From: Lentisphaeria bacterium
GTDB taxonomy: Bacteria > Verrucomicrobiota > Lentisphaeria > Oligosphaerales > Oligosphaeraceae
Length of the DNA: 64,000 bases
Assembly (NCBI GenBank): GCA_016302315.1
Contig: JAEDNW010000001.1
Location: 3,332-67,331 of the forward strand
Reading direction: 5' to 3'
A program made the translations under genes and the position numbers. Each line of letters opens with the position of its first letter. Within the stretch, counting starts at the first letter, position 1. Under the pieces are notes generated by a model. It made no database searches and was not told the DNA's origin. It was given only the letters and a program-made list of their open reading frames with translations. Below, in pieces: positions 1 to 64,000 of the stretch.

Positions 1-564
1 GGCGGGATCCAGATTGATGCCCAGGTTGTCCAGCCCCAGTTCCTCCAGCCTCTGGATGGCCCGGAGGAGAGTGACCGGGGTCTCCTGTCCCGTCTCGAAC
101 CAGAATTGCAGCCCCAGGGACTTGCAATAGGTGGCCACCTCGGCGATCCCCATGACCACAGGCAAAAACTCGCTGTCCGTCATGTTTTCGGGGATGAATC
201 CGCAGTGGGTGATGATGGCGGGCAGGCCCAGTTCCTTGGCGAAATCCGCCCCCTCCCGCAAATCCACCACCCGCTGGGCCCGGTAGGCGGCGGGCACCAG
301 GCCCATGGTCACGGGCCCCTCCACAAAGTTCCAGCGGACAATTCCGCCGTAGCCTGCCCAGAAGGCGCAGGGACGCACCTGCTTCGCCTCCATCTGCTCC
401 TGGATCTGGCGGAGGCTCTCCTTCCGGCGCACCGGATCCCGATACAGGGACATGTCCCAGTTGGAGAGCTGGCAGGTATGCAGCCCCAGCGAAGCGATGC
501 GATCGAAGATATGGTCACATCCCGTCTGAGGAATCCATTGAATCGTTCCGATTTTCAAGTCCAT
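1..564 (-). CDS. sugar phosphate isomerase/epimerase (xylose-isomerase-like TIM barrel); C-terminal end runs off the window
   Basis: Absent from the ORF track because it is truncated. My translation of the minus strand from the ATG at 564-562 gives MDLKIGTIQWIPQTGCDHIFDRIASLGLHTCQLSNW...AIITHCGFIPE...LQFWFETGQE...LGINLDPA, which fits the AP-endonuclease-2/xylose-isomerase-like TIM-barrel pattern. Confidence 0.6.
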   Translation of the reverse strand, partial: MDLKIGTIQWIPQTGCDHIFDRIASLGLHTCQLSNWDMSLYRDPVRRKESLRQIQEQMEAKQVRPCAFWAGYGGIVRWNFVEGPVTMGLVPAAYRAQRVVDLREGADFAKELGLPAIITHCGFIPENMTDSEFLPVVMGIAEVATYCKSLGLQFWFETGQETPVTLLRAIQRLEELGLDNLGINLDPA

Positions 565-616
565 ACGTGAAAGTTCCTTGGGGGAGTATTGCAGGGAGGG
601 AGACCGGGGGATACAG

Positions 617-668
617 AAAATCCGCCGCTTCCGCATCCCGGCGAAGGGGCGGCATCACGGCGGATTTT
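617..668. terminator. bidirectional-type hairpin (11-bp perfect arms, A-run 5' and T-run 3')
   Basis: AAAATCCGCCG (617-627) is the exact reverse complement of CGGCGGATTTT (658-668), with further GC pairing inside. It lies downstream of yebC on the minus strand. Confidence 0.5.
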
Positions 669-688
669 GCGTAACGTCAAAGAGATCT

Positions 689-718
689 CGGGAAAGGGGC
701 AGAACTCTCCCTTTCCCG
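689..718 (-). terminator. hairpin just downstream of the yebC stop
   Basis: CGGGAAAGGG (689-698) pairs with CCCTTTCCCG (709-718), a 10-bp stem with a 10-nt loop. The minus-strand tail is AGATCTCTTT. Confidence 0.45.
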
Positions 719-730
719 GGAGGAGATCAA

Positions 731-1492
731 CTACTCCTCTTCGGCGGCCAGAGCCTCGGCCACGTCATCGGAGAGTTCCATGTCGTGGTAGACAGCCTGG
801 CAGTCATCGTAGTCCTCCAGGGCGTCCACGAACTTCTGGACGCTCTTGGCGGTGCTGACATCGGACACCATGGTGGTGCTGTCGGGGATCATGGCCAGAG
901 TGGATTCGGTGGCCACAATGCCGTTGGCCTCGAAGATCGCCAGAATCTTGGCGAAGGCATCAGGGGCGGCCACGATTTCGGCGGTGCCCTCATCCACCTG
1001 GATATCGTCCACATCCACCTCCATCAGCAGCTCCATGAGCTTGTCCTCGTCTGCCCAGTCGCCCTCGATAACGAAGCGGCTCTTGCGCTTGAACTTGTAG
1101 GAGACGGCGCCGGAGCCGGCCATCTTGCAGTTGTGGCGGGTGAAGAAGGAGCGGATATCGGAGGCGCAGCGGTTCTTGTTGTCGGACATGCAGTTGATGA
1201 TGACCGACACGCCGCCGGCGGCGTAGCCTTCGTAGGTGAATTCTTCGATGGCGGCGCCGCCCAGTTCTCCCGTGCCCTTCTTGATGGCGCGGTCGATGTT
1301 GTCATTGGGCATATTGGCGGCCTTGGCGGCGGCCACGGCGGCGCGCAGACGGGCATTCAGGGCAGGATCCCCACCCCCCTCACGGGCGGCCTGGATGATT
1401 TCCTTGGAGACGCGGGAGAAGATGGCGCCGCGCTTTGCGTCAGCGGCACCCTTCTTGTGCTTGATGGACGACCATTTATTATGTCCGGACAT
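731..1492 (-). CDS. yebC: YebC/PmpR family DNA-binding transcriptional regulator
   Basis: The 253-aa ORF begins MSGHNKWSSIKHKKGAADAKRGAIFSRVSKEI...GGGDPALNARLRAAV..AKAANMPNDNIDRAIKKGTGE, the textbook YebC signature. Confidence 0.93.
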   Translation of the reverse strand: MSGHNKWSSIKHKKGAADAKRGAIFSRVSKEIIQAAREGGGDPALNARLRAAVAAAKAANMPNDNIDRAIKKGTGELGGAAIEEFTYEGYAAGGVSVIINCMSDNKNRCASDIRSFFTRHNCKMAGSGAVSYKFKRKSRFVIEGDWADEDKLMELLMEVDVDDIQVDEGTAEIVAAPDAFAKILAIFEANGIVATESTLAMIPDSTTMVSDVSTAKSVQKFVDALEDYDDCQAVYHDMELSDDVAEALAAEEE

Positions 1493-1674
1493 AAGAGACT
1501 GGCTCTCCTGATGTTGACCCGATGCCGTGAAATGCGGCCTGGACTAGCCAGGGATGCGCTATTCCCGGAGAGGAAAACTCCCTCCTCCGGATGCTCCTCG
1601 TTCTTGGCCCGTCTCCACAGCCTCCCGGCATCAGGTGGATGGTAGGAAAAGAAAATACTGGGCTTGAGGAAAAC

Positions 1675-1706
1675 GGCAAAATGTAAATCCTCCCCGGCAT
1701 TTTGCC
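1675..1706 (-). terminator. rho-independent terminator after the 1023-aa gene
   Basis: GGCAAAATG (1675-1683) pairs with CATTTTGCC (1698-1706), a 9-bp stem. On the minus strand it is followed by GTTTTCC. A second hairpin, GGGCGG-AAAA-CCGCCC, lies at 1741-1756 and abuts the stop codon. Confidence 0.6.
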
Positions 1707-1756
1707 AACAGAAAGCCCCCTGGTTCCGCCACAGAACCCAGGGCGGAAAACCGCCC

Positions 1757-4700
1757 TTACGGCTCCTGGGTGAGACGGCGGAAATATTCCTGGGTCTGCT
1801 GACGGTACTTTCTGGGAGGCGGGGAGGCGTTCCACATCAATTCCCGCCCCGTATTCCCCTGAAGCCTCTTCAGCTCCTGACGCAAAAGCTCCCCGGCCTC
1901 CTCCAGGGCAGACACCGCCCCCTCCGGACGCCCCTGGGCCGACTTCTCCGACAGCTGCGCCAGCCTGGGCATGCCAAAGGCCTTCCCCAGTTCCTCCAGG
2001 AGGCGGCGGGAGGCTTCCCGGACGCCCTCCCCTCCCTCTGTGTCCAGGGAGGACATGACACGCTCCCGCATGGTCTGAAGCTCCGACAGAGCCTGCTCCA
2101 GCTCCCGGGTGCCATAGAGGGGAATCTCCTGGCTTGCCTGGGCCAGATGCCCGCTCCACTGGCGAAGCCCCTCCGCCGCCTGCTGCTGATTCTCCGCCGC
2201 CAGGTCATACCGGCCATACAACAGGGCATTGGAGGCCCGGCTCTGGGCGCCCCCCACCTCCCGGGAAAGGGGGCTCTGGGCAATCATGCTCTCCAGCGCA
2301 CTGGCGGCCTGGGGGAAACGGCGGGCCAATTCCCGGGCCACCTCCTGGCTTTCCTGCTGGAGCGCCTGGGTCTCCCGTCCCAGGGCCTCCTGACGTTCCC
2401 GGGCCTCCCGCCGCTGGCTCATGCCTCCCTCCGAGGCATCGCGCCCCTGATTCTCCGCCGCCAGGGCCTCCTGGCGCTGGGCCAGATCCGTCGCCTGGCG
2501 TGTCAGGCGCTCCATCTGAAGCCGGGCCTCCTGGCGGAGGGCCCGGGCCAGGGCTTCCTCGGCAGTCCCCAGGGAAACCAAGGCGCGCTGCACCCGCATC
2601 TGCGCCTGGGAGAGGGCCTTGCCCTGGAGGGCCTCCCCGGCAGCCTTCAATTCCGCCGTCCCGTTCCGGAGGGGTTCCACCGCCTGGCTTCCGCCCTCCT
2701 GGGCGGCCACCTGGGGCACCAGGGCGCCGGCGCGCTCCGTCATCTCCTGGATTCTCTGGCGATCCTTCGGCCCCAAATCCGGGTAGAGATCCTGGAGGGA
2801 ATTCCGGAGGTGCTGGACTTCCTCCAGAGCCTGCTGCAATTTCTCCAGGGAGAGGCTTCGGTCGCCCCGGTCTTCCCGGGAGGGGCGTCCCTCCTGTTCC
2901 CCGGAGCCTTCGCCGGCAGACTGTCCCTCCCCCTGCCCTCCTCCGCCGCCGGCCATGGACTGGGCATTGCGGGCCAGCAGGGCCTCCAGACGGCTCAGCA
3001 GACTCAGGGCCCGGCGCTGGGGAAGCATGGACTTCTCCACCTGTCCCTCCTGGACCATCACCGCCGCTTCCCCCACGGCCTGGGAAGCCTGGAAGAGAGG
3101 GCCGCCCACCGAGGGATCCAGGAACGGCACGGAGGCCGCATGGGCAATCTGGGCCTCCCGGCCCCGGATTGCCTGGGAGAGGTTTCGCAGATCCTGGGAG
3201 AGATCCAGGCATCGGCGGGAGGCGTCGCCGGCCTTCATGATCCCCTCGCCCCGGGAGAGTCCCAGGGTATCCCGCAGCAACCGTTTTGCCTCGGCAATCA
3301 AGTCGCTGATGCTCATGGCCTGCTGCCGGGTGTCCCCGGGGCTCTGATTCTCCGGCACGGGCATCTCGGTGCGCTCCTCCTTCACCGTCAGGAAGACGGC
3401 CCTGCCCCGCCCCAGGCGGGACTGAGGTTCCCGGTTATCCCGGGCTTCCACCCAGGCCAGCACCACCTGTCCCGGCTCCAGCGTTCCGAAGTCCGGCGTC
3501 TTGCGCAGTTTCAATTCCCGGGGATCGTCTTCCCCCCGCCAGAGTTCCCAATGCTGCTCCTCCTGGTCATCCACGGCATAATGCAGCTCCACGCTGCGAA
3601 TGCCGAAGTCATCGGAGACACAGACATCCCATTCCGGGATATAGGAGGGGGTCATCTCCCCGTCGTCCTCGGGGCTGCGCAGATCCACGGCGGGAGGATA
3701 ATCCGGCGTCACCTGCACCTGGAATTCCCGTCCCTGGACCACATAGGGAAAGCGGAGAAATTCCGCATAATAGACGGTGCCGTCCTTGGGGAGGAAGGAC
3801 TCGGGGGAGTTCACCACCAGTTTTCGTCCGGGGACTTCCTTGCTGACCAGGCGCCAGGTCTCCCCCCTGGGCATCTCGCATTTCACGGAGAGGGTCTCCC
3901 CCTCCATCAGTTTCACATCCTGAAACTCCCCATACCTCCGGGGCGCCCCCTTCATATAGGCGGGAGACGTGCAGACCATCTCCACGGAGCGAGGGGCCGG
4001 GGCACGGTAGACCAGGAGACGCTCCCAGGGCGAAACAGCCTTCCGGGTCACGGCACGCACCCGGCCATTTTTCGTGACATCATAGAGGGTCAGCTCCCAG
4101 GTCTCCCCCCCCACGGCATTCATGGCCTCCCGGCGCACCTCTCCGCCGCAGTCCACCTCCAGCCAAACCCCGTCCGGGGCATCATACCGGCGGAGCATGG
4201 CCCTGAGGATCACATCCTGATGCAGGGACACCTCCTCCGCCGGAGACAGATTCAGCTGGATGGGCGGAGGGGCGAAGAGGCAGAGTCCGAGCCTTCCCCA
4301 GGCATGACGGCCTCCCCACACCAGGAGGAGGAACATCAGGGCCGCCCACCCCAGACGTCTGCCGTGCCAGCCGGGACGCCAGGAAGGGACATTCCTGGCC
4401 GTCTCCTCCCATTTTCCCAGATAGCGGACCTGCAGCTCCGCCAGATATTCCCGCTGAAACGGGGTGAGGGCCTCTCCCCGGGCGCTTTTGTCCTCCAGCT
4501 CCAGAGCGGCTTCCAGGGCATTGGCATCCCGGGGGAGATCCCTCTGGAACTCCCGGCACAGCTGGGACATGGTGAACCGGCGCCGCCCGGTGAAGAGCCA
4601 GCAGAGGAGGAACACCACCGCCAGAATCACCCCGGCCAGCATGAGGCCGCCGCACTGGTCCTCCCGCAGCTTCTCCCCCAGCAGCCCCCCCAGCACGCCT

Positions 4701-4828
4701 AGTCCCAGGAGGCAGAACACCGCCATCCAGAGGAACTCCGCCCACCGGCGGAAGGAGGCCACCCGCTCCATCCGTTTCCGAAGGGGACGCTGGGCAAAAC
4801 TCTTTTGGGAAGGGAGGAAAGGGGGCAC
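1757..4828 (-). CDS. membrane-anchored coiled-coil protein, function unknown (DUF4175-like by recollection)
   Basis: 1023 aa with N-terminal hydrophobic helices (FLWMAVFCLLGLGVLGGLLG, GLMLAGVILAVVFLLCWLF, WAALMFLLLVWGG). A beta-rich middle is followed by about 550 aa of Q/A/E/L/R-rich predicted coiled coil. The tail is PPPRKYRQQTQEYFRRLTQEP. The track start at 4828 is GTG; an ATG alternative (MERVASF) is at 4771. The 1012-aa plus-strand ORF opposite is judged an artefact. Confidence 0.6.
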   Translation of the reverse strand: MPPFLPSQKSFAQRPLRKRMERVASFRRWAEFLWMAVFCLLGLGVLGGLLGEKLREDQCGGLMLAGVILAVVFLLCWLFTGRRRFTMSQLCREFQRDLPRDANALEAALELEDKSARGEALTPFQREYLAELQVRYLGKWEETARNVPSWRPGWHGRRLGWAALMFLLLVWGGRHAWGRLGLCLFAPPPIQLNLSPAEEVSLHQDVILRAMLRRYDAPDGVWLEVDCGGEVRREAMNAVGGETWELTLYDVTKNGRVRAVTRKAVSPWERLLVYRAPAPRSVEMVCTSPAYMKGAPRRYGEFQDVKLMEGETLSVKCEMPRGETWRLVSKEVPGRKLVVNSPESFLPKDGTVYYAEFLRFPYVVQGREFQVQVTPDYPPAVDLRSPEDDGEMTPSYIPEWDVCVSDDFGIRSVELHYAVDDQEEQHWELWRGEDDPRELKLRKTPDFGTLEPGQVVLAWVEARDNREPQSRLGRGRAVFLTVKEERTEMPVPENQSPGDTRQQAMSISDLIAEAKRLLRDTLGLSRGEGIMKAGDASRRCLDLSQDLRNLSQAIRGREAQIAHAASVPFLDPSVGGPLFQASQAVGEAAVMVQEGQVEKSMLPQRRALSLLSRLEALLARNAQSMAGGGGGQGEGQSAGEGSGEQEGRPSREDRGDRSLSLEKLQQALEEVQHLRNSLQDLYPDLGPKDRQRIQEMTERAGALVPQVAAQEGGSQAVEPLRNGTAELKAAGEALQGKALSQAQMRVQRALVSLGTAEEALARALRQEARLQMERLTRQATDLAQRQEALAAENQGRDASEGGMSQRREARERQEALGRETQALQQESQEVARELARRFPQAASALESMIAQSPLSREVGGAQSRASNALLYGRYDLAAENQQQAAEGLRQWSGHLAQASQEIPLYGTRELEQALSELQTMRERVMSSLDTEGGEGVREASRRLLEELGKAFGMPRLAQLSEKSAQGRPEGAVSALEEAGELLRQELKRLQGNTGRELMWNASPPPRKYRQQTQEYFRRLTQEP

Positions 4829-4853
4829 CGGAGTCAGGCCATGGAGGCGGCGA

Positions 4854-6485
4854 CTACATGCGCTGGCGCAGCCGCTGGATCAGCTGACAAGTGGAGGCGT
4901 CGTGGTTCAGAGGAGCATCCGCCGGGGCGGCGAAATCCGCCAGGATGCGCTTGGCCAGGACCTTGCCCAGCTGGACGCCCCACTGGTCGAAGGAATAGAT
5001 GTCCCAGAGGATGCCCTGGGTGAAGATCTTCTGTTCGTAGAGCGCCATGAGGTGTCCCAGGGTGCGGGGAGTCAGTTGATCCGCCAGAATGGTGTTGGTA
5101 GGCCGGTTCCCCTGGAAGGTCTTCTGGGCCGCCAGGGCGGGGGTGATTCCCGGCTCCTCGGCCATCACCTGCTCCGTGGATTTTCCGAAGGCCAGGGCCT
5201 CGGTCTGGGCCACGAAGTTGGCCATGAGCTTCCGGTGGTGGTCCCCCACGGGGGTCTGGGAGCGGCAGAATCCGATGAAATCGGCGGGGATCAGCTTGGT
5301 GCCCTGATGGAGCAGCTGGAAGAAGGAGTGCTGGCTGTTGGTGCCGGGCTCGCCCCAGATCACCGGACCGGTCTGCCAGGTCACGGCGTTGCCGTGGCGA
5401 TCCACCGATTTCCCGTTGGACTCCATGGAGACCTGCTGCAGATGGGCCGCAAAGCGGTGCATGGCCTGGTCGTAGGGGAGGATGGCATGGGACTGGGCCC
5501 CGAAGAAGTTGTTGTACCAGATTCCCAGCAGGGCCAGGATCACCGGGAGATTCTGTTCCAGGGGAGCGGTGCGGAAGTGGCAGTCCATCTCATGGTGTCC
5601 CGCCAGCATCTCCAGGAAATTTTCGGGTCCGATCTGGAGCATGATGGGCAGTCCGATGGCGGAGCAGAGGGAGTATCTGCCTCCCACCCAGTTCCAGAAG
5701 GCGAACATGTTGTTCACGTCGATGCCGAACTTGGAGACCTCCTCCCCGTTGGTGGAGACGGCCACGAAATGGCGGGCGATGGCCTCCTTGGTGCCGAAGC
5801 GGGTGAGGATCCAGTTGCGGGCGGAGTTGGCATTGGTCATGGTCTCCTGGGTGGTGAAGGTCTTGGAGGCCACGATGAAGAGGGTTTCCTCGGGATCCAG
5901 TCCCCGGAGGGTATCACAGAGGTGGAATCCGTCCACGTTGGAGACGAAGAGGCACTGGAGGCTGGGGGAGCCGTAGGCTTTCAGGGCCTCGCAGGCCATC
6001 TTGGGGCCCAGGTCGCTGCCGCCGATGCCGATGTTCACCACATTCCGGATGGGCTTGCCGGTGTAGCCGCGCCACTCTCCGGAGCGGACCCGGCGGCAGA
6101 AGTCGGCCATCTGATCCAGCACCCGGTTCACCTCCGGCATCACGTCCTTGCCATCCACCAGGATGGGGGTGTTGGAGCGGTTCCGGAGGGCGATATGCAG
6201 CACCGCCCGGTTCTCGGTCTCGTTGATCTTCTTCCCGGTGAACATCGCCTCGATGTTCTCCTGAAGATGCGCCTCCCGGGCCAAGGCAAAGAGCAGCTCC
6301 ATTCCCTTCCGGTCAATCCGGTTCTTGGAATAGTCCAGCAGAATATCCTGGAACTCCGCCCGGTACTCCTGGGCCCGCTGGGGCTCCTGCTGGAAGAGGG
6401 AGGCGATGGTGGTCTCCCGGAGGCTTTCAAAGTGCCGCTGCAAAGCGTCCCATGCCGGAGTGGCGGGATTTTTCATCTGCATCAT
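4854..6485 (-). CDS. pgi: glucose-6-phosphate isomerase
   Basis: 543 aa containing LLDYSKNRI..., [16 protein letters not shown] and [10 protein letters not shown], with the length typical of bacterial/eukaryotic-type PGI. Confidence 0.93.
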
Positions 6486-6528
6486 AATTGAAGATCCTAA
6501 ATTTTATAAGTGACTGAAAATGAACGAA

Positions 6529-6534
6529 TTATAA
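6529..6534 (-). promoter_or_regulatory. candidate -10 box (TATAAT) for pgi
   Basis: The minus strand reads ...CTTTGTTTTATAATTCGTTC..., about 44 nt upstream of the pgi ATG, inside the only AT-rich stretch of this intergenic region. No convincing -35 box was found. Confidence 0.3.
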
Positions 6535-6555
6535 AACAAAGAGAGGGGCGAAGAA

Positions 6556-7284
6556 TCAGGGGATCTCTCCCTCTCCGAAAAGGAGACGATGGTTTTCCGC
6601 CAGGGCACAGGCCAGCGTTTCCGGATCCTCCCTGCGCAGGGAGGCCAGATGGGCGATGAGGGACGGCAGCTCTACGGGAGAATGTTTTCCGAAGGGGGCG
6701 TCGCTCTCCACCAGCAGTCGTTCCCGGGGAAGGGAACGCACCACCGACAGGAAGCGATGCCCTGCCCGCAGCAGGGAGAACCCCAGGGAAACATAGGCGC
6801 CGGGGCGGGCCAGGAGGCGGGAGACTTCTGCCCGGCCTCCGTGGAATCCGTGCACCACAATGCGCACCTGAGGGAAGGCATCCAGGCAGGGCCAGAGAAA
6901 TTCCCAGCCCCGCACCACATGGAGAATGGCCACCCGCTGCCACCGGCTCGCCAGCGCCAGCTGGGCTTTGCACCAGGCCATCTGGCATGCCGGGGAAGGA
7001 TGTCCCGGCATCCGGTCCACCCCGATCTCCCCCAGAGCGGCCAGGGGGCACTCCGAGAGGTGTCTTTCCAGCTGCGCCAGGGTCTCCTCCTGGGGATACT
7101 TCTCCAGATGCCAGGGATGGACGCCCAGGGCGGGAAGGATTCCCTTTCCGGCAGCGGCACAGGTGGCCAGGCATGCCTCCCATTCCGGAGGGTCGGCGCA
7201 GACCACGCCGGAGAGCAGGCCCGCCTCCCGCCAGGCCGTCAGCCCCTCCAGAGGAAGATGGAGATGACTGTCGGAGAACCTCAC
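6556..7284 (-). CDS. TatD-family metal-dependent hydrolase
   Basis: 242 aa with MRFSDSHLHL at the N-terminus, GEIGVD, an internal HGF.GG motif and ESDAPF near the C-terminus. These are the TatD/YcfH motifs. Confidence 0.8.
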   Translation of the reverse strand: MRFSDSHLHLPLEGLTAWREAGLLSGVVCADPPEWEACLATCAAAGKGILPALGVHPWHLEKYPQEETLAQLERHLSECPLAALGEIGVDRMPGHPSPACQMAWCKAQLALASRWQRVAILHVVRGWEFLWPCLDAFPQVRIVVHGFHGGRAEVSRLLARPGAYVSLGFSLLRAGHRFLSVVRSLPRERLLVESDAPFGKHSPVELPSLIAHLASLRREDPETLACALAENHRLLFGEGEIP

Positions 7285-7308
7285 GGAGAGAAAGGGATGG
7301 CGGAAGGG

Positions 7309-10300
7309 CTATGCGAAGTACTCCACACCGCTGGCGAAGATTCCCTGGTCCTTGTTGCCCGGGATGTTCTTGCCCAGATTGGTGTCCCAGGTGCGTTCGG
7401 AGTGTCCCATCTTGCCCAGCACCCGGCCGTCCGGGGAGGTGATGCCCTCGATGGCATTGACGGAGCCGTTGGGATTCCAAGGCATCTCCAGGGCGGGGCG
7501 TCCCTCCAGGTCGGCGTACTGGAAGGCCACCTGGCCTCCCGCCACCAGTTCGGCCACCTGCTGAGGCGTGGCATGGAAGCGGCCCTCGCCATGGGAGATG
7601 GCCACCTCGTGGACATCCCCCACCCGGGCGTGGAGGAGCCAGGGAGACTTGACGGAGGCAACCACAGTGCGGGCCATGGTGGCCACGTGGCGTCCCAGGG
7701 TATTGAAGGTAAGGGTGGGGGCGTCTTTTTCCAGGGAGGGAAGGATTTCGCCGTAGGGAACCAGGCCCAGTTTGATGAGGGCCTGGAAGCCGTTGCAGAT
7801 TCCCAGGGCTAGTCCGTCCCGCCGATGGAGGAGATCATCCATGGCCTCCCGAACCCGGGGATTCCGGAAGGTGGTGGCAATGAATTTTCCGGAGCCATCG
7901 GGTTCGTCGCCGCCGGAGAAGCCACCGGGGAAGGCCACGATCTGGGCATTGCGGATGGCCTTCACCAGTTTTTCCACGGAATCCTCGATGTCGGCGGCAG
8001 AGAGATTGCGGATGAGGATCTGTTCGGGGATGGCGCCGGCCTGGGCGAAGGCCCGGGCCGTATCCGTCTCGCAGTTGGTGCCGGGGAACACGGGAATGAG
8101 GACCCGGGGATGGGCCACCCGGATGGCAGGCTTGCTCCCGTTGCGCTGGGCGCAGGGCTCCCAGGTGGCCAGAGGTGTCTTTCCGGTACGGGTGGGGAAG
8201 ATCTTCTCCAGGGGGCGTTCCCAGGCGGGAATAGCCTCGTAGAGCGGATAGCGCATGGCGCCCACAGTGATGGCGGCGTCATCGGTGGTGCAGCCCACCA
8301 CAGGATATCCGGGCAGGGGTTCCTGGCTTTCCACCAGGATGGCGCCGTAGTCCGGGGTGAAGAGCGTCCCGGGGTCCTGGGGGAGTTCTCCCCGGAAGCC
8401 CACCAGGTTTCCAAAGCACATCTTGGAGAGTGCGGCGGCCATGCCGCCCCGGCCCACCGTCTGGGCCGCCAGCACCTTCCCCTCCTGGATGAATCCGTGG
8501 AGGGCGGCGAAATTCCGGCGCAGCCCCTCAAAATCCGGGGTTCCGTCGGCCAGACGGCACACCGGCAGCAGCGTCACGGGATGGCCCGCTCCCTTGAATT
8601 CGGGGCTCACCACCTGGCGGGCGTCTCCCGCCACCACGGCGAAGCACACCAGGGAGGGGGGCACCGTCAGACGCTCAAAGGTGCCGGACATGGAGTCTTT
8701 GCCTCCGATGGCCGCCGTCCCGAATTCCAGCTGAGCCCGCAGGCCGCCCAGCACGGCAGCCAGGGGCAGACCCCATTTGGCAGGATCGCCGCCCAGATGC
8801 TCGAAGTACTCCTGGAAGGAGAGACGCGCCTGGGAGGCATCGCCGCCGGCCGCCGCCAGCTTGGCCAGGGCCTCCACCACGGCGTAGATGGCGCCGTGGA
8901 AGGGGCTCCAGGAGCACACATCCGGATCATAGCCGTGGCTCATGATGGTGCAGCACTCGGTGTGTCCCATGGCGGGGAGCTTGGCCACCATGGCCTCGCT
9001 GGGCGTCAGGCGGGTCTTGCCGCCGTAGGGTTCCAGGACGCTGGCGGCGCCGATGGTGCCGTCAAAGCGCTCCACCAGTCCCTTCTGGGAGCAGACATTC
9101 AGTTCCTGGATGGTGTCCATCCAGCGGGGAAGCAGATCCTGGACCGGCTGAGGCAGGAAGGGATTTCTGGCGGCATCGGGGGATTCCACCTTCACCTGGG
9201 TATGCTGGGTCACCCCGTTGGTATCCAGGAATTCACGGGAAATGGAGACAATGGGGCGTCCCCGCCACTGCATCTCCAGGCGTCCCTCTCCCGTGACCCG
9301 GGCCACCGCCGTGGCCTCCAGATTTTCCTGGGCGGAGAGGGCCAGGGCCGCCTCCACGTCTCCCGGGGCCACCACCACCGCCATGCGCTCCTGGGATTCG
9401 GAAATAGCCAGTTCCGTGCCATCCAAGCCGGCGTACTTCTTGGGGACCGCATCCAGATCGATGGTCAGGCCGGGGGCCAGCTCGCCAATGGCCACAGAGA
9501 CCCCCCCCGCGCCAAAGTCATTGCACCGCTTCACCAGCCGGGAGAACTCCGGGCGGCGGAAAAGCCGTTGAATGTTCCGCTCCGTCAGGGGATTTCCCTT
9601 CTGCACCTCGGCGCCGCAGCTCTGGAGGGATTCCTCGGTGTGGGCCTTGGAGGAGCCTGTGGCCCCGCCGCAGCCATCCCGGCCCGTGCGGCCGCCAATG
9701 AGGAGGATCACATCGCCGGGCTCCGGCTGCTTGCGGATCACATTGGCCTTGGGGGCAGCCGCAATGACCGCCCCCAGCTCCAGACGCTTGGCCACAAAGC
9801 CCGGATGGTAGTATTCCTGGATCTTGCCCGCCGCCAGACCGATCTGGTTGCCATAGGAGGAATAGCCCGCCGCCGCCGTCCGGGTGATCTTCCGCTGAGG
9901 CAGCTTTCCGGGAAGGGTCTCCTCCACCGGCACCCGGGGATCTCCGGCACCGGTGATGCGCATGGCCTGGTAGACGTAGGAACGGCCGGAGAGGGGATCC
10001 CGGATGGCACCGCCCAGACAGGTGGCCGCGCCGCCGAAGGGCTCGATTTCCGTGGGGTGGTTGTGGGTCTCGTTCTTGAACATCACCAGCCAGGGTTCCT
10101 TGCGGCCGTCAATCTCCGCCTCCACCTCAATGGAGCAGGCGTTGATCTCCTCGGAAGCATCCAGATTGGCCAGCTTGCCCTGACGCTTCAGTTCCCGGGA
10201 CCCGATGGTCCCCGCATCCATCAGGCACAGGGTCTTCTCTTCCCGGCCCAGCTCCTTCCGGATCTCCAGATACTTGGCAAAGGCGGCGCGGATGGGAGCC

Positions 10301-11049
10301 CCCAGGGCCGATTCCTCCCCCGGCAGCTCCACCTGGTCCAGACTGGTATGGAAGGTGGTGTGACGGCAATGGTCGGACCAGTAGGTGTCGATGACCTTGA
10401 TCTCCGTGAAGGTGGGCTCCCGATGCTCCTCCGTCCGGAAATACTCCTGGACAAAGGCCAGATCCTGCGGGCTCATGGCCAGGCCCAGGCTCTTCACCAT
10501 CTCCTGAAGCGCCTCCGGAGAAAGATCCAGGAATCCCTCCATCACCCGGACATCCGCCGGAATCTCCGCCGTCATCTCCAGACTGGAAGGCTTCACCCCC
10601 ATCACCGCCTCCCGGCTCTCCACAGGGTTGATGATGTACTTCTTCACCCGGGCCACATCCTCGGCGGACAGCTCCCCGAAAAGGGCATACAGGGTGGCCG
10701 TCCGCACCAGGGGACGCTCCTTCTGGGTCAACAGCTGGATGCACTGGGCCGCCGAATCCGCCCGCACATCATACTGCCCCGGAAGATACTCCACCGCAAA
10801 CCAGAGGGCACCCGGAAACTCCGGATGGACATCCACGAAGACATCGTCGCAGTTGGGCTCCGACAACACGGAATCCCGGGCCCGCTGGAATTCCTCCTTG
10901 TTCAGACCGGAGAGATCGTAGCGTTTGAAAAGCCGCAGTCCCGTCAGCCCGGAAAGGCCGAGAGTCTCCCGGAGATCCGCCAGCAAATTGCGGGCCTCCA
11001 CATCAAAGCCAGGTCGCTTTTCAACGAACACACGAAATACGGTACTCAT
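7309..11049 (-). CDS. purL: phosphoribosylformylglycinamidine synthase, single-chain large form
   Basis: About 1246 aa from the ATG at 11049 (MSTVFRVFVEKRPGFDVEARNLL...). It has AIR-synthase-like repeats and a C-terminal glutamine amidotransferase (GFSGGDEPDGSGK, ICNGFQAL, HGEGRF). The track ORF start at 11172 adds 41 implausible residues. Confidence 0.92.
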   Translation of the reverse strand: MSTVFRVFVEKRPGFDVEARNLLADLRETLGLSGLTGLRLFKRYDLSGLNKEEFQRARDSVLSEPNCDDVFVDVHPEFPGALWFAVEYLPGQYDVRADSAAQCIQLLTQKERPLVRTATLYALFGELSAEDVARVKKYIINPVESREAVMGVKPSSLEMTAEIPADVRVMEGFLDLSPEALQEMVKSLGLAMSPQDLAFVQEYFRTEEHREPTFTEIKVIDTYWSDHCRHTTFHTSLDQVELPGEESALGAPIRAAFAKYLEIRKELGREEKTLCLMDAGTIGSRELKRQGKLANLDASEEINACSIEVEAEIDGRKEPWLVMFKNETHNHPTEIEPFGGAATCLGGAIRDPLSGRSYVYQAMRITGAGDPRVPVEETLPGKLPQRKITRTAAAGYSSYGNQIGLAAGKIQEYYHPGFVAKRLELGAVIAAAPKANVIRKQPEPGDVILLIGGRTGRDGCGGATGSSKAHTEESLQSCGAEVQKGNPLTERNIQRLFRRPEFSRLVKRCNDFGAGGVSVAIGELAPGLTIDLDAVPKKYAGLDGTELAISESQERMAVVVAPGDVEAALALSAQENLEATAVARVTGEGRLEMQWRGRPIVSISREFLDTNGVTQHTQVKVESPDAARNPFLPQPVQDLLPRWMDTIQELNVCSQKGLVERFDGTIGAASVLEPYGGKTRLTPSEAMVAKLPAMGHTECCTIMSHGYDPDVCSWSPFHGAIYAVVEALAKLAAAGGDASQARLSFQEYFEHLGGDPAKWGLPLAAVLGGLRAQLEFGTAAIGGKDSMSGTFERLTVPPSLVCFAVVAGDARQVVSPEFKGAGHPVTLLPVCRLADGTPDFEGLRRNFAALHGFIQEGKVLAAQTVGRGGMAAALSKMCFGNLVGFRGELPQDPGTLFTPDYGAILVESQEPLPGYPVVGCTTDDAAITVGAMRYPLYEAIPAWERPLEKIFPTRTGKTPLATWEPCAQRNGSKPAIRVAHPRVLIPVFPGTNCETDTARAFAQAGAIPEQILIRNLSAADIEDSVEKLVKAIRNAQIVAFPGGFSGGDEPDGSGKFIATTFRNPRVREAMDDLLHRRDGLALGICNGFQALIKLGLVPYGEILPSLEKDAPTLTFNTLGRHVATMARTVVASVKSPWLLHARVGDVHEVAISHGEGRFHATPQQVAELVAGGQVAFQYADLEGRPALEMPWNPNGSVNAIEGITSPDGRVLGKMGHSERTWDTNLGKNIPGNKDQGIFASGVEYFA

Positions 11050-11074
11050 AGGGATTTTCCAGGGAAGGAACAAC

Positions 11075-11132
11075 AAAAAAAGGGAGGGCGCACACGAAGC
11101 CGCGGCAAAGCAGGGAAATATAACGCCTCCCC
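11075..11132 (-). promoter_or_regulatory. terminator/attenuator-like hairpin plus T7 run in the purL leader
   Basis: The minus strand reads GGGGAGGCG-(33 nt)-CGCCCTCCC followed by TTTTTTTG, ending 25 nt before the purL ATG. A T7 run stands out in this GC-rich DNA. Confidence 0.35.
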
Positions 11133-11519
11133 CCTGGCCTACGACTTCCCCCCTCCCGCCAGCCACACACACATCCCCCCCCCCAACGCCACCACCGTGG
11201 CGGGGTTCGGGGTGGAGGGAATAGCGCAGGATACGGGGGATCTTCCCGTGCCTCGCCCCCCGTCCCGTGGAACGTGGTCTGGGACGTATGCGCGTACGCG
11301 CGCGGGGAAATTAGGTTCCCCGCTCCCCCATCCCGCCATCCCCTGTAGGATAAATCCTTCTAGAAGTACCGTCGAAAAATGGGTCGCCAGCGCTCGAAAC
11401 TCTCATGAACGCTTGCCCATATCGGCCCATGTGCGGGAACCCTTTGTCCCCCCCCTCCCGGGGCACGGGATGCATTCCGGGGGACAGGGGGGAAACCTTT
11501 CCCTGGGGGCGGGGGTTGT

Positions 11520-12200
11520 TTACGTTGTGGTGGTTATCTTCATGAAATCCAGAATCATCTTCTGGGGTTTCTGTTCCGGGAACTCGATCCGGTAGGGAAT
11601 GCCCTGTTTTTGGAAGATGGGATCCAGGAACTGCAGGATTCCCTCTTCCAGTTCCTGGAGGGGCAATTCCTTTTTCTGGAGCATATCCATGAGGACATCC
11701 TGCTTCAGGGAAGCCAGGCGCTGCTGGAGTTCATGGTCCTGGTCCTCCACCAATCCCCGGAGGAACATAAGGCCGGTTCGTTTGGTGACCGAGGAGTAGG
11801 TTTCCGGGCGGAGGGAGAGAGTGAGGATGCGGGGATGGGGGAAGCGGATCACCACGGTGCCATCCTCTTCCTGGTAGACGTCCTCCTGGGAGAGTTCGCT
11901 CATATCGAAGCCATAGAAGACATCCGCCAGGATGGTGCCCTGGGATTCCTCAATGCCATACCAGGCGGCTTTGGTGGAGCCCAGATTCGCCTGCCACTCC
12001 TGTTTCTGGGTGGTGAGGAAGCTGAGTTTTTCCGTGCGCAGCACATCCCAGGTCATCTGCACTCTCTGAGAGGGGGTGGAGGCCCAGATCCCCCAGAGGA
12101 GGAAGCCAGCGGCGGCCACCACCAGGAGCATGATTCCCAGGATGAGCCAGGCCATTCCCATCTGCCCTCGGGAAGAGGGGGATTCTTTCTGCAGTTTCAT
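11520..12200 (-). CDS. single-pass membrane protein, function unknown (DUF4230-like)
   Basis: Likely start is MKLQKE at 12200, which forms an ATGA overlap with the murC stop. One TM helix is present (MAWLILGIMLLVVAAAGFLLWGIW), followed by a soluble domain containing a YGFDMSEL motif. Confidence 0.55.
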   Translation of the reverse strand: MKLQKESPSSRGQMGMAWLILGIMLLVVAAAGFLLWGIWASTPSQRVQMTWDVLRTEKLSFLTTQKQEWQANLGSTKAAWYGIEESQGTILADVFYGFDMSELSQEDVYQEEDGTVVIRFPHPRILTLSLRPETYSSVTKRTGLMFLRGLVEDQDHELQQRLASLKQDVLMDMLQKKELPLQELEEGILQFLDPIFQKQGIPYRIEFPEQKPQKMILDFMKITTTT

Positions 12201-13630
12201 TTGGGTTCTCCCGGTTGCGGGGTCCATTGTTCCGCCAGTTCCCGGGTCCATTCCCGGAGGGAGGCATCCCGTGCCCCGAGGATGAGCCAGGCGCGGAAGG
12301 TTCCCTGGCGCAGGGCGGCCTCCGCCCCGGGGCGTCCTTCCTGGAATTCCGCGGGAAGGCCTTCCTGGGCAAAGCGCCGGGCCACCTCCTGGGAGGTGGG
12401 GGAAAATGCCACGGTGCCGCCCGCATAGTAGACGGGTAGCAGGAAGAGGCGGTCTTCGGGCAGGAGACAGGCCTTCAGCTGCTCCCGGAGAGGTTCTTCC
12501 ATGAAGCGCAGGGCACCGAAGCCATGGGGCTGGAAGACGATGCCCAGGGGAGAGCCGAAGCGTTCCCGGGCGGCGGAGATGGCGGCGGAGATTTTCTCCG
12601 GATTATGGGCGTAGTCGTTGACGATGCCGGGAGCATCCGACCGCGTAGGGAAGATCTCGAAGCGCTGGCGCACCCCCTGGAATCCCGCCATGGCCTCCCC
12701 GATTTCCTCCGGGGAGGTTTCCGGCAGAGCCATGCGGAGGAGTTGGCAGACGGCCAGGCCATTGAGGGCATTGTGCCGTCCGGAGAGCCGGCTCCGGAGG
12801 CGTATGCCCTCCGGTCCCAGGAAGGAGATTCCCTGGGGATTGGCGGAATATTCCCGGGCCTGGCCGGGGAATGTGCGGCATTCTGCGGAGATGGGGGAGG
12901 CGGCCAGTTCAGGCAGGGATTCGGGGCGCAGGGCGCCTTTGCGGCAGCGTCCCAGGAACCCTTGGAAGACCTGGACCAATTCCTCGGTGCTGTAGTGATC
13001 GTCCCCCACATTCAGCACCACACCGTAGTCCGGGGAGAATTCCCGGATGGAGCGGTCGCTTTCATCGATTTCCACCACAGTAAACTGGGGGGTGGCGATG
13101 CCCGGGGTGGCATAGAAATTTCCGGGGCTCGTGGGGGTTTCCCATTCCGGGAGATAGCCTCCGTTCACCAGAACCAGGGAGTGTCCCAGGCGTCGCAAGG
13201 CGGAGCCCAGCCAGCCGGTGACCGTGGTTTTGCCGCAGGTCCCCGCCACCCCGATGAGGGTCCCCCGGGTCTGGGCGCAAAGCCGGGAGAGGGCCAGGGC
13301 GCGGTGAAAGACAGGCAGATGGGGCATGGCCAGGGCATCGGGATTTCCCGGTTCAATGGCCGTAGTGAAGACGAAGCCGTCGGGCCGGAAGGCCTGGGGA
13401 CCGCTGCCGTCCTGAGGAAAAACCGGGATCCCCTGGCTCTCTAAAGCCCGGAAGAGAAACTGGCGGGAGGGTTCCTGCCAGCCCCGGTCGCTGCCGGCCA
13501 CCTCGTATCCCTGATGCTTCAAAAACTGGGCCAGCCCGCTCATGCCGATTCCCCCGATGCCCACGAGAAAGAGTCGGGCCGGGGGCGGGGGAAAGTCCTG
13601 GGAAAAGACAATGGGAGAGGAATCAAACAT
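12197..13630 (-). CDS. murC: UDP-N-acetylmuramate--L-alanine ligase
   Basis: The N-terminal FLVGIGGIGMSGLAQFL..GYEV.GSD and the P-loop GVAGTCGKTT are MurC-type rather than Mpl-type. Start is the ATG at 13630 (MFDSSPIVF). Confidence 0.85.
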   Translation of the reverse strand: MFDSSPIVFSQDFPPPPARLFLVGIGGIGMSGLAQFLKHQGYEVAGSDRGWQEPSRQFLFRALESQGIPVFPQDGSGPQAFRPDGFVFTTAIEPGNPDALAMPHLPVFHRALALSRLCAQTRGTLIGVAGTCGKTTVTGWLGSALRRLGHSLVLVNGGYLPEWETPTSPGNFYATPGIATPQFTVVEIDESDRSIREFSPDYGVVLNVGDDHYSTEELVQVFQGFLGRCRKGALRPESLPELAASPISAECRTFPGQAREYSANPQGISFLGPEGIRLRSRLSGRHNALNGLAVCQLLRMALPETSPEEIGEAMAGFQGVRQRFEIFPTRSDAPGIVNDYAHNPEKISAAISAARERFGSPLGIVFQPHGFGALRFMEEPLREQLKACLLPEDRLFLLPVYYAGGTVAFSPTSQEVARRFAQEGLPAEFQEGRPGAEAALRQGTFRAWLILGARDASLREWTRELAEQWTPQPGEPK

Positions 13631-13680
13631 GGAAGGATTCGCAGGGAAGGCGCGGAAGGAAGAACGGGGAGGAGGAGGGG

Positions 13681-14307
13681 CTACCCTCTTCGGGCAGAGC
13701 GGCAGGGACGGATGGACGCCAGCTGGGAAACGGAAAGCTGCTGCCATCCGGGGGCGGCAAGCAGGCTTTCCAGCAGGGTGGCGCAGGCCACCGCATCGTA
13801 GAAGGCATCATGGGCACTTAAGCCGGGGCACCGCTTCTGCAGCACCGGCAAAAGCCCCAGGGAAGGCACCAGATTCTCCAGTTTGTAGTCCTTCTGACCG
13901 GGGAAGGCCGCCCGGGCCAGGGTCAGAGTGTCCACCCAGGGGCCAAAAGACTGGAGGGGAAACTCCTGGGACAAGATTCCCCGCTCCGTGGAAATGTTGT
14001 GAGCCACCAGGGGGCGCCCCTGAAGGAGGGGGCGGAGGACGGGCCACAGTTCCTGGAGGGTGGGGGCACAAGCCAGCTCCTCCCGCAGTCTGGCCCATCG
14101 ACCCGGGGTGTAGGGATTGAAGGGATAGTCCCGTGGCACCCGGAGCAGGGAGGTGAAGGAGCGGGCGAGATTCACCCTGCCCTGCTGAAGGACCACCACA
14201 CCGATTTGCCAGGGGAGATTTTGCTCCTCCGTGGCTGCCCCGGTGGTTTCAAAGTCCAGGGCGACGGCCTCCGTCAAGGCCAGAGGGATATCCGGAATCA
14301 GAGCCAT
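13681..14307 (-). CDS. DnaQ-like (DEDDh) 3'-5' exonuclease
   Basis: From the ATG at 14307 (MALIPDIP...). Exo I is ALDFETTG, Exo II is LVAHNISTE, and Exo III is HDAFYDAVACATL. The upstream 78 residues of the track ORF overlap the GT2 gene and look non-coding. Confidence 0.75.
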   Translation of the reverse strand: MALIPDIPLALTEAVALDFETTGAATEEQNLPWQIGVVVLQQGRVNLARSFTSLLRVPRDYPFNPYTPGRWARLREELACAPTLQELWPVLRPLLQGRPLVAHNISTERGILSQEFPLQSFGPWVDTLTLARAAFPGQKDYKLENLVPSLGLLPVLQKRCPGLSAHDAFYDAVACATLLESLLAAPGWQQLSVSQLASIRPCRSARRG

Positions 14308-15011
14308 CGTTCCCAGAAGAGGTCGGTGAGGATTTCCAGGGCGGCCCAGGCGCGCTGTCCCTTTTGTCTGGCATATTTGGGATAGGTCACATGGACCGGG
14401 AGTTCCCGGAGGGTGAGATGATTTCGTCGGATCTGGAGGAGGATTTCCGTAGCATGAGCCATGCGGTCCTCCCGCAGTCGGATTTTCGTCAGGGCCTGGG
14501 GCGTCAGGAGTCGGAAGCCGTTGTGGGCATCCGTCAGCCAAAGTCCTGTCAGGACGCCATTGACCCAGCGGGCCAGTTTCAGGAGAGTCCGGCGGGAGGC
14601 GGGAATGACCTGGAGATCCTCCTGCCGGAGGAATCGGGAGCCCAGGATCACCTGGGCGCCGCTTTCCCGCTGTAGCTGCAGGGCCCGGGGGATGGCCGCC
14701 GCCTCGTGCTGTCCGTCGGCATCAAAGTGGATCACCGCCTGGGCGCCCTTTTCCCGGGCATAGTCCCCTCCCGTCTGCAGGGCGGCCCCCTGGCCGCGGT
14801 TGATCTCGTGACGGAGGATGGTCACCGGGAGGGACGGAAGAGCCAGAGGGACGGGAGAGCCATCGTCCACCAGCACCACGGAATATCCCTGCTCCACCAG
14901 GGGGCGGACTGTGCGTTCCACCACGGCGGGATCCTCCCGGTAGCAGGGAATGACCACGTAAATGTCCTGGGGTCTCCAGGGAGTCGGGGATGTCTTCGGG
15001 GCGCTACTCAT
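14298..15011 (-). CDS. family 2 glycosyltransferase
   Basis: 237 aa with IYVVIPCYRED...VVLVDDGS...FDADGQH, the classic GT2 (GT-A fold) DxD-type motifs. Confidence 0.85.
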   Translation of the reverse strand: MSSAPKTSPTPWRPQDIYVVIPCYREDPAVVERTVRPLVEQGYSVVLVDDGSPVPLALPSLPVTILRHEINRGQGAALQTGGDYAREKGAQAVIHFDADGQHEAAAIPRALQLQRESGAQVILGSRFLRQEDLQVIPASRRTLLKLARWVNGVLTGLWLTDAHNGFRLLTPQALTKIRLREDRMAHATEILLQIRRNHLTLRELPVHVTYPKYARQKGQRAWAALEILTDLFWERWL

Positions 15012-18000
15012 GGGAAGGCGTCTCCAGGAAATAGGCCCGTCCCATCTGCCACCTCTCCGTCCTTTGCCACCCTTCCGGCGTAGGAGCCCAGGAGGAGCCC
15101 TGGGGGGGCGTCTCCTCTCCCAGGAGAGGGCCGGTGAAGGGAAGACCGGCGGGGCGAGCAGACGCAGGCGTCAGCCTGAGGGAACCCTCCCCCTCCTCCC
15201 AGGCGGGCCCGGGCAGCACCCAGAATCCCGTTCCCCCGGGCAGAATTCCCTCTTCCCGGAGGGGCACAAAGGCCCCGTGGTCATAGACATAGATCGCCGT
15301 TGTGTCCAGGGCCTGGCGGAGGGCCGCCAGGGACACATCTCCCGGCAGAGACAGGGCGCTATAGCGTACCAGGGGAATCTCCTGCCAGCATCCCGCCAGG
15401 GCGGCCAGCATTTTTTCCTGGGGGGTAGCGGGAGCCTGGGGCGCCAGGGAGGCATCCCGGAGCAGAGCCGAGGAGACGGAGAGTTCCGGCAGGGGCTGGA
15501 GTTGGATCAGGAGGGTGGTTGCCGCCGTTTCCCCGGCCTGGTCTGTGACCCGGAGGGTGAGGGAATACTCTCCCGGGAGAGCCGTCAGGGGAGGCGTGAG
15601 GCGGAGCCATCCCTCCTGGCCTCCCTCCTGGCCCACGGTGACCCAGGCGGGGGATCCCTCGTCCAGAGAGTAGGTCAGCACATCGGGGGGATCGTCCGCC
15701 AGATCGGGATCCTGGGCGGACAGGGCGAGTTCCCGTTCCTCTCCCCCGGTGAGCGTGAGAAGCTGGGGGAAGTCCTGGGGCCAGCAAGGAGGATCATTCA
15801 CCGGGGTGATAGTGAGATTCCAGGCGGCGGTTCCCTCCCACTCTCCGTCAGAGAGTCCGAGAGTGAAGGAATCCGTTCCATGGAAATCGGGATTTCCCTG
15901 ATAGTAGACCCGGGGGAAAGAGAGGCGGGTATCGGGGGGAGCCAGGCGGAGCGTTCCCTGGGCGGGAGGGACAACCACCCAGAGGGCCACCCCGTCGCCA
16001 TCCTCATCCAAGAGAGGGGTGAGACGCAGATTGGTCTCCGGGGCATCCTCTGTCAGGGGATTCAAGGCGGTGATGGAGAACTGGGGGGCACGATTGGACC
16101 AGAGAGGATCCTCCCAGAGATAGAGATTCCAATGCCCATTTTCCGCCGGCTCCCTGCCCCCCTGCTCCATGTCCGCACAGGTGGAGAAGGCAATCTGCCT
16201 GCCGGAGGGAGAGATGGCCAGGCTTCGGGGAGGCAGCACAGCCTCCGGGGCCAGACACACCACCTCCGGAGAATCGGAAAGGAGATCCCACACCCCAACG
16301 CGTTGCCGGCTTTCTCCCTCTGGCACATAGAGGAAGGCCAGCCGACGGCCATTGGCGGAAAGGCAAAGCTGGGTAGCGTCCTCGGGGAGGGGAAGAAGAG
16401 TGAGGCGGGATGCGCTGGCCGAGAAGGGGGCCTGAAGGAGATAAAATGCCCCGCCCTCCTCCTGAAAGAGAACCTTCCCTCCATCCTGGGTCATGCCCCA
16501 GAGGACCGCGACGGAGCGGGGGCTAAGGGAGACAGGTGTGGCGCCGGCGCCTCCCAGGCGCCCCATGAGCTTCGTGCCCTCCTGCCAGAGGAGGGTGGTG
16601 CCATTGGCGGAGAGGAAGGGGGAAGTCGCGGAGGCGGAGAGGCTCTCCCAGGAAGCCCCCCCGTCGGAAGAGAAGCGGAGTTCCCCAGTGGCCAGCAGGG
16701 CGGCCACCGCCCCATTCCGGGAGACCGCCAGAGCCCCGGGTTCCTGGAGATGGGGAGAGGCCTCCACGCAGACCCCGTTGCGGAACAAGGCACCGTCCTT
16801 CTCCCGGATCCAGAAGGAGGCTTGGGGACAGCCTTGGGCCCAGGTCACGGCCTCCCCGGGGGAGAACAGGCTCCAGGAGGCCCCTGCATGGGTCTCCCGT
16901 CCGTAGAGGAAGGGTTCTTCCGCCGCTTCTCCCGCCAGCGGGGCATTGGTCACCGTCTGCAGCAGGCCGTCCTGGGGGAAGAAGAGAGCGGGATAGCGAT
17001 AGAGGGTTTCTGAGGAAGAGAGGCCATCCGTCAGGCATCGGAAATCCGTAAAGAGGAGGGTCAGGGCGCAGACATCTCCGGAATCCAGCCCCAGGCGCAG
17101 GATGACCTGTCCGGTCTTTCCTGGGGTTGTGGCCGCCACAGACCAGGGAAGAGTCTCCCGAGAGACCTCCTCCCCGGGAAGAATCTCCGCCCCTGTGGAG
17201 GAGAGAATCGCGAAGGGAACCGGGTCGGAGCCTTCCCCCATCTCCCAATGCAGGGTGGTGGTCTCCTCGCTTCCTCCTAGGCCAATTCCCAGGGAGATCT
17301 CCCGTCCTCCCGTAGGCACATGAACCAGGGAGTTCTCCACGCCGATCCTGGCGCCCAGATCCCGGGAGAAAAGCTCTCCTTCCTTGTCCAGCCAAGCCGC
17401 AAAGCGTCCATTGGGAGAGAAGAGGCAATGGGGGCCGGATTGGGCGGTGACCTCAGGGAACGAAAGCTCTTCCGCCAGAATCTGGAGGGCCTCCGCCTGT
17501 CGATCCCAGAGACAGAGGGTCGTCTCGGTGCGGAAGAGAAGGAAGCGTCCATCCTGGGAGAAGGCGGGTTCCCAGGCCTTTCCCGGGGAGATCCAAGAAT
17601 ATTTCCAGGTTCCGTCCTTTTGGAGGGTTGCCAGGCGGAGACGCATTCCCCGGGCGCCATCCACGGCGGGATAGGCCAAGGCGTCCCCGGCAGAGGAGGC
17701 GGCGATCCAGAAGAGATTGGCCTGATACTCCCCGGAATAGACCCCCAACTCCTGGCGACGCCCCAAAAGCTCCACCAGCGCATTCTCTCCCGTGGTCAGA
17801 TTCTGCCTCCGCAGGCCCATCTGCTCCTGCTCCTCCTGGGAGAGATAAACCAGCCCATCATCCGTTCTCACCGGGCGCATTCCCGTGTCCTTCGGCAAGG
17901 CCTCAACGATCTCCTCCGTCATCGCCCCCGGCCCCGAGGGCCAACGTCGCTTCCATAGACCCTCCCCAGCCCCCCGATAGACCCACAGCTCCCGATTCCC

Positions 18001-18435
18001 CTCCTCCTCCCGAACCCAAAGCTCTCTCCACGTGCTCTCTCCCATCATGGTCTGGAGACCATCCCCCCCTTGCCAAAGCAGGCGCATGACCCAATTCTGT
18101 CCCGTGGCATCCGTGGGCTCCCGGCGCAGCCCCCAAAACTCCCCCGCCTGAACGCCACTCCCCATGCGCAACACCCGCCAAGACCACCCAAAGGGATTGG
18201 GCACCGGCTCGCTGGCAAGGCAGGAAACACACTCCCCCGTCAATAGGGAAAGGGAATAGCCCCCCACAAAGGAATCCCCCTTCCCCGAAGGCGTCCCCCG
18301 AAACCACAACTCCCCCTTGTCTCCCAAACTCTCCAAGGATTGAATGCGCCCCACCCCCGCAACTTCCCACTGTCCTAAGGAAACTAGGGAAAAACAGAGC
18401 ATCAAAACCAAGATGAGTGGCAGAAATCGGCGCAT
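15004..18435 (-). CDS. secreted protein with TolB/PD40-like beta-propeller repeats and cadherin-like modules
   Basis: 1143 aa. Signal peptide MRRFLPLILVLMLCFSLVSLGQ. Repeated PD40-like strings (FSPNGRFAAWLD, FSQDGRFLLFR, LSANGRRLAFLY, ISPSGRQIAFST). VNDPP-delimited modules (TITPVNDPPCWPQ, DPDLADDPPDVLTYSL). Confidence 0.6.
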   Translation of the reverse strand: MRRFLPLILVLMLCFSLVSLGQWEVAGVGRIQSLESLGDKGELWFRGTPSGKGDSFVGGYSLSLLTGECVSCLASEPVPNPFGWSWRVLRMGSGVQAGEFWGLRREPTDATGQNWVMRLLWQGGDGLQTMMGESTWRELWVREEEGNRELWVYRGAGEGLWKRRWPSGPGAMTEEIVEALPKDTGMRPVRTDDGLVYLSQEEQEQMGLRRQNLTTGENALVELLGRRQELGVYSGEYQANLFWIAASSAGDALAYPAVDGARGMRLRLATLQKDGTWKYSWISPGKAWEPAFSQDGRFLLFRTETTLCLWDRQAEALQILAEELSFPEVTAQSGPHCLFSPNGRFAAWLDKEGELFSRDLGARIGVENSLVHVPTGGREISLGIGLGGSEETTTLHWEMGEGSDPVPFAILSSTGAEILPGEEVSRETLPWSVAATTPGKTGQVILRLGLDSGDVCALTLLFTDFRCLTDGLSSSETLYRYPALFFPQDGLLQTVTNAPLAGEAAEEPFLYGRETHAGASWSLFSPGEAVTWAQGCPQASFWIREKDGALFRNGVCVEASPHLQEPGALAVSRNGAVAALLATGELRFSSDGGASWESLSASATSPFLSANGTTLLWQEGTKLMGRLGGAGATPVSLSPRSVAVLWGMTQDGGKVLFQEEGGAFYLLQAPFSASASRLTLLPLPEDATQLCLSANGRRLAFLYVPEGESRQRVGVWDLLSDSPEVVCLAPEAVLPPRSLAISPSGRQIAFSTCADMEQGGREPAENGHWNLYLWEDPLWSNRAPQFSITALNPLTEDAPETNLRLTPLLDEDGDGVALWVVVPPAQGTLRLAPPDTRLSFPRVYYQGNPDFHGTDSFTLGLSDGEWEGTAAWNLTITPVNDPPCWPQDFPQLLTLTGGEERELALSAQDPDLADDPPDVLTYSLDEGSPAWVTVGQEGGQEGWLRLTPPLTALPGEYSLTLRVTDQAGETAATTLLIQLQPLPELSVSSALLRDASLAPQAPATPQEKMLAALAGCWQEIPLVRYSALSLPGDVSLAALRQALDTTAIYVYDHGAFVPLREEGILPGGTGFWVLPGPAWEEGEGSLRLTPASARPAGLPFTGPLLGEETPPQGSSWAPTPEGWQRTERWQMGRAYFLETPSHE

Positions 18436-18471
18436 GTCGTGGAGGATAATAAAAAAAGATATAACTTGTTT

Positions 18472-18499
18472 ATTATGAATATGCTATGACAATTTTCAA
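18472..18499 (-). promoter_or_regulatory. candidate sigma-70-type promoter (TTGAAA-N16-CATAAT) for the 1143-aa gene
   Basis: The minus strand reads GGTTGAAAATTGTCATAGCATATTCATAATAAAC. It lies in an AT-rich island 37-64 nt upstream of the ATG at 18435. Confidence 0.45.
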
Positions 18500-18560
18500 C
18501 CCTCTGGGGATTTTTTTAGCATTTCGAGAGAGAGAGAGGTGTGGTGGGGCAGAGAAACAG

Positions 18561-18594
18561 GAAAGGCGGAACCGGAGACCCGGTGCCGCCTTTC
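18561..18594 (-). terminator. rho-independent terminator ending the sigma-54 operon
   Basis: GAAAGGCGG/CCGCCTTTC (9 bp) plus ACCGG/CCGGT (5 bp) form a 14-bp stem with one mismatch and a 4-nt loop. The minus-strand tail is CUGUUUCUCU. It sits 67 nt past the OMP stop. Confidence 0.7.
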
Positions 18595-18660
18595 CCGACG
18601 AAGAAATTCCTCCGAGGCGGGGAGGCCTGGGAGGCGGGCTCTTCTCTCCCTAGGGGGAGG

Positions 18661-19647
18661 CTAGAAGCGCATTTGGAGCTTCATCATTCCGCCGAAGGAG
18701 TTGAGGGACTGGCTCACGTAGCGGGTGCCCACATCTCCCAAGCCCTTGTCATAGCGGAGTTCCGCAGAGAGGCCGATGGCCTCGTTGAACCAGTATCCGG
18801 CGCCGGCGGAGGCGTAGAGTCCCCAGTTGAACTCGGTCTCGTTGGCCCGATCCCGGTTTCCGATCCGCTGATCTCCCGTGGTGATGCCGGCATAGGAGGT
18901 GCTTTCCATGTCCGCCACAGAGAGGGTGGGGCCGGCGGCCACATAGGCCCGGAGGCCATTGTCCAGGTTGTAGCCCAGGGAGACGCCCAGATCCAGGACA
19001 TAGAGGTCCATGTCGAACTTCACCTTGCTGTCCAGGAGGACGGAACCGGCGCCGCCTTGGCCAGGGATCTTCACATCGGAGGGTGTGAACACGGAGTCCA
19101 CCTTGCTCACGAAGCGGTCATAGGAGGAGACGAAGGCTCCGGCTGCGCTGCCGCCGGCCTGGGTGCCCAGGGTGTAGTACTGGAAGTTAGCCACCAGCTG
19201 GAGATCCAGATTGTCCTGGCTCCACAATCCCGTGGAGAAGCCCACGGCGGGAGCCATCTGCTCCCGGAGGCCATAGGTGCCCCGGCCACTTCCCTGAGAG
19301 CCTTGGAGATCCCCGAAGGAGAGGCGATTGACGCCAGCATCCAGTCCGGGATAGCGGGAGTTCCAGGCCTTTTCCAGGTTCTCGTTGGTGGGTTCCAGAT
19401 AGCTTCCCGTGGCATCGTCCAGGACGAAGTTCTGGAAGGAGGGAGTGGCGCCGGACTTCATCTGGGGGCGATGGAAGTTCCGATAGGCGACGCCCACGGA
19501 GACCGTCCAGTCGCTTCCGGCCTCGCCCTGCTGGAAGGTGGGGGCGGCGGGCTCGCCCTGGGGGGCGGCGGGTTCGGTCACCGCCTCCTGGGCAAAGAGG
19601 GAAAGACTGGCCAGAAGGCTAAAGATCAGGAGCAGACTTTTCTTCAT
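18661..19647 (-). CDS. outer-membrane beta-barrel protein
   Basis: Start is MKKSLLLIFSLLASLSLFAQE at 19647, with AAGGAG 7 nt upstream. The sequence has alternating hydrophobic beta-strand character and is G/Y/S/N-rich. The C-terminal ...KLQMRF ends in an aromatic residue, as in OMPs. Confidence 0.7.
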   Translation of the reverse strand: MKKSLLLIFSLLASLSLFAQEAVTEPAAPQGEPAAPTFQQGEAGSDWTVSVGVAYRNFHRPQMKSGATPSFQNFVLDDATGSYLEPTNENLEKAWNSRYPGLDAGVNRLSFGDLQGSQGSGRGTYGLREQMAPAVGFSTGLWSQDNLDLQLVANFQYYTLGTQAGGSAAGAFVSSYDRFVSKVDSVFTPSDVKIPGQGGAGSVLLDSKVKFDMDLYVLDLGVSLGYNLDNGLRAYVAAGPTLSVADMESTSYAGITTGDQRIGNRDRANETEFNWGLYASAGAGYWFNEAIGLSAELRYDKGLGDVGTRYVSQSLNSFGGMMKLQMRF

Positions 19648-19764
19648 AGGAAATCTCCTTGTTGACATTTACGATTTGAGGAAAGGGAAATGAGTGTGGG
19701 GGGGGCAGAGGGAGGGGTGGAAGAAGCGGTCGCCTCTCCGCCCCTCCTGGGGCGCCCGGGAGCT

Positions 19765-22700
19765 CTACAGGCCGGGTTCCGGCTGCACCAGGTAGACCAC
19801 GTAGTCGCCGGTCTTCTCCCCATTCACGTAGGGCAGCAGCACCACATAGTCCCCCTCGGCCAGAGGCAGATCCTCCAGCACCTGGAGATCCAGGGCTCCG
19901 TTTTCCGTGATGATAGCGGGGCACTGGAATCCGTAGAACCACTTCATCTGGGCGATGGAGAAGTACTGGTAGTCGTAGGTGATCTGGATGGTGTCATCCA
20001 GGATGCCTTCGGTGTAGAGCATCATCTTGCCACTCACATCGTAGACCCCGGTGATGACGGGAGTGCGGGTGGCGGTGGCCAGGGTGAACTGCATCTGGGC
20101 GCTGGCGATGGCCTCGCTGCCCGCCTTGGCGGTCACATACCAGGTGTAGGTGGTGGCCTCTTCTCCCATGGGCAGCTCCAGGGTGAGGTTGTTGGCGGTC
20201 AGCCCGCTCACCTCTTTCACCAGCCGCCCATCGGGACCGTAGACCCGGATCATGTATTCCTGGGCGTTGGTGGCCACGGGCCAGGCGAACTTCACCGTCT
20301 CGGAGGTCAGCACCTTGCCATTGGCGGGAGCGAAGGCGGGGGCGCTGCCCCAGGCAAGTTCCTGGGCGGTGGCTTCCGGCACCTCGATGGTCAGGACGGC
20401 CGCCTCCTCCCCTTCTCCGGCGGGGTTGAAGCCCTGCACCATCAGGAGGAACTCGCCCGCTTGGGGAATCTGGAGCTCCTGCCTGGCGATGGTGGGCAGG
20501 ATCATGCCCTTCTCGTCCGCCTGGAAGTCCACGGGACCCACGCTCTGGAGGGTCTCCCCATTCTCATCCACCACCCGCATCCGATAGGACCGGGCCATGG
20601 GCACCTGGATCTCCGGGAGGGCAACCCAGCCATTTTCATCTGCGGTCACCCGATCCACGGCGCAGGTGGGCCGTCCAGGCAGTCCGTATTCGCCCACGGA
20701 GAGCTCCCGCTCCGCACAGACTTCCTCGGTGGTGCCATCGGTCATGGTCCACACCAGGATGGTCACCGTCACCTCGGTGTTCTCGGGATAGCCCTCGAAG
20801 CCGGCGGCGGCATAGTCCTCGGGCAGCAGCTGAGTGCGGCTCCCCTTCACCGTCAAGGCCAGGGTCTCCTCGTCGCTCTCCAGGAGGAAGGTGTGACCAT
20901 CGGCATGGGCCTCGGGATCCACGCAGGTGAAGGAGATGATGGGATACCAGGGGGAGGCGCCCACAAAGACCGTGATGGTCACAGGCTCGCTCTCCTGGGG
21001 ATCCTCCGCCTCGCCGGTGAACCCATTGTCCGTCACGGCGAAGGTGATGGTGGCGCTCTTGCCCAGCTCCGCCTCCTCCTTCACCGTGTAGGTCAGGGTG
21101 GCGGTGGACTTCTCCACGGTGATGACCGGATCGGACAGGAAGATGCTGTCGGGATCGGACACCTGGATGATGCGGCCATCGGAGAGCTCCTGTTCCTCTT
21201 CCCCAGGACCCATGTCCACGGAGAAGGTGGCGGTGAGTTCCTCGCCCCGCTGATCGGGCAGGACATACTGGTCTTCGGCCTTCACCACGGGAGCGTCATT
21301 CACGCAGGTCACCTTGAGGGAGATGACGGGCACCTGGAGGGCGTTGACGCCGGATTCATCCTTGGCGGAGACCACCACCTGGGGCATGGAGACGCCGTCG
21401 TTGAAGTAGTCCTTGGCGGGGGTGAAGGTGAGTTTTCCGGTGGTGGCATCGATCTCGATGGTGCCCACGGAGGCATCCAGGGCTTCCACAGCGTAGGTCA
21501 GGGAATCCACGCCGTCGGCCTCATCCACATCGTAGGCGTTCACGTAGAGGGACTGTTCCGTGGCGTCCTCGGCGATCTCCCAGACATACTCCAGGGGTTC
21601 CTCGGGCATCTCCGGATTGGAGGCCGTTCCAGGCTGCGTGCCCACGTGGTAGAAGTAGGGCGCAGTATTGCCGATGACCCAGGCGACAGCTTGGGAGAGT
21701 TCGGAGAAGACATTCTCCGCTCCTTCCCCGTAGGGGCTGGTGACGGCCCGGGAGGCCACCTTCACGGTGTATCCCTTCTTGATGGCGGCGGCAAGACTCA
21801 GGGTGTCTCCCTTCTCTCCCTCTCCATCCACCTCGGTGAAGGTCACCCCATCAGCGCTGTAGCTCCACAGATAGGCGTAGGTGATGGGGTCCCCGTCGGC
21901 GTCCACGGAGCCGGAGGCGTCAATCGTCAGGGTGTCTCCGTGGAAGGCTTCCCCAGGAGTCTGGTGGAGGATGGTAGGAACGGTGGGCGCGCGGTCCACA
22001 TCGTTGACCGTCACCGCCATATCCGCCGAGCCCTCGCCCTGGGTTTCCCCATCCACGGCGATGACCTTCACCGTGAACAAGTCGCTGGCGAGCCGGGAGG
22101 CGCCGCCCTCGGCAAGGGCGATGGTGTCATAGCCATTGCTGGTCACCTTCCAAGAAGCGCTGTAAACAGGAGTTCCGCTGCCTTGGGAGCCGGTCTCCTC
22201 GCTGATGGCCTGGTAGCTCCAGCCCTCGGGCACCTGGAGTTTCCAGGCGCCCACGCCGGCGGGATAGACATCGCTGTCCGTGGCGCTGGCCTTCACCAGG
22301 AAGGAGGTGGGGTTCCCTTCCGCGTCCACCTCGGCGATGGTGACACTGCTCTCTTCCAGGGTCACCACAGGCACGGGATTTTCCTTGAAATCCACCTCCA
22401 GGGTGTAGATTTGGCGGGAGGTTTCCTGGTCGGCATCGCCGATCCACACGGAGTAGCGGGCCTGGAGATCCTCGGTTCCGCCCAGGGCGGATTCGGGAAC
22501 GGTGAAGGTCAGGGTAAGGGTGGCCACATTCCCGTCGTCCTTCCGGTCGATGGTCAGGCCATCAGGCAGAGTGGAGGTGTCATCGTAGCCCTTGTTCACG
22601 GTGATGTCGTCAGCCCCATCCACATCGGTGACTTCCAAGGTGACGCTGCCGGTGAGCGTGCTTCCGCCCCGGCGGATGAAGATGCGTCCGCTGTTCTCCG

Positions 22701-24300
22701 CCAGTTCGGGGGCTTTGTTCACCACCTGGTAGTATCCGCGCAGGGCAGCGCCCAGGGTTCCGGAGGTGGCGGTGGCGACAGCCACCAGAGTCCTGCCCTT
22801 TTCCAAAGGAGAGGGAATCTGGGTGAAGGTCATCGCCGGCATGTCCTCGTAGAAGTATTCAAGACTCACCGTGACCTCGTCTTCCTCGTCCGCGTCCGCG
22901 GCCAGCACATCCGGGGTGAAGAGGGAGTCCGCCTGGACCTTCCAAGTACGAACCTTACCCGCCACGAGCTCCAGCATGCCGGAGATAGGCTTGGTTCCGA
23001 ACCCGGTGATCACCGGCGCAATATCCACATCCTTCACTATCGCGGGGATGCCGTCCAACGTCACCGCATAGGCCTCCTTGCCGCCGTCGGTGACCGAGAG
23101 GATTCCCGTGTACTCTTTCCGAGCGGCGGGATGCTTCACGGTGGTGTAGGGGATCACCAGATCCACCTGGGAGAAATCCACGCTGTAGGTGTATGTTCCA
23201 GGCTCCCGGTCGCTGGTGGTCACGGGGGTGAGGGTCACCGGGAAGGTGATGGTCTCCCCCTCTCCGTCCACGGGAGTGAAGGTCAAGGTGGCCTCGCTCT
23301 TCAGAGAGGGTTCCCGATCCACCTCCTCTTCAGAGAAATTCAGGTAGATGGCATCGCCCAAATCTTTCACCGCCTTGCCCTCGATGAGGACAAAGCTGGA
23401 GCCTTTGTTGGTCAGCGTGGGAATGTCATCCACATCGTGGACCGTCACGGTGAGGCTGCCTTTCACACTTCCCTTTCCCTCGGTGGAGGTGGCGGTGTAT
23501 TCCAGGGTGACCGTGCCGAAGAAATCCTTCTTCGGGATAAAACGGAAGCCGCCATCCGGAGTGAGAAGCACGGAGCCGGTGCCGGTGCTCTCCGTGGCCA
23601 AGCCGGCCATGGTGAACTTCACGGCCGTGGTGGGCACCAGGTCGGAGCCATTCCAGGCCGTGCAGGTGAAGACCTCGTCCAGGGGAGAGACCTCCAGGGG
23701 CACCTCTTCGTCCGTCTCGAAGACCGTGCCCTCCGCCACGGTGAAGTTGAATCCCTTCAGCATCATCACGCTGCCGGGGCCATTCACCTTCACCTTGTTG
23801 GCGTAGATGCCCGCGTTGGTGGACTGGGCGGAATTCAGCTTGTCAAAACCCACGGCGCCGCTGGAGTCCGTCCCATTGAGCAGATTGTGGTAGACGGTGC
23901 CCAGGAGCACCCGGTTGCTGTTGGCGGGAATCAGAATCTGGCCCACGCCGGCATTGGGATAGAGCTGGATTTTGGTGGAGGTCAGAACGGGGTTGTTCCC
24001 CTTGCCTCCCAGCACCTCCTCCCAGGTGATGCCCGCCCACTCCTGGGTGTCATCCCGGAGCAGCAGCAGATTCAGCATCTGGCAGTTGTTTTCGTCGGTG
24101 GTCAGATACACCTGGGTGGCGCCCCGGGTGGAGACGCCGTCGATGTATTTGCCTTCCAGGAAGGTGCCGTTCACCTCGGAGCCGGAGACCAAGTCGATGG
24201 TCCAGTCGGCCCGCACTCCCTGGGAAAGGAGAAGAGTGGCGGCAAGGAAGACCGCCCAGGCGGCTCCTTTGCGGAGAAATTCGGCAAAGCGGGAAATCAT
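19765..24300 (-). CDS. giant secreted adhesin-like protein with cadherin/Ig-like (VNDAP-type) modules
   Basis: 1511 aa. Signal peptide ...AVFLAATLLLSQGVRADW. Module boundaries are TVTVHDVDDIP, VKDVDIAPV, AVTVNDVDRAPT and KVTCVNDAPVV. The protein is acidic and T/V/E/G-rich, with AAGGAG 10 nt before the ATG. Confidence 0.65.
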   Translation of the reverse strand: MISRFAEFLRKGAAWAVFLAATLLLSQGVRADWTIDLVSGSEVNGTFLEGKYIDGVSTRGATQVYLTTDENNCQMLNLLLLRDDTQEWAGITWEEVLGGKGNNPVLTSTKIQLYPNAGVGQILIPANSNRVLLGTVYHNLLNGTDSSGAVGFDKLNSAQSTNAGIYANKVKVNGPGSVMMLKGFNFTVAEGTVFETDEEVPLEVSPLDEVFTCTAWNGSDLVPTTAVKFTMAGLATESTGTGSVLLTPDGGFRFIPKKDFFGTVTLEYTATSTEGKGSVKGSLTVTVHDVDDIPTLTNKGSSFVLIEGKAVKDLGDAIYLNFSEEEVDREPSLKSEATLTFTPVDGEGETITFPVTLTPVTTSDREPGTYTYSVDFSQVDLVIPYTTVKHPAARKEYTGILSVTDGGKEAYAVTLDGIPAIVKDVDIAPVITGFGTKPISGMLELVAGKVRTWKVQADSLFTPDVLAADADEEDEVTVSLEYFYEDMPAMTFTQIPSPLEKGRTLVAVATATSGTLGAALRGYYQVVNKAPELAENSGRIFIRRGGSTLTGSVTLEVTDVDGADDITVNKGYDDTSTLPDGLTIDRKDDGNVATLTLTFTVPESALGGTEDLQARYSVWIGDADQETSRQIYTLEVDFKENPVPVVTLEESSVTIAEVDAEGNPTSFLVKASATDSDVYPAGVGAWKLQVPEGWSYQAISEETGSQGSGTPVYSASWKVTSNGYDTIALAEGGASRLASDLFTVKVIAVDGETQGEGSADMAVTVNDVDRAPTVPTILHQTPGEAFHGDTLTIDASGSVDADGDPITYAYLWSYSADGVTFTEVDGEGEKGDTLSLAAAIKKGYTVKVASRAVTSPYGEGAENVFSELSQAVAWVIGNTAPYFYHVGTQPGTASNPEMPEEPLEYVWEIAEDATEQSLYVNAYDVDEADGVDSLTYAVEALDASVGTIEIDATTGKLTFTPAKDYFNDGVSMPQVVVSAKDESGVNALQVPVISLKVTCVNDAPVVKAEDQYVLPDQRGEELTATFSVDMGPGEEEQELSDGRIIQVSDPDSIFLSDPVITVEKSTATLTYTVKEEAELGKSATITFAVTDNGFTGEAEDPQESEPVTITVFVGASPWYPIISFTCVDPEAHADGHTFLLESDEETLALTVKGSRTQLLPEDYAAAGFEGYPENTEVTVTILVWTMTDGTTEEVCAERELSVGEYGLPGRPTCAVDRVTADENGWVALPEIQVPMARSYRMRVVDENGETLQSVGPVDFQADEKGMILPTIARQELQIPQAGEFLLMVQGFNPAGEGEEAAVLTIEVPEATAQELAWGSAPAFAPANGKVLTSETVKFAWPVATNAQEYMIRVYGPDGRLVKEVSGLTANNLTLELPMGEEATTYTWYVTAKAGSEAIASAQMQFTLATATRTPVITGVYDVSGKMMLYTEGILDDTIQITYDYQYFSIAQMKWFYGFQCPAIITENGALDLQVLEDLPLAEGDYVVLLPYVNGEKTGDYVVYLVQPEPGL

Positions 24301-24369
24301 AGGGTGATGACTCCTTACAGTTGTAGAGAAGAAAAAAGAAAAAAGGGAGGGGAAGACGCTGCCAGGCCG

Positions 24370-25674
24370 CTATTTTTGAGAACCGAGGCTTTGGAGCGTC
24401 TCCAGGGCGGCCTGGAGGCGTTCCTGGGAAGCGTTGGTGGTGAAGGGCTGCAGGTCGGCGGCCGCGAACCAGTCGTCCTCGGGGGTGGGGCAGCCGGCCC
24501 CCACGAAGTTATAGAGATACATGGCGTCGTCCATGTCCACCTCTCCATTGCCGTCGAAATCCAGCTGGGAGGGGAGTCCCTGGAGGGTTTCCAGGGCGGC
24601 CTGGAGAAGCTCCCAGGTGGCGTTGGTGGTGAAGGGCTGCAAGTCGGCGGCCACGAACCAGTCGTCCTCAGGAGTGGGGCATCCGGCGCCCACCAGATTG
24701 TAGACATACATGGCGTCGTCCATGTCCACCTCTCCGTTGCCATCGTAGTCCAGGGTGCCGGAGGGGAGGATGACCCAGTTGACCGTGGCTATCCTCTGGT
24801 CCTCCTCGTCGAAGAGGGAGGCGGCGATGGGCTTGTATCCGCCCTTCAGGGCCTGGGCGGCGAGGGTGACGCTGGTGCTTCCCTCCCCCAGGGTGATGGT
24901 GGCATCCTCCCCGTAGCTAAGGGCGGCGGCCCCGCCTTTCACCTGGAGGATCCAGCCGGTTTCCGGAGCCTGTCCGGAGGTGGTGCCGTCGGCGTAGTGG
25001 TAAGTCCCGTAGATGTCCTCCAGGGTCACGGGATCGGTGTTTCCGTTCACCAGCTTCAGAGTGAGGGTCTGGGCGGTGGTGGCCACCTGGGTCTCCTCCC
25101 CCGTGAAGCTCGTCTCCCCTTCCGCCCGGTCCAGGAAGACCACCACATTGGCGGGATCCTGGGCGGGAGTGATGGGGCTGCCATTCCGGGTCTTGCGCAG
25201 GGTGTAGTTCACCCCGGCCTTGGCGGAGAGGGAATAGGGGAGGGTCACCTCCTGGGGCTCTCCCCCTGGGGCGTCATCCTGGGTGAGGAAGAGAACAATC
25301 TCCTCGCTCTCGCCATCGGCGGCCTGGAGGGTCAAGCGGGCGTCCGTGGCGGCCACCAACACCCAGGCATTCTCAGCGGAGGCGAGGCGCAGGTCGGTTC
25401 CCAAGCGGGCCAGATCCCCGCTGACGTTGGCAACTCCCCCCAGATTTTCGGGGTGGGCCAGATAGACGTCCTTCACCCCGAACATGGCGGAGAAGGGAGG
25501 GAAGGGAACGGTTTTGGCTTCCGTCGCCTCCCCGAAGATCAGGGAAGGGGATTGGGTTTCCCCTCCCATCATGACATGGATGGTGAACGCCCCCGCCGCC
25601 TGCGTCCACACACAGGCGAAAAGAACAGCGGCGAGAAGAAAGCTATGCTTCTGAATCATCTTCGTGTGTCTCAA
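24370..25674 (-). CDS. secreted protein with two C-terminal dockerin-like (EF-hand loop) repeats
   Basis: 434 aa. Signal peptide ...FLLAAVLFACVWTQAAGA. The C-terminus holds two copies of LD(Y/F)DGNGEVDMDDAMY.YN.VGAGCPTPEDDWF.AADLQPFTTNA...LQAALETLQ. Confidence 0.65.
   Translation of the reverse strand: MRHTKMIQKHSFLLAAVLFACVWTQAAGAFTIHVMMGGETQSPSLIFGEATEAKTVPFPPFSAMFGVKDVYLAHPENLGGVANVSGDLARLGTDLRLASAENAWVLVAATDARLTLQAADGESEEIVLFLTQDDAPGGEPQEVTLPYSLSAKAGVNYTLRKTRNGSPITPAQDPANVVVFLDRAEGETSFTGEETQVATTAQTLTLKLVNGNTDPVTLEDIYGTYHYADGTTSGQAPETGWILQVKGGAAALSYGEDATITLGEGSTSVTLAAQALKGGYKPIAASLFDEEDQRIATVNWVILPSGTLDYDGNGEVDMDDAMYVYNLVGAGCPTPEDDWFVAADLQPFTTNATWELLQAALETLQGLPSQLDFDGNGEVDMDDAMYLYNFVGAGCPTPEDDWFAAADLQPFTTNASQERLQAALETLQSLGSQK
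24373..24753 (-). repeat. tandem in-frame duplication of about 189 nt (63/64 codons)
   Basis: Example of nucleotide-level near-identity: 24521 atggcgtcgtccatgtccacctctccattgccgtcgaaatccag versus 24711 atggcgtcgtccatgtccacctctccgttgccatcgtagtccag. The protein copies differ at only a few positions. Confidence 0.85.
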
Positions 25675-25827
25675 GGGATAGAAAATGGTGGAAAGGTCGA
25701 GAATACAGGCGGTTCGCCCCCCAGCATGAAGGCAAGTCCTGTACTATAAGCGAACGGAGGGAAAATTTTGGGAGGGAGGGAAGGAGAGAAAACGCCTCTC
25801 CCCAACCCTATGTGGTGTACACCCTTT

Positions 25828-26832
25828 TCAAGGAAGGACGTATCCCGTGGTCCATTCCGGCAACCCGGCGGCTTTGACGAAGGCGCCCTGCTGCGGGTTC
25901 CAGCGGTAAGCGTTCTCGGGAAGGGATTTTTGGGGAGGGGAAGGCGCCCCGTCCTCCTGCCACTGGCCCACCAGCCCCTGGAAGCGTCGGGCGCCCCCCG
26001 TCTCGGAGGAAGGGAAGGCCGTCTCCGCGCCCACGCGCCCCTTCCCTTCCAGGCAGAGTTCCAGCCCCTCTTGGGGGGCGTAGATCCAGAAGGCCTGGCC
26101 GGCGGCCAATTCCTCCAGGGAGGCTGGCCTGGTCAGGGTGCGGGGCAGGAAGGTGGCCACCCGGGCACTGGCGAGCAATTCCTCTTCTCCCACCGTGGCC
26201 TGGGAAAGAAGCTCCACATTGCAAGAGACAAGATTCCAGCCGGGCTCCAGGGGGATCTCCTGGACCACGTCCTGATACCGGTAGGCATTGGACACTTCCA
26301 TGGTCATGGTTCCCCGCAGCAGGGAGCAAGTCAGCGTTGCCTCCCCGGAAGTCAGTCCATCCCACCGCATCAGCTCTTCCCCTTCGGGGCTCCACAGCAC
26401 CATCTGCGCCCCCTCCGGCATCTCTCCCTGGCGAAGGCGCAGGGAAAGCTGGCATGCCTCGCTCTCCTCGGGCTGGGAGAGGACGATGGTCCACTTCTGG
26501 GAGGCCTGTTCCAGCTTCAGACAGGGAAGAACCATGGCCTGGTAGAATTTGGCGCCATGGGAAAGCACCAGGCGTTCGTCATGGTCGGCATCCGGAGAGC
26601 CGGGGGGCGCCACCCAGTTGTCCTCCGCCGACAACTTCTCCCCCAGAGCCAGAAAGACGCTCTGGCTTTCGGTGGGGAAGTGGGCCGTCAGCTCCCAGAT
26701 TCCCCGGATTCCGGTCTGGGCGGCAAGGCCCGGAGGCAGAGCCGTCTCCTGTCCCATGACAACGACGCTACAGGGGAGCAAGGCCAGCCACAAAACCAGC
26801 CCCAGTTTTCTTATTTCTGAGAAAATTTTCAT
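25828..26832 (-). CDS. secreted protein, function unknown (first gene behind the sigma-54 promoter)
   Basis: 334 aa with signal peptide MKIFSEIRKLGLVLWLALLPCSVVVMGQE. I recognise no family. Confidence 0.55.
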   Translation of the reverse strand: MKIFSEIRKLGLVLWLALLPCSVVVMGQETALPPGLAAQTGIRGIWELTAHFPTESQSVFLALGEKLSAEDNWVAPPGSPDADHDERLVLSHGAKFYQAMVLPCLKLEQASQKWTIVLSQPEESEACQLSLRLRQGEMPEGAQMVLWSPEGEELMRWDGLTSGEATLTCSLLRGTMTMEVSNAYRYQDVVQEIPLEPGWNLVSCNVELLSQATVGEEELLASARVATFLPRTLTRPASLEELAAGQAFWIYAPQEGLELCLEGKGRVGAETAFPSSETGGARRFQGLVGQWQEDGAPSPPQKSLPENAYRWNPQQGAFVKAAGLPEWTTGYVLP

Positions 26833-27005
26833 TTTTGTCCATCCGCATGCCGGGGTGCCTGCAGCGGCCCGCTTCCGGCGATTTCAGACACAGGTGGGGG
26901 AGAGGGATGAGGTCAAGAGGAATCCCGAAGCCCTCCGGAGCATTTTCCAGGGAGTCCCCGCCCCTTCCGTCTGCCCGGTCTGCTCTTGTCTTTAAGAGGT
27001 TGAAA

Positions 27006-27023
27006 AGCAACCACCATGCCAAT
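27006..27023 (-). promoter_or_regulatory. sigma-54 (-24/-12) promoter
   Basis: The minus strand reads TTGGCATGGTGGTTGCTTTT, that is TGGCAT-N5-TTGCT against the consensus TGGCAC-N5-TTGCW. It has exact GG/GC spacing and a single C>T deviation. It lies about 164 nt upstream of the ATG at 26832 and is divergent from a sigma-54 activator gene. Confidence 0.65.
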
Positions 27024-27277
27024 CTTCGATGCCTCCTCCCGGGAAGAAGGGAATCCCATGGCGCATTTTCCATAATGTATGCTTCCGACCACCGGATGGC
27101 CCCTGGGGGACAGGAAGTTTTTCCCCCCTGCCCCGCCGGCCGGAGACTTTCCCGGGATTCCCTGTCGCTGGGCGGGAAGCGCCACCTTGCCAAGCCACGT
27201 GGCGGGGACCAGGGAGCGGGGCGTCGGATTTGTCCTGTTCTGTGCAATCCTTTTAGAATAGGATACATTATCGCCCT

Positions 27278-28690
27278 ATGTCTGAAGAGTCAAGCCAATC
27301 CATGGGGAGCGGTCCCTTGCGGGTCCGGATTCTGCTCTTGGAAACGGACGAAGGCCGCGGAGAGATTCTCCGGGGTCTTCTACGGAACCAGGAGTGTCGG
27401 GTGCGCACGGCATCCCAGCCGGAGGAGGCGAGGGAGTTGCTGGCGGCGGGGGGATGGGACGCAGTATTTTGCGACATTCGGCTATCCCAGGTGCTTCCTC
27501 CCGGCCTCTCCGATTCCGGCGTCTGTCCCGTCTTCCTGCTGACCAGCTACGACGCCATGTCCCAGGCCCAGGAGCTCGTAGAGCGAGGGATGGCGATGCA
27601 ATGGATTCCCACCCCCATCCGGGCGGAGAAATTGCTTATGTCCCTTCGGGCAGCCCTGAGGGGTCGCGGGGAGATCCCGGGGGGGGATGGAGAGCCAGGG
27701 AGAGAGAGGAAGTCGGGGGAAGAAGGGGGAAGCAGCAAAGATATTCGCCGTCATTTTGGGCTGATGGTAGGGGAATCGGAGCCCATGCAGGAGTTGTATC
27801 ATCAGATCGAGAAAGTCGCCGATTCCGACATGTCCGTTCTGATCCTGGGGGAGAGCGGCACGGGGAAGGAACTGGTAGCCAAGGCCATCCACCAGGCGGG
27901 GAGACGCGGAGGAAAGCCCTTCATCCCTGTCAATTGCGCCTCTCTGCCGGAAAACCTTCTGGAGAGCGAGCTGTTTGGATACGTCAAAGGAGCATTTACG
28001 GGAGCCGTCCGGGACAAGGACGGCCTTTTTGTTGCCGCTGACGGCGGCACTCTTTTCCTGGACGAAATCGGCTCCATTCCCCTGGCCACCCAGATAGCCC
28101 TGCTCCGGGCCCTGCAGGAGCGGGAGGTGCGTCCTGTGGGTTCCACCCAGCCCCGTTCCGTGGATGTCCGGGTGGTGGCCGCCACCAACGAGAACGTGGA
28201 GATGCTCCGGGAGCAGGGGCGCATCCGCCAGGACCTCTTCTACCGCATCAGCGCCTTCCCCCTCCATGTTCCCCCGCTCCGGGAGCGTTCCGGCGACCTT
28301 CCCCTTCTGTGCCAGGCCATTCTGGAGGAGCGGAGCAAAGGGGCGGTCCCCCTTCAGCTTTCCCCTGCCGCCCGGCTTCTTCTGGAGCGTCACCGCTGGC
28401 CGGGCAACATCCGGGAGCTCATCCACGTGCTGGAGCGGGGCGCCACCCTGGCGGAGCAGGGTCTCATCCGTCCCCGGGATCTACCCAGGGAGCTGGGGGA
28501 AGCCGGCCAGGAGCTGCCGGAGCCCCCTGCCTCCGCTCCCTCCCTCACCCTGAAGGCCTACCTCCGGCTCTGTGAACGGCAGTTTCTGAAGAAGGTGCTG
28601 GCGGAACAGGGAGACGACAAGGAGAAGGCGGCGAAAATCCTCGGCATCAGCGTGGCCACCCTCTACCGGAAGCTTTCCGATGTCTCCTGA
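27278..28690 (+). CDS. sigma-54-dependent transcriptional activator (receiver-AAA+-Fis HTH) with an atypical receiver domain
   Basis: 470 aa. Walker A is GESGTGKE, and GAFTGA is present ([10 protein letters not shown]). The C-terminal HTH is [19 protein letters not shown]. The receiver has the acceptor Asp (AVFCDIRL), but the conserved Lys-Pro is replaced by Thr-Pro (WIPTPI). Confidence 0.88.
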
Positions 28691-28703
28691 CTCGACTCTG
28701 CCC

Positions 28704-29192
28704 ATGAAACGCCATTTTCTCCCCTTTCTCCTTCTGGCTCTTCTCCCCTTGTTCCTGGCCACCTCCTGCCGGACCTACACCCCCGCCTTTGTCCTCTCTC
28801 TTCACGAGTTCGCCGATCCCCAGATCAGCACCCGGCTCAACAAGCAGGTGCGCAACTCCAACCGGGAATGGCAGTACACCATCCAGAACTTCCCCTTCAT
28901 GGATGCCCGGGACTTCCTGGGAGGCGAGCTTTACGGCCCCGATGAAAACGGGTGCTATGGCCTCCGGATCCAGGTGGACATGTGGTCCCTGAACCGGATG
29001 CACCACACCGCCGGCGCCAACCTGGGCCTGCTCTTCGCCGTGGTGGTGGACGGCACCTATGTGGGCGCCTCCCATTTCACCCCGGAGATGCGGGACGAAG
29101 ATGTCCTGGTTCTCGAACCCATCTGGAATTTCTACGACGCCACCCGGATCCTGGAAAATCTGGAAGACAATCGGAACCACCTGCGCCCCTAG
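28704..29192 (+). CDS. lipoprotein, function unknown
   Basis: MKRHFLPFLLLALLPLFLATSC carries a lipobox (LATS|C). About 162 aa, with no recognisable family. Confidence 0.55.
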   Translation: MKRHFLPFLLLALLPLFLATSCRTYTPAFVLSLHEFADPQISTRLNKQVRNSNREWQYTIQNFPFMDARDFLGGELYGPDENGCYGLRIQVDMWSLNRMHHTAGANLGLLFAVVVDGTYVGASHFTPEMRDEDVLVLEPIWNFYDATRILENLEDNRNHLRP

Positions 29193-29312
29193 CCTTCCCC
29201 GTTGCCCCCTTTTCCCTTTTTCGTTCACTCCATCCGGCCCCTCTGACACCCCGCTCCCTCCCGGGAACGGCAGCGCCAGAGACGCCATTCCACGAGCAGC
29301 CCCCCAAATCCT

Positions 29313-31469
29313 ATGTCGCCCACCTATCGTGATCTCCATGCCCTGGACGAGCTTTTCGCCCAGGCCCCCAAGACCCCCGCCACCTGCGAAACCCTGGCCC
29401 AGCTCCTGAATGCCGCCCCCTCCCGGGCCCACGCCTGGCCTCCCTCCCTCCAGCTGGGCTGGAAGACTCACGCCGTCAAATATTTCCAGAGCCTCCCCGA
29501 AGACGCCCCCCTCGCCACCCCCCAGCGCAACCTCCTGCAGGCCATGCTGAACATGGGACTGGATGACGACGGCGAGCACAAGCTCTATCTGCGCCGCTTC
29601 TACATCCGCCTCTTCCACACCCTCCATCCCCAGTGCCCCAATGCCGAGGGAATCCTCCAGGTCCTGGGCCTCACCCTGGACAGCCCCGCCCCGGTGCTGG
29701 CGGCCGCCGCCAAACTCCAGGTCTTCCATGCCCTCCGCCCGGGCGTCCGCCTCTGGCTCCCCAACCTGGGCCTGAACACCGTCCAGGAAGTGAGTGAGCA
29801 GCACGGCAACATCACCCTGGCGGAAGATCCCGAGCGACGGCTTTCCCTGGGGGATCTCCTGGGACGCTGCGTCGTGCTGCTGGCCGACGGCGTCATGGAG
29901 TCCCTGGTGCTGAAGAAGAAGGTCTCCTTTGCCAGCCTGCCTGAACTCTACCAGGCCGCCTGCGACAGCATCGTCACCTGCCAGGAACCCTCCCAGTCCC
30001 TGGTGGACAAGATCCTGGTTCCCACCTACTACGGGGTGGCGGAGCTGCGGGCCATGTGCTCCTCCCAGAAGCAGGAGAGCCAGGGCGGCGAGAAGAACCA
30101 GACCCTCCTGGCCGGGCGCTGGGACTACAGCCGTTCTCTGGTGGAGATGCTGGGGCGCCTGGAGAAGACCGGGATTCCCGAAGGAGGGGACTGGAACCGG
30201 GACAACCTGAAGACCATTTTTGCCCGGGAGGCGGGGCGTCCCGAGATGGCGGTCCGCTGTGCCAGCGCCCTTTCGGTGCTTTTCCAGAACAGCCTGACCC
30301 GGGACCTGATCCAGGAGCTTTGCCAGGAGCTGAAGGAGCAGTTCCTGCCCTGGCACGACCTGGCGCTTTTCATCAGCGTCTCCGACGCCCTTCCCGGCAA
30401 ATATGTGGCCAACTGGTTTGCCCTGAGCCGGAGCATTGCCGGAGCCGAATACCTCATGGAAGGCACCCTGCAGATGCCCTGCCATCTCTGGGCCTACACC
30501 GAGAAGATCCTGGACGCCGAGGAGAGAAAGGCCTTTGAGGCCCGCTTCTTCCGGGATTTCAAGGAAGGCCGGGCCACGGCGGACCACTTCATGTGGCTGT
30601 GGAAGAAGGTCAAGCCCAGCGAAGAGCGCGCCAACTTCCTCTCCAACAGCGACCTCCTCTTCAAGACCCTCCACCGGGATGTCAAGGGGAACTACCTGAA
30701 GAGCCAGCGCAATCTCCGCAAGGCTCTGCTGGACAGCGAGGAGTTCCTCTACGAGGTGGTGAAGGCCCAGACGGAAGTGAAGGGCAAGGGCTCCGACAAG
30801 AAGCGGGTGCTGATGGACCAGGGTGACCTGAACGCCATCCGGGCCCTGGTGCGCTGCGCCAAGCGCATGCCCCTGCTGGACACCCGGGAGAAGCAATCCC
30901 TCCTGGTGAAGATCGCCCGCATCAGCGAGGAGGCCAAGGCCATTGTGGAGGAGAATGTGGCCACCCAGGTGAAGCAGACCATCGACCGCCTCACCTCCCT
31001 GCGCAGCTACCGCCAGCTCCAGGCGGACCTGGAGAAACTCCTCAACGAGGAAATCCCCGCCAACACCGCCGCCATCGAAGACGCCCGCTCCCGGGGAGAC
31101 CTCTCCGAAAACTCCGAATACAAGTACGCCAAGGAAGTGCAGAGGAATCTGGCCCGCCGCCGGAGCAAGCTCCAGCAGGAACTCAGCCTCTGCCAGCCCA
31201 TGGACTTCTCCACCCAGGAAGTGGGCGAATACGTCATCCCCGGAAGTGTCATCACGCTCCGGGAAGGAGACGGCACCGTCAGCCAGATCACCCTCCTGGG
31301 CCTCTACGACGGCGACAGCCAGAAGAACTGGTATTCCTACGACTCCCCCATGGGACGCATCCTGCTGGGGAACAAGGTGGAGGACGAGGTCACCCTTCCC
31401 TCGGGCAAGGCGGCGGTCATCCAGGCTATCTCTCCCCTGCCCCAGGAAACCCTGGACTTCCTCCGGTAG
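29313..31469 (+). CDS. greA: GreA-family transcript cleavage factor with a roughly 560-aa N-terminal extension
   Basis: The C-terminal 150 aa contain ARSRGDLSENSEYKYAKEVQ (the Gre coiled-coil tip with acidic residues) and a Gre C-terminal domain (VIPGSVITL...YDSPMGRILLGNKVEDEV). The N-terminal extension is unrelated to anything I recognise. Confidence 0.8.
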   Translation: MSPTYRDLHALDELFAQAPKTPATCETLAQLLNAAPSRAHAWPPSLQLGWKTHAVKYFQSLPEDAPLATPQRNLLQAMLNMGLDDDGEHKLYLRRFYIRLFHTLHPQCPNAEGILQVLGLTLDSPAPVLAAAAKLQVFHALRPGVRLWLPNLGLNTVQEVSEQHGNITLAEDPERRLSLGDLLGRCVVLLADGVMESLVLKKKVSFASLPELYQAACDSIVTCQEPSQSLVDKILVPTYYGVAELRAMCSSQKQESQGGEKNQTLLAGRWDYSRSLVEMLGRLEKTGIPEGGDWNRDNLKTIFAREAGRPEMAVRCASALSVLFQNSLTRDLIQELCQELKEQFLPWHDLALFISVSDALPGKYVANWFALSRSIAGAEYLMEGTLQMPCHLWAYTEKILDAEERKAFEARFFRDFKEGRATADHFMWLWKKVKPSEERANFLSNSDLLFKTLHRDVKGNYLKSQRNLRKALLDSEEFLYEVVKAQTEVKGKGSDKKRVLMDQGDLNAIRALVRCAKRMPLLDTREKQSLLVKIARISEEAKAIVEENVATQVKQTIDRLTSLRSYRQLQADLEKLLNEEIPANTAAIEDARSRGDLSENSEYKYAKEVQRNLARRRSKLQQELSLCQPMDFSTQEVGEYVIPGSVITLREGDGTVSQITLLGLYDGDSQKNWYSYDSPMGRILLGNKVEDEVTLPSGKAAVIQAISPLPQETLDFLR

Positions 31470-31738
31470 TCGTCGCCTCCCCCACCCCCTCCTCCCCCTC
31501 TCCGCAGCCCGGGGGGGAGGAAGGGGACCCTTTCGGGGGAAACAAGCGTCTTCTGTCTCCCCTCGCCGGAGATTTCCGGAAGAAAGAGGGGAGATGTCCC
31601 TAAAATTCAGAGAAAGCCCCTGTCTTCTGCTTGGCGAAGGTCGGGGAGCAGAGTATATTCCTGTTTCGCACCTGCTCCTTCCTGGCCCTTTCCCCTCCTG
31701 CCCCGTCTTTGGAAGGACACGGACCCCCCTTCGCCTTC

Positions 31739-32764
31739 ATGATTCCCTCGGAAAAAATCATTCCTTTTGACCAGCTGCCGCAGTGGCGGGAGTCCCTCCG
31801 CCGGGAGAACCGGCGTCTGGTGGTCACCAACGGGGTCTTTGACCTGATGCACCGGGGGCACGCCGAATATCTGACCCAGGCGGCCGCCCTGGGCGATGCG
31901 CTGCTGGTGCTGGTGAACGATGACGCCAGCGTCACCGCCCTCAAGGGGCCCAGCCGTCCCATTCTTTCCCAGGAGGACCGGGCCTTTCTGCTGGCCTCCC
32001 TGGAATGCGTGGCCGCTGTCTCCATCTTTCCGGGCCCCCAGGCTACGGAGGCGTTGCGCCGCAGTGCCCCGGATCTGTATGTCAAGGGAGGGGACTACAC
32101 GCCGGAGACCCTCAACCGGGATGAGTTCCAGGCTCTGCAGGCCTGCGGGAGCCAGATCCGGATTCTTCCCCTGGTTCCCGGATGCTCCACTTCGGGCATT
32201 GTGAAAAAGCTGCGCCAGGACAACCCGGAGAAGGACGCCGAGGCTCTGGACCGCCGTCTGCAGCCCATCTTCCGCCGGCGTTCCATCCGCACCTTCCTTC
32301 CCCGCACCGTGGAGCAGCAGGAAATCGGTCTTCTGCTGGAGGCCGCCATGGCGGCCCCCTCCGCCAAGGCCTGCTACCCCGCCCACTTCCTGGTGCTGAC
32401 GGACCCGGAAGAGCGGAAAGCCACGGCCAAGTGTCTGCCCAACGGCGCCTTCCTGGCCCAGGCACCCCTGGGGATCCTGGTCTGCGGAGATCAGGAAAAG
32501 AGCTGCCACCAGGCCCTCTCCTATCTCATCCAGGACTGCTCCGCCGCCGTGGAAAACCTGCTCCTGGCCGCCAGCATGCTGGGCCTGGGAGCCTGCTGGC
32601 TGGGCGTCCACCCCAATGAAGACCGGGTGACCGCCCTGCGCACCCATTTCCATCTGCCTCCTTCCATCATCCCCGTGGCCGCCGTGGCCCTGGGATGGCC
32701 CGGAGAGAGCAAGCCTCCCCGCACGAACTACCAGCCCGAACAGGTGCACGTGAACCTCTGGTGA
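31739..32764 (+). CDS. fusion protein: RfaE domain II-type cytidylyl/adenylyltransferase plus nitroreductase-family domain
   Basis: The N-terminal VVTNGVFDLMHRGHAEYL...LLVLVNDDASV..LKG.SRPI...LYVKGGDY...GCSTSGIVKK closely parallels HldE domain II. The C-terminal RRSIRTF...AAMAAPSA...LAASMLGLGACWLG...VALGWPGE is nitroreductase-like. Start taken as the ATG at 31739. Confidence 0.75.
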   Translation: MIPSEKIIPFDQLPQWRESLRRENRRLVVTNGVFDLMHRGHAEYLTQAAALGDALLVLVNDDASVTALKGPSRPILSQEDRAFLLASLECVAAVSIFPGPQATEALRRSAPDLYVKGGDYTPETLNRDEFQALQACGSQIRILPLVPGCSTSGIVKKLRQDNPEKDAEALDRRLQPIFRRRSIRTFLPRTVEQQEIGLLLEAAMAAPSAKACYPAHFLVLTDPEERKATAKCLPNGAFLAQAPLGILVCGDQEKSCHQALSYLIQDCSAAVENLLLAASMLGLGACWLGVHPNEDRVTALRTHFHLPPSIIPVAAVALGWPGESKPPRTNYQPEQVHVNLW

Positions 32765-32774
32765 TCCCGCCGCC

Positions 32775-33512
32775 ATGACCGTCACCCTATCCGCTTCATC
32801 CCAACCCCTGACCCAGGAGCAGAAGAACCGGCGCTTCCAACGCCGGTGGGATTTCTTCGTGCTGCTTACCCTGATCTTCTTCTCCCTGGCTCTCTTCCTC
32901 CCGGTGCTGGTGACCCGGAGGCCCGTCCCCTGGCGTCCCCCAGACCGCAATTCCTTCGTCCGCTCCATCCAGGCCGCCTTCGCTCCACAGGACCACAAGG
33001 CCTGGACCCCCACCGCCACGGTCTCCCTGGTGCTGGACTACTTCTCCTTCGGTGACGACCACCTGGTCTTCTACCGCGTCCACAGCCTGCTGGGGCATCT
33101 GCTCAAGACCGCCATGCTCTGGCTGCTGCTGCGCCGCCTCCGGGTTTCCGGCCACTTTGCCATGGGCTTTGCCTTCCTGGTGACCATATGGCCCAGCCGC
33201 ATCGAGGCCGTCATAACCCCCCATATGCGAGGCGTCATCGCCCTGACCCTCTTCTGCTATCTGGCCATGTTCCTGGCCACCTACCTGAACTCCCCGTACT
33301 GGCACTTCTGGATGGCGGGATGCGCCATCTCCTGCGTCTTTGCCGTGGGGGCCTCTCCCTGGGCGGCGCTTCTGCTGACGGCCATTCCCTCCGTCGCCTG
33401 GTGGTGCACCCCCCGGGGAAGCGAGTTCCGCTGGCAGCGTCTGATCCTTCCGGAGCTGACCCTGATCGGCTGCCTTCTGCTCTCCTTCCGGATGTCCGGC
33501 TACCTTGGGTAA
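32775..33512 (+). CDS. polytopic membrane protein, function unknown
   Basis: 245 aa with about 6 hydrophobic helices. No recognisable motif. Confidence 0.5.
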   Translation: MTVTLSASSQPLTQEQKNRRFQRRWDFFVLLTLIFFSLALFLPVLVTRRPVPWRPPDRNSFVRSIQAAFAPQDHKAWTPTATVSLVLDYFSFGDDHLVFYRVHSLLGHLLKTAMLWLLLRRLRVSGHFAMGFAFLVTIWPSRIEAVITPHMRGVIALTLFCYLAMFLATYLNSPYWHFWMAGCAISCVFAVGASPWAALLLTAIPSVAWWCTPRGSEFRWQRLILPELTLIGCLLLSFRMSGYLG

Positions 33513-33596
33513 CCGGAGTGTTCCCCAGGCGATCCTTCCCACCCCATTGATTCCCGAATCCACCCCCAACCCGAATCCCTTCCCCGCCTCTTCTCC

Positions 33597-34640
33597 ATGA
33601 AAAATCTTCTCTTCCTCTTTTCCTTCTGCCTCCTGCTGCCTCTCCTCCGGGCCGACCGCATTGTCCTGAACGACGGCTCCGTCCTCAACGGAACCCTGAA
33701 GAGCATCACCAACGGGACGCTGGTCCTGGCCACCGACTACGCCGGCGAGCTGAAGATTCCTGCCCAGCGGGTGGTGAAGCTGGACACTGTGGGGGCGGTG
33801 GAGATCGCCACCCAGGACGGGCAGCGCATCCAGGGGCGTCTGAACACCCAGGAAGCGGCCGCCCCCGCCCCTGGCGAGACCACCGGCGAGGCCCCTGCGG
33901 CCGCCCCCACGGCCCTGGCCCTGGGGAACGTGAAGTATCTGTGGACGGCGGGCATGGAAGATCCCACCCTGCCTCCCTCCCGGAAGTGGGACGGGGAATT
34001 CTCCCTGGACATCTCCGGCAAGACCGGCAACTCCGAGAAGTTCAACGGCGGAGCGGGCGCCATCGCCACCCTCACCGGTCCGGTGGACAAGCTGAAGCTC
34101 TACGCCAATGCCAGCTACGGGAGAGAGGACCACAACACCAATACCAAGAAGTATCTGGCCGGGGCGGACTATGAGCGTCAGCTGCTGGAGTCCCCCGCCA
34201 CCTGGTATGTGAACGGGGAACTGGAGCAGCAGCCCACCAGCGGCCTGCGCCTCCGTCAGGAAGTGGGCGCCGGTCTTGGCTACTACCTCTTCCAGCGGGA
34301 GAACAGCAGCCTGCGCCTCCGTGCCGGTCTCTCCGCCAAGGCCCGGAAGTACACCGACGGCAGCCACAACGACGCCATGGGCGGCCAGCTGGCCCTGCAC
34401 TACGAGCGGAATATCCAGGAGTGGGGCAAGTGGGTCACCGACCTGACCTTCCAGCCCTCCTGGGAGAACTTCCACGACTACCGGGCCCTCCATGAATCCT
34501 CCCTGGACATCCCCCTGGTCTTCCAGTATCCTCTGAGCCTCCGCCTGGGCATCTCCAACGAATACAACAGCCGGGTCTCCGAGGGTTCCGAGCGCATGGA
34601 AACCAGCTACTTCGCCAAGATGGTCTTCAAGTGGAAGTAG
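33597..34640 (+). CDS. DUF481-family outer-membrane protein
   Basis: Signal peptide MKNLLFLFSFCLLLPLLRA. An N-terminal DRIVLNDGSVLNG.L motif is present, and the barrel part shows G.TGNSE..N...A and a C-terminal ...YFAKMVFKWK, as in YdiY/DUF481 proteins. Confidence 0.7.
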   Translation: MKNLLFLFSFCLLLPLLRADRIVLNDGSVLNGTLKSITNGTLVLATDYAGELKIPAQRVVKLDTVGAVEIATQDGQRIQGRLNTQEAAAPAPGETTGEAPAAAPTALALGNVKYLWTAGMEDPTLPPSRKWDGEFSLDISGKTGNSEKFNGGAGAIATLTGPVDKLKLYANASYGREDHNTNTKKYLAGADYERQLLESPATWYVNGELEQQPTSGLRLRQEVGAGLGYYLFQRENSSLRLRAGLSAKARKYTDGSHNDAMGGQLALHYERNIQEWGKWVTDLTFQPSWENFHDYRALHESSLDIPLVFQYPLSLRLGISNEYNSRVSEGSERMETSYFAKMVFKWK

Positions 34641-34743
34641 TCCTTCCCCGGGGACTCCCCGGCCCCTTCTTTATCCCATGACTTCGGCGCCCTGCCCCTT
34701 CCTTCCCGGGAGGGAGGGGGCGCCGTTGCGCTTTTCCCGTCCC

Positions 34744-36813
34744 ATGGAGATTCTTGCCCCTGTCAATGCCGCCACCCTGGATGCCGCCCTGGAAGCCGGG
34801 GCGGATGCGGTGTATTTCGGCCTCAAGCGCCTGAACGCCCGGCGTGGTGCGCTGAATTTCACCCAGGATGAGCTGCCTGGCGTGGTGGAGAAGATCCACC
34901 GGCATGGCGCCAAGGCCCATCTGGCCCTGAACATCGACCTCACCCAGCGGGAGCTGGGGCTGGCGGCGCGCACCCTGGCCCTGGCCACGGCCACCGGAGT
35001 CGATGCGGTCATCGTCCGGGATCCGGCCATTCTTGCCCTTCGTTCCCGTTTTCCCCGGCTGGAATTTCATCTCAGCACCCAGTCGGGGGTTTCCTCCCTT
35101 GCCGGCGTGCGCATGGCCCGGGCGCTGGGATGCGACCGTGTGGTGCTGGCCCGGGAGATGACCCGGGAGGAGATTTCCGCCTGCTGCCGGGAGGGAGGGA
35201 TTGCCATTGAAGTCTTTGTGCAGGGGGCCCTTTGCTTCTGCGCCTCGGGGCACTGTCTTCTATCCAGCTGGGTGGGAGGGCGCAGTGGCAACCGGGGCGC
35301 CTGCGCTTCCCCCTGCCGGGTGGCCTGGCGCAGAGAGGGGGGAGAAGGTTCCGAGGGGCATCCCCTTTCCATGAAGGATCTCTGCCTGGTGGAACGCCTT
35401 CCCGAACTCCAGGAAATGGGGGTGGCCTCCCTGAAGATCGAGGGGCGTCTGAAATCCGCCGCCTGGGTTTCCCAGGCCGTGGGGCTCTATGTGGCCGCCA
35501 GGAAGGGAAGCCAGCCCCTCTCCCTTCTGAAGGAACAGGCCGAGACCCTGGGCGGATACACAGGACGCTCCCTGACGGAAGGATACTATGCCGGCCAGCA
35601 GGAGGGGCTGACGGACATCAGCCTGGGGCGGGGCAGAAAGGCCGCGCCTTCCCCCGGCCTCGTCCCTGCGCCCGCAGAAGCCCCGGCCCCTTCCCCCACG
35701 CTGCTCCTCCAGGTGACCCAGGATGACAGGGGAGGCACCTGCTTCCAATGCCAGCTGGGAAGCCTCTCCCAGAATCTCCGCATTCCTCCCCAGCGCATCC
35801 CCAATCCCCGGCGCGCCCTTTCTCTGGGGGAAATTCTCCCGCAAGCCCGGCTTCTGCTGGCCTCCCTGCCCCACCAGCTCCAGGTGCAGGAAGACCTGGA
35901 ATCCCTTCCTCTTCCCCGGCGCTGCCAGGATACCATCCTCCAGTTCCTCCAGGAATTCCTGCGGCGGGCCACCAAGGAGGATGACGGCACCATCCGCCAG
36001 GATCTCTCCCCCGAACTCCAGGAGAGCCTGCGCCCCCTGACCCCTTCCCCGGAAAACCGGCTTCCCCTGGGGGGAACGCCCCCGAAGATCTTCCGCCTGC
36101 GGCTCAGCCAGATCCCGGCGTTTCTCCAGCAGCCTCCGCCCTCCAGTTTTTCCCTGGTGATCACCCTCCAGGGCGAGGAATCCCCGGAGGCCCTGGAGGC
36201 GGCCCTGGCCCCTCTCTCCCTGCCCCCGGGCACCCTGACCCTCGCCCTCCCCGCCGTCTGCCACGACGAAACCCTGGCCGCCCTGGCGCCCCTGGTGGAC
36301 TGGGCACGGCAGCGGGGCCATCTTCTGGAGGCCAATTCCTGGGACACCCTGGAAGTCTGCCGGAGCCATCAGGCTCCCTTCGCCACTGGCCAGGGCCTGG
36401 CCATCCTGAATGCCCAGGCCGCCGCCTTCCTGCAGCAGTTGGGGGCCCGGTGGTGCGCCGCCTCCTGGGAGATGGACCAGAAACAGCTCCAGGAGCTTTG
36501 CGCCCAATGCCCCGCGCCTCTCGCTGTGACTCTCTTCAGCCGCCCGCCCCTCATGGTCACCCGGGCCCGTCTCCCCGAGGTCTTCCCGCCGGGAGAAATC
36601 CTCCAGGACGCCAGGGGGATTCGGCTGCGCCACGGACGCGAGGGGGAATCCACAGTGCTGCGGCCGGTCATCCCCATGGACTGGCGGGGCCTGCGGGATG
36701 GGAAAATCCGGGCCTTCCGCTGGGAGGCGGACCTCACAGGGCTGGACACGCCGGTGCTGCCGCCCCCGGAGGCCGCCCCCTTCCTCTTCAACTTCGACCG
36801 CACCCTCCGCTGA
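34744..36813 (+). CDS. U32-family peptidase-like protein with a long C-terminal extension
   Basis: From MEILAPVNAATLDAALEAGADAVYFGL. It has the U32 signature region E.FVQGALCFCASGHCLLSSW.GGRSGNRGACASPCR. About 430 further residues have no recognisable family. Confidence 0.75.
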   Translation: MEILAPVNAATLDAALEAGADAVYFGLKRLNARRGALNFTQDELPGVVEKIHRHGAKAHLALNIDLTQRELGLAARTLALATATGVDAVIVRDPAILALRSRFPRLEFHLSTQSGVSSLAGVRMARALGCDRVVLAREMTREEISACCREGGIAIEVFVQGALCFCASGHCLLSSWVGGRSGNRGACASPCRVAWRREGGEGSEGHPLSMKDLCLVERLPELQEMGVASLKIEGRLKSAAWVSQAVGLYVAARKGSQPLSLLKEQAETLGGYTGRSLTEGYYAGQQEGLTDISLGRGRKAAPSPGLVPAPAEAPAPSPTLLLQVTQDDRGGTCFQCQLGSLSQNLRIPPQRIPNPRRALSLGEILPQARLLLASLPHQLQVQEDLESLPLPRRCQDTILQFLQEFLRRATKEDDGTIRQDLSPELQESLRPLTPSPENRLPLGGTPPKIFRLRLSQIPAFLQQPPPSSFSLVITLQGEESPEALEAALAPLSLPPGTLTLALPAVCHDETLAALAPLVDWARQRGHLLEANSWDTLEVCRSHQAPFATGQGLAILNAQAAAFLQQLGARWCAASWEMDQKQLQELCAQCPAPLAVTLFSRPPLMVTRARLPEVFPPGEILQDARGIRLRHGREGESTVLRPVIPMDWRGLRDGKIRAFRWEADLTGLDTPVLPPPEAAPFLFNFDRTLR

Positions 36814-36824
36814 CCACCATCACC

Positions 36825-38375
36825 ATGCATCACTTCCTCCCCCTCCTCCTGCTGACCGCCCTGATCCTCCTTTCCCCGGGACGCACCGGCCTTCTCCTGG
36901 CCGCCTCCCCCGGCGACTACGTCACCTACGAGCGCTTCGGAGCCAAGGGGGACGGGAAGGAGAACGACCTGCCCGCCATCCGGGCAGCCCACCAATACGC
37001 CAACGAGCGCAACCTGCCGGTGCGGGCAAAAGCCGACGGGTGCTATCGGATCGGGGCCGGGGAGCCCGCCATCATCAAGACCGACACGGACTTCCAGAAC
37101 GCCCGCTTCCTCATTGACGACAGCCAGCTCACCGTCAAGGAGGGGCAGAAGAATGTCTTCCGGGTGGAGTCGGACATTCCCCCCTGGGACGTGACGGTGC
37201 CCGCCCCCCTGCGCCAGGGAGCCGGCAATCTGGGGGTGGTGCTGCCCTATCGGGCCCTGGTGGTGATCTACAACAAGAACCAGAGTCATTTCATCCGTCT
37301 GGGCCTCAATCAGAACAACGGGGTGTCCGCCTCGGACACCATCCTGGTGGAGAAAGACGGCACCATCCATGCCTCCACCCCCCTGCTCTGGGATTTTCCC
37401 CAAATCACCTCCGCCAAGGCCTATTCCGTGGAGGACCGCCCCATCGTCATCCGGGGAGGCATCTTCACCACCATCGCCAACCGGGCCGAGTCCAAATACA
37501 CCTATCATTCCCGGGGCATCCAGATCCTGCGCTCCAATGTCATTCTGGAGAACCACTCCCACTACGTGACCGGAGAAGGCCCCCAGGGCGCCCCCTATAG
37601 CGGCTTCTTCTCCTTCCAGACCTGCTACAACGGAGTGCTGCGGAACTGCCGGGTCAGCGGCCACAAGATCTACTCCACCATTGGCTCCGCAGGAAAGCCC
37701 GTCACCATGGGCACCTACGACCTGGGGGCCGAACGGGCGGTGCAGCTGGTCTTCCAGAATGTGGAGCAAATCAACAACATCCATGACACCACCAAATGGG
37801 GCATCATGGGCACCAACTTCTGCCGGAACCTTGTGTTGGAGGGATGCACCCTCTCCCGCTTCGACGCCCACCAGGGCGTGGCCAATGTGACCATCCGCAA
37901 CTGCGTCCTGGGCCACGCCGGCATCAATCTCATCGGCTACGGCAACGTCCTTCTGGAAAACACCTGGGTCCACAGCTCCTGGCTCATGAATCTCCGGGGA
38001 GACTACGGGTCCACCTGGCGGGGAAATCTCACCGTGCGCAACTGCGTCCTGGCGCCGCCCAAGACCAGCTCCCGGGCCGGCATCCTCAACGGATACAATG
38101 TCGGCACCCACGATTTCGGATATCCATGCTTCATGCCCGAAACCATCACCCTCCAGAACCTGACCATCTTGGACAAGTCCCCCAAGGGCAACATCCCCGT
38201 CTTCTTCTTCGCCGATTTCCTCCAGGGCCGGGGGACGCCGGGGCCGATTCCCTACCTGCGCACCCGTCAGGTTCTCCTTCAGAACGTAGCCACGGAGAGC
38301 GGATCCCCCATCTCCCTTTCCCCCAATCCCTCCTTCTTCTCCCAGACCCAAATCCTTCCCCTGCCCGCCCGCTAG
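36825..38375 (+). CDS. secreted right-handed beta-helix protein (pectate-lyase superfamily / glycosidase-like)
   Basis: Start is the ATG at 36825 (MHHFLPLLLLTALILLSPG...). The N-terminal YERFGAKGDGKENDLPAIRAAHQYA matches the Pectate_lyase_3-type opening, followed by repetitive N/G/V-rich coils. The upstream part of the track ORF overlaps the U32 gene. Confidence 0.6.
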   Translation: MHHFLPLLLLTALILLSPGRTGLLLAASPGDYVTYERFGAKGDGKENDLPAIRAAHQYANERNLPVRAKADGCYRIGAGEPAIIKTDTDFQNARFLIDDSQLTVKEGQKNVFRVESDIPPWDVTVPAPLRQGAGNLGVVLPYRALVVIYNKNQSHFIRLGLNQNNGVSASDTILVEKDGTIHASTPLLWDFPQITSAKAYSVEDRPIVIRGGIFTTIANRAESKYTYHSRGIQILRSNVILENHSHYVTGEGPQGAPYSGFFSFQTCYNGVLRNCRVSGHKIYSTIGSAGKPVTMGTYDLGAERAVQLVFQNVEQINNIHDTTKWGIMGTNFCRNLVLEGCTLSRFDAHQGVANVTIRNCVLGHAGINLIGYGNVLLENTWVHSSWLMNLRGDYGSTWRGNLTVRNCVLAPPKTSSRAGILNGYNVGTHDFGYPCFMPETITLQNLTILDKSPKGNIPVFFFADFLQGRGTPGPIPYLRTRQVLLQNVATESGSPISLSPNPSFFSQTQILPLPAR

Positions 38376-38390
38376 GGAGAATCCCCCATC

Positions 38391-38819
38391 ATGCCCCGCA
38401 CCCTCCCCTCCCTTCTTCTCCCCCTGGCCCTCCTCCTGTGCCTGAGCTGCGCCCGCTGGCAGTATCTCCCCCCCGCCAGACCGGTGGCCGGCATGTTCCC
38501 CACTGTGGTGTCCCCACGGCTTCTCACCCAGGCCGTCCCCCTTTCCCTCTCCCCTGAGGAACTGCAGAACCTGCTGGAAGAAGCGGAGTTATGGGAATCC
38601 CTGGTGCTGGCCGGATTTCCCCGGGAGGAACTGGCCCTGCTCTCCCGCAGTCTGGAACGCCGGGGCTATGGAGAGGTGGACGGACGCCGCTGCCCCGCCT
38701 CCGACCTGGAATGGATGGCCTTCCTGGGAGCCGCCCCCCGCACCCTGCACCTCCGCTATCAGCGACGGCAGGAGGAGGCCCCCAGGGAAATTCTCCTGTC
38801 TCTTCCTCCTGCCCCCTGA
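38391..38819 (+). CDS. small lipoprotein, function unknown
   Basis: MPRTLPSLLLPLALLLCLSC carries a lipobox. 142 aa. Confidence 0.5.
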   Translation: MPRTLPSLLLPLALLLCLSCARWQYLPPARPVAGMFPTVVSPRLLTQAVPLSLSPEELQNLLEEAELWESLVLAGFPREELALLSRSLERRGYGEVDGRRCPASDLEWMAFLGAAPRTLHLRYQRRQEEAPREILLSLPPAP

Positions 38820-38833
38820 GCATTTCCCGCCCC

Positions 38834-39577
38834 ATGACCTCTCCTCGTCAAGGCCTAATCCGTTCCCCCTGGGCCCTGCTTCCTCCCCTGCTTCTCCTGC
38901 TGGTGTGGGGATTCTTCTCCTGGTACAACCAGGGGAGGGTGCTTCCCTCTCCCAAGGGCACCTTTCTGGCCCTGGGGCGGCTGCTGTCCTCCGACGCCAC
39001 CTGGCGTTCCCTGCTCCTAAGCCTCCTCCGGGGAAGCGGCGGCCTGGCCCTGGGCGGGATCCTCGGGCTGGCCCTGGGACTATTCTGCGGACGGCATCCC
39101 CGCCTCCATGACGCCCTCTCCCCCATGGTCACCCTAGCCCAAGGATGCCCCCCCATTGTCTGGATTTCCCTGCTCCTGGTGTGGTTCTCCCTGGGAGGGG
39201 CCATTCCCCTGGCGGTCTCCACCCTCACCGTGCTGCCGGTCATCTTCATCCACACCGCCAACGCCGTCCGGGGGCTGGATCCCCGGTGGTTCGAGGTGGC
39301 CGATGTCTATCGCCTCAGCCTCTGGCGACGCTGCCGTCATCTGATTCTCCCCGGCATCGCCCATCCCCTGGCCGGCGCCTTCTCCTACGCCTGCGGCATC
39401 ACCTGGAAAGTCACCGCCACGGCGGAATTCTTCGGAGCCACCGACGGCATCGGCGCCCAGATCTACCGGAGCTACCGCCTGCTGGCCCTGGAGGATCTCT
39501 TCGCCTGGACTCTGCTCATCGCTCTGCTGGGCATCGCCATCGACGCCCTCCTGATCCGGAGGCTCCGAAGACTATGA
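38834..39577 (+). CDS. ABC transporter permease (NitT/TauT-like family)
   Basis: From the ATG at 38834. About 6 TM helices and an EAA-like loop (ANAVRGLDPRWFEVADVYRLSLWRRCRHLILPGIAHPL). Confidence 0.75.
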   Translation: MTSPRQGLIRSPWALLPPLLLLLVWGFFSWYNQGRVLPSPKGTFLALGRLLSSDATWRSLLLSLLRGSGGLALGGILGLALGLFCGRHPRLHDALSPMVTLAQGCPPIVWISLLLVWFSLGGAIPLAVSTLTVLPVIFIHTANAVRGLDPRWFEVADVYRLSLWRRCRHLILPGIAHPLAGAFSYACGITWKVTATAEFFGATDGIGAQIYRSYRLLALEDLFAWTLLIALLGIAIDALLIRRLRRL

Positions 39578-40185
39578 CCCCTCCCCTTCTCACCTTTCAG
39601 AACGTCACCTTCCGGTGGCCCGGCGCCCCCGCCCCCCTCCTTCAACACCTCCAATGGGAGATCCATCCCGGGGAAGCCTGGCTCCTCCGGGGCCCCTCCG
39701 GCTGCGGCAAGACCACCTTCCTGCGCCTGGCGGCCCGCCTCCTCTCCCCCCAGGAAGGCAGCATCCACCTCCCCTCTTCCCTCTCCCTAGGATTCGTCTT
39801 CCAGGAACCCCGGCTCCTCCCCTGGCTTACCCTCCGCCAGAATCTCCTTCTGGCCACCCCCCGGGCCTCTCTCGAACAACAGGAGGAACTCCTCCGCAGA
39901 ACCGGGCTGGCGGGCAAGGAAAACTGCCGTCCCCAGGAACTCTCGGGAGGGGAAGCCCAGAGGGGGAGCCTGGTCCGCGCCCTTCTGGTCAATCCCCAGC
40001 TCCTCCTCCTGGACGAACCTTTCAGCGCCCTGGATCCCCAAAGCGCCCAGCTCTGCGTCGAACTCCTGGAGGAGTGGAACCAGAACCCCCTTCCCCATGC
40101 CATGCTTCTGGTGACCCATCAGAAGGAGTATCAGGGAATCTGCGGCGCCCTTCCCCTGGATTTCCCCCTGCGCTCTCCCCAGTAG
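39574..40185 (+). CDS. ABC transporter ATP-binding protein
   Basis: ATGA overlap with the permease stop. Walker A is GPSGCGKTT, the signature is LSGGEAQR, and Walker B is LLLLDEPFSALD. Confidence 0.85.
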   Translation: MTPPLLTFQNVTFRWPGAPAPLLQHLQWEIHPGEAWLLRGPSGCGKTTFLRLAARLLSPQEGSIHLPSSLSLGFVFQEPRLLPWLTLRQNLLLATPRASLEQQEELLRRTGLAGKENCRPQELSGGEAQRGSLVRALLVNPQLLLLDEPFSALDPQSAQLCVELLEEWNQNPLPHAMLLVTHQKEYQGICGALPLDFPLRSPQ

Positions 40186-40433
40186 CCCCGCCCCTGCGGA
40201 AACACCATGGATTTTCTTCCCGGGGGAAAGGACATTTCTCTCTCTTTTGCAAAGATTTTCATCCCCCATGGCTTTAAAAATATCTTTCACAGGCTAAATT
40301 GGGGCTGTTTGAATTTTCATACATGCCGCTGTGTGTGTCCCTCCCCCTTTTTTTTCTACGTACATAAGGAGGGCGGGCACCTGCATCGGCCACCCGGCCC
40401 ACGGCCGTCCACTCCATAAAGGACCCACCCCAC

Positions 40434-41315
40434 ATGCGCAAGAGCCAAGTCACACTTCTCTTCGGAATCCTGACCCTGGTTGCCGCCGCCAGCCTCATGC
40501 CCTTGAAGGCCCAGGAATTCCAGTCCTCCAACGACCTGCTGGATCCCAACGCCTGCCTGGTCAAGTCCGAGCTCTATCTCTGGAACCGCTTCTCCGACCT
40601 GCTGGACACCTTCCGCTGCGGTATCGCCCTGGGGCCTGGCATCGGTGCGGAAGTGGCCGTCACGGAATATGCCCAGCTCTCCCTGTATGCCAATGCGGAA
40701 ACCGGGGTCGCCTTCCCCCACATCCTGCCTCCCCTGTGGCTGGTGGACAAGTATGAGAACAACACCAACGCCTTCGAGTACCACAGCGGCAAATACGCCA
40801 CCGCCGCCTTCGGTCCCTGGCGCGCCGAATCCAACGCCTACGACCTGGATGACCGGAATGTCCATTTCCGGCGGGACAAGTGGGATATCCGGCTCCAGCT
40901 GGATCTGCTCCTGGTCCACTTCTACGTGGCCATCCGCCCTGTGGAGATCCTGGACTTCTTCACCGGCTTCGCCGGACTGGATCTGTCCCTGGATGACGCT
41001 CAGCTGAATCCCGTGCTGGACCGCCGCCCCGCCGACCAGTTCGGCCGTGGCCTCTGCAACATCCTCTTCGGCATCGTGGAAGTCCCCAACAACATCTTCC
41101 GGGTGACCAGCAACGAGGGCGACCTGGCCGGCTGCTCCAAGGGTGTTGGCCTGGGCCTCTGGCGCTTCCTGGTGCGGGAATGCGTGGGCGTGGTGGAAGT
41201 GGTGACCTTCCCCTTTGGCTGGGAACCCATCATCGAGCCTGCCTACGTCATCAACGACACCGATCAGGCCACCAACTGGAAGGTCTACAAGCCCGCCTTC
41301 CACAAGCGCTACTAA
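40434..41315 (+). CDS. secreted protein with a C-terminal TIGR04073-like (exosortase-system-associated family) domain
   Basis: Signal peptide MRKSQVTLLFGILTLVAAASLMPLKAQE. The C-terminal QFGRGLCNILFGIVEVPNNIF...GCSKGVGLGLWRFLVRECVGVVEVVTFPF matches my recollection of the TIGR04073 core (RG..N...G..E.P......G...G..R...G..E..TFP). Confidence 0.55.
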   Translation: MRKSQVTLLFGILTLVAAASLMPLKAQEFQSSNDLLDPNACLVKSELYLWNRFSDLLDTFRCGIALGPGIGAEVAVTEYAQLSLYANAETGVAFPHILPPLWLVDKYENNTNAFEYHSGKYATAAFGPWRAESNAYDLDDRNVHFRRDKWDIRLQLDLLLVHFYVAIRPVEILDFFTGFAGLDLSLDDAQLNPVLDRRPADQFGRGLCNILFGIVEVPNNIFRVTSNEGDLAGCSKGVGLGLWRFLVRECVGVVEVVTFPFGWEPIIEPAYVINDTDQATNWKVYKPAFHKRY

Positions 41316-41412
41316 TCTGCTGATTTCAGGGGAGAGCCTTTGGGCGCAGGGATACGATGCCCTCCGCCCGCTCTCCTCCCCCCCCACCTTGCCGACGGCT
41401 CCCCCCGACGTT

Positions 41413-41439
41413 CCGACGCCGGCGGATCCGTCGGTTTTT
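41413..41439 (+). terminator. rho-independent terminator after the TIGR04073-like gene
   Basis: CCGACG (41413-41418) pairs with CGTCGG (41429-41434) and is followed by TTTTT. Confidence 0.55.
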
Positions 41440-41477
41440 CCATATCCTGAAGTCCCATTCCGCCTTTCTCCCGCCCC

Positions 41478-42677
41478 ATGTCCTCCCGCAAAACCAAAAT
41501 CCGCACCCGTCTTCTGGACAAGCTGGACATGCTGGATGCCCCCACCCTGCGGAACTGCCTCCGCGGCCTCCTCAACGAGCACGGGCTCCTGGAGGAAATC
41601 TTCCGGGACATCTTCAAGACCCTGAAGGAAGGCATCATCGTGGTGGACCGGGATCTGAACATCTACCTGGTGAACCCCACCGCCCGGGAACTCTTCGGCA
41701 TACCGGAGGATGCGGAGGGGCAGCCTATTGCCCAGTTCTTCCGTCAATTTGACTGGGAGCAGCTGCGGAACACGCCTCCGGAGCACTGGGGGCGCTTCAG
41801 CCGGACGGAATTGGAGGTCACCTATCCGGAGCGCCGTTTCCTTTCCCTCTATTTCCTGCCGGCGGCCACCTCCCCCGAGCTCCCGAACAAAGGCAAGCTC
41901 CTGGCCACCCTCATCTTCCACGACATCACCGAGCGGAAGGAGAGCACCGAGAAGAATCTGGAAACCCAGACCTTCACCGCCATCACCCAGCTGGCCGCCG
42001 GGGTGGCCCACGAACTGGGAAATCCTCTCAACACCCTGGGCATCCACCTCCAGATCCTGAAACGGAAACTGCGGGGCGGCACCCCCGAAGCCGCCCAGGA
42101 GGCCGCCCAGCATTTCGTGGACATCGCCGGCCAGGAACTGGCCCGGATGGATGGGATTGTCAAGAATTTCCTCCATGCCGTCCGCCCCGGACAAATGGAG
42201 AGGGTCCCCGTCAACGTCCAGGAACTGATGGTCAATACCCTGCATTTCCTGGAACCCGAACTCCAGGCCAAGGAAATCCAGGTCAACCTGGACTTTCCCG
42301 TCTTCGTCCCCTCCATCTCCGGCGATCCCGGGGAGCTGACCCAGGCATTCTTTAACCTCATCAAGAACGCCATGCAGGCCATGGAAAGCGGGGGAAGCCT
42401 CCAGATCCTCTGCACCGTGGACGACACCTCCGTGCAGCTGCGCTTCGCCGACAACGGGCCCGGCCTGAATGCCGAACAGCTCTCCCACCTCCTGGAACCC
42501 TACTACACCACCAAGGCGGAGGGCCATGGCCTGGGCCTCCTGATCGTCAACCGCATTGTCCGGGCCCACGGCGGCTTCCTCTCCATCGAGGGAAAACCGG
42601 GCGACGGAGCGGCCTTCACCATCTGCCTCCCCCGCTACTCCCGCATTGTCCGCCGGATCTCCGGCCCTGAAGCCTAA
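41478..42677 (+). CDS. cytoplasmic PAS-domain sensor histidine kinase (NtrB/AtoS-like)
   Basis: No TM helix. The PAS region is GIIVVDRDLNIYLVNPTARELFG. The H-box is LAAGVAHELGNPLN, the N-box is FNLIKNAMQAM, and the G-boxes are DNGPG and GHGLGL. Confidence 0.88.
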   Translation: MSSRKTKIRTRLLDKLDMLDAPTLRNCLRGLLNEHGLLEEIFRDIFKTLKEGIIVVDRDLNIYLVNPTARELFGIPEDAEGQPIAQFFRQFDWEQLRNTPPEHWGRFSRTELEVTYPERRFLSLYFLPAATSPELPNKGKLLATLIFHDITERKESTEKNLETQTFTAITQLAAGVAHELGNPLNTLGIHLQILKRKLRGGTPEAAQEAAQHFVDIAGQELARMDGIVKNFLHAVRPGQMERVPVNVQELMVNTLHFLEPELQAKEIQVNLDFPVFVPSISGDPGELTQAFFNLIKNAMQAMESGGSLQILCTVDDTSVQLRFADNGPGLNAEQLSHLLEPYYTTKAEGHGLGLLIVNRIVRAHGGFLSIEGKPGDGAAFTICLPRYSRIVRRISGPEA

Positions 42678-42685
42678 GCCCCACC

Positions 42686-44122
42686 ATGCCATCACTCCCT
42701 GTCATCCTTGTCATCGACGACGAACGCAACACCCGGGAAGGGCTGCGGGACGCCTTCGCCGGCAAATACCAGGTCCTTCTGGCCAACGACGCCCTCCAGG
42801 GCATGGAACTGCTGAAAAGCGGGAAGGTGGACATTGTCCTGACGGATCTTCGGATGCCGGGGATGGACGGGATGGCCTTCACCCGGGAGATTTCCGGGCG
42901 TCCGGAAGCGCCGTTGATCATCATGCTCACCGCTTACGGGTCGGTGCAGACGGCCATGGAGGCCGTGCGTGCGGGCGCCTACGACTATCTGACCAAGCCT
43001 GTGGATCTGGACGAGCTGGAGATGATGATTGACCGGGGGCTGGAGGAGCTGTCCAAGCGCCGTACCCAGGCCCGCCGGGGGAGCCATCAGGCGCCGGAGG
43101 GGATCATCGGGTCTTCCCCCCAGATGCGGAAGCTTCTGGAGAAGGCCCAGCAGGTGGCCTCTTCCCGTTCCACGGTGCTGATCACCGGGGAGAGCGGCAC
43201 CGGCAAGGAGCTCTTCGCCCACGCCCTCCACGCCTGGAGTCCCCGGAAGCGGGGGCCTTTCGTGGCCGTGCACTGCGCCGCCCTTAATGAAAATCTTCTG
43301 GAGAGCGAACTGTTCGGCCACGAGCGCGGGGCCTTCACCGGCGCCCAGGAACGGGTCATCGGACGCTTCGAGAAGGCGGACCGGGGCACCCTTTTCCTGG
43401 ATGAAATCGGGGAAATCTCCCTGTCCACCCAGGTCAAGCTGCTCCGGGTGCTGGAGAACCGCACCCTGGAACGGGTAGGAGGTTCCACCACCATCCCCGT
43501 GGATGTGCGGCTGGTAGCCGCCACCAACCGGGATTTGAAGGCCATGGTCAAGGAAGGCACCTTCCGGGAAGACCTCTTCTTCCGGCTCAACGTGGTGAAC
43601 CTCCAGCTCCCTCCTCTGCGGGAACATCCGGAGGACATCCCCGCCCTCCTGGAACACTTCCTCCAGGAACTCTCCCAGGACAACGGGAAGGAAATCCACG
43701 GTATCGCCCGGGATGCCCTGGAGGTGCTTACCGCCTATGCATGGCCGGGCAACATCCGGGAACTGCGCAACTGCGTGGAGCGCATGGTGGTCATGACCCG
43801 GGGAAGCCTACTCACCGTCACCGACATCCCCCAGGAGATCGTGGACGCCTTCGCCACCGCTCCCGCCCCGGAGACGGAGGAGCCGAAACCGGAGCCCCCG
43901 GCTTCCGGCACCGTCCCCGCCTCCCAGGAGACAGCCCCGCCTCCCCCCATGCCCCTGGACATCCGCTCCAATGAACTGGCCGCCATGAAACGCGCCCTGG
44001 AACAGGCCGGCGGGAACCGAACCCGGGCGGCAGAGATCCTGGGCATCAGCCGACGCACCCTTCAGCGCCGCATCCTCCAATATCCCGAGCTGGACAGCCT
44101 CCGGGACCGGGAGGAGCCGTGA
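42686..44122 (+). CDS. sigma-54-dependent response regulator (NtrC family)
   Basis: Canonical receiver (VIDDE, LTDLRMPGMDG, LTKP). The AAA+ domain has GESGTGKE and GAFTGA. The C-terminal HTH is RTRAAEILGISRRTLQRRI. Confidence 0.9.
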   Translation: MPSLPVILVIDDERNTREGLRDAFAGKYQVLLANDALQGMELLKSGKVDIVLTDLRMPGMDGMAFTREISGRPEAPLIIMLTAYGSVQTAMEAVRAGAYDYLTKPVDLDELEMMIDRGLEELSKRRTQARRGSHQAPEGIIGSSPQMRKLLEKAQQVASSRSTVLITGESGTGKELFAHALHAWSPRKRGPFVAVHCAALNENLLESELFGHERGAFTGAQERVIGRFEKADRGTLFLDEIGEISLSTQVKLLRVLENRTLERVGGSTTIPVDVRLVAATNRDLKAMVKEGTFREDLFFRLNVVNLQLPPLREHPEDIPALLEHFLQELSQDNGKEIHGIARDALEVLTAYAWPGNIRELRNCVERMVVMTRGSLLTVTDIPQEIVDAFATAPAPETEEPKPEPPASGTVPASQETAPPPPMPLDIRSNELAAMKRALEQAGGNRTRAAEILGISRRTLQRRILQYPELDSLRDREEP

Positions 44123-45024
44123 CCAACACCCCCGGAAGCCATCCGACCCACCCCGCCACGCCTTCCATGCCCCTTCCCTCCCCACCCCCAAAGCCCAGGG
44201 GCGCCTTCCGGATCCTCCATTTCTCCGACATCCATGTGGGTATCCCCGACTGGTCCTGGCGGTATCTTCTGGACAAGCGGTGCCTGGGAAGGCTCAACCA
44301 GGCGCTTTCCCGCCAGGGGCGTCTCTCCCTGGATCTCCTGGAAGGGCTTCCCGCCTGGAGCCGGGAGACCGGCGCCGATGCGGTCCTCTGCACGGGCGAC
44401 CTCACCTCCATCGGCTCCCCGGAGGAATTCCGCCGGGCAGAGGCCTTTCTGACCCCTCTCCGGGACGCCTATGGGAAGAACTTCCTCTATGTGCCAGGAA
44501 ACCATGACGCCTATGTGCCGGGAAGTCTTCCCCCCCTCCGGGACACCTTCCGGGCCTTGAATCAGGGACTGGAGCTGGCCGACCTTCCCCTGGCCCGCCC
44601 CCTCGGCCCCCTGGAAGTGGTCCTCCTCTCCCCCGCCATCCCCTGCGCCCCGTGGCTCTCCCACGGAGCCATGCCTGCCTGCGACTGGGATAAACTGGGC
44701 TATATTCTTCACTCTCCCTGCGGCGGGGCCGCCCGTCTGGTGGCCTGCCATTTCCCCCTCCTGGGCGCCAAGGGAACCCCCCTCTTCTGGCGTTCCCGCC
44801 TGGTGGGATGGGAGAGGCTCCTGCAATGGGGCAGGGAGGGACTCTTCCAGGCCTACTGCGCAGGGCATGTCCACCGCCCCTTCCTTCTCCCTCCACACCA
44901 GGGCGCCCCGTGGCTTGTGGGCGCAGGCTCCCTTACTCTCCATTCCTCCTGTTCCGTCCTGGACTTCCAGCCGGAAGACGGCACCTTCACCCCCTATCTC
45001 TTGCAGCGGAAGGAAATACCATGA
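44119..45024 (+). CDS. metallophosphoesterase (calcineurin-like)
   Basis: ILHFSDIHVG, GDLTSIG and VPGNHD motifs are present. The GTG start overlaps the regulator stop (GTGA); an alternative ATG is at 44167. Confidence 0.75.
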   Translation: MTNTPGSHPTHPATPSMPLPSPPPKPRGAFRILHFSDIHVGIPDWSWRYLLDKRCLGRLNQALSRQGRLSLDLLEGLPAWSRETGADAVLCTGDLTSIGSPEEFRRAEAFLTPLRDAYGKNFLYVPGNHDAYVPGSLPPLRDTFRALNQGLELADLPLARPLGPLEVVLLSPAIPCAPWLSHGAMPACDWDKLGYILHSPCGGAARLVACHFPLLGAKGTPLFWRSRLVGWERLLQWGREGLFQAYCAGHVHRPFLLPPHQGAPWLVGAGSLTLHSSCSVLDFQPEDGTFTPYLLQRKEIP

Positions 45025-46511
45025 AACACTTCCTGGCCTTCGACTTGGGCGCGTCCAGCGGACGGGCCATCCTGGGTAACTTCGACGGAAAGACCATCGA
45101 GCTGGAGGAACTCCACCGCTTCGCCAACGGCCCCCACGAAGTGGAGGGACATCTCTACTGGGACATCCATACTCTCTTCGGCGAGATCCGGGAGGGGCTC
45201 CGGAAGGCCCTGGCCACCGGAAAGGCCATCGACGGCATCGGCATCGACACCTGGGGCGTGGATCTCTGCTATCTGGGACAGGACGGCAAACTGCTGGGTC
45301 TCCCCCACCACTACCGGGATCCCCGCACCGATGATGTGATGCCCTGGACCTTCCAGCGGATTCCCCGGGAGGAGGTCTACCGGGAGACGGGCATCCAGTT
45401 CATGAATCTGAACACCATCTTCCAGCTGTCCGCCTCCCTGCGGGACGGCGAGGAAGCCCTGCAGAAGGCGGACAAACTCCTCTTCATCCCCAACGCCCTC
45501 ACCTATCTCCTCTGCGGAAAGGTGGCCGCCGAATACTCCATCGCCACCACCTCCCAGCTCTTCAATCCCCATACCGGGGACTGGTCCTGGAAGATCATCG
45601 ACGCCCTGGGGCTGAAGCGCTCTCTCTTCCCGGAGATCCTCCCCTCCTGCACCGTAGCCGCCCCCCTCTCCCCCGCCCTGCAGCAGGAGATGGGCTGCGG
45701 TCCCATTCCCGTGATTCTCATCGGGAGCCACGACACCGCCTCCGCCGTAGCGGCCGTGCCCTCCAGCGGCGAGAAAAACTGGGCCTACCTTTCCAGCGGC
45801 ACCTGGAGCCTCATGGGCGTGGAGCTGCCCTCCCCCCGCACCGATGAGAAGGCCCTGGCCGCCAACTACACCAACGAAGGCGGCGTGGGCAACACCATCC
45901 GCTTCCTGAAGAACATCATGGGGCTCTGGCTGATCCAGGAATGCCGCAACCAGTGGCTGCGGGAAGGGAAGAAATATTCCTTCGGCGAGCTGGCGGAGAT
46001 GGCCCGCAAGGAAGCCACCCCCTTCCTGGCCGTCATCAACCCCAACGACCATCTCTTCGAGGCCCCCGGCGACATGCCCGCCAGAATCCGGCAGTTCTGC
46101 CGGGAAAGCGGACAGCCCGAACCCGAAACCCCCGCCCAGATCATCCGCGTGGCCCTGGAATCCCTGGCCCTGCGCTATCGCCAGACCTGGAATGAACTGG
46201 AAGACCTCCTGGACACCAAACTCACGGTCCTCCATCTGGTGGGCGGCGGATGCCAGAATGTCCTCCTCAACGAATTCACCGCCAATGCCATCCAGGCCCC
46301 CGTGGTCACCGGCCCGGTGGAAGCCACCGCCATGGGCAACATCCTGGGACAGGCCATGGCCACCGGAGACATCCCCGACCTGGAAACCGCCCGGAAAATC
46401 GTGGGCGCCTCCACCCCCACCCAGCGCTACGAACCCACCGACGCCCCCCTCTGGGAAAAGGCCTTCCTCCGCTATCAGGAAATCTGCAAGGGAGGCAAGT
46501 CCATCGGCTAA
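45021..46511 (+). CDS. rhaB: rhamnulokinase (FGGY family)
   Basis: MKHFLAFDLGASSGRAILG...HRF.NGP......YWD...L...I...L......IDGIGIDTWGVD...YRD.RT parallels E. coli RhaB. It has an ATGA overlap with the upstream gene, and rhaA lies nearby. Confidence 0.85.
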   Translation: MKHFLAFDLGASSGRAILGNFDGKTIELEELHRFANGPHEVEGHLYWDIHTLFGEIREGLRKALATGKAIDGIGIDTWGVDLCYLGQDGKLLGLPHHYRDPRTDDVMPWTFQRIPREEVYRETGIQFMNLNTIFQLSASLRDGEEALQKADKLLFIPNALTYLLCGKVAAEYSIATTSQLFNPHTGDWSWKIIDALGLKRSLFPEILPSCTVAAPLSPALQQEMGCGPIPVILIGSHDTASAVAAVPSSGEKNWAYLSSGTWSLMGVELPSPRTDEKALAANYTNEGGVGNTIRFLKNIMGLWLIQECRNQWLREGKKYSFGELAEMARKEATPFLAVINPNDHLFEAPGDMPARIRQFCRESGQPEPETPAQIIRVALESLALRYRQTWNELEDLLDTKLTVLHLVGGGCQNVLLNEFTANAIQAPVVTGPVEATAMGNILGQAMATGDIPDLETARKIVGASTPTQRYEPTDAPLWEKAFLRYQEICKGGKSIG

Positions 46512-46653
46512 TCCCCGTCCCCCCCCCCCCGAAGGAGAAGCAAGGCCCCCACAACGCCCACCCTCTCTCCTCCGGCGGGGAGGTCTGATGCGCAGACTAT
46601 CATAAGTGCTTGTATATAAACAAGTTATATACATTCAACACGCCAGCTCCCTC

Positions 46654-47805
46654 ATGACCTTGATTCTCCTCCTCCTTCTTTGCCCTCTTCTCGCCCTGGG
46701 CCTGCCCGCCCAGACGGTCCAGCAGAGTCCCAAGAGTTTCCAGGAGCTACAGGAGGACTTTGCCATTCTCCAGAGTGTCCACCAGAAGAACACGGAGGAC
46801 TACCTGAACTTTTTCAAGGCCGTGGGGGAGGCCTTCCGCACTCCGGATCCGGAGGAGGCATCCCTGCGGGCTCTGCGTCTGCGGCGGGAGGGGCTGCTGC
46901 TGCTCCAGAGTCTGGAGCGGGATCAGCAGCGCCAGGTGGAGTTCCAGAACGACCTGAGCGTGTATAGCGGGAAGCGTCAGCTCCTCAAGCAGGAGCGCAG
47001 CTACATCGCCATCTACCTGGACAAGCTCCAGAAATACGGGACGGAGCAGCAGGGGGCCATGGCGGCATTGCAGAGACAGCTGCACCAGATGGACGCCCAG
47101 CTGAACCAGCTGCCTCCCCCGAAGACCTTCACCAGCGTCCACGGCGTGGAGTTCCAGCTCATCACCCCCAAAAAGTCCCCTGCCTTCTATGTCAGCCGGG
47201 AGCCCCTGAACGCCGACCAGTTCCGGGAATTGACCCGGGCCATGGACAGCACCCTGCCGGAGCAGGATCTAAACCGCCTCTGCCAGCGCTTCCAGGAGGA
47301 AGGTCCCTCCCTCCAGGAGGCCCTGGCGCTCTCCCGGGCCGTGGGCAGGATCGGCGGATTCCCCTGTACCCTGCCCTCCCCTGAACAGGCAAAGCTCCTG
47401 GAATCTCTGGGACTGCCCTGGGAGAAGGCCGTCTGGCTGGAGGGGGGAAAGAACGAGGACATCGTGGAGAAGGAAGCCTGCCAGCGCTTCGGGGCCACCA
47501 TGGTTCAGCTCTGGGATCCCCGGGAACTCCTGGCCTCCGGCCGGCAAAGCCACATTCTCCTGGAACTACCCTGGGCACGCTATCCCGAGCTGGGATGCCT
47601 CCTGGTCACTCCCGCCCTTACCGGACAACGCCATAGGATCGCCCTGCTGGAGCAGCGGCTCCAGGAGGAAGACGCCCTCCTTTGGGAGGAGAAGCCGGTT
47701 ACCCTGGGGGAAGAAACTGAGGGGGAAGACGCCGCCGAAGCCCAGCAGGAGGACCAGCCCCCCGCCGAACCCCTCCCGGAACCCCCACAGGAGGACGCCC
47801 CATGA
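46654..47805 (+). CDS. secreted protein, function unknown (coiled-coil N-terminal half, acidic C-terminal tail)
   Basis: Start is the ATG at 46654 (MTLILLLLLCPLLALGLPAQ). I recognise no family. Confidence 0.5.
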   Translation: MTLILLLLLCPLLALGLPAQTVQQSPKSFQELQEDFAILQSVHQKNTEDYLNFFKAVGEAFRTPDPEEASLRALRLRREGLLLLQSLERDQQRQVEFQNDLSVYSGKRQLLKQERSYIAIYLDKLQKYGTEQQGAMAALQRQLHQMDAQLNQLPPPKTFTSVHGVEFQLITPKKSPAFYVSREPLNADQFRELTRAMDSTLPEQDLNRLCQRFQEEGPSLQEALALSRAVGRIGGFPCTLPSPEQAKLLESLGLPWEKAVWLEGGKNEDIVEKEACQRFGATMVQLWDPRELLASGRQSHILLELPWARYPELGCLLVTPALTGQRHRIALLEQRLQEEDALLWEEKPVTLGEETEGEDAAEAQQEDQPPAEPLPEPPQEDAP

Positions 47806-48890
47806 TCCGATTCTCTGAATTCTCCCGGCTCCTGCTGGCCCTGCTTCTCCTCCCCGCCTTCCTTCTGAAGGCCCAGACGCCTCCCCCCGCCCCGCCCCTG
47901 GGAGACGGCATCGGCATCTCCACGGCGGTGCTGGAAAGCCTCGCTCCCCAGAAGCGGGAGGACGGCGCCTCCATCAGCCGGTGCAAAGGCCCCTTCCTCC
48001 GGGAAGAGGTGCGGGGCAAGCAGTCGGAATACCAGCTTTCCGCCGCCCTCACCATCGCCGGCCCCTACCGCCAGCCCACCATCAGCCTGAAAAGCCTGGA
48101 GCGCCAGACCCTGAGCATCGTGCGGGTCTACGAGGCCTATCTCCGCACCTTCATTCCCGGCGACGCCCCCAACCAGGGCACCTACGAATACCGGAAGCTG
48201 GAGGGCGAAACCTGGGAGGAGGAAGCCAAACCCCAGACTCGCTTCCTGGACGGCGGCCCTCTGGCCAACACCAGGGTCGTCCTGGATGGCATCTCTTTGA
48301 CCACCAACGAGAACGGAGTGGTCCAGGATCCGGAGAACCGCCTGGATCTGCTCTCCCGCTTTGATGCCCTGGGCAGCCGGAACAGCCAGGTCCGCATCCA
48401 GGTGGAGGGCTATGAGAGCCTGATTCTCCCCATCATGCGCACCATGCCCCAGCGGGCGGAAAATGACGAGCGCCGGCTGGAGGAGGATGAGGCCGGGGAA
48501 CTGCTGCTGGCCTACGGGCTGGACTTCCGTCACAGCCGGGGCAAGCCGGAGCAGGAGGCCCTGACCTGCCGCGCCGTCCTGCCCAAGGGCATGGCCTACG
48601 CCGTCACCGGAGAGGCCTTCCCCCTGACGGTGGAAGTCACCAACCACGGCTCCGTCCAGACTTCCTGCCTCATTGCCCGGAGCTTCTCCCGCACCCCGGG
48701 ACTCCATGGAAAACTCTTCTACTTCGGCGCCATTGCCCCAGGGCAGACCGCCTCCTTCACCCGGCTGATCACCGTCTCCCCCCAGGAAAAGAGCAGCAAG
48801 GCCTATCTGGAGATCCGCTTCTCCGACAGCTGGAGCATCCCCCAGAAACAGATCCTCCTGGACTTCCCCCTGATCCACGGAAGCCTCTAA
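47802..48890 (+). CDS. secreted protein, function unknown
   Basis: ATGA overlap with the preceding gene. Signal peptide MIRFSEFSRLLLALLLLPAFLLKAQ. The C-terminal part looks like a beta-sandwich. Confidence 0.5.
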   Translation: MIRFSEFSRLLLALLLLPAFLLKAQTPPPAPPLGDGIGISTAVLESLAPQKREDGASISRCKGPFLREEVRGKQSEYQLSAALTIAGPYRQPTISLKSLERQTLSIVRVYEAYLRTFIPGDAPNQGTYEYRKLEGETWEEEAKPQTRFLDGGPLANTRVVLDGISLTTNENGVVQDPENRLDLLSRFDALGSRNSQVRIQVEGYESLILPIMRTMPQRAENDERRLEEDEAGELLLAYGLDFRHSRGKPEQEALTCRAVLPKGMAYAVTGEAFPLTVEVTNHGSVQTSCLIARSFSRTPGLHGKLFYFGAIAPGQTASFTRLITVSPQEKSSKAYLEIRFSDSWSIPQKQILLDFPLIHGSL

Positions 48891-48945
48891 TCCCCCTTTC
48901 TCTACTCCCTACACACCAACTCTACCCCCATATCCCCCACCTATT

Positions 48946-50238
48946 ATGATGAACTTCATCCCCATGACCGATGCCGAAGTCCAGCAGCGCTATGAACTGG
49001 CGAAGAAATCCTTTGCCGACATGGGCGTGGACACCGAAAAGGCTCTCGAAACCCTGAAGAACACCCCCATCTCCCTCCACTGCTGGCAGGGAGACGATGT
49101 CCACGGCTTCGAAGTCCACGAGGGCGCCGTCAGCGGCGGCGGCATCATGAGCACCGGAAACTACCCCGGCTGCGCCACCTCCCCGGAACAGCTGCGCTGC
49201 GACGCGGAAACCGCCCTGAAGCTGATCCCCGGCAAGAAGCGCTTCAATCTCCACGCCATCTATGCGGAAACCGACGGAAAGGTGGTGGACCGGGACCAGA
49301 TCACCCCCGAACACTTCGCCCGCTGGATGGCCTGGGCCAAGGAACAGGATGTGGCCCTGGACTTCAATCCCTCCTTCTTCGCCCACCCCCTGGCCGACTC
49401 CGGATACACCCTCTCCAACCGGGATGACAAGGTGCGGGACTTCTGGGTGCGCCACGACAAGCAGTGCCGCCTCATCGCCGCCGCAATGGGCAAGGCCCAG
49501 GGCTCTCCCTGCATCGTCAACCACTGGGTGCCTGACGGCGCCAAGGACCAGCCTGTGGACCGCCTCACCCCCAGAAAACTCCTCAAGGACTCCTACGACC
49601 GCATCTTCGCCGAAAAGCTGGATCCCGCCTGCATCCGGGACGGCGTGGAAAGCAAGGTCTTCGGCATCGGCCTGGAAGACTACACCGTGGGCTCCCATGA
49701 GTTCTACATGAACTACGTGGCCTCCCGCCCCCAGAAGGATGTGATGATCACCTTCGACATGGGACACTTCCATCCCACCGAATCGATCCACGACAAGATC
49801 TCCTCCGTGGCTGTCTTCCAGGACGAACTCCTCCTCCACGTCTCCCGACCCATCCGCTGGGACTCCGACCACGTGGTCAACTTTAACGACGACCTCCGCA
49901 ATCTCTTCCTCCAGCTGGTGCGCTGCAACTTCCTCAAGAACACCTATCTGGCCCTGGACTTCTTCGACGGCGCCATCGACCGCCTGGGCGCCTGGGTGGT
50001 GGGCACCCGCGCCGCCCAAAAGGCCCTCCTCTACGCCCTCCTGGAACCCACCCCCATCCTGGACCAGTTCGAGAAGGACAACGACAACGCCATGAAGCTG
50101 GCGCTGCTGGAAGAGCTCAAGGGGGCCCCCTGGGAAGCCGTCTACGACGAGTTCTGCCGCCGTCAGGGCACCCCCGTGGGGAATGCCTGGATCAACCAGC
50201 TCTTCGACTACGACCGCAAAGTGGCCCGCACCCGCTAG
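48946..50238 (+). CDS. rhaA: L-rhamnose isomerase
   Basis: Collinear with E. coli RhaA along its whole length: ELAK..F...G.D.E.AL..L...P.S.HCWQGDDV.GFE, TGNYPG, KR.NLHAIY, GHFHPTE, LLLHVSRP.RWDSDHVV and AAWV.GTR...KALL.ALLEP. Confidence 0.95.
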   Translation: MMNFIPMTDAEVQQRYELAKKSFADMGVDTEKALETLKNTPISLHCWQGDDVHGFEVHEGAVSGGGIMSTGNYPGCATSPEQLRCDAETALKLIPGKKRFNLHAIYAETDGKVVDRDQITPEHFARWMAWAKEQDVALDFNPSFFAHPLADSGYTLSNRDDKVRDFWVRHDKQCRLIAAAMGKAQGSPCIVNHWVPDGAKDQPVDRLTPRKLLKDSYDRIFAEKLDPACIRDGVESKVFGIGLEDYTVGSHEFYMNYVASRPQKDVMITFDMGHFHPTESIHDKISSVAVFQDELLLHVSRPIRWDSDHVVNFNDDLRNLFLQLVRCNFLKNTYLALDFFDGAIDRLGAWVVGTRAAQKALLYALLEPTPILDQFEKDNDNAMKLALLEELKGAPWEAVYDEFCRRQGTPVGNAWINQLFDYDRKVARTR

Positions 50239-50244
50239 CCTCCC

Positions 50245-50823
50245 ATGAAGAGCACACCCGTCCATGAGCCGCACCCCACCCGCCGCTACGCCATCTCGGT
50301 GATGTTCCGGGATCAGGTGGGGATTGTGGCCGATGTCGCCTCGGCCATTCAGAGCCTCCAGGGCAATCTTCTAGATGTCAGCCAGAGCGTCCTGCAGAAC
50401 TACTTCTCCATGATCCTGCTGGCGGATTTCCATCCGGAGATCCAGGAGGAGCAGATTCTCCAGGCCCTGCGTTCCCTGGCCTCCCTCCAGGGTGCCTCCT
50501 TCGGCATCCTGGCCTGCCCCCAGGAACCCGCCGCCGCCGCCGCCGTCTCCCAGGAGGATGACACATACGTCCTCACCGCCTCCGGCCCGGACCGTCCCGG
50601 CATGGTGGCCTCCCTCTCCGCCTACCTCAAGGAGCGGAACATCAACATCGTGGACCTTTCCAGCCGCAACCACGAGGGAATCTACACCATGATCTGGCAG
50701 ATCCAGATTCCCCCTGCCCTGGATGTCCAGAAGCTTCAGAGAAGCATGCAGCTGGCCTTCCAGCCCGATATGGAGATCGGCTTGCGCCACGACGCCCTCT
50801 TCCGGGTGACCAACGAAATCTGA
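50245..50823 (+). CDS. tandem ACT-domain protein (GcvR-like)
   Basis: Two ACT-like units: ISVMFRDQVGIVADVASAIQSLQGNLLDV and VLTASGPDRPGMVASLSAYLKERNINIVDL. Confidence 0.65.
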   Translation: MKSTPVHEPHPTRRYAISVMFRDQVGIVADVASAIQSLQGNLLDVSQSVLQNYFSMILLADFHPEIQEEQILQALRSLASLQGASFGILACPQEPAAAAAVSQEDDTYVLTASGPDRPGMVASLSAYLKERNINIVDLSSRNHEGIYTMIWQIQIPPALDVQKLQRSMQLAFQPDMEIGLRHDALFRVTNEI

Positions 50824-50843
50824 CCTCCCCTTGCCCTACCCCG

Positions 50844-50880
50844 CCCCTTCCCTCCTGCCAGGAAGGGGCCGTTTCTTTTC
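50844..50880 (+). terminator. terminator-like hairpin between the ACT gene and the large glycosidase-like gene
   Basis: CCCCTTCC (50844-50851) pairs with GGAAGGGG (50861-50868), followed by CCGTTTCTTTTC. It ends 5 nt before the next ATG. Confidence 0.4.
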
Positions 50881-50885
50881 TCCCC

Positions 50886-53800
50886 ATGAACGCTTCCTCC
50901 CCTTTCCTCCGCCTTTGGCTCTGCCTCCTCCTGGGAACTTCCCTCCCCCTCCTCAGCCACACCGAAGAAGGCTCCCTCCCCTTCTCCCTGATGTCCACGG
51001 CCAAGAATGACAGCCAGGCCACCCTCCAGGCGGAGGAAGCCAGGCAGCGGGAGCAGGAGGGCTATCGTCTGGAAGGGGCGGCTCTCCGGGACGCCGTCTC
51101 CATCTTCGGGGCCTCCCCCAACGCCGTCTCCCAGGACATTCTCTCCCTGCAGGCCAGGGAATCCGCTTCCGGCTTCTACAACATGCACCAGAACTGGGAC
51201 ACCTCCCGGATCCGCCAGCTGGAATTCACCCTCCGGGCCGACCAGTCCGGATTTCTGCAGTTCTCCGGCAATCTCCTGAAGGACGGCAAGAAAACCCAAT
51301 ACATGGCCACCATCGAATCCCTGATTCCCGATGGGGAATGGCACACCCTGGTGATTCCCACCGAGGACACCGCCTGGGAGGGAACCCTGACCAACTGGGA
51401 ACTGCGCTGGCTGGGAAAGGACGGCGCCCGTCTGGAACTCCAATCCATTGACGCCCTCCCCTACCGCAACGCCTTCCTCAACGCCGCCCGGCGCAGCCCC
51501 GGAAAACCCCTGGTCGCCCCCGTGCTGCGTCCCCGGGCCCAATGCCGCCTCTCCTGGCAGGGAGAAGGCCCCAATCCCGGCATCCGCCTCCACTTCCTGG
51601 ACTACAACCTGAAGGAGATACCGGGCACCTCCCTGGCGCTGCCTCCGGGCACCCAGGAGCCCCTGGAATTCACTACCCCCGAGGGCATGATTCTCACCTA
51701 CGGGGAGCTTCAGGGGGAATCCGACGGCGTCCCCGTCCTGGAGCAGGTGGCCTACTGGACCTATTTTGAATCCCGGGGGAAATGGCGGGGATCCTGGCTG
51801 TGGTTTCAGAAGGAGGAGGGTCCCAACTACTACAACATGTGGCTGGAGCGCACCTTCGACCTTCCCGAGGATCCGGAGTATGCGGTCATCACCTATCTGG
51901 CGGACGATGTGGCCTACCTCTACATCAACGGGCAGTACTGCGGCAAGAACGAGACCTGGCAGGTGCCCCAGCGGGCCGACCTCACCCATGTGCTGAAGAA
52001 GGGGCGGAACGTGATGAAGATCCGGGTCTACAACGGCGAACAGGCCGCAGGCTTTGCCGCCGACGTCTATGTCCGCGCCGGGGGGAAGGACTACACCTTC
52101 GACACCGATGAGTCCTGGCGCTGCGAATCCAAGACGAACCAGCCCCACTCCATTCCCGAAGTGGTGGACGAGCCGGTGGTGGTTCTGGGCAATCCCCACG
52201 TCACCGCCCCCTGGAAGAACGGGGCCGCCTACCGGTACGCCGGCCCCCGGGGCGTCCTGGCCCTGGAGGGAGACCCCGCCCCCGGCAGCTTCTCCGCCAA
52301 GGTGGTGACCCTGCCTCCCGAACCCATCTCCAGCCTCCGGCTCACCTTCACCGACACCCAGGAGAAAAATCCGCCCCGGGAATATCTCCTCCCCCTCACC
52401 CCGGAATCCTCCCAGTGGAACGTGGGGGACACCCTCACCTTCTCCTATCCCCTCCCTCCCCTGGAAGAGGGCACATACCGCATCACCGCCAACGATGACT
52501 ACCTGGGCATCCAGAACGAACGCCCCCTGGGCACCCTGACGGCCCCGCCACGCCCCGCCACTTCCTTCCAGCAGGCCACCTTCCAGCAGGTGGGCACACG
52601 CCCCAGAATCTTCCTGGGAGACCAGGAGGTGTCTCCCTGCTTCTGGCACGCCATCGACATGATCCGGAACCGCCGCTTCCAGGAAATGCCCCTGGCTCCC
52701 CGGGCTGGCATCCAGAACTACCGCCTGGTCCTGGATCTGAAGGAAGCCTGGGTTTCCCCGGAGGAGATTGACTACAGCAAGATGGAGGAGGCGGTGGACG
52801 CCATGCTGGCCGCCTGCCCCGAGGCCGTCTTCGCCCTCCACATCAACATCCAGATGCCCAACTGGTGGCTGGATCAGAATCCCGACCAGGTCTGCACCTT
52901 CGCCGACGGCTCCCGCACCGGCGCCGACCGCTATATGCAGAGCCTGGCCTCCCGGAAGTGGGTGGAGGACGCCTCCCAGGCCATCCGCCAGACCATCCGC
53001 TACCTGGGGGGACGCTCCTACGCCTGCCGCCTCTGGGGCATCTCCATCGCGGAAGGCCACAACGGAGAATGGTTCTGGCCCGTCACGGACAGCCGTCAGA
53101 ACTACTCCTGGGGCGGCTACAACCGATGCGACCAGGAATATTTCCGGGAGCATCTCCGCCGGAAGTACGGGACGGACCAGCAGCTCCAGAAGGCCTGGCA
53201 CAATCCCGCCGTCACCCTGGACGACCTCCCCGAACTCCCCCATTGGAAGACCGCCAGCCAGGCCACCCTGGGAATCCTCCGGGATCCCGCCAAGGAACAG
53301 CCCCTCATGGACTGGCTGGAATCCCGGAACGAAGCCCTGGGAGAGGCCATCTGCGACTTCGCCAGGGCCATCAAGGAGGAATCCCAGGGAAAACTCCTCG
53401 TCGGATTCTACTACGGCTACCTCACAGAGCTGGGATGCAACGGCTATCTCCAGCTGCCTCTGGTGGGCCACAACGGTCTCCACAGAGTCCTCCAGTCCCC
53501 CGATGTGGATTTCCTCGGCGCACCCTCCCGCTATACCTACCGGAAGACCGGGGACGCCGACGGCATCATGCACCCCTGGACCACTCTCTCCCTCCACGGC
53601 ATCGTCACCTACAACGAGATGGACTACCGCACGGCCTACTGCCGGCTTCCCGAGGCCAACACCATGCGGCACTATGTGGCCCAGGCCTCCACCGCCTATG
53701 AGAGCGTGGGGCAGCTCAACCGCTCCTTTGCCATGAATCTGGCCACCGGCATCGCCGGATACTGGTACGACCTCACCGCCGGTGAATTCTACGAGCCCGC

Positions 53801-54704
53801 CCTCCTGGATTTGATGCGGGAGCATTCCCGCATCTGGGAGAGCCTGCCCCCGGTGCAAGGCACCACCCCCTGCCAGGTGGCCATCCTGGGCAACGTGGAC
53901 AGCACCTACTGCACCACGCCCCCGGATGCCCAGGGCGTCTTCACCCACGCCATCGAGGGAATCTTCGGGCTGATGAACCAGCTGGCCATCCCCTTCGACA
54001 GCCTCCTGCTGGAGGATCTGCTGGAACCCGGCCTCCCCACGCCCCCCCGGAAACTCTACATTGTCCTTCCCACCCTGGTGCTCACCCAGGAGCAGCGGGA
54101 GGGCCTCCTGGCCCGCTTCGCCCAGGAGAAGGCCACGGTGGTCTGGCTCTACGCCGCCGGCGCCTCCTATCCCGGCGCCGCCCCCTCCCCGGACAGCAAC
54201 GGGGATTTCCTGGGATTGCGCACCCTCCTGCTGGCAAAGAAGTTCCGCCCCGTGGCCCTCACGGGCCCGGAATTCGGGGAAATCCGCTGCGAGAACCGAG
54301 CCGCCTCCCAACCCTGGTTCGTCCCCGTGGACGGCTACCACCAGGCCGTGGCCGCCGATGACCAGGGAAATCCCTGGGTGGTCCGCAAGGAAATCGACGG
54401 CGCCACCCACTACTACTCCGCCCTGATGAACCTCCCCGCGGAATTCTACCGGGTCCTCCTCCAGGAAACCGGCATCCACCAGTACGCCGACAACCAGGAC
54501 AATGACCAGTTCTGGATCGGCAACGACATCCTCTGCCTCTATGCCAGAAAGGGCGGCACAAAAACCCTCCGCCTTCCCCCCGGCACCACGGCAAAAGCCA
54601 TCCTGGGCCCCTTCACGGGAACCCTCACCCCCGACGACAACTCCTTCCCGGCCCTCCCGGGAATGGCCTACGGATTCCTCCTCCAGGAGGATCCCCGGCA
54701 CTAG
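50886..54704 (+). CDS. large secreted glycoside-hydrolase-like protein (galactose-binding-like modules plus a GH42-like TIM-barrel region)
   Basis: 1272 aa. Signal peptide ...LWLCLLLGTSLPLLSH. A jelly-roll-like segment (YLADDVAYLYINGQYCG...MKIRVYNG) is present. The central region (MPNWWLDQNPDQ..., AEGHNGEWF, YFREHLRRKYGTDQQLQKAWHNP) resembles GH42-type beta-galactosidases. The family assignment is tentative. Confidence 0.45.
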   Translation: MNASSPFLRLWLCLLLGTSLPLLSHTEEGSLPFSLMSTAKNDSQATLQAEEARQREQEGYRLEGAALRDAVSIFGASPNAVSQDILSLQARESASGFYNMHQNWDTSRIRQLEFTLRADQSGFLQFSGNLLKDGKKTQYMATIESLIPDGEWHTLVIPTEDTAWEGTLTNWELRWLGKDGARLELQSIDALPYRNAFLNAARRSPGKPLVAPVLRPRAQCRLSWQGEGPNPGIRLHFLDYNLKEIPGTSLALPPGTQEPLEFTTPEGMILTYGELQGESDGVPVLEQVAYWTYFESRGKWRGSWLWFQKEEGPNYYNMWLERTFDLPEDPEYAVITYLADDVAYLYINGQYCGKNETWQVPQRADLTHVLKKGRNVMKIRVYNGEQAAGFAADVYVRAGGKDYTFDTDESWRCESKTNQPHSIPEVVDEPVVVLGNPHVTAPWKNGAAYRYAGPRGVLALEGDPAPGSFSAKVVTLPPEPISSLRLTFTDTQEKNPPREYLLPLTPESSQWNVGDTLTFSYPLPPLEEGTYRITANDDYLGIQNERPLGTLTAPPRPATSFQQATFQQVGTRPRIFLGDQEVSPCFWHAIDMIRNRRFQEMPLAPRAGIQNYRLVLDLKEAWVSPEEIDYSKMEEAVDAMLAACPEAVFALHINIQMPNWWLDQNPDQVCTFADGSRTGADRYMQSLASRKWVEDASQAIRQTIRYLGGRSYACRLWGISIAEGHNGEWFWPVTDSRQNYSWGGYNRCDQEYFREHLRRKYGTDQQLQKAWHNPAVTLDDLPELPHWKTASQATLGILRDPAKEQPLMDWLESRNEALGEAICDFARAIKEESQGKLLVGFYYGYLTELGCNGYLQLPLVGHNGLHRVLQSPDVDFLGAPSRYTYRKTGDADGIMHPWTTLSLHGIVTYNEMDYRTAYCRLPEANTMRHYVAQASTAYESVGQLNRSFAMNLATGIAGYWYDLTAGEFYEPALLDLMREHSRIWESLPPVQGTTPCQVAILGNVDSTYCTTPPDAQGVFTHAIEGIFGLMNQLAIPFDSLLLEDLLEPGLPTPPRKLYIVLPTLVLTQEQREGLLARFAQEKATVVWLYAAGASYPGAAPSPDSNGDFLGLRTLLLAKKFRPVALTGPEFGEIRCENRAASQPWFVPVDGYHQAVAADDQGNPWVVRKEIDGATHYYSALMNLPAEFYRVLLQETGIHQYADNQDNDQFWIGNDILCLYARKGGTKTLRLPPGTTAKAILGPFTGTLTPDDNSFPALPGMAYGFLLQEDPRH

Positions 54705-54710
54705 CCCTCT

Positions 54711-54775
54711 CCCCTCTCCCCCAAAACGAGAGGGGCCCCGCCCCCCCCGAAAGGAAAAACGGGAGGCCGTTTTTT
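54711..54775 (+). terminator. two hairpins after the glycosidase-like gene, the second followed by a T-run
   Basis: CCCCTCTC (54711-54718) pairs with GAGAGGGG (54728-54735). Then AAAAACGG-GAGG-CCGTTTTT spans 54755-54774. Confidence 0.45.
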
Positions 54776-54789
54776 CCCTCCTCGCCTAC

Positions 54790-54831
54790 GGAAATCCGGG
54801 ATATATTACTCTCTCTGTTTCCCGGATTTCC
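54790..54831 (+). promoter_or_regulatory. perfect 11-bp inverted repeat (candidate operator or 5'-UTR stem) upstream of the SPFH operon
   Basis: GGAAATCCGGG (54790-54800), a 20-nt spacer containing ATATATTACT, then CCCGGATTTCC (54821-54831). It ends 27 nt before the ATG at 54858. Confidence 0.4.
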
Positions 54832-54857
54832 CTTGTATTCGCGTTCTTCTATCCCCC

Positions 54858-56813
54858 ATGAGAAAAGAAATCAGTTATCGTCCCCGGAACCTGGCATTTG
54901 CCGTGGCATGCAGCGGCATCCTTTTTCTGGTGGTGGGTCTCTTCCTGGCGCAGTCCGGCCATGCCAAGGCCATGACGCCCGCCTGCATCTCCGCCGTGGT
55001 GACCGCCTTCATGGGCCTGCTGGCCGCCGGACGGGTGATCTTTGAACGGCGGCAGCGCCAGGAGGAACGGGATGCGGCGGAATATCACCGCCAGCACGGC
55101 TCCACCGAATTGTTCGGGGACGCCGACGAGGCTGTGCGCCTGGCCACCCGGGCCAACCAGCAGTTCACCAAGTATTTCATCCCCGTGGCCACCATCGTCA
55201 TCGGCGTCTCCCTGGGCCTGGTGGTGCTGAACCGCTGGATCTCCCTCCGCTATCTGGATTACCAGTATACCGTCCAGAACCCCCTCTCCCTGGCCATCCT
55301 GGCCTTCTGCTGCTGCATCGCCACCCTGGTGGCCGGCAGCTTCTTCATCGGTGTCTCCCGGGAATCCGGCTGCCGCTGGATCCGCCCCGGCGCCGCCTGG
55401 CTCCTGCTGACGGGATTCCTCTTCCTCCTGGGCAGCTTCATCTACTTCTGCCGCCACTTCCAGCGCTTCCAGGAAAGCATGGACCGCTCCCTCTCCAAGG
55501 CCGGCCTCATCGTTCTGGCCGTGCTGGCGGCGGAGATGGTCCTCTCCTTCGTCATCGAATTCTACCGTCCCCGGATGCCCAACGAGGAGGAGCGCCCTCT
55601 GCCGGAAAGCCGCCTTCTCTCCCTCTTCACCGAGCCGGGAAGCATGGCCCGCAATGTGGCCAATTCCCTGGACTACCAGTTCGGATTCCGGGTCTCCGAC
55701 GCCTGGTTCTACCACTTCCTGGAACGCACCATCGTCCCCCTCTTCATGATCATGGTCCTGGCCTTCTGGCTGATGACCTGCATCGTGGTGGTGGACTCCT
55801 CCGAAACCGCCCTCCGGGAACGCTTCGGCAGAGTCATCGACGCCGAACCCGTGGGCCCCGGCGTCTACTTCAAGTTCCCCTACCCCTTCGAGCATTTCTA
55901 CCGCTTCTCCTCCGACAAGGTCCAGGAACTCACCATCGGCGGCCATGACGAGGAGGAAGAACCCCATGCCCCCGCTCCCAAGGACGACGGCCACGGCCAT
56001 GGCCACGGCCAGGAGGAGGAGCGGAATGACGCCGTCATTCTCTGGAATGTCAAGGAAGACCATGCCGACGAAGGCCACTTCCTGGTGGGCGCCAAGAACG
56101 TGGAGCGCCTGGAACTCTCCATCCAGGCCACCGGCCAGCAGATGGGACAGCAGGGCGTGGGCCTCTTCAGCGCCCATATCCCCCTCTTCTTCCGGGTGAA
56201 GGATCTCTACGACTACGCCTACAAGAACCGGAATGCGTCGGATATCCTGAAGAATCTGGCCCAGCGCGAACTGCTCCAGTACTTCATCCAGTGCGACTGG
56301 GCCGATCTTCTGGGCCCCGGACGGGGCGAGGCCATGGTGGTGCTGAAGGACAGGATCCAGGCCGCCGCCGATGAGCTGGAACTGGGAGTAGAGGTGGTCT
56401 TTGTGGCCCTCACGGGCATCCATCCCCCCTTCGGCGTGGGAGAATCCTTCGACCGCATCACCAGCGCCACCGTGGACCGGAAAAAGATGGTCCAGGACGC
56501 CCGCACCGTGGCCAACAGCAACCTGATCATCTCCCAGTCCATCCAGCGCCAGATCCTCAACGAGGCCAGCGCCTACAAGGAAACCCAGGTGGTCTCCGCC
56601 CGGGCCGACGCCCAGCGCTATGCAGGACAGCTCCTCTGCTACCGCGCCGCCCCACGCCAGTATATGCTCAACAGCTACTATGATGTCTTCCTCTCCGAGG
56701 GAGACGCCGTCCGAAAGTTTGTCATCACGGGCAACGCCGCCGACCAGGTCCTCTGGCTGAATCTGGACCGCAAGGTGAAAAACGGCCTCCTGGATCTGAA
56801 CCTCTCCGAATAG
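54858..56813 (+). CDS. polytopic membrane protein fused to an SPFH/band-7 domain
   Basis: 651 aa with about 7 N-terminal TM helices. The SPFH core follows (ETALRERFGRVID...GPGVYFKFPYPFE...), interrupted by an acidic His-Gly-rich insert. The tail is HflK/C-like (SARADAQRYAGQL). Confidence 0.65.
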   Translation: MRKEISYRPRNLAFAVACSGILFLVVGLFLAQSGHAKAMTPACISAVVTAFMGLLAAGRVIFERRQRQEERDAAEYHRQHGSTELFGDADEAVRLATRANQQFTKYFIPVATIVIGVSLGLVVLNRWISLRYLDYQYTVQNPLSLAILAFCCCIATLVAGSFFIGVSRESGCRWIRPGAAWLLLTGFLFLLGSFIYFCRHFQRFQESMDRSLSKAGLIVLAVLAAEMVLSFVIEFYRPRMPNEEERPLPESRLLSLFTEPGSMARNVANSLDYQFGFRVSDAWFYHFLERTIVPLFMIMVLAFWLMTCIVVVDSSETALRERFGRVIDAEPVGPGVYFKFPYPFEHFYRFSSDKVQELTIGGHDEEEEPHAPAPKDDGHGHGHGQEEERNDAVILWNVKEDHADEGHFLVGAKNVERLELSIQATGQQMGQQGVGLFSAHIPLFFRVKDLYDYAYKNRNASDILKNLAQRELLQYFIQCDWADLLGPGRGEAMVVLKDRIQAAADELELGVEVVFVALTGIHPPFGVGESFDRITSATVDRKKMVQDARTVANSNLIISQSIQRQILNEASAYKETQVVSARADAQRYAGQLLCYRAAPRQYMLNSYYDVFLSEGDAVRKFVITGNAADQVLWLNLDRKVKNGLLDLNLSE

Positions 56814-56874
56814 GCCGCCCCACGCCCGCCCACCCCCTTCTCATTCACGCCCACCCCTCTCCCCTGATACGACA

Positions 56875-57810
56875 ATGAAAGACGACACGCAGAAGAAGAC
56901 GATGACGAAACACTGGCCAGTGGTGCTCCTGGCCCTGCTGGTGGTAGCCATCTTCCTGGTGGTTATGGTCACCTTCCAGGTGAAGGAAACCGAATACGCC
57001 CTCCTGAAGACCTACTCCGGAGAACTGGTGGAATACGGAAGCGGACTCCATTTCCGCTGGCCCTTCGTCAACTCCATCTGGCGCCACGACAAGCGCATCC
57101 AGTGCTATGAACTGGCCGTGGGCCATGACGAACAGTACATGACCAGCGACAACCAGCAGATCGTCATCTCCACCTACGTCCTCTGGAAGGTGGGTGACCC
57201 CAAGACCTTCCTCCGCTCCCTGGATTCCACCGAGGCCGCCGAGCGGAAGCTCTCCGACGAGGTCCGGGGCGCCCGCTCCGCCGTCATCTCCCGCTACGCA
57301 TTCTCCGACATGGTCAGCGAAAAGGACGGCACCAGCCTCCTCTCCCGCATTGAGGACGAGATGCGCCTGGCCATCCACGACAGCGTGCTGAAGCAGTTCG
57401 GCATTGACATCGTCCGCATCGGCTTCCGCCAGCTGGGCTTCCCCGCCGCCGTCACCCAGAACATCTTCGCCGCCATGGTCTCCGAGCGGGAGGCCAAGGC
57501 CAAGCGCTTCGAGGTGGAGGGTCAGGCGGAGGCGGAGCGCATCCGCAGCGACGCCAACACCGAAGCCCAGAAGATGCTGGCCAAGGCCCAGGCCGAGGCC
57601 ACCAAAATCCGCGGCGAAGGCGATGCCCAGGCCGCCGAGGCCTACCGGGTCTTCTCCCAGAACCCCGAATTGGCCAGCTTCCTGCGGAATCTGGATGCCC
57701 TGAAGGGAGCCCTGGGCGAAAAGGACACCCTTATCCTGGACACCACCACCGCACCCTTCAACCTGCTGACCCCCCAGGCCCTGGATACCCTCCAGAACAA
57801 TCAGCAGTAG
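56875..57810 (+). CDS. HflC-like SPFH-domain protein
   Basis: 311 aa with one N-terminal TM helix. It has GLHFRWPFVNSI and the coiled-coil signature REAKAKRFEVEGQAEAERIR..A..EAQK..A.A.AEA.KIRGEGDA.AA..Y. Confidence 0.75.
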   Translation: MKDDTQKKTMTKHWPVVLLALLVVAIFLVVMVTFQVKETEYALLKTYSGELVEYGSGLHFRWPFVNSIWRHDKRIQCYELAVGHDEQYMTSDNQQIVISTYVLWKVGDPKTFLRSLDSTEAAERKLSDEVRGARSAVISRYAFSDMVSEKDGTSLLSRIEDEMRLAIHDSVLKQFGIDIVRIGFRQLGFPAAVTQNIFAAMVSEREAKAKRFEVEGQAEAERIRSDANTEAQKMLAKAQAEATKIRGEGDAQAAEAYRVFSQNPELASFLRNLDALKGALGEKDTLILDTTTAPFNLLTPQALDTLQNNQQ

Positions 57811-57832
57811 CCCGGCGGGAGGAAACATCACC

Positions 57833-59086
57833 ATGGAATCCCACCCCCAGACCCCTCTCCCCGAGACCCCACAGGCCACGGGAATGGCAAGCCTGACCAG
57901 GATGCTCCGCATCCTCTTCTTCTGCTTCCTGACCCTCATCGCCGGCGTCTTCATCTACTACTTCATCTTCAGCGGAATCTTTCGGGTGGAGGAACAGTAC
58001 GAAGCCATGCAGCTGCGCTTCGGTGTCCTCCAGAAGCACACCACCGACACCGGCGATTCCCCCATCCTCCAAAGCGGGAAATGGTACTGGTCCTATCCCT
58101 ATCCGGTGGACGAAGTGATCCTGGTGCCCGCCAACAAATCCATCTCCGTCTCCACGGAAAACACCTTCAAGGCCTGGGTCAACCCCAGCGGCAACATGAC
58201 CGGGGCCAGCGGCAGAGAGCTGCGCAACGGAGTGGACGGATATCTGGTCTCCGGAGACATGCACATCTTCCATGCGGAATGGGTGGTCTCCTACCGGGTG
58301 GAGGATCCTGCCAGCTACTACCTGAACTTCTACGACGACACCAATACCACCGCCGCCTTCTATCTGCCCTCCTCCGAACAGGTCAAGACCCAGGACAGAC
58401 TCCGGGGACATGAGCTGATGATCCGGAATATGCTGGCGGATGCCGTGCTCTCCGAAACCGCCAACTGGACCACGGAGGACCTGATCCGCACCAGCCGCCT
58501 GATTCCCGACGACAAGGGCGGAGAGGTCACCGTGCGCCTGGAGGACCGGATCCGGGGCCGTCTGGCCAAGATTGTGGAGGAGGTGGGTCTGGGCATCCAA
58601 CTGCAGACGGTGACCCTGGTGGGCATCTACCAGCCCCCCGCCGCCGCCCTCCAGGCCTTCAACCAGGTCAATGCCAGCGAGCGCAACCGCCAGACCCTGG
58701 TGCAGAACGCCACGACCTACGCCAACCAGGTGGTGGCCCAGGCCAACGCCGCCTGCGACCGCCTGATCAACGAGGCCAAGGCCTACCAGGAAACCGTGGT
58801 GGGCGAACTCCAGGCCCAGGCCCAGTATTTCTCCTCCATCCAGGCGGAGTACGCCAAAAATCCCCGCTCCACCATCACTGTCCTGTATGCCAATGCCATC
58901 CGGGATATGCTCCGGGGTGTGCCCAATAAGTACATCCTCCACCAGACCCCAGAAGGCACCACGCAGCAGCTCCGCCTCCAGATCTCCCAGATCCCCGAAG
59001 AACGGCAGCAGGCCACCACCACGGGACAGGAGGCCTCCTACGCCCCCGCCTCCGCCCAGCCTACGGGAGACGCTCCCAGGGAATAA
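57833..59086 (+). CDS. HflK-like SPFH-domain protein
   Basis: 417 aa with one TM helix (LRILFFCFLTLIAGVFIYYFIF). An SPFH core is followed by AF..V.ASE......V..A..YAN.VV..A... Confidence 0.7.
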   Translation: MESHPQTPLPETPQATGMASLTRMLRILFFCFLTLIAGVFIYYFIFSGIFRVEEQYEAMQLRFGVLQKHTTDTGDSPILQSGKWYWSYPYPVDEVILVPANKSISVSTENTFKAWVNPSGNMTGASGRELRNGVDGYLVSGDMHIFHAEWVVSYRVEDPASYYLNFYDDTNTTAAFYLPSSEQVKTQDRLRGHELMIRNMLADAVLSETANWTTEDLIRTSRLIPDDKGGEVTVRLEDRIRGRLAKIVEEVGLGIQLQTVTLVGIYQPPAAALQAFNQVNASERNRQTLVQNATTYANQVVAQANAACDRLINEAKAYQETVVGELQAQAQYFSSIQAEYAKNPRSTITVLYANAIRDMLRGVPNKYILHQTPEGTTQQLRLQISQIPEERQQATTTGQEASYAPASAQPTGDAPRE

Positions 59087-59125
59087 CGCCCACGCCCACG
59101 CCTTTCCACAGCCGCCATCCCCAGG

Positions 59126-61135
59126 ATGACGACGGATGACCTCCCCAACTTCCTTCCGGTTCCCATGGCAGATCCTACCCCCTCCACCCCAAAAGCCCAC
59201 TCCCCCACCACCGCCGTCACCCGGGTCACCCGATCCGACATGGGACGGCTGGGCGCTGCCCTCTTCGGCGGAATCCTTGTCCTGGACTCCTATCTGGCGG
59301 GACTCCTCTTCGCCAATAGCATCGACCAGTTCACCATGGATCTCTTCGCCCTGGTGGGCGCCATCATCCTCTCCATCCCCATCTACTGGGAGGCGGGACG
59401 CGACCTCTTCCGGGGAGTGGTGGGCATGAACGAGCTGGTGGCCCTGGCCCTTCTGGGCGCCTTCGCCTCCGGCCCCAGCAACTACCGCACCGCCGGCGCC
59501 GTGGCCTTCTTCATGCTGATCTCCATCACCATCGAGAAGCGCACCGCCATCGGCGCGGAGGCCGCCATTGAGGCCGTGGTCCGCATGACCCCCAGAACCG
59601 CCCGACGCATCCGGAAGGACGGCTCCGAGGAACAGTGCGACGCCATCCACGACCTGAATGTGGGCGATACCTGCCGTGTCCGCCCCGGCGAAAACTTCCC
59701 GGCGGACGGCAAGATCATCCAGGGTGTCTCCACGGTGAACCAGGCCTCCATCACCGGCGAAAGTCTCCCCACCGACAAGGGAGTGGGCGATGAAGTCTAC
59801 GCCGGAACCCTGAATCTCACCGGTCTGGTGGATTTCCAGGTGACCCGGAAGGGCACCGACACCACCCTGGGCAAGGTCCGGAACCTCATCGCGGACGCCG
59901 AGCAGTCCAAGATGCCCATCCAGCGGATGATTGACCAATACATCGGCTACTACACTCCCGTGGTGCTGATGATTGCCGGCCTCACCTGGTTTGTCACCAA
60001 TGACATGAGCCGGGTCATCGCCGTGCTGGTCATGGCGGTGCCCGCCGCCCTGGTGCTGGCCCACCCCTCCGCGGTCATCGCCGCCATCTCCGCAGCCTCC
60101 CGCCTGGGCATCCTCATCAAGGATGTCTCCCAGATCGAACTGGTGGCCAAGATCAAGGCGGTCATCTTCGATAAGACCGGTACCCTCACCGAGGGAAATC
60201 TGGAAGTCTCCCGGCTGGAACCCGTCAGCGACGGCGACCTGGCCCAGCTGGTTCAGGTGGCCGTCTCCGTGGAACACCACTCCAACCACCCCACCGCCGT
60301 GGCCATTAAGAAGCTGGCCGCCAAAGTGGGCATCGATGTGGTGATTCCCGAAAAATACGAGGAAATCCCCGGCAAGGGGGTCTCCGCCATCGTGGACGGC
60401 AAGTCCTGCCTGGTGGGACGCGCCACCTGGCTGGCCGAACAGGGTGTGGATGTCTCCTCCCTGGAAGAAAGCCGCCAGCGGGTGGAAAAGGAAGGCATGT
60501 CCATCGTCACCGTGGCCTGTGACGGAAAGCCCCTGGGCTGGATCGGACTCCAGGATGCCATCCGCTCCGTCACGGAGGAGGCAGTGGCCAACCTGAAGGA
60601 AATGGGCGTGGAGCACTGCTGCATGGTCACCGGTGACAATCAGCAGGTGGCCGATGTGGTGGCCCGGAAGGTGGGCATCACCGAAGTCTACGCCGGATGC
60701 CTCCCCGAGGAAAAGGCCAAGGTGGTCTCCCAGCTGAAGCAGGCGGGCAACATCGTGGCCGTGGTGGGTGACGGTGTCAACGATGCCCCGGCTCTGGCCG
60801 CCGGCGACATCGGTATGGCCATGGGCGCCTTCGGCAGCGACATCGCCGTCCAGTCCGCCTCTGTGGCCCTGATGAACAACGATCTGCGCCGCATCCCCTT
60901 CTTCATCGGACTGGCCCGGCAGACCCGGATGCTCATGAACCAGAATCTGGCGGTGGGGCTCACCTTCATCACCGTGGGCGTCTACTTCGCCATCGCCGGC
61001 GATCTGGGCCCCATCGGGGCGGCCTTGATCCACACCGTCTCCAGCCTCCTGGTCATCTTCAACAGCGCGCGTCTCGTGCGCTCCGGCGAAAGCCTGGAGG
61101 CCACCCCCGCCCAGGAGAAGGAGTCCCGCGCCTAA
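59126..61135 (+). CDS. P1B-like P-type ATPase lacking an N-terminal metal-binding domain and the CPx motif
   Basis: TGES (ITGESLP), DKTGT (60170-60184), an HP-type N-domain motif (SNHPTAVAI), GDGVNDAPALA and VTGDN are all present. At the position of the TM CPC motif the sequence is AVPAALVLAHP (V-P-A at 60038-60046). Confidence 0.8.
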   Translation: MTTDDLPNFLPVPMADPTPSTPKAHSPTTAVTRVTRSDMGRLGAALFGGILVLDSYLAGLLFANSIDQFTMDLFALVGAIILSIPIYWEAGRDLFRGVVGMNELVALALLGAFASGPSNYRTAGAVAFFMLISITIEKRTAIGAEAAIEAVVRMTPRTARRIRKDGSEEQCDAIHDLNVGDTCRVRPGENFPADGKIIQGVSTVNQASITGESLPTDKGVGDEVYAGTLNLTGLVDFQVTRKGTDTTLGKVRNLIADAEQSKMPIQRMIDQYIGYYTPVVLMIAGLTWFVTNDMSRVIAVLVMAVPAALVLAHPSAVIAAISAASRLGILIKDVSQIELVAKIKAVIFDKTGTLTEGNLEVSRLEPVSDGDLAQLVQVAVSVEHHSNHPTAVAIKKLAAKVGIDVVIPEKYEEIPGKGVSAIVDGKSCLVGRATWLAEQGVDVSSLEESRQRVEKEGMSIVTVACDGKPLGWIGLQDAIRSVTEEAVANLKEMGVEHCCMVTGDNQQVADVVARKVGITEVYAGCLPEEKAKVVSQLKQAGNIVAVVGDGVNDAPALAAGDIGMAMGAFGSDIAVQSASVALMNNDLRRIPFFIGLARQTRMLMNQNLAVGLTFITVGVYFAIAGDLGPIGAALIHTVSSLLVIFNSARLVRSGESLEATPAQEKESRA

Positions 61136-61186
61136 TCCCCTTTCCCTACCCGAGAACATCCCCCGCAAGAGAACCCATTTCCCACT

Positions 61187-62401
61187 ATGGCAGACGTGAA
61201 TCATAAGGAAGAACTGGTGGTGGAGGCCGTCGGCCTGACCAAAATCTTCAAGGATTTCTGGAATCGCCCCAAGGCCCGGGCCGTCAATGGCCTGGATCTC
61301 CAGATCCGAAAAGGCGAGGTCTTTGGCCTCCTGGGGCCCAACGGCTCCGGAAAATCCACCACCATCAAAATGATTCTGGGACTCCTCTACCCCACCCGGG
61401 GAGAACTGAAGGTCTTCGGACAGGATCCCCAGAATGTCTCCATGAAGAGCCGCATCGGCTATCTGCCCGAGGAAACCTACCTCTATAAGTACCTCACCGC
61501 CTTCGAAACCCTGGACTTCTACGGCGCCCTCTTCGGCCTGGAAGCCGACCAGCGCCGGGAACGAGCCAGCCAGCTCCTGGAAATGGTGGGCCTGGCCCAC
61601 GCCGTGGACCGCCCCGTGGGCGAATTCTCCAAGGGTATGGCCCGGCGCATCGGTCTGGCCCAGGCTCTGGTCAATGACCCCGACCTGGTGATCCTGGACG
61701 AGCCCACCAGCGGACTGGATCCCATCGGATGCCGGGAGGTGAAGGATGTGATCCGCCTGCTGGCCAGCCGCGGCAAAACCGTGATCCTCTGCAGCCACCT
61801 CCTGGCCGACGTCCAGGATGTGTGCCAGCGGGTGGTGGTGCTCTACGGCGGACAGATCCGCGCCCAGGGGCTTCTGGAGGATATCCTGCGCCAGGAAGAC
61901 AAGACCCAGATCATCACCCCCAGGCTCTCCCAGGAGACCCTCAAGGAACTCCAGGCCTTCCTGAAGGCCCACGGCGTGGAGGATCCCTCCCGCATCCAGG
62001 TGGACAATCCCGGACTGGATCTGGAAAGCTACTTCCTGGATGTGGTCCGCAAGGCGACGGAGCAGAAACTCTCCACCGCCGGTGCCCACGCTCCCGGCGC
62101 CATGCCCGAATATCTCCGCAAGGACGCCCCCGAAGCCACCGGACAGGAGATCCTCCGGGCTCTCCAGGGACGGGAGGAAGAGGAGAAGCGTCGGGCGGAG
62201 GCTGCCCAGGCCGAGGCCCAGCTCCGGGCCGCCACCCAGGCCAAGGAAGCGCAGAAGCGCCAGAAGCTGGAGGAATTGACCGCCCAGGAGCAGCCCAGCG
62301 AAGACGAAAAGGCCCAGGCCGAAGCCCAGGCCAAGGCCGAAGCCGACGCCCAGGCCCGGGAAGAGCTCAACAAGAAACTCGCCGGACTCAAGCTGAAGTA
62401 G
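61187..62401 (+). CDS. ABC-2-type ATP-binding protein with a charged coiled-coil C-terminal tail and no adjacent permease
   Basis: Walker A is GPNGSGKST, the signature is FSKGMARR, and Walker B is LVILDEPTSGLD. The last 100 aa or so are E/A/Q/K-rich (EEEKRRAEAAQAEAQLRAATQAKEAQKRQKLEEL...AEAQAKAEADAQAREELNKKL). Confidence 0.8.
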   Translation: MADVNHKEELVVEAVGLTKIFKDFWNRPKARAVNGLDLQIRKGEVFGLLGPNGSGKSTTIKMILGLLYPTRGELKVFGQDPQNVSMKSRIGYLPEETYLYKYLTAFETLDFYGALFGLEADQRRERASQLLEMVGLAHAVDRPVGEFSKGMARRIGLAQALVNDPDLVILDEPTSGLDPIGCREVKDVIRLLASRGKTVILCSHLLADVQDVCQRVVVLYGGQIRAQGLLEDILRQEDKTQIITPRLSQETLKELQAFLKAHGVEDPSRIQVDNPGLDLESYFLDVVRKATEQKLSTAGAHAPGAMPEYLRKDAPEATGQEILRALQGREEEEKRRAEAAQAEAQLRAATQAKEAQKRQKLEELTAQEQPSEDEKAQAEAQAKAEADAQAREELNKKLAGLKLK

Positions 62402-62470
62402 GGTTCCTCGGCGCCTCGCCCGCCACGTCACGTTACGTCACGCCAGGCGCCTTCCCTCCCTCCTCCTCCC

Positions 62471-63136
62471 ATGGGCATGAAGAACGACGAGCGCCTCCAG
62501 GCATTGCTGGAGGCTTCCCAGGCCAGGGAAAGAGGGGAGCGGACCTCGGCCAGGACCGGCCCCTGGGAGGTGCGGGAGGTTTCCCGAAAGTCTGCCCTGC
62601 CTTCTGTGGTGGACGCCTCCGGGGTTCAGGGCAAAGTGCGGGTCTTGGGCATGGACACCGCCCTGCGAAAGACGGGCTGGGGCATCGTGGACGTGGTGGG
62701 GAAGAAATGGATTGCGGTGGACTGCGGGGTGATCATCAATCCCCCCTCCGCCTCCATCACGGACTGCATGCGCCATCTCAACAACGCCATCAAGGGACTG
62801 ATTGAGCGCTACTCTCCCGATGCGGCCGCCATTGAAGGCGGCTTTTATTGCAAGAACGCCCGCACCGCCATCCTGCTGGGCACCTCCCGGGGGGCGGTGC
62901 TGGGAGTGTTGGCGGAGGCTCAGCTGCCGGTATACGAATACGCTCCCCGCCGGGTGAAGCAGGTGGTGGCGGGGCGAGGGGATTCCACCAAAGAGCAGGT
63001 GGCCCTCATGGTCTCCCGCCTGCTTCGCATCCGGGTGGAGAATCTGGCCAACGACTCCACCGATGCCCTGGCTCTGGCCATCTGCCATGCGGCCGCCCTG
63101 ATGAATCCCGCTGTGGAACTGGAAAAGCCTCTCTGA
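62471..63136 (+). CDS. ruvC: crossover junction endodeoxyribonuclease RuvC
   Basis: The core VLGMDTALRKTGWGIV...AAIEGGF..KNA..A..LG..RG....A.A...LPVYEYAPR.VKQ.V.G.G...KEQV..MV..LL........DSTDALALAICHA is collinear with E. coli RuvC. The ATG at 62471 adds a 55-aa extension; a GTG at 62636 would give a canonical protein of about 166 aa. Confidence 0.85.
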   Translation: MGMKNDERLQALLEASQARERGERTSARTGPWEVREVSRKSALPSVVDASGVQGKVRVLGMDTALRKTGWGIVDVVGKKWIAVDCGVIINPPSASITDCMRHLNNAIKGLIERYSPDAAAIEGGFYCKNARTAILLGTSRGAVLGVLAEAQLPVYEYAPRRVKQVVAGRGDSTKEQVALMVSRLLRIRVENLANDSTDALALAICHAAALMNPAVELEKPL

Positions 63137-63168
63137 CCCTCCCACACTCTCCCCCCTCCCCTTCTCCC

Positions 63169-64000
63169 ATGGCTGACCTCTCCGTGAATCTCGGGGGCAT
63201 CCCCCTGCGCAATCCCATCATCACCGCCTCGGGCACCTTCGGCTACGGGGAGGAATACGCCTCCCTGGTGCCCGCGGAAAAGCAGGGCGCCATCACAGTC
63301 AAGGGAGTCTCTCCCTTCGAGAATCCCGGCAATCCCATGCCCCGCACCACCGAGGTCTTCGGGGGAATCCTCAATGCCATCGGACTGGAAAACCCCGGCA
63401 TCGAAAAGTTCATCCATGCCCCCCAGTATCTTCCCCGCCTCCGCACGCTCCCCTGCCCCGTCATCGTCAACATCTGGGGACGCACCGTGGAGCAATACGG
63501 AGAGGTGGCGGCCCGTCTGGAAGAGGAAAAGGAGGGAATTGCCGCCCTGGAAATCAATATTTCCTGCCCCAATGTGAAGGCGGGAGGCATCGCCTTCGGC
63601 ACAGATCCCCGGGAGGCCGCCAAGGTGGTCGCCGCCGTCCGGGCCGCCACCACCCTCCCCCTCATCACCAAACTCTCCCCCAATGTGACCCATATCGCCG
63701 ATTTCGCCAAAGCCGTGGTGGATGCCGGCTCCCATATGCTCTCCTTGATCAATACGCTCACCGGACTCTCCATCGACCTGGAAACCCGACGCAGCCGACT
63801 GGCCAATTTCACCGGCGGATTCTCCGGCCCCGCCCTCAAGCCTGTCGCCCTGCTCAAGGTCTATGAAGCCCACCAGGCCGTCCCCCAAGTGCCTATTATC
63901 GGCATGGGAGGAGTCTTCAACGGCAAAGACGCCCTGGAATTCATGATGGCCGGCGCTACCGCCGTGGGCGTGGGAACCGCCATCTTCGTCACCCCCCAAT
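63169..64000 (+). CDS. pyrD: dihydroorotate dehydrogenase, class 1 catalytic subunit; C-terminal end runs off the window
   Basis: My translation from the ATG at 63169 gives MADLSVNLGGIPLRNPIITASGTFGYGEEY...NAIGLENPG...LEINISCPNVK.GG..FG...ITKLSPNV...INT...GG.SGPALKP.AL...IIGMGGV....DALEFMMAGATAVGVGTA. Confidence 0.88.
   Translation, partial: MADLSVNLGGIPLRNPIITASGTFGYGEEYASLVPAEKQGAITVKGVSPFENPGNPMPRTTEVFGGILNAIGLENPGIEKFIHAPQYLPRLRTLPCPVIVNIWGRTVEQYGEVAARLEEEKEGIAALEINISCPNVKAGGIAFGTDPREAAKVVAAVRAATTLPLITKLSPNVTHIADFAKAVVDAGSHMLSLINTLTGLSIDLETRRSRLANFTGGFSGPALKPVALLKVYEAHQAVPQVPIIGMGGVFNGKDALEFMMAGATAVGVGTAIFVTPQ

Follow-up and report, generated by a model that had tools for sequence, protein, structure and literature searches.

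The locus lies in a window of 64,000 nucleotides, the whole stretch of DNA that was analysed, from an uncultured gut or rumen Lentisphaerota (Oligosphaeraceae-like). Four consecutive minus-strand genes, transcribed in the order g1, g2, g3 and g4, are preceded by a sigma-54-type promoter and followed by an intrinsic terminator, and the gene of an activator (EBP) is orientated divergently from them (Table 1). An earlier interpretation made from the letters alone, referred to here as the sequence-only reading, had listed these four genes; they exist as ORFs, with small corrections of coordinates and lengths only.

Table 1. Positions of genes and regulatory features within the window
Feature	Position	Strand	Description
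g5	15004-18435	minus	1143-aa exported protein, Ig/beta-propeller; Big_9, PD40, He_PIG (Pfam)
g5 promoter	18472-18499		Sigma-70-like, TTGAAA-16-CATAAT (promoter scan)
Terminator	18557-18598	minus	Intrinsic; GC-rich hairpin of 12+5 bp, then TGTTTCTCT
g4	18661-19647	minus	328-aa outer-membrane beta-barrel protein
g3	19765-24300	minus	Exported 1511-aa acidic protein with Ig/cadherin-like repeats
g2	24370-25659	minus	Exported 429-aa protein; homologue-supported ATG at 25659
g1	25828-26832	minus	Exported 334-aa protein with two beta-sandwich domains, accessory
Leader	26833-26995	minus	Predicted 5' untranslated leader, ~163 nt, from promoter position
Sigma-54 promoter	27006-27021	minus	-24/-12 element TGGCATGGTGGTTGCT, TGGCAT-GGTGG-TTGCT
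Site A	27072-27082	plus	11-mer ATAATGTATGC, candidate upstream activating sequence
EBP promoter	27230-27259	plus	Candidate, sigma-70-type, TTGTCC-18-TAGAAT (consensus scan 9/12)
Site B	27261-27271	minus	11-mer ATAATGTATCC, candidate autoregulatory operator
EBP	27278-28690	plus	470-aa NtrC-family sigma-54 EBP; degenerate receiver, AAA+ with GAFTGA, Fis-type HTH
Lipoprotein	28704-29192	plus	162 aa, LATSC lipobox; directly 3' of the EBP gene

Genes of the operon and their products

At the N-terminus of all four products, inspection of the sequences showed a basic n-region followed by a hydrophobic core and a cleavage motif of small residues, which supports the signal peptides originally assigned to them. 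The g1 protein has no match in Pfam or NCBIfam; a search of 5.8 billion proteins yielded 4 homologues, and one of 1.84 billion yielded 16 representatives. Its AF2 model is all-beta (pLDDT 83.6) and has no specific fold match in the PDB. The gene is missing from the loci L027 and L030 and is dispensable in some lineages.

The second gene, proposed as a 434-aa protein with dockerin repeats, is present, but its length is 429 aa from the ATG supported by homologues; a longer ORF with a TTG start covers 24370-25674. In the product, a conserved domain at the N-terminus (FPPFSAMFGVKDVYL) is combined with a beta-sandwich and with two repeats of 62 aa (approximately 24385-24770), each containing one DxDxNGxxDxxD Ca2+ loop (EF-hand or F-hand) and a helix. 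Dockerin_1 reached 20.3 bits against a Pfam gathering score of 22.9, the PDB profile matches to dockerins and S100B were weak (E ~0.3), and structure comparison of the products detected no cohesin-like partner. Of the "dockerin-bearing" protein, the loop in each repeat stands; "dockerin-like" denotes a resemblance, not family membership. In the AF2 model (pLDDT 72.7), the conserved N-terminal domain was modelled with low confidence.

The g3 protein (pI 4.1) contains the cadherin-type linker motifs DVDD.P and VNDAP. Its description as a cadherin/Ig-like giant agrees with the match to Big_9 (34.2 bits, gathering score 23.6), with Cadherin_5, CshA_repeat and the tandem-95 repeat below threshold; the PDB held no sequence relative. 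For g4, the ORF extends over 18661-19668 and encodes 335 aa from the first ATG or 328 aa from MKKSLLL. A score of 35.3 bits for OMP_b-brl_2 (gathering score 27) bears out the beta-barrel assignment; the protein ends in Phe and carries a linker rich in Pro, Ala and Glu at its N-terminus. A crude amphipathicity scan flagged seven segments, interpreted as approximately 8-10 strands, and by this crude estimate g4 looks too small for a translocon.

Related sequence clusters numbered 16 for g1, 21 for g2 and 23 for g4, and all named g4 clusters belonged to Lentisphaerota (Oligosphaeraceae, Lentisphaeria, Victivallales). Searches of NCBIfam, PADLOC, Rfam, PDB sequences and Foldseek gave no match for the operon products that names a described system, and no description of a corresponding system was found in the literature. 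The cargo is lineage-specific and corresponds to no described system, as the sequence-only reading had proposed for the latter point; the g1, g2 and g4 families are tiny and confined to Lentisphaerota.

Synteny of g2-g3-g4 was found in 16 loci, with g2 identity down to ~30%, and these three genes form the core of the operon. Of the four genes and the EBP, whose co-occurrence in relatives had been suggested as a check, g2-g3-g4 stay together; g1 is missing in some lineages, and in some loci the EBP gene was not found in the available flanks. The neighbouring g5 follows g4 in 13 of the related loci scanned and appears to be linked to the operon, yet a separate transcription unit. The linked g5, the dispensability of g1 in some lineages and the g2-g3-g4 core are points absent from the earlier reading. 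A near-identical g2C-g5 cassette is common to otherwise diverged lineages.

Promoter, terminator and predicted transcription unit

The pattern TGGCAY-N5-TTGCW has a single exact match in the window, which is the sigma-54 promoter of the operon. The near-consensus element had been placed at 27006-27023; it is present on the minus strand, but these coordinates are two bases too long. When up to one mismatch was allowed, three matches were obtained versus 2.6 expected, and within this window the match by itself is statistically unremarkable. Its significance derives from its conservation across relatives and not from the window count. An alignment of five sequences, which stand for four relatives, shows no variation in TGGCAT and TTGCT, whereas the 5-nt spacer and the flanks differ. 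The exact pattern occurred 20 times in 422,073 bp of related Lentisphaerota loci, once per locus, versus a chance expectation of ~0.8 (uniform-base estimate). All 20 matches are located on the operon strand at the operon head, 50-190 nt before g1 or, where g1 is missing, 74 nt before g2. The same one-match-per-locus pattern holds in genomes in which the activator gene is not adjacent.

This conservation supports the predicted sigma-54 dependence of g1-g4, in accordance with the original proposal. No rpoN gene was found in the 64-kb window, and its two EBPs with GAFTGA were counted as an indication of sigma-54 use in the organism. RpoN has been reported in both Lentisphaerae genomes surveyed (PMC3372290, Table 1). 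From the promoter position, transcription is predicted to start near 26995; the resulting leader is poorly conserved among relatives and has no Rfam match.

The terminator hairpin begins 64 nt past the g4 stop and is followed by a T-rich tail. The 116-nt terminator fold has an energy of -61.7 kcal/mol (z = -4.8). It had been called the strongest hairpin terminator in the window, which is essentially right if not strictly so: the hairpin ranks third by energy (-32.1 kcal/mol; all 42-nt windows, both strands). Of the top 25 hairpins listed, only this one and one other also show six T within the tail window. Hairpin-plus-U-run elements follow g4 in 11 of the 11 related loci folded, with lineage-specific sequences.

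No terminator-like sites were found between the four genes, and a consensus scan of the minus strand from 18660 to 27000 revealed no sigma-70-like sites. Both the box and the terminator are kept across lineages in which the surrounding sequence has diverged. The proposal of one unit from promoter to terminator is borne out on both counts: a single sigma-54-dependent transcription unit of approximately 8.4 kb is a well-supported prediction, and we infer co-transcription of g1-g2-g3-g4.

The divergent activator and the conserved 11-mer sites

The divergent gene encodes a sigma-54 activator, as recognized before: Pfam identified Sigma54_activat (233 bits), AAA_lid_14 and HTH_8, and both GAFTGA and the Walker A motif GESGTGK were confirmed. 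The receiver is weak (Response_reg 28.3 bits, gathering score 30.2). It keeps the acceptor Asp and has, as also noted in the sequence-only reading, Thr-Pro instead of Lys-Pro (WIPTPI), where the canonical NtrC-type paralogue of the same window has LTKPV. All EBP orthologues carry Thr or Ser at the position of the invariant receiver Lys, and their receivers also lack the Thr/Ser switch residue, while the recognition helix of the HTH is invariant among them. The reported lack of an adjacent kinase gene was confirmed in the ten flanking ORFs scanned (12197-34640); the nearest kinase gene (41478-42677) forms a pair with the gene of a second EBP, a canonical one. Because the receiver lacks the Lys, in the orthologues together with the switch residue, and no partner kinase gene is nearby, the activity of the EBP is probably not set by the canonical phosphorylation switch.

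The 11-mer ATAATGTATSC matches twice in the window, at sites A and B, versus 0.13 matches expected. The centre of site A is ~82 nt upstream of the predicted TSS, and its orientation is opposite to that of site B, which is located between the -10-like hexamer and the ATG of the EBP. Within a variable region, GCATACATTATGG of site A is invariant in the window, L001, L004 and L007; L006 differs by one base, and L008 and L017 have CATATTATGG at this position. The core of site B does not vary among the aligned relatives; L008 has TAATTTATCC. In the candidate EBP promoter, relatives all share GGACAA, the complement of the -35 hexamer, and the -10 box is less conserved. As an upstream activating sequence, site A is a candidate: the motif is short, and only one half-site-like copy lies close to the promoter. 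The inverted copy over the EBP's own promoter suggests autoregulation.

The lipoprotein encoded downstream of the EBP is conserved (69-88% identity), has no Pfam match and accompanies the EBP in L008, L014, L015, L017 and L020; its gene is probably co-transcribed with that of the EBP.

Proposed function and alternative explanations

We consider it likely that the locus is a sigma-54 unit with the divergent EBP as probable activator and an envelope or surface fibre complex as its product. RNA polymerase and sigma-54 would form a closed complex on TGGCAT-N5-TTGCT, and an NtrC-family activator, most likely the divergent EBP, would bind site A and open the promoter by ATP hydrolysis and its GAFTGA loop, while the inverted site B, which overlaps the EBP promoter, could mediate autoregulation. 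One mRNA covering g1 to g4 would end at the terminator, and all four products would be Sec-exported: g4 as a small outer-membrane beta-barrel of the BAM type, g3 as an acidic rod that binds Ca2+ and is built of cadherin/Ig-like repeats, g2 as the carrier of one or two EF-hand/dockerin-like Ca2+ modules, and g1 as an accessory protein. Their location and physical association are putative, as is the outer-membrane-anchored surface assembly proposed previously. The most likely function would be a conditionally expressed adhesive (or ligand-capturing) fibre complex with the core g2-g3-g4, cooperating with g5.

The products might instead form a glycan- or nutrient-capture apparatus responding to a carbon or nitrogen signal via sigma-54, in which beta-sandwich binding proteins on the surface or in the periplasm would play a role like that of SusE/F or SGBP in Bacteroidota. 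Lentisphaerota of gut and rumen are glycan degraders, sigma-54 EBPs frequently control nutrient use, and GH39 and GH31/melibiase genes flank the variant locus of Oligosphaera ethanolica. Weak Foldseek matches of g2 to a sialidase carbohydrate-binding module and to B. ovatus SGBP-B point in the same direction, but these are generic beta-sandwiches (TM-score <=0.24). Genes for a transporter, a TonB-dependent receptor or a glycoside hydrolase are absent from the canonical operon, and a rod of cadherin-like repeats such as that of g3 is a typical feature of adhesins, which makes a capture apparatus unlikely.

Rather doubtful, too, is that the proteins stay within the envelope as a scaffold or stress structure in the periplasm or associated with the inner leaflet of the outer membrane. 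Domain searches identified no autotransporter, TpsB, T1SS, T9SS or usher component for crossing the outer membrane, g4 is apparently a small barrel, and the PD40 repeats of g5 are TolB-like. However, very acidic Ca2+-binding giants with cadherin-like repeats are typically extracellular, and the shared g2C-g5 cassette resembles an exchange of surface-exposed determinants.

For the fibre operon itself, the assignment of the divergent EBP as cognate activator is favoured by its position next to the operon in five lineages (window, L008/L017, L014, L015 and L020; EBP identity 60-88%) and by the shared 11-mer. It is weakened by more distant genomes: in L021, L022, L023 and L025, which keep the operon and the -24/-12 box, neither the EBP gene in the available upstream flanks (~10 kb, in L023 ~2 kb) nor the ATAATGTAT motif upstream of the operon was found, and the neighbouring position in the window's clade could therefore be peculiar to that lineage. 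An EBP encoded elsewhere would then serve the promoter, and the divergent one would regulate something else, e.g., its own gene and that of the lipoprotein encoded next to it. The EBP gene indeed moves together with the lipoprotein gene and a GreA-like gene as a separate block, and the window contains a second EBP, but that EBP is 15 kb away with its own kinase, and the 11-mer over the EBP promoter recurs, inverted, at approximately -82 and nowhere else in the 64 kb. We judge such a non-cognate arrangement distinctly unlikely, and the divergent EBP is most likely the activator of the g1-g4 promoter.

A coincidental -24/-12 match and operon reading, with ordinary sigma-70 promoters, possibly one per gene, is highly improbable: the one-mismatch count is at chance level, but the minus strand is free of sigma-70-like sites in the region scanned, and the box is invariant in ~11 lineages (about a dozen) despite its variable spacer, is the sole exact match in each 20-kb locus and shifts with the operon head in the two genomes where g1 is absent.

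Gene models and transcription signals of the operon

ORF listing and translation agree on four consecutive minus-strand genes for exported proteins (g1 to g4) and a divergent plus-strand gene encoding an NtrC-family sigma-54 activator (EBP), as described in the earlier sequence-only reading. The region has a G+C content of about 62-64%, and signal-peptide-like N-termini were recognized by inspection on all four cargo proteins. For g2, the gene itself stands, but the 434 aa assigned to its product give way to a homologue-supported length of 429 aa. Exact-sequence look-ups, for which g2 was taken from its TTG start and the EBP from its first ATG, returned no match because public gene calls start at other codons. 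Some of the public gene calls on the contig give only 309 aa for g1 and 462 aa for the EBP. A 166-aa ORF at 26768-27268 on the minus strand, annotated by some gene callers, is almost certainly spurious, since it covers the sigma-54 promoter and a spacer that is indel-rich and poorly conserved in relatives.

Coordinates of the operon genes, the divergent activator gene (EBP) and the two copies of the 11-mer between the EBP gene and g1
Feature	Position	Strand	Product or location	Basis
g1	25828-26832	-	334 aa	ORF listing and translation
g2	24370-25674 as TTG ORF; ATG at 25659	-	429 aa from the ATG	ATG backed by homologous proteins and by P0005, a public gene call
g3	19765-24300	-	1511 aa	ORF listing and translation
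g4	18661-19668	-	328 aa from the MKKSLLL start	
EBP gene	27278-28690	+	470 aa, divergent from the operon	
Site A, candidate UAS	27072-27082		inverted relative to site B; centre at about -82 from the predicted TSS	conserved island
Site B, candidate autoregulatory site	27261-27271		inverted relative to site A; between the EBP -10-like hexamer and ATG	conserved island

The element TGGCATGGTGGTTGCT on the minus strand (27006-27021) matches the pattern TGGCAY-N5-TTGCW without a mismatch, and its GG and GC doublets are exactly 10 nt apart. It is the sole exact match in the 64 kb. With up to one mismatch allowed, three matches to the -24/-12 pattern were found in the window and 2.6 are expected by chance, so the site taken in the window alone is without significance. 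Across the related loci in other genomes, the exact pattern occurs once per locus (20 occurrences in 422,073 bp, with about 0.8 expected by chance for uniform bases), always on the operon strand and at the operon head, 50-190 nt before g1. Where g1 is missing (loci L027 and L030), the box directly precedes g2, in L030 at 74 nt 5' of the g2 ATG; in L023, it is located 74 nt ahead of a divergent g1. The loci L011 and L022 carry the variant box TGGCAC-N5-ATGCC. In the nucleotide alignment of the close relatives, both boxes appear as invariant islands around a variable 5-nt spacer (GGTGG, GGCCG, GCCCA or TCTTC; AGTGC in L008). The sigma-54 promoter proposed at the operon head is supported by the comparison; it is firmly predicted, and it is conserved across about a dozen lineages. 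An Rfam search of 18000-29500 yielded no match, which indicates that the predicted 163-nt UTR contains no known riboswitch or leader.

At the other end of the operon, a hairpin is located 64 nt past the g4 stop codon, and the 116-nt tail folds at -61.7 kcal/mol (z = -4.8). The hairpin had been described as the strongest hairpin terminator in the window. It is strong and is predicted to end the operon, but when all 42-nt stretches of the two strands were scanned, two other hairpins proved more stable than this one (-32.1 kcal/mol). The most stable 42-nt hairpin (31485-31526, -35.0 kcal/mol) is a G/C-homopolymer-rich palindrome without a T tail just past a gene for a GreA-like protein, and the second (34685-34726, -34.2 kcal/mol) is terminator-like with a T-rich tail and lies 3' of a DUF481 gene. 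Six T residues in the tail window were found for two of the 25 top hairpins listed, one of them being the g4 hairpin. Its tail UGUUUCUCU is weaker than the U6-8 of the relatives. A GC-rich hairpin followed by a U-run is present after g4 in all 11 related loci folded; because the stem sequences vary between lineages, the terminator is kept as a structure rather than as a sequence. On its 3' side, an A+T-rich stretch and a sigma-70-like TTGAAA-16-CATAAT precede g5, a gene for a further exported protein that is predicted to be transcribed separately. The three internal spacers of the operon (153, 69, and 96 nt) contain neither a hairpin with a U-run nor a sigma-70-like match. The reading of g1 to g4 as a single predicted sigma-54 unit is therefore strongly supported by the comparative data, and this unit from promoter to terminator is the best-supported part of the whole finding.

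The divergent activator and its candidate operator sites

The catalytic core of the EBP is intact. The protein contains Sigma54_activat (PF00158, 233 bits), AAA_lid_14 and HTH_8 (31.5 bits, gathering score 22) domains, the Walker A motif GESGTGK and the GAFTGA motif, and the recognition helix of the HTH is invariant across orthologues. It scores far below all NCBIfam equivalog cut-offs (best NorR, 330 bits vs 476), so that none of the named EBPs is its orthologue. The receiver, by contrast with this core, is degenerate and remains below the Response_reg threshold (28.3 bits, gathering score 30.2). Compared with canonical CheY-like receivers, the acceptor Asp (D66, in FCDIRL) and the acidic ETD pocket (E22/D24) are kept in all orthologues, but the Lys and the beta4 Thr/Ser are not: in place of the invariant Lys of the K-P pair that closes beta5, the window protein has Thr, and the orthologues of L008, L014, L015, and L020 have Ser; the residue at the end of beta4 is Ala in all orthologues, and only the EBP of the window has Thr there. 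The retained Asp and the Thr in place of Lys had already been read from the sequence, and the loss of Lys extends to the orthologues. An in-window control is provided by a PAS-HisKA-HATPase kinase gene (41478-42677, plus strand) followed by a gene for a canonical NtrC-type EBP (42686-44122, plus strand), an NtrB/NtrC-like pair; the receiver of this EBP reaches 98 bits with DD, D, T and K-P, and GAFTGA and HTH_8 are present. No kinase gene was found among the ORFs scanned from 12197 to 34640, a stretch that surrounds the target EBP gene, in agreement with the claim that none is adjacent.

Degenerate receivers are also known from FleQ and FlrA, which possess an N-terminal receiver-like fold without the full set of phospho-switch residues. 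The incomplete set in these proteins and in the EBP described here implies a regulation other than the canonical two-component phosphorelay, and the EBP joins a minority of EBPs with degenerate receivers. FleQ is devoid of the acceptor Asp, whereas the EBP retains D66; furthermore, neither a FleN-like partner nor a link to c-di-GMP is evident, and the target is not flagellar.

The window contains exactly two copies of the 11-mer ATAATGTATSC (0.13 expected), and L008 and L017 have variants with one base or one indel changed at both equivalent positions. The EBP gene divergently adjoins the operon in the window, L008/L017, L014, L015, and L020, with 60-88% identity. In L021, L022, L023, and L025, the sigma-54 promoter is kept, but no EBP gene turned up in those flanks that were available. 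The proposed co-occurrence of activator and operon thus holds for a part of the relatives, and the cognate status of the EBP rests on adjacency in one clade together with the paired 11-mer. On this basis, a role of the divergent EBP as the cognate activator is moderately supported. One of the main rival explanations, a different and unlinked EBP as the real activator, gains from those loci in which the gene was missing from the flanks. Lineages without an adjacent EBP have conserved upstream blocks of their own, which suggests that the same sigma-54 operon is served by other activators or UAS elements in these lineages. Upstream of the -24 box, L023, L024, and L025 share TTGAATAAAAAAT...CCATTGGATAAATT and TTTTGAGGAACT, and L027 and L030 have GCGCTTGMAAGCYATACAAACGAAACTATATTCATA and CAATTTTGCAAAAAAAAC in common.

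With the divergent EBP as the activator, E-sigma54 would bind at 27006-27021, and the EBP would bind the -82 element and open the promoter via ATP hydrolysis. The resulting g1-g4 mRNA would have a length of about 8.4 kb and end at 18557-18598. The EBP would regulate its own gene via the second copy of the 11-mer, and its activity would not be under the canonical Asp-phosphorylation switch. No RpoN box was detected in six-frame translations of the window, which places rpoN outside these 64 kb; the presence of sigma-54 in the organism is implied by the two GAFTGA EBPs in the window. In the survey of PMC3372290 (Table 1), RpoN is listed for both of the Lentisphaerae genomes included.

The arrangement resembles classical divergent bEBP/sigma-54 units of the zraR, atoC, and pspF type in its GG-N10-GC promoter, GAFTGA AAA+ activator and Fis-type HTH, as well as in an activator gene that faces its target and has a probable autoregulatory site, and in a candidate UAS located ~80 nt upstream. 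It differs from them in the receiver, which lacks the conserved Lys (and, in the orthologues, the Thr/Ser switch), and in the absence of a cognate kinase gene. In Chlamydia, which belongs to a related phylum of the PVC superphylum, sigma-54 and CtcC control membrane and secreted proteins and not nitrogen metabolism. CtcC has a canonical receiver and the kinase CtcB and is not known to have a DNA-binding domain, and the target genes of its regulon are unrelated to those of the operon.

Directly after the EBP stop codon, a gene at 28704-29192 (plus strand) encodes a 162-aa lipoprotein with the lipobox LATSC and no Pfam match. It is 69-88% conserved and accompanies the EBP in every lineage with an adjacent EBP; a part in signalling input is possible but unsupported. 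The following 718-aa protein (29313-31469, plus strand) has GreA/GreB N- and C-terminal domains confined to its last ~160 residues, preceded by an extension of about 560 aa without a Pfam match. Its gene is kept beside the EBP/lipoprotein pair in relatives.

Predicted exported proteins and comparison with known systems

The small protein encoded by g4 is predicted to be a beta-barrel OMP, as claimed, on account of an OMP_b-brl_2 match (35.3 bits, threshold 27) and a C-terminal aromatic beta-signal (...KLQMRF). BAM substrates usually end in Phe, which is also the final residue here. A crude scan of the family alignment for period-2 amphipathicity returned seven segments and led, together with inspection, to an estimate of about 8-10 strands with long loops; this strand estimate, which is weak evidence, favours an anchor rather than a translocon. 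The 1511-aa giant encoded by g3 is very acidic (pI 4.1) and displays a Big_9 domain (34.2 bits, threshold 23.6) and cadherin-type linkers (DVDDIP, DVDRAP, VNDAP). Its description as a cadherin/Ig-like giant therefore stands in terms of Big_9 and the Ca2+-type linkers, but Cadherin_5, like CshA_repeat, was found below threshold. By its sequence features, g3 belongs with the cadherin/Big_9-type repeat proteins, and an adhesin role is predicted. PDB sequence searches with the g3, g4, and g5 products gave no match.

The g2 protein had been described as carrying dockerin-like repeats. Each of its 62-aa repeats carries a 12-residue Ca2+ loop (D-Y-D-G-N-G-E-V-D-M-D-D, corresponding to DxDxNGxxDxxD) followed by a helix, and the repeat number within the family is one or two. 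The term "dockerin-like" is fair for one F-hand, but membership in the dockerins fails on score and architecture. Dockerin_1 (PF00404) reached 20.3 bits with a gathering score of 22.9, a precomputed PF00404 match exists for only one g2 homologue (P0014), and a profile search of the PDB returned the dockerins 2jnk/2ozn and 4uyp alongside S100B EF-hands at E ~0.3. In the AlphaFold2 model (mean pLDDT 72.7), the central sandwich and the C-terminal helical repeats are confident, and the most conserved N-terminal segment (FPPFSAMFGVKDVYL) is poorly modelled. The two repeats in the window (24385-24770) are nearly 90% identical to each other by eye. In other lineages, too, the two repeats of a protein resemble each other more closely than they resemble those of its orthologues, and several family members are single-copy, a pattern that suggests concerted evolution or copy-number change via unequal recombination.

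For g1, no Pfam match was obtained. Its AlphaFold2 model (mean pLDDT 83.6) comprises two beta-sandwich domains, for which Foldseek recovered generic sandwiches only from the PDB (E >= 0.05). The matches for the g1 and g2 models were Fab, alpha2-macroglobulin MG domains, the adhesins Epf and SdrG and a sialidase CBM with TM-scores of at most 0.24; as all of these are generic beta-sandwiches, no family can be assigned to either protein. Cohesin was absent from the top Foldseek matches of both. Among the five proteins (g1 to g4 and the EBP), no NCBIfam equivalog was found. A PADLOC search had no match, and the locus is accordingly not a known defence system.

A surface-assembly reading of the products is plausible. 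The four proteins would be exported by Sec and assemble, in a Ca2+-dependent manner, into a fibre complex of the envelope or surface; g2-g3-g4 would make up its core, and g4 would anchor it. Among the main rivals, a capture of glycans instead of adhesion is favoured by the variant locus of Oligosphaera ethanolica, which is flanked by GH39 and GH31 genes, and is opposed by the predicted adhesin character of g3. The other main rival confines the operon proteins strictly within the envelope.

The gene order has a counterpart in Flavobacterium johnsoniae, in which sprCDBF reportedly encodes two smaller accessory proteins followed by a giant repeat adhesin and, immediately downstream, its own beta-barrel OMP of ~330 aa; g1 to g4 show this order. 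The operon sprCDBF is not known to be regulated via sigma-54. The membership of sprC, sprD, sprB, and sprF in one operon is taken from the title of Rhodes et al. (2011; PMC3021240), as given in the reference list of PMC12635249. There is no sequence relationship to g1-g4, and PorP_SprF, Por_Secre_tail or a type-B CTD were not found on g4 or g3 in Pfam or NCBIfam at E values up to 0.1. T9SS is a system of the Bacteroidota. Because none of its defining features is present, the likeness to sprCDBF is an analogy and not membership.

The likenesses to cohesin-dockerin and type V systems are likewise best taken as analogies. With the cohesin-dockerin pairs of cellulosomes and the FIVAR-dockerin toxin complexes of Clostridium perfringens, g2 shares the F-hand-type Ca2+ loop and helix. 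However, it has one F-hand per 62-aa repeat, whereas a dockerin has two (22-residue segments) within about 70 aa; S100B EF-hands score equally, the g1 and g2 models contain no cohesin, and the host is diderm. Type Vb (two-partner) and type Ve (inverse autotransporter) systems similarly couple an Ig-like or repeat adhesin genetically to an outer-membrane beta-barrel. In contrast to type Vb, g4 (328 aa, with a barrel of ~270 aa) has no POTRA or ShlB-type Omp85 domain and g3 no TPS domain in Pfam and NCBIfam, and unlike in intimin and invasin, barrel and passenger are separate polypeptides. Searches of Pfam and NCBIfam detected no components of T9SS, two-partner secretion, T1SS, usher or PEP-CTERM systems; membership in T9SS, two-partner secretion and PEP-CTERM was rejected for want of a defining domain. 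Searches of the literature on sigma-54 in Lentisphaerae and on dockerins in Oligosphaera returned no work that bears on this locus.

We describe the locus as a predicted bEBP/sigma-54-controlled envelope-protein operon of undescribed, Lentisphaerota-restricted families, with classical regulatory logic. A more far-reaching reading, which we consider improbable, takes g2-g3-g4 (with g1 and g5 as accessories) as an undescribed Lentisphaerota-specific surface-fibre route: a dedicated small beta-barrel would export and/or anchor a giant cadherin-like rod, the EF-hand or dockerin-like Ca2+ modules of g2 would dock a partner onto it, an orphan sigma-54 activator without a phosphorylation switch would turn the system on, and the cassette would be swapped between co-resident species by recombination. 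Such a route would parallel SprF-SprB and TpsB-TpsA functionally and be unrelated to them evolutionarily. If the cargo forms a self-contained module for fibre assembly, it would represent a new adhesin-plus-OMP architecture that differs from the type V, T1SS and T9SS routes known so far. Should the locus be just one more conditional adhesin operon, its value lies chiefly in annotation, as four families of hypothetical proteins gain a context and a regulator. Lentisphaerota, a mostly uncultured phylum of the PVC group, are common in the gut and rumen of animals, and very little has been described of their gene regulation or cell-surface structures. The locus offers a predicted conserved sigma-54 promoter, a candidate activator-operator pair and a defined, lineage-restricted envelope cargo, and hence an entry point to how Lentisphaerota may switch on surface and adhesion functions.

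Distribution, gene order and mosaic identity

The cargo families are small. For g1, four homologous clusters were found in 5.8 billion proteins and 16 representatives in 1.84 billion; the cluster counts of g2 and g4 are 21 and 23. All named sources of the g1, g2, and g4 families are Lentisphaerota (Oligosphaeraceae, Lentisphaeria or Victivallales). A g2 profile scan of 185,579 species genomes recovered 19 loci, all plausibly from Lentisphaerota and one from the cultured Oligosphaera ethanolica. The contigs of L017, L018, and L031 are titled Bacteroidaceae, Anaerovoracaceae, and Pusillimonas and are probably contaminated bins or mis-binned contigs. In a tblastn comparison with the window proteins, the order g2-g3-g4 was recovered at 16 loci, with g2 identities as low as about 30%. 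In most of these, g1 lies ahead of g2, and a g5 homologue follows g4 in 13. An ORF upstream of the promoter in L030 was rejected as a displaced g1 (hhalign probability 0.2%).

The sole cultured carrier, O. ethanolica DSM 24202, has a variant locus (NZ_JAUSVL010000001.1, 1475270-1496631) with genes for a 465-aa protein of no known kind, a 527-aa g2-like protein and a 2374-aa g3-like protein. As g4, an exact -24/-12 box and an adjacent EBP gene are all missing from it, the canonical operon has no cultured carrier. The flanks of the variant locus carry GH39 and GH31/melibiase genes and a gene for a CHASE-PAS hybrid kinase.

A mosaic pattern of identity was observed over 15235-25056 of the window in comparisons with L014 (MAG261) and L020 (MAG281); no such jump was seen against L015. 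Relative to L014, the EBP gene, g1, the intergenic region between them, and the 5' half of g2 are 52-88% identical in nucleotides, whereas most 300-nt windows between the middle of g2 and the end of g5 reach 94-99%. Dips to 68-89% occur at the g2-g3 and g3-g4 junctions, and identity drops back to 81-88% in the next gene. At about 24760, identity to L020 steps up from 33-85% to 95-100%; the L020 contig breaks inside g3. The mosaic reflects either a recent inter-species recombination of a cassette comprising the 3' part of g2, g3, g4, and g5 or a chimeric metagenome assembly.

Follow-up and report, generated by a model that had tools for sequence, protein, structure and literature searches.

An operon in a Lentisphaerota (Oligosphaeraceae) bacterium, contained in a stretch of 64,000 nucleotides that was analysed as a whole (the window), belongs to a widespread four-gene module, here in the form found in Lentisphaerota, a gut/environmental group; the only studied example is the hmtA locus of Pseudomonas aeruginosa, which is linked to zinc and little understood. 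Its first four genes encode three SPFH proteins (A, B, C) and a P1B-type ATPase (D); new with respect to the hmtA locus are an added ABC ATPase (E) and the loss of the Cys-Pro-Cys motif from the pump. An HflK/C-like SPFH cage probably works with the HmtA-family pump in transition-metal handling, as an hmtA-type module. SPFH cages (HflK/C, prohibitin, stomatin, flotillin) occur everywhere and, to our knowledge, FtsH is their only well-defined client in bacteria. In several phyla the module links a P-type ATPase genetically with three SPFH proteins, and so offers a second specific client to test. It also bears on the odd 'importer' HmtA and on its three unexplained neighbours in P. aeruginosa, a tractable pathogen for which zinc acquisition matters during infection.

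Gene order, upstream region and the hmtA locus

The five open reading frames (Table 1) and the gaps between them (61, 22, 39 and 51 nt for A-B, B-C, C-D and D-E) matched the preliminary description of this DNA. All five genes are under purifying selection (dN/dS 0.06-0.22), and a RuvC gene lies 3' of E. A Pfam scan of 20 of the about 30 other predicted genes of the window showed neither FtsH nor Zur. The missing ftsH, which had been remarked on, carries no weight, since in E. coli, too, ftsH lies apart from hflKC.

Upstream of the operon, what had been called a terminator is a weak A/T-rich hairpin, which the plus-strand terminator scan did not call because the T-run belongs to the stem. The inverted repeat is indeed perfect, but its arms are of 12 nt rather than 11. 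A -10-like TATATT (54802-54807) opens its spacer, and the repeat is a candidate operator that, judging from the sequence, may overlap the promoter. It is partly kept, with a few changes in the arms, in the closest relatives (L005 and L008), and a TATAnT element is present 50-90 nt 5' of gene A in many Lentisphaerota loci. The repeat of the window is not an AT-rich Zur-type box, and there was no Rfam match.

Table 1. Features of the operon and of its upstream region (positions in the window)
Feature	Position	Strand	Description
Hairpin	54755..54774	+	Weak, A/T-rich, AAAAACGG / CCGTTTTT, 4-nt loop; after upstream 1272-aa gene
Inverted repeat	54790..54831		Perfect, 12 nt, GGAAATCCGGGA N18 TCCCGGATTTCC; candidate operator overlapping promoter
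Gene A	54858-56813	+	651 aa; 7-helix membrane domain and HflK-like SPFH; homologue of P. aeruginosa PA2439
A, membrane domain	54858..55793	+	Residues 1-312; predicted six-helix bundle, seventh helix leading into SPFH domain
A, linker	55554..55727	+	Residues 233-290, near-invariant; EFYRPRMP.EEERPLPESRLL.LFTEPG..ARNVA.SLDYQFGF.VS.
A, loop in SPFH domain	55944..56027	+	Residues 363-390, acidic/His-rich, disordered; HDEEEEPHAPAPKDDGHGHGHGQEEERN; holds recurrent DDGHGH motif
Gene B	56875-57810	+	311 aa; HflC-like SPFH, one N-terminal membrane helix; PA2438 counterpart
Gene C	57833-59086	+	417 aa; HflK-like SPFH, one N-terminal membrane helix; PA2437 counterpart
Gene D	59126-61135	+	669 aa; HmtA-family P1B-type ATPase without HMA domain or His-rich N-terminus
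D, M4 motif	60038..60046	+	Residues 305-307, Val-Pro-Ala; replaces Cys-Pro-Cys of other family members
Gene E	61187-62401	+	404 aa; single-domain ABC ATPase, DrrA/GldA-like class, signature FSKGM
E, C-terminal tail	62084..62398	+	Residues ~300-404; low-complexity, E/K/A/Q-rich, about 100 aa

When gene order was compared across genomes, a test suggested with the preliminary description, A-B-C-D was found in 67 of the 68 related loci with sufficient flanking sequence, these 67 spanning Lentisphaerota, Kiritimatiellota and Verrucomicrobiota. Where D would be expected after A-B-C, one short contig (L011) has a repeat array and unrelated DNA. Protein D is the best-conserved member (48-72% identity), while the identity of protein A goes down to 29%. 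The four-gene core was also present in Rhizobium tumorigenes and Rhizobium sp. T1473 (L086/L085), in P. aeruginosa (L087) and in P. syringae (L088), the genes of these proteobacterial versions overlapping. GTDB species genomes contained at least 578 matching stretches; these stretches, in PVC-type genomes, and many homologues in Pseudomonas and Rhizobium are annotated only as 'protease modulator HflK' and 'heavy metal translocating ATPase', names that hide the link between the genes. So well conserved an order speaks strongly for the earlier proposal of a joint action of the SPFH triad and the P-type ATPase; its second half, a scaffold that may organise or gate the pump, is a reasonable hypothesis.

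The hmtA locus of P. aeruginosa consists of PA2439 (which we tentatively take to be PaFlo7), PA2438, PA2437, PA2436 and PA2435 (HmtA), encoding proteins of 716, 335, 346, 144 and 661 aa. If the small PA2436 gene is set aside, the order is that of the window: on one strand, a long HflK-like protein whose N-domain has several helices, two further SPFH proteins and a P1B ATPase. Compared with the window, Pseudomonas has PA2436 in addition and lacks the ABC ATPase. Each window protein best matched its positional counterpart: A the PA2439-like protein (E 2e-21), B the PA2438-like protein (E 3e-24), C the PA2437-like protein (E 6e-9; 3e-14 for the P. syringae counterpart) and D the HmtA-like protein (E 1e-118). 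The SPFH proteins were 21-27% identical to their counterparts and the pump 40%, and hhalign aligned A with the Pseudomonas/Rhizobium family over columns 124-642 with a probability of 99.7% (E 2e-25). The statement that no such system had been described does not hold, since PA2434-PA2439 is already listed as a P1B ATPase with three HflK/HflC-family proteins, co-induced by zinc depletion (PMC4542158, PMC11761036).

In a znuA mutant, PA2435 and PA2437-2439 are induced 5-14 fold (PMC4542158), the locus proteins become more abundant upon zinc depletion (PMC11761036), and Zur binds and shifts the PA2439 promoter (PMC8531726). Zur control and induction by zinc limitation are known for P. aeruginosa only, and in one study the addition of zinc did not change hmtA mRNA (PMC8531726). 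HmtA has been reported as a Cu/Zn importer, its overexpression raising cellular Zn and Cu, though the same review calls the importer claim unconfirmed (PMC10393844). Its overexpression has also been used as a copper-import control, and HmtA overexpressed alone in E. coli raises cellular metal (PMC11923076); the pump is therefore not strictly dependent on the SPFH proteins. Deletion of paFlo5-7 (PA2437-2439) gave only marginal phenotypes, metal limitation being outside the conditions used (PMC13086221).

The pump and its metal site

Protein D comprises E1-E2_ATPase and Hydrolase domains and no HMA domain (Pfam), and scored 531 bits against the heavy-metal P1B model TIGR01525 (cutoff 346), which bears out its earlier assignment to the P1B lineage without an N-terminal HMA domain. 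It carries DKTGT, TGES, TGDN, GDGVNDAP and the P1B 'HP' dipeptide. The reported absence of a transmembrane Cys-Pro-Cys is also real: the A-V-P-A-A-L of M4 aligns with the C-P-C of Legionella CopA, and neither CPx nor xPC is present. The first 45 residues contain a single His. D scored 393 bits with the HmtA-like protein by phmmer, as compared with 330 for CopA (the best of the solved P1B structures), 296 for sCoaT and 267 for ZntA, while HmtA itself scored 264 with its best solved structure. D is thus nearer to HmtA than to the other characterised P1B ATPases, the comparison being with proteins of solved structure only. D and HmtA also share the M6 pattern AA.LH..S.L and the lack of an HMA domain. 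They differ in that HmtA has CPC and a His-rich N-terminus, the latter being also found in PA2438 and in the Rhizobium counterparts of both proteins, whereas the window has VPA, no His tracts in B or D, and the DDGHGH loop in A.

The M4 CPC was kept in 45 of the 68 PVC orthologues of D that were compared, together with the M6 histidine except in one CPC pump (L063), which has Gln at M6. All three proteobacterial pumps examined retained both. Of the same 68, 17 had a His-rich N-terminus, and each of these was a CPC pump. In at least five PVC lineages (VPA, CPG, CPL, CPS and CPT) M4 has lost either its second cysteine or both; every one of these lineages also lacks the N-terminal His tract of the pump, and four of the five have lost the M6 histidine as well. 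The catalytic motifs and the position in the operon were retained, D showed a dN/dS of 0.07-0.13 within the VPA clade, and no compensating polar membrane residue was found. Most of these lineages, including the clade of the window, carry the DDGHGH loop in A, which was found in every CPG and CPL locus, in most loci of the VPA clade and in some of the CPC type. This repeated loss of metal ligands is a natural experiment that reveals which parts of a P1B pump can be spared within such a complex, most of the lineages concerned having a His-rich loop in the scaffold.

In the mechanism that we favour, A, B and C would most likely form a hetero-oligomeric cage that, like that of HflK/HflC, sits on the periplasmic side of the inner membrane, with the HflC-like B alternating with the HflK-like A and C. 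Made together with D, the cage would enclose or organise the pump and thereby control how stable the pump is, what surrounds it or how it gains access to metal. The two would handle transition metals at the inner membrane, most likely those of the zinc/copper kind. In PVC bacteria a cytoplasmic ABC ATPase (E) has joined the module. Gene content and its conservation, the homology to the hmtA locus, the pattern in which motifs were lost and the purifying selection were observed directly; we infer the formation of the cage, the metal and the direction of transport and, for every organism with the module, the physical coupling of the SPFH proteins to the pump. The zinc/copper role is not simply transferable to the window pump, because CPC and the His tract are missing from it. 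From its VPA motif, the lack of a His-rich N-terminus and the presence of DDGHGH in A, it would follow for the clade of the window that a different, non-thiophilic cation is moved, or that D is mainly an ATP-driven partner of the cage. A simple replacement of the His tract by the DDGHGH loop does not fit, because in our topology the loop is predicted to be periplasmic and the lost tract cytoplasmic.

Such losses, independent in at least five lineages and accompanied in most by the loop in A, also invite a reading in which the P-type ATPase, above all the cysteine-less one, is no transition-metal pump but reshapes or gates the SPFH cage at the expense of ATP, somewhat as KdpB does for KdpA, or is a hard-cation or proton pump, metal binding, if any, being on the SPFH subunit. 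The missing His tracts and M6 histidines, the retained catalytic motifs and operon position, the low dN/dS of D and the lack of a compensating residue would all agree with this. We consider it unlikely, though, as CPC and the M6 histidine prevail in PVC and proteobacterial pumps, many of them with His-rich N-termini, so that the ancestral function looks like ordinary metal transport; moreover, we know of no P1B ATPase that is a pure motor. Quite unlikely, in our opinion, is a so far unrecognised cross-phylum membrane machine whose pump does not simply move metal: the ATPase, joined in PVC bacteria by the orphan ABC ATPase bound to the 7TM domain, would power or gate a cage that binds metal, which would be a new mode of action for both SPFH cages and P-type ATPases.

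Comparison with other systems provided partial parallels to the cage-pump mechanism. In the PacL-Ctp 'effluxosomes' of Mycobacterium tuberculosis, small membrane scaffolds are co-transcribed with P1B ATPases, are required for pump stability and clustering, and may carry a His-rich metal-binding motif (PMC13460109). The PacL proteins are single-pass DUF1490 proteins with cytoplasmic Glu/Ala repeats, not SPFH proteins, and have no sequence relationship to those of the window; their partner pumps are exporters with metal-binding domains. The SPFH-NfeD pairs (for example QmcA-YbbJ and FloA-NfeD) resemble the operon described here in combining an SPFH cage protein and a dedicated membrane partner, but this operon has no NfeD gene. 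A 2009 survey of prokaryotic SPFH operons did not mention an ATPase partner (PMC2636767). In KdpFABC, one operon encodes a membrane complex of several proteins, of which one is a P-type ATPase near the P1B class; the others are a channel-like subunit and small proteins rather than SPFH proteins, and the likeness is conceptual only.

The SPFH proteins and the ABC ATPase

Pfam placed Band_7 at residues 311-550 of A, after a long hydrophobic N-terminal part, and AlphaFold predicted seven membrane helices ahead of the SPFH domain. The model of the N-terminal membrane domain (pTM 0.78, mean pLDDT 79.5) had no significant fold match in the PDB, the best one being the CDF/ZnT family (E 0.03, TM 0.40). 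An exhaustive profile search returned 893 representatives of this domain; most of the matches listed are 630-700 aa long, and the domain is therefore normally fused to SPFH. The invariant columns of the linker were taken from alignments of 14 and 80 sequences. Our reading of the charge distribution and of the model predicts that the linker is cytoplasmic, and a partner in the cytoplasm might dock there. The loop in the SPFH domain had a pLDDT below 50 over residues 367-395.

B and C also contain Band_7. B passed the NCBIfam HflC model TIGR01932 (152 bits, cutoff 134), while C and A reached 98 and 81 bits with the HflK model (cutoff 159). HflK/HflC-FtsH of E. coli is the best structural match, the top hits in a fold search of A being the HflK/C cages 7vhq and 9cz2 (E about 1e-10). 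The proteins have in common the SPFH domain, an N-terminal membrane anchor and a long C-terminal helix, and a periplasmic orientation is predicted for those of the window. The latter are three paralogues, one with a 7-helix membrane domain, rather than two, and their gene partner is a P-type ATPase, as opposed to the FtsH protease that is the partner of HflK/HflC.

This resemblance, the fact that B passes an equivalog model, and the zinc-protease nature of FtsH, a link raised by the authors of Pseudomonas proteomics (PMC11761036), would suit A, B and C being FtsH modulators that adjoin the pump to control FtsH-dependent turnover of the pump or of metal-starved membrane proteins, with no dedicated pump complex. 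We find this improbable: Pseudomonas has, besides this triad, a distinct canonical hflK-hflC operon (PMC13086221), neither A nor C reaches the HflK cutoff, the canonical hflKC locus (L090) has two genes and no ATPase, and the tight linkage across phyla is to the pump, not to ftsH.

Protein E matched ABC_tran (Pfam, E 2e-34), its score being below the drrA and GldA cutoffs. The Walker A and B, signature and H-loop motifs of its nucleotide-binding domain (GPNGSGKST, FSKGM, ILDEPTSGLD and SHLL) are conserved across 52 orthologues, which are mostly of 384-429 aa, and the tail is conserved in length but not in sequence. As stated earlier, no permease gene lies next to E in the window, and none was found in 53 loci. 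E had been described as the fifth gene of the operon; it follows D in 53 of the 67 loci, is missing there in 14, and was absent from the Rhizobium and Pseudomonas loci examined, which makes it a PVC-specific addition outside the universal core. Docking of E onto invariant loops of the 7-helix domain that face the cytoplasm, A and E being a MacB/FtsEX-like mechanotransducer that moves the periplasmic SPFH domain by ATP, is very improbable: it would give a role to a highly conserved, permease-less E with intact catalytic motifs and to the near-invariant segments of A, which have no assigned one, but the PDB fold search found no ABC-2 or type VII permease fold for the A membrane domain, the same invariant motifs occur in A where E is missing after D or from proteobacterial modules, and the genome may encode a permease for E at another place. 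In some PVC lineages the module has further gained a TPR protein with a membrane anchor.

A conserved module homologous to the hmtA locus

The ORF map of the window showed five plus-strand genes separated by 61, 22, 39 and 51 nt, as in the preliminary description: A (7TM-SPFH fusion), B (HflC-like), C (HflK-like), D (P1B ATPase) and E (orphan ABC ATPase). In NCBIfam, B exceeded the HflC equivalog cutoff, the HflK model was matched by A and C at scores below its cutoff, and D was identified as a heavy-metal P1B ATPase (TIGR01525, 531 bits). D retained DKTGT, TGES, TGDN and GDGVNDAP, together with the P1B 'HP' dipeptide. Both absences previously noted in D were confirmed: no HMA domain was found in a Pfam/NCBIfam scan, and the M4 sequence AVPAAL aligned opposite the Cys-Pro-Cys of Legionella CopA.

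Positions of the operon, of other features of the window and of features in related loci (L001 and L003, PVC loci with a sixth gene; L011, PVC locus without a pump; L087, P. aeruginosa)
Locus	Feature	Positions	Strand	Assignment
window	gene A, 651 aa	54858-56813	+	ORF call; Band_7
window	gene B, 311 aa	56875-57810	+	ORF call; Band_7
window	gene C, 417 aa	57833-59086	+	ORF call; Band_7
window	gene D, 669 aa	59126-61135	+	ORF call; P1B ATPase
window	gene E, 404 aa	61187-62401	+	ORF call; DrrA/GldA-like ABC ATPase
window	inverted repeat, two arms	54790-54801 and 54820-54831		candidate operator
window	RuvC ORF	62471-63136	+	RuvC (Pfam)
window	antisense ORF, 1557 aa	57758-62431	-	artefact
window	regulatory genes	41478-44122	+	PAS histidine kinase and sigma-54 activator
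window	sugar-use block	44808-54704	+	see text
window	1143-aa protein	15004-18435	-	Big_9
window	1511-aa protein	19765-24300	-	Big_9
L001	sixth gene	17548-18387		TPR protein, downstream of E
L003	sixth gene	17571-18356		TPR protein, downstream of E
L011	32-bp repeat, 2.9 copies	4511-4603		REP-like
L087	PA2439-like ORF	2177-4327		716 aa, tandem duplication

A plasmid tblastn search with A, in which most matches were canonical hflK (e.g. Tistrella, Persicobacter), also matched Rhizobium replicons and so led to the module elsewhere. Homologues of the Rhizobium A-like protein occur throughout Pseudomonas at about 50% identity. A P. aeruginosa contig encoded proteins of 716, 335 and 346 aa (all Band_7), one of 144 aa and a P-type ATPase of 661 aa, corresponding to PA2439 to PA2435, and the counterpart locus of P. 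syringae encoded proteins of 648, 344, 342 and 641 aa. For each window protein the best match was its positional counterpart: PA2439-like for A (E 2e-21), PA2438-like for B (E 3e-24), PA2437-like for C (E 6e-9) and HmtA-like for D (40% identity, E 1e-118). D scored 393 bits against HmtA versus 330 against its best solved relative, and HmtA scored 264 bits against its own. When the A families of PVC bacteria and proteobacteria were compared profile to profile, the probability was 99.7% (E 2e-25) over columns 124-642, which span the last four membrane helices as well as the linker and SPFH domain. The window thus contains an operon-like module, homologous to the hmtA locus, that combines HflK/HflC-type cage proteins with an HmtA-family pump, while a canonical hflKC locus comprises two genes and no ATPase. 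In the P. aeruginosa assembly GCA_053318255.1, the PA2439-like ORF contained an exact 49-aa tandem duplication (LEVLGAAVEAIHPPAGAANAYHAVQAAQITAQALIARERGQAAAQRNEAQ, twice), which accounts for its length of 716 aa, compared with about 655 aa in other pseudomonads.

The earlier remark that no described system was known to pair an SPFH triad with a P-type pump does not hold, as the genes of the hmtA locus are already listed as co-induced: PA2435, PA2437, PA2438 and PA2439 were all up 5-14 fold in a P. aeruginosa znuA mutant (PMC4542158, Table 2). PA2437 is listed as 'HflC family', PA2438 as 'HflC' and PA2439 as 'HflK family' (PMC4542158), and PA2435 is HmtA, a P1B ATPase reported to import Zn/Cu. 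Zinc depletion raises the abundance of PA2435 and PA2437-2439 (proteomics preprint, PMC11761036), hmtA mRNA is unresponsive to zinc addition (Ducret et al., PMC8531726), and according to a review the import direction of HmtA awaits confirmation (PMC10393844). A 2026 study, which named PA2437-2439 PaFlo5-7, noted a patchy operon distribution, saw no more than marginal phenotypes when all three were deleted, and nowhere mentions the ATPase (PMC13086221). Neither an ATPase nor an ABC partner is mentioned in a 2009 survey of prokaryotic SPFH operons (PMC2636767). No paper in the literature searched deals with the SPFH triad and its pump together as a single conserved unit, and existing knowledge of the module is limited to a co-regulated gene list from one species. 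To this family the window adds a deep PVC branch, an extra ABC ATPase and a cysteine-less pump, together with correlated losses and gains among metal-binding features.

Conservation of gene order in PVC bacteria

The closest homologues of A were found in metagenome-assembled genomes of Oligosphaeraceae and Lentisphaeria. We gathered 84 related loci, which belong to Lentisphaerota, Kiritimatiellota and Verrucomicrobiota (Limisphaerales), and located counterparts of the five window proteins in them. A, B, C and D were on the same strand and in the same order in 67 of the 68 loci with sufficient flank, at identities down to 29% for A and of 48-72% for D. E followed D in 53 of these 67 loci and was replaced by unrelated genes in the rest. 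The sole exception was L011, a 6.6-kb contig in which C is followed by a 32-bp tandem repeat and then by unrelated, lower-GC DNA encoding an unrelated 204-aa membrane protein, which reflects either chimeric assembly or a genuine loss of the pump. A pattern scan of 185,579 species genomes returned at least 578 matching stretches, and dN/dS against the three closest relatives was 0.06-0.22 for all five genes, indicating purifying selection. Because of this conservation, chance adjacency of the module genes is excluded. Two loci labelled 'Blautia faecis' (L010) and 'Candidatus Marinamargulisbacteria' (L027) carried operon copies of the Lentisphaerota type, the latter nearly identical to a Victivallales locus (L029), and are probably mis-binned contigs.

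E is missing from the proteobacterial modules and is thus a PVC addition. Its motifs were complete (GPNGSGKST, FSKGM, ILDEPTSGLD, SHLL) and highly conserved over 52 orthologues, in which the E/K/A/Q-rich tail of about 100 aa was kept in length and not in sequence. In line with the earlier description, no permease gene is adjacent to E, and RuvC lies directly downstream. PADLOC detected a generic ABC-ATPase similarity of E and nothing else, and we rejected assignment to a known defence system. Nine loci (seven distinct gene sets) had a sixth gene after E, absent from the window, for a single-pass TPR membrane protein with a weak match to the YfgM-like TPR_21 and a Pro/Ala/Glu-rich tail.

Metal-binding features of the pump

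The M4 motif was CPC in 45 of the 68 PVC pumps, VPA in 16 (the window and its clade), CPG in four (L055, L071, L073 and L074), and CPL, CPS and CPT in one each (L042, L067 and L084, respectively). In a neighbour-joining tree, a simple distance tree, the non-CPC types fell at five separate positions among CPC pumps. The N-terminal region contained 0-2 histidines in every non-CPC pump and 4-17 in most CPC pumps, counts that are approximate because of the automatic assignment of gene starts in the related loci; a clear N-terminal His-rich tract was present in 17 of the 68. The M6 histidine was replaced by Tyr or Gln in the CPG, CPL, CPS and CPT pumps. No compensating polar membrane residue was found in the cysteine-less pumps, and no new one distinguished the VPA clade.

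Protein A carried a disordered loop consisting of poly-Glu, DDGHGH and poly-Lys (residues 363-390 in the window) in most loci of the VPA clade, all CPG and CPL loci and some CPC loci; the CPS and CPT loci had only a short loop with a few extra histidines. One clade was graded, from loop, CPC and His tract, through loop and CPC without tract, to loop and CPG with neither tract nor M6 histidine.

In the proteobacterial modules, the pump and the B-like protein have His-rich N-terminal tracts. Such tracts, together with the zinc-starvation data from Pseudomonas, point to a role of the module in zinc/copper-type metal handling. Simple transfer of this function to the window is unsafe, because the canonical membrane site is lost in its clade; there, the pump either has a new substrate or uses its ATP cycle in the service of the cage.

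Protein A, the putative cage and the upstream region

In the AlphaFold model (pLDDT 81 over all of A; pTM 0.78 when the N-domain was modelled separately), seven predicted membrane helices precede the SPFH domain, which is followed by a long C-terminal helix, consistent with the fusion first described. A fold search with whole A gave HflK/C cages as top PDB matches, followed by stomatin and prohibitin. Exhaustive searching with a profile of the N-terminal domain returned 893 cluster representatives, and as most of the matches listed were 630-700 aa long, this domain is normally fused to SPFH. From the charge distribution, the N-terminus of A would be cytoplasmic and its SPFH domain periplasmic, as in HflK/HflC, and B and C would each have one helix, N-in, oriented like A. 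Three near-invariant segments of A are predicted to be cytoplasmic: DADEAVRLATRAN, SRExGCRW(L/I)RP and, in the linker (residues 233 to about 280-290), EFYRPRMP.EEERPLPESRLL.LFTEPG..ARNVA.SLDYQFGF.VS.

We propose that A, B and C form a periplasm-facing cage in which the HflC-like B alternates with the HflK-like A and C. The pump may sit inside or beside this cage, which would control its stability, its lipid/protein surroundings or its metal supply, and the invariant cytoplasmic face of A may touch the pump's cytoplasmic domains and/or E. Since A, B and C resemble HflK/HflC, they could instead serve FtsH-centred quality control; this is improbable. FtsH, already said to be missing from the window, was not found by Pfam among the 20 further window ORFs scanned, and neither was Zur. 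That A and E together constitute an ABC-type mechanotransducer is quite doubtful, and the fold search with the membrane domain of A revealed no ABC-2 or MacB-type permease fold.

The membrane domain of A alone had no significant match in the PDB fold search. Many CDF/ZnT zinc transporters stood at the top of the list, with E values of at least 0.03 and TM scores of at most 0.46 (best match: E 0.03, TM 0.40), and by eye helices 2 and 5 lacked the Asp/His used by CDF metal sites; we treated this as generic helix-bundle resemblance and rejected homology.

The perfect inverted repeat reported upstream of A was recovered with arms of 12 nt rather than 11, and the terminator preceding it as a hairpin that is weak and A/T-rich only. 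The arms flank a -10-like TATATT on both sides, and many Lentisphaerota loci have a similar TATAnT element 50-90 nt before A. The repeat, retained imperfectly and in the closest relatives only, is most simply a candidate operator overlapping the promoter. It could also act as an RNA hairpin, and the arm changes in two related loci (L005 and L008) are G-U compatible on the sense strand, whereas the position of the left arm, upstream of the -10-like box, favours the operator. An Rfam scan of 54400-63300 (E up to 1) gave no match and thus no known riboswitch or leader.

Distinct perfect palindromes were present upstream of A in L028, L062, L001 and L026, about 90 nt upstream in L028. Among these palindromes, AACATATTAA-CAG-TTAATATGTT belongs to a Kiritimatiellota metagenome-assembled genome and GGATATTGC-CTTA-GCAATATCC to strain zth2. 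No palindrome was shared among the upstream regions of distant loci, and the lack of a common motif suggests lineage-specific regulators.

Downstream of E, the RuvC ORF begins with about 57 extra aa that do not match its family. Pfam similarity begins only at residue 58, and translation probably starts near 62630, in which case E would be followed by about 230 nt of non-coding sequence. The long ORF antisense to C, D and E, and similar ones opposite other genes, are high-G+C artefacts and not genes, with low third-position GC and no homologues. The sugar-use block, which has the PAS histidine kinase and the sigma-54 activator upstream, encodes an FGGY kinase, two unassigned proteins, L-rhamnose isomerase, an ACT-domain protein and a 1272-aa glycoside-hydrolase-like protein, and stops immediately before the five-gene operon. 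Elsewhere in the window, an outer-membrane beta-barrel protein is encoded between the genes for the two large proteins whose sole Pfam match is bacterial Ig-like (Big_9).
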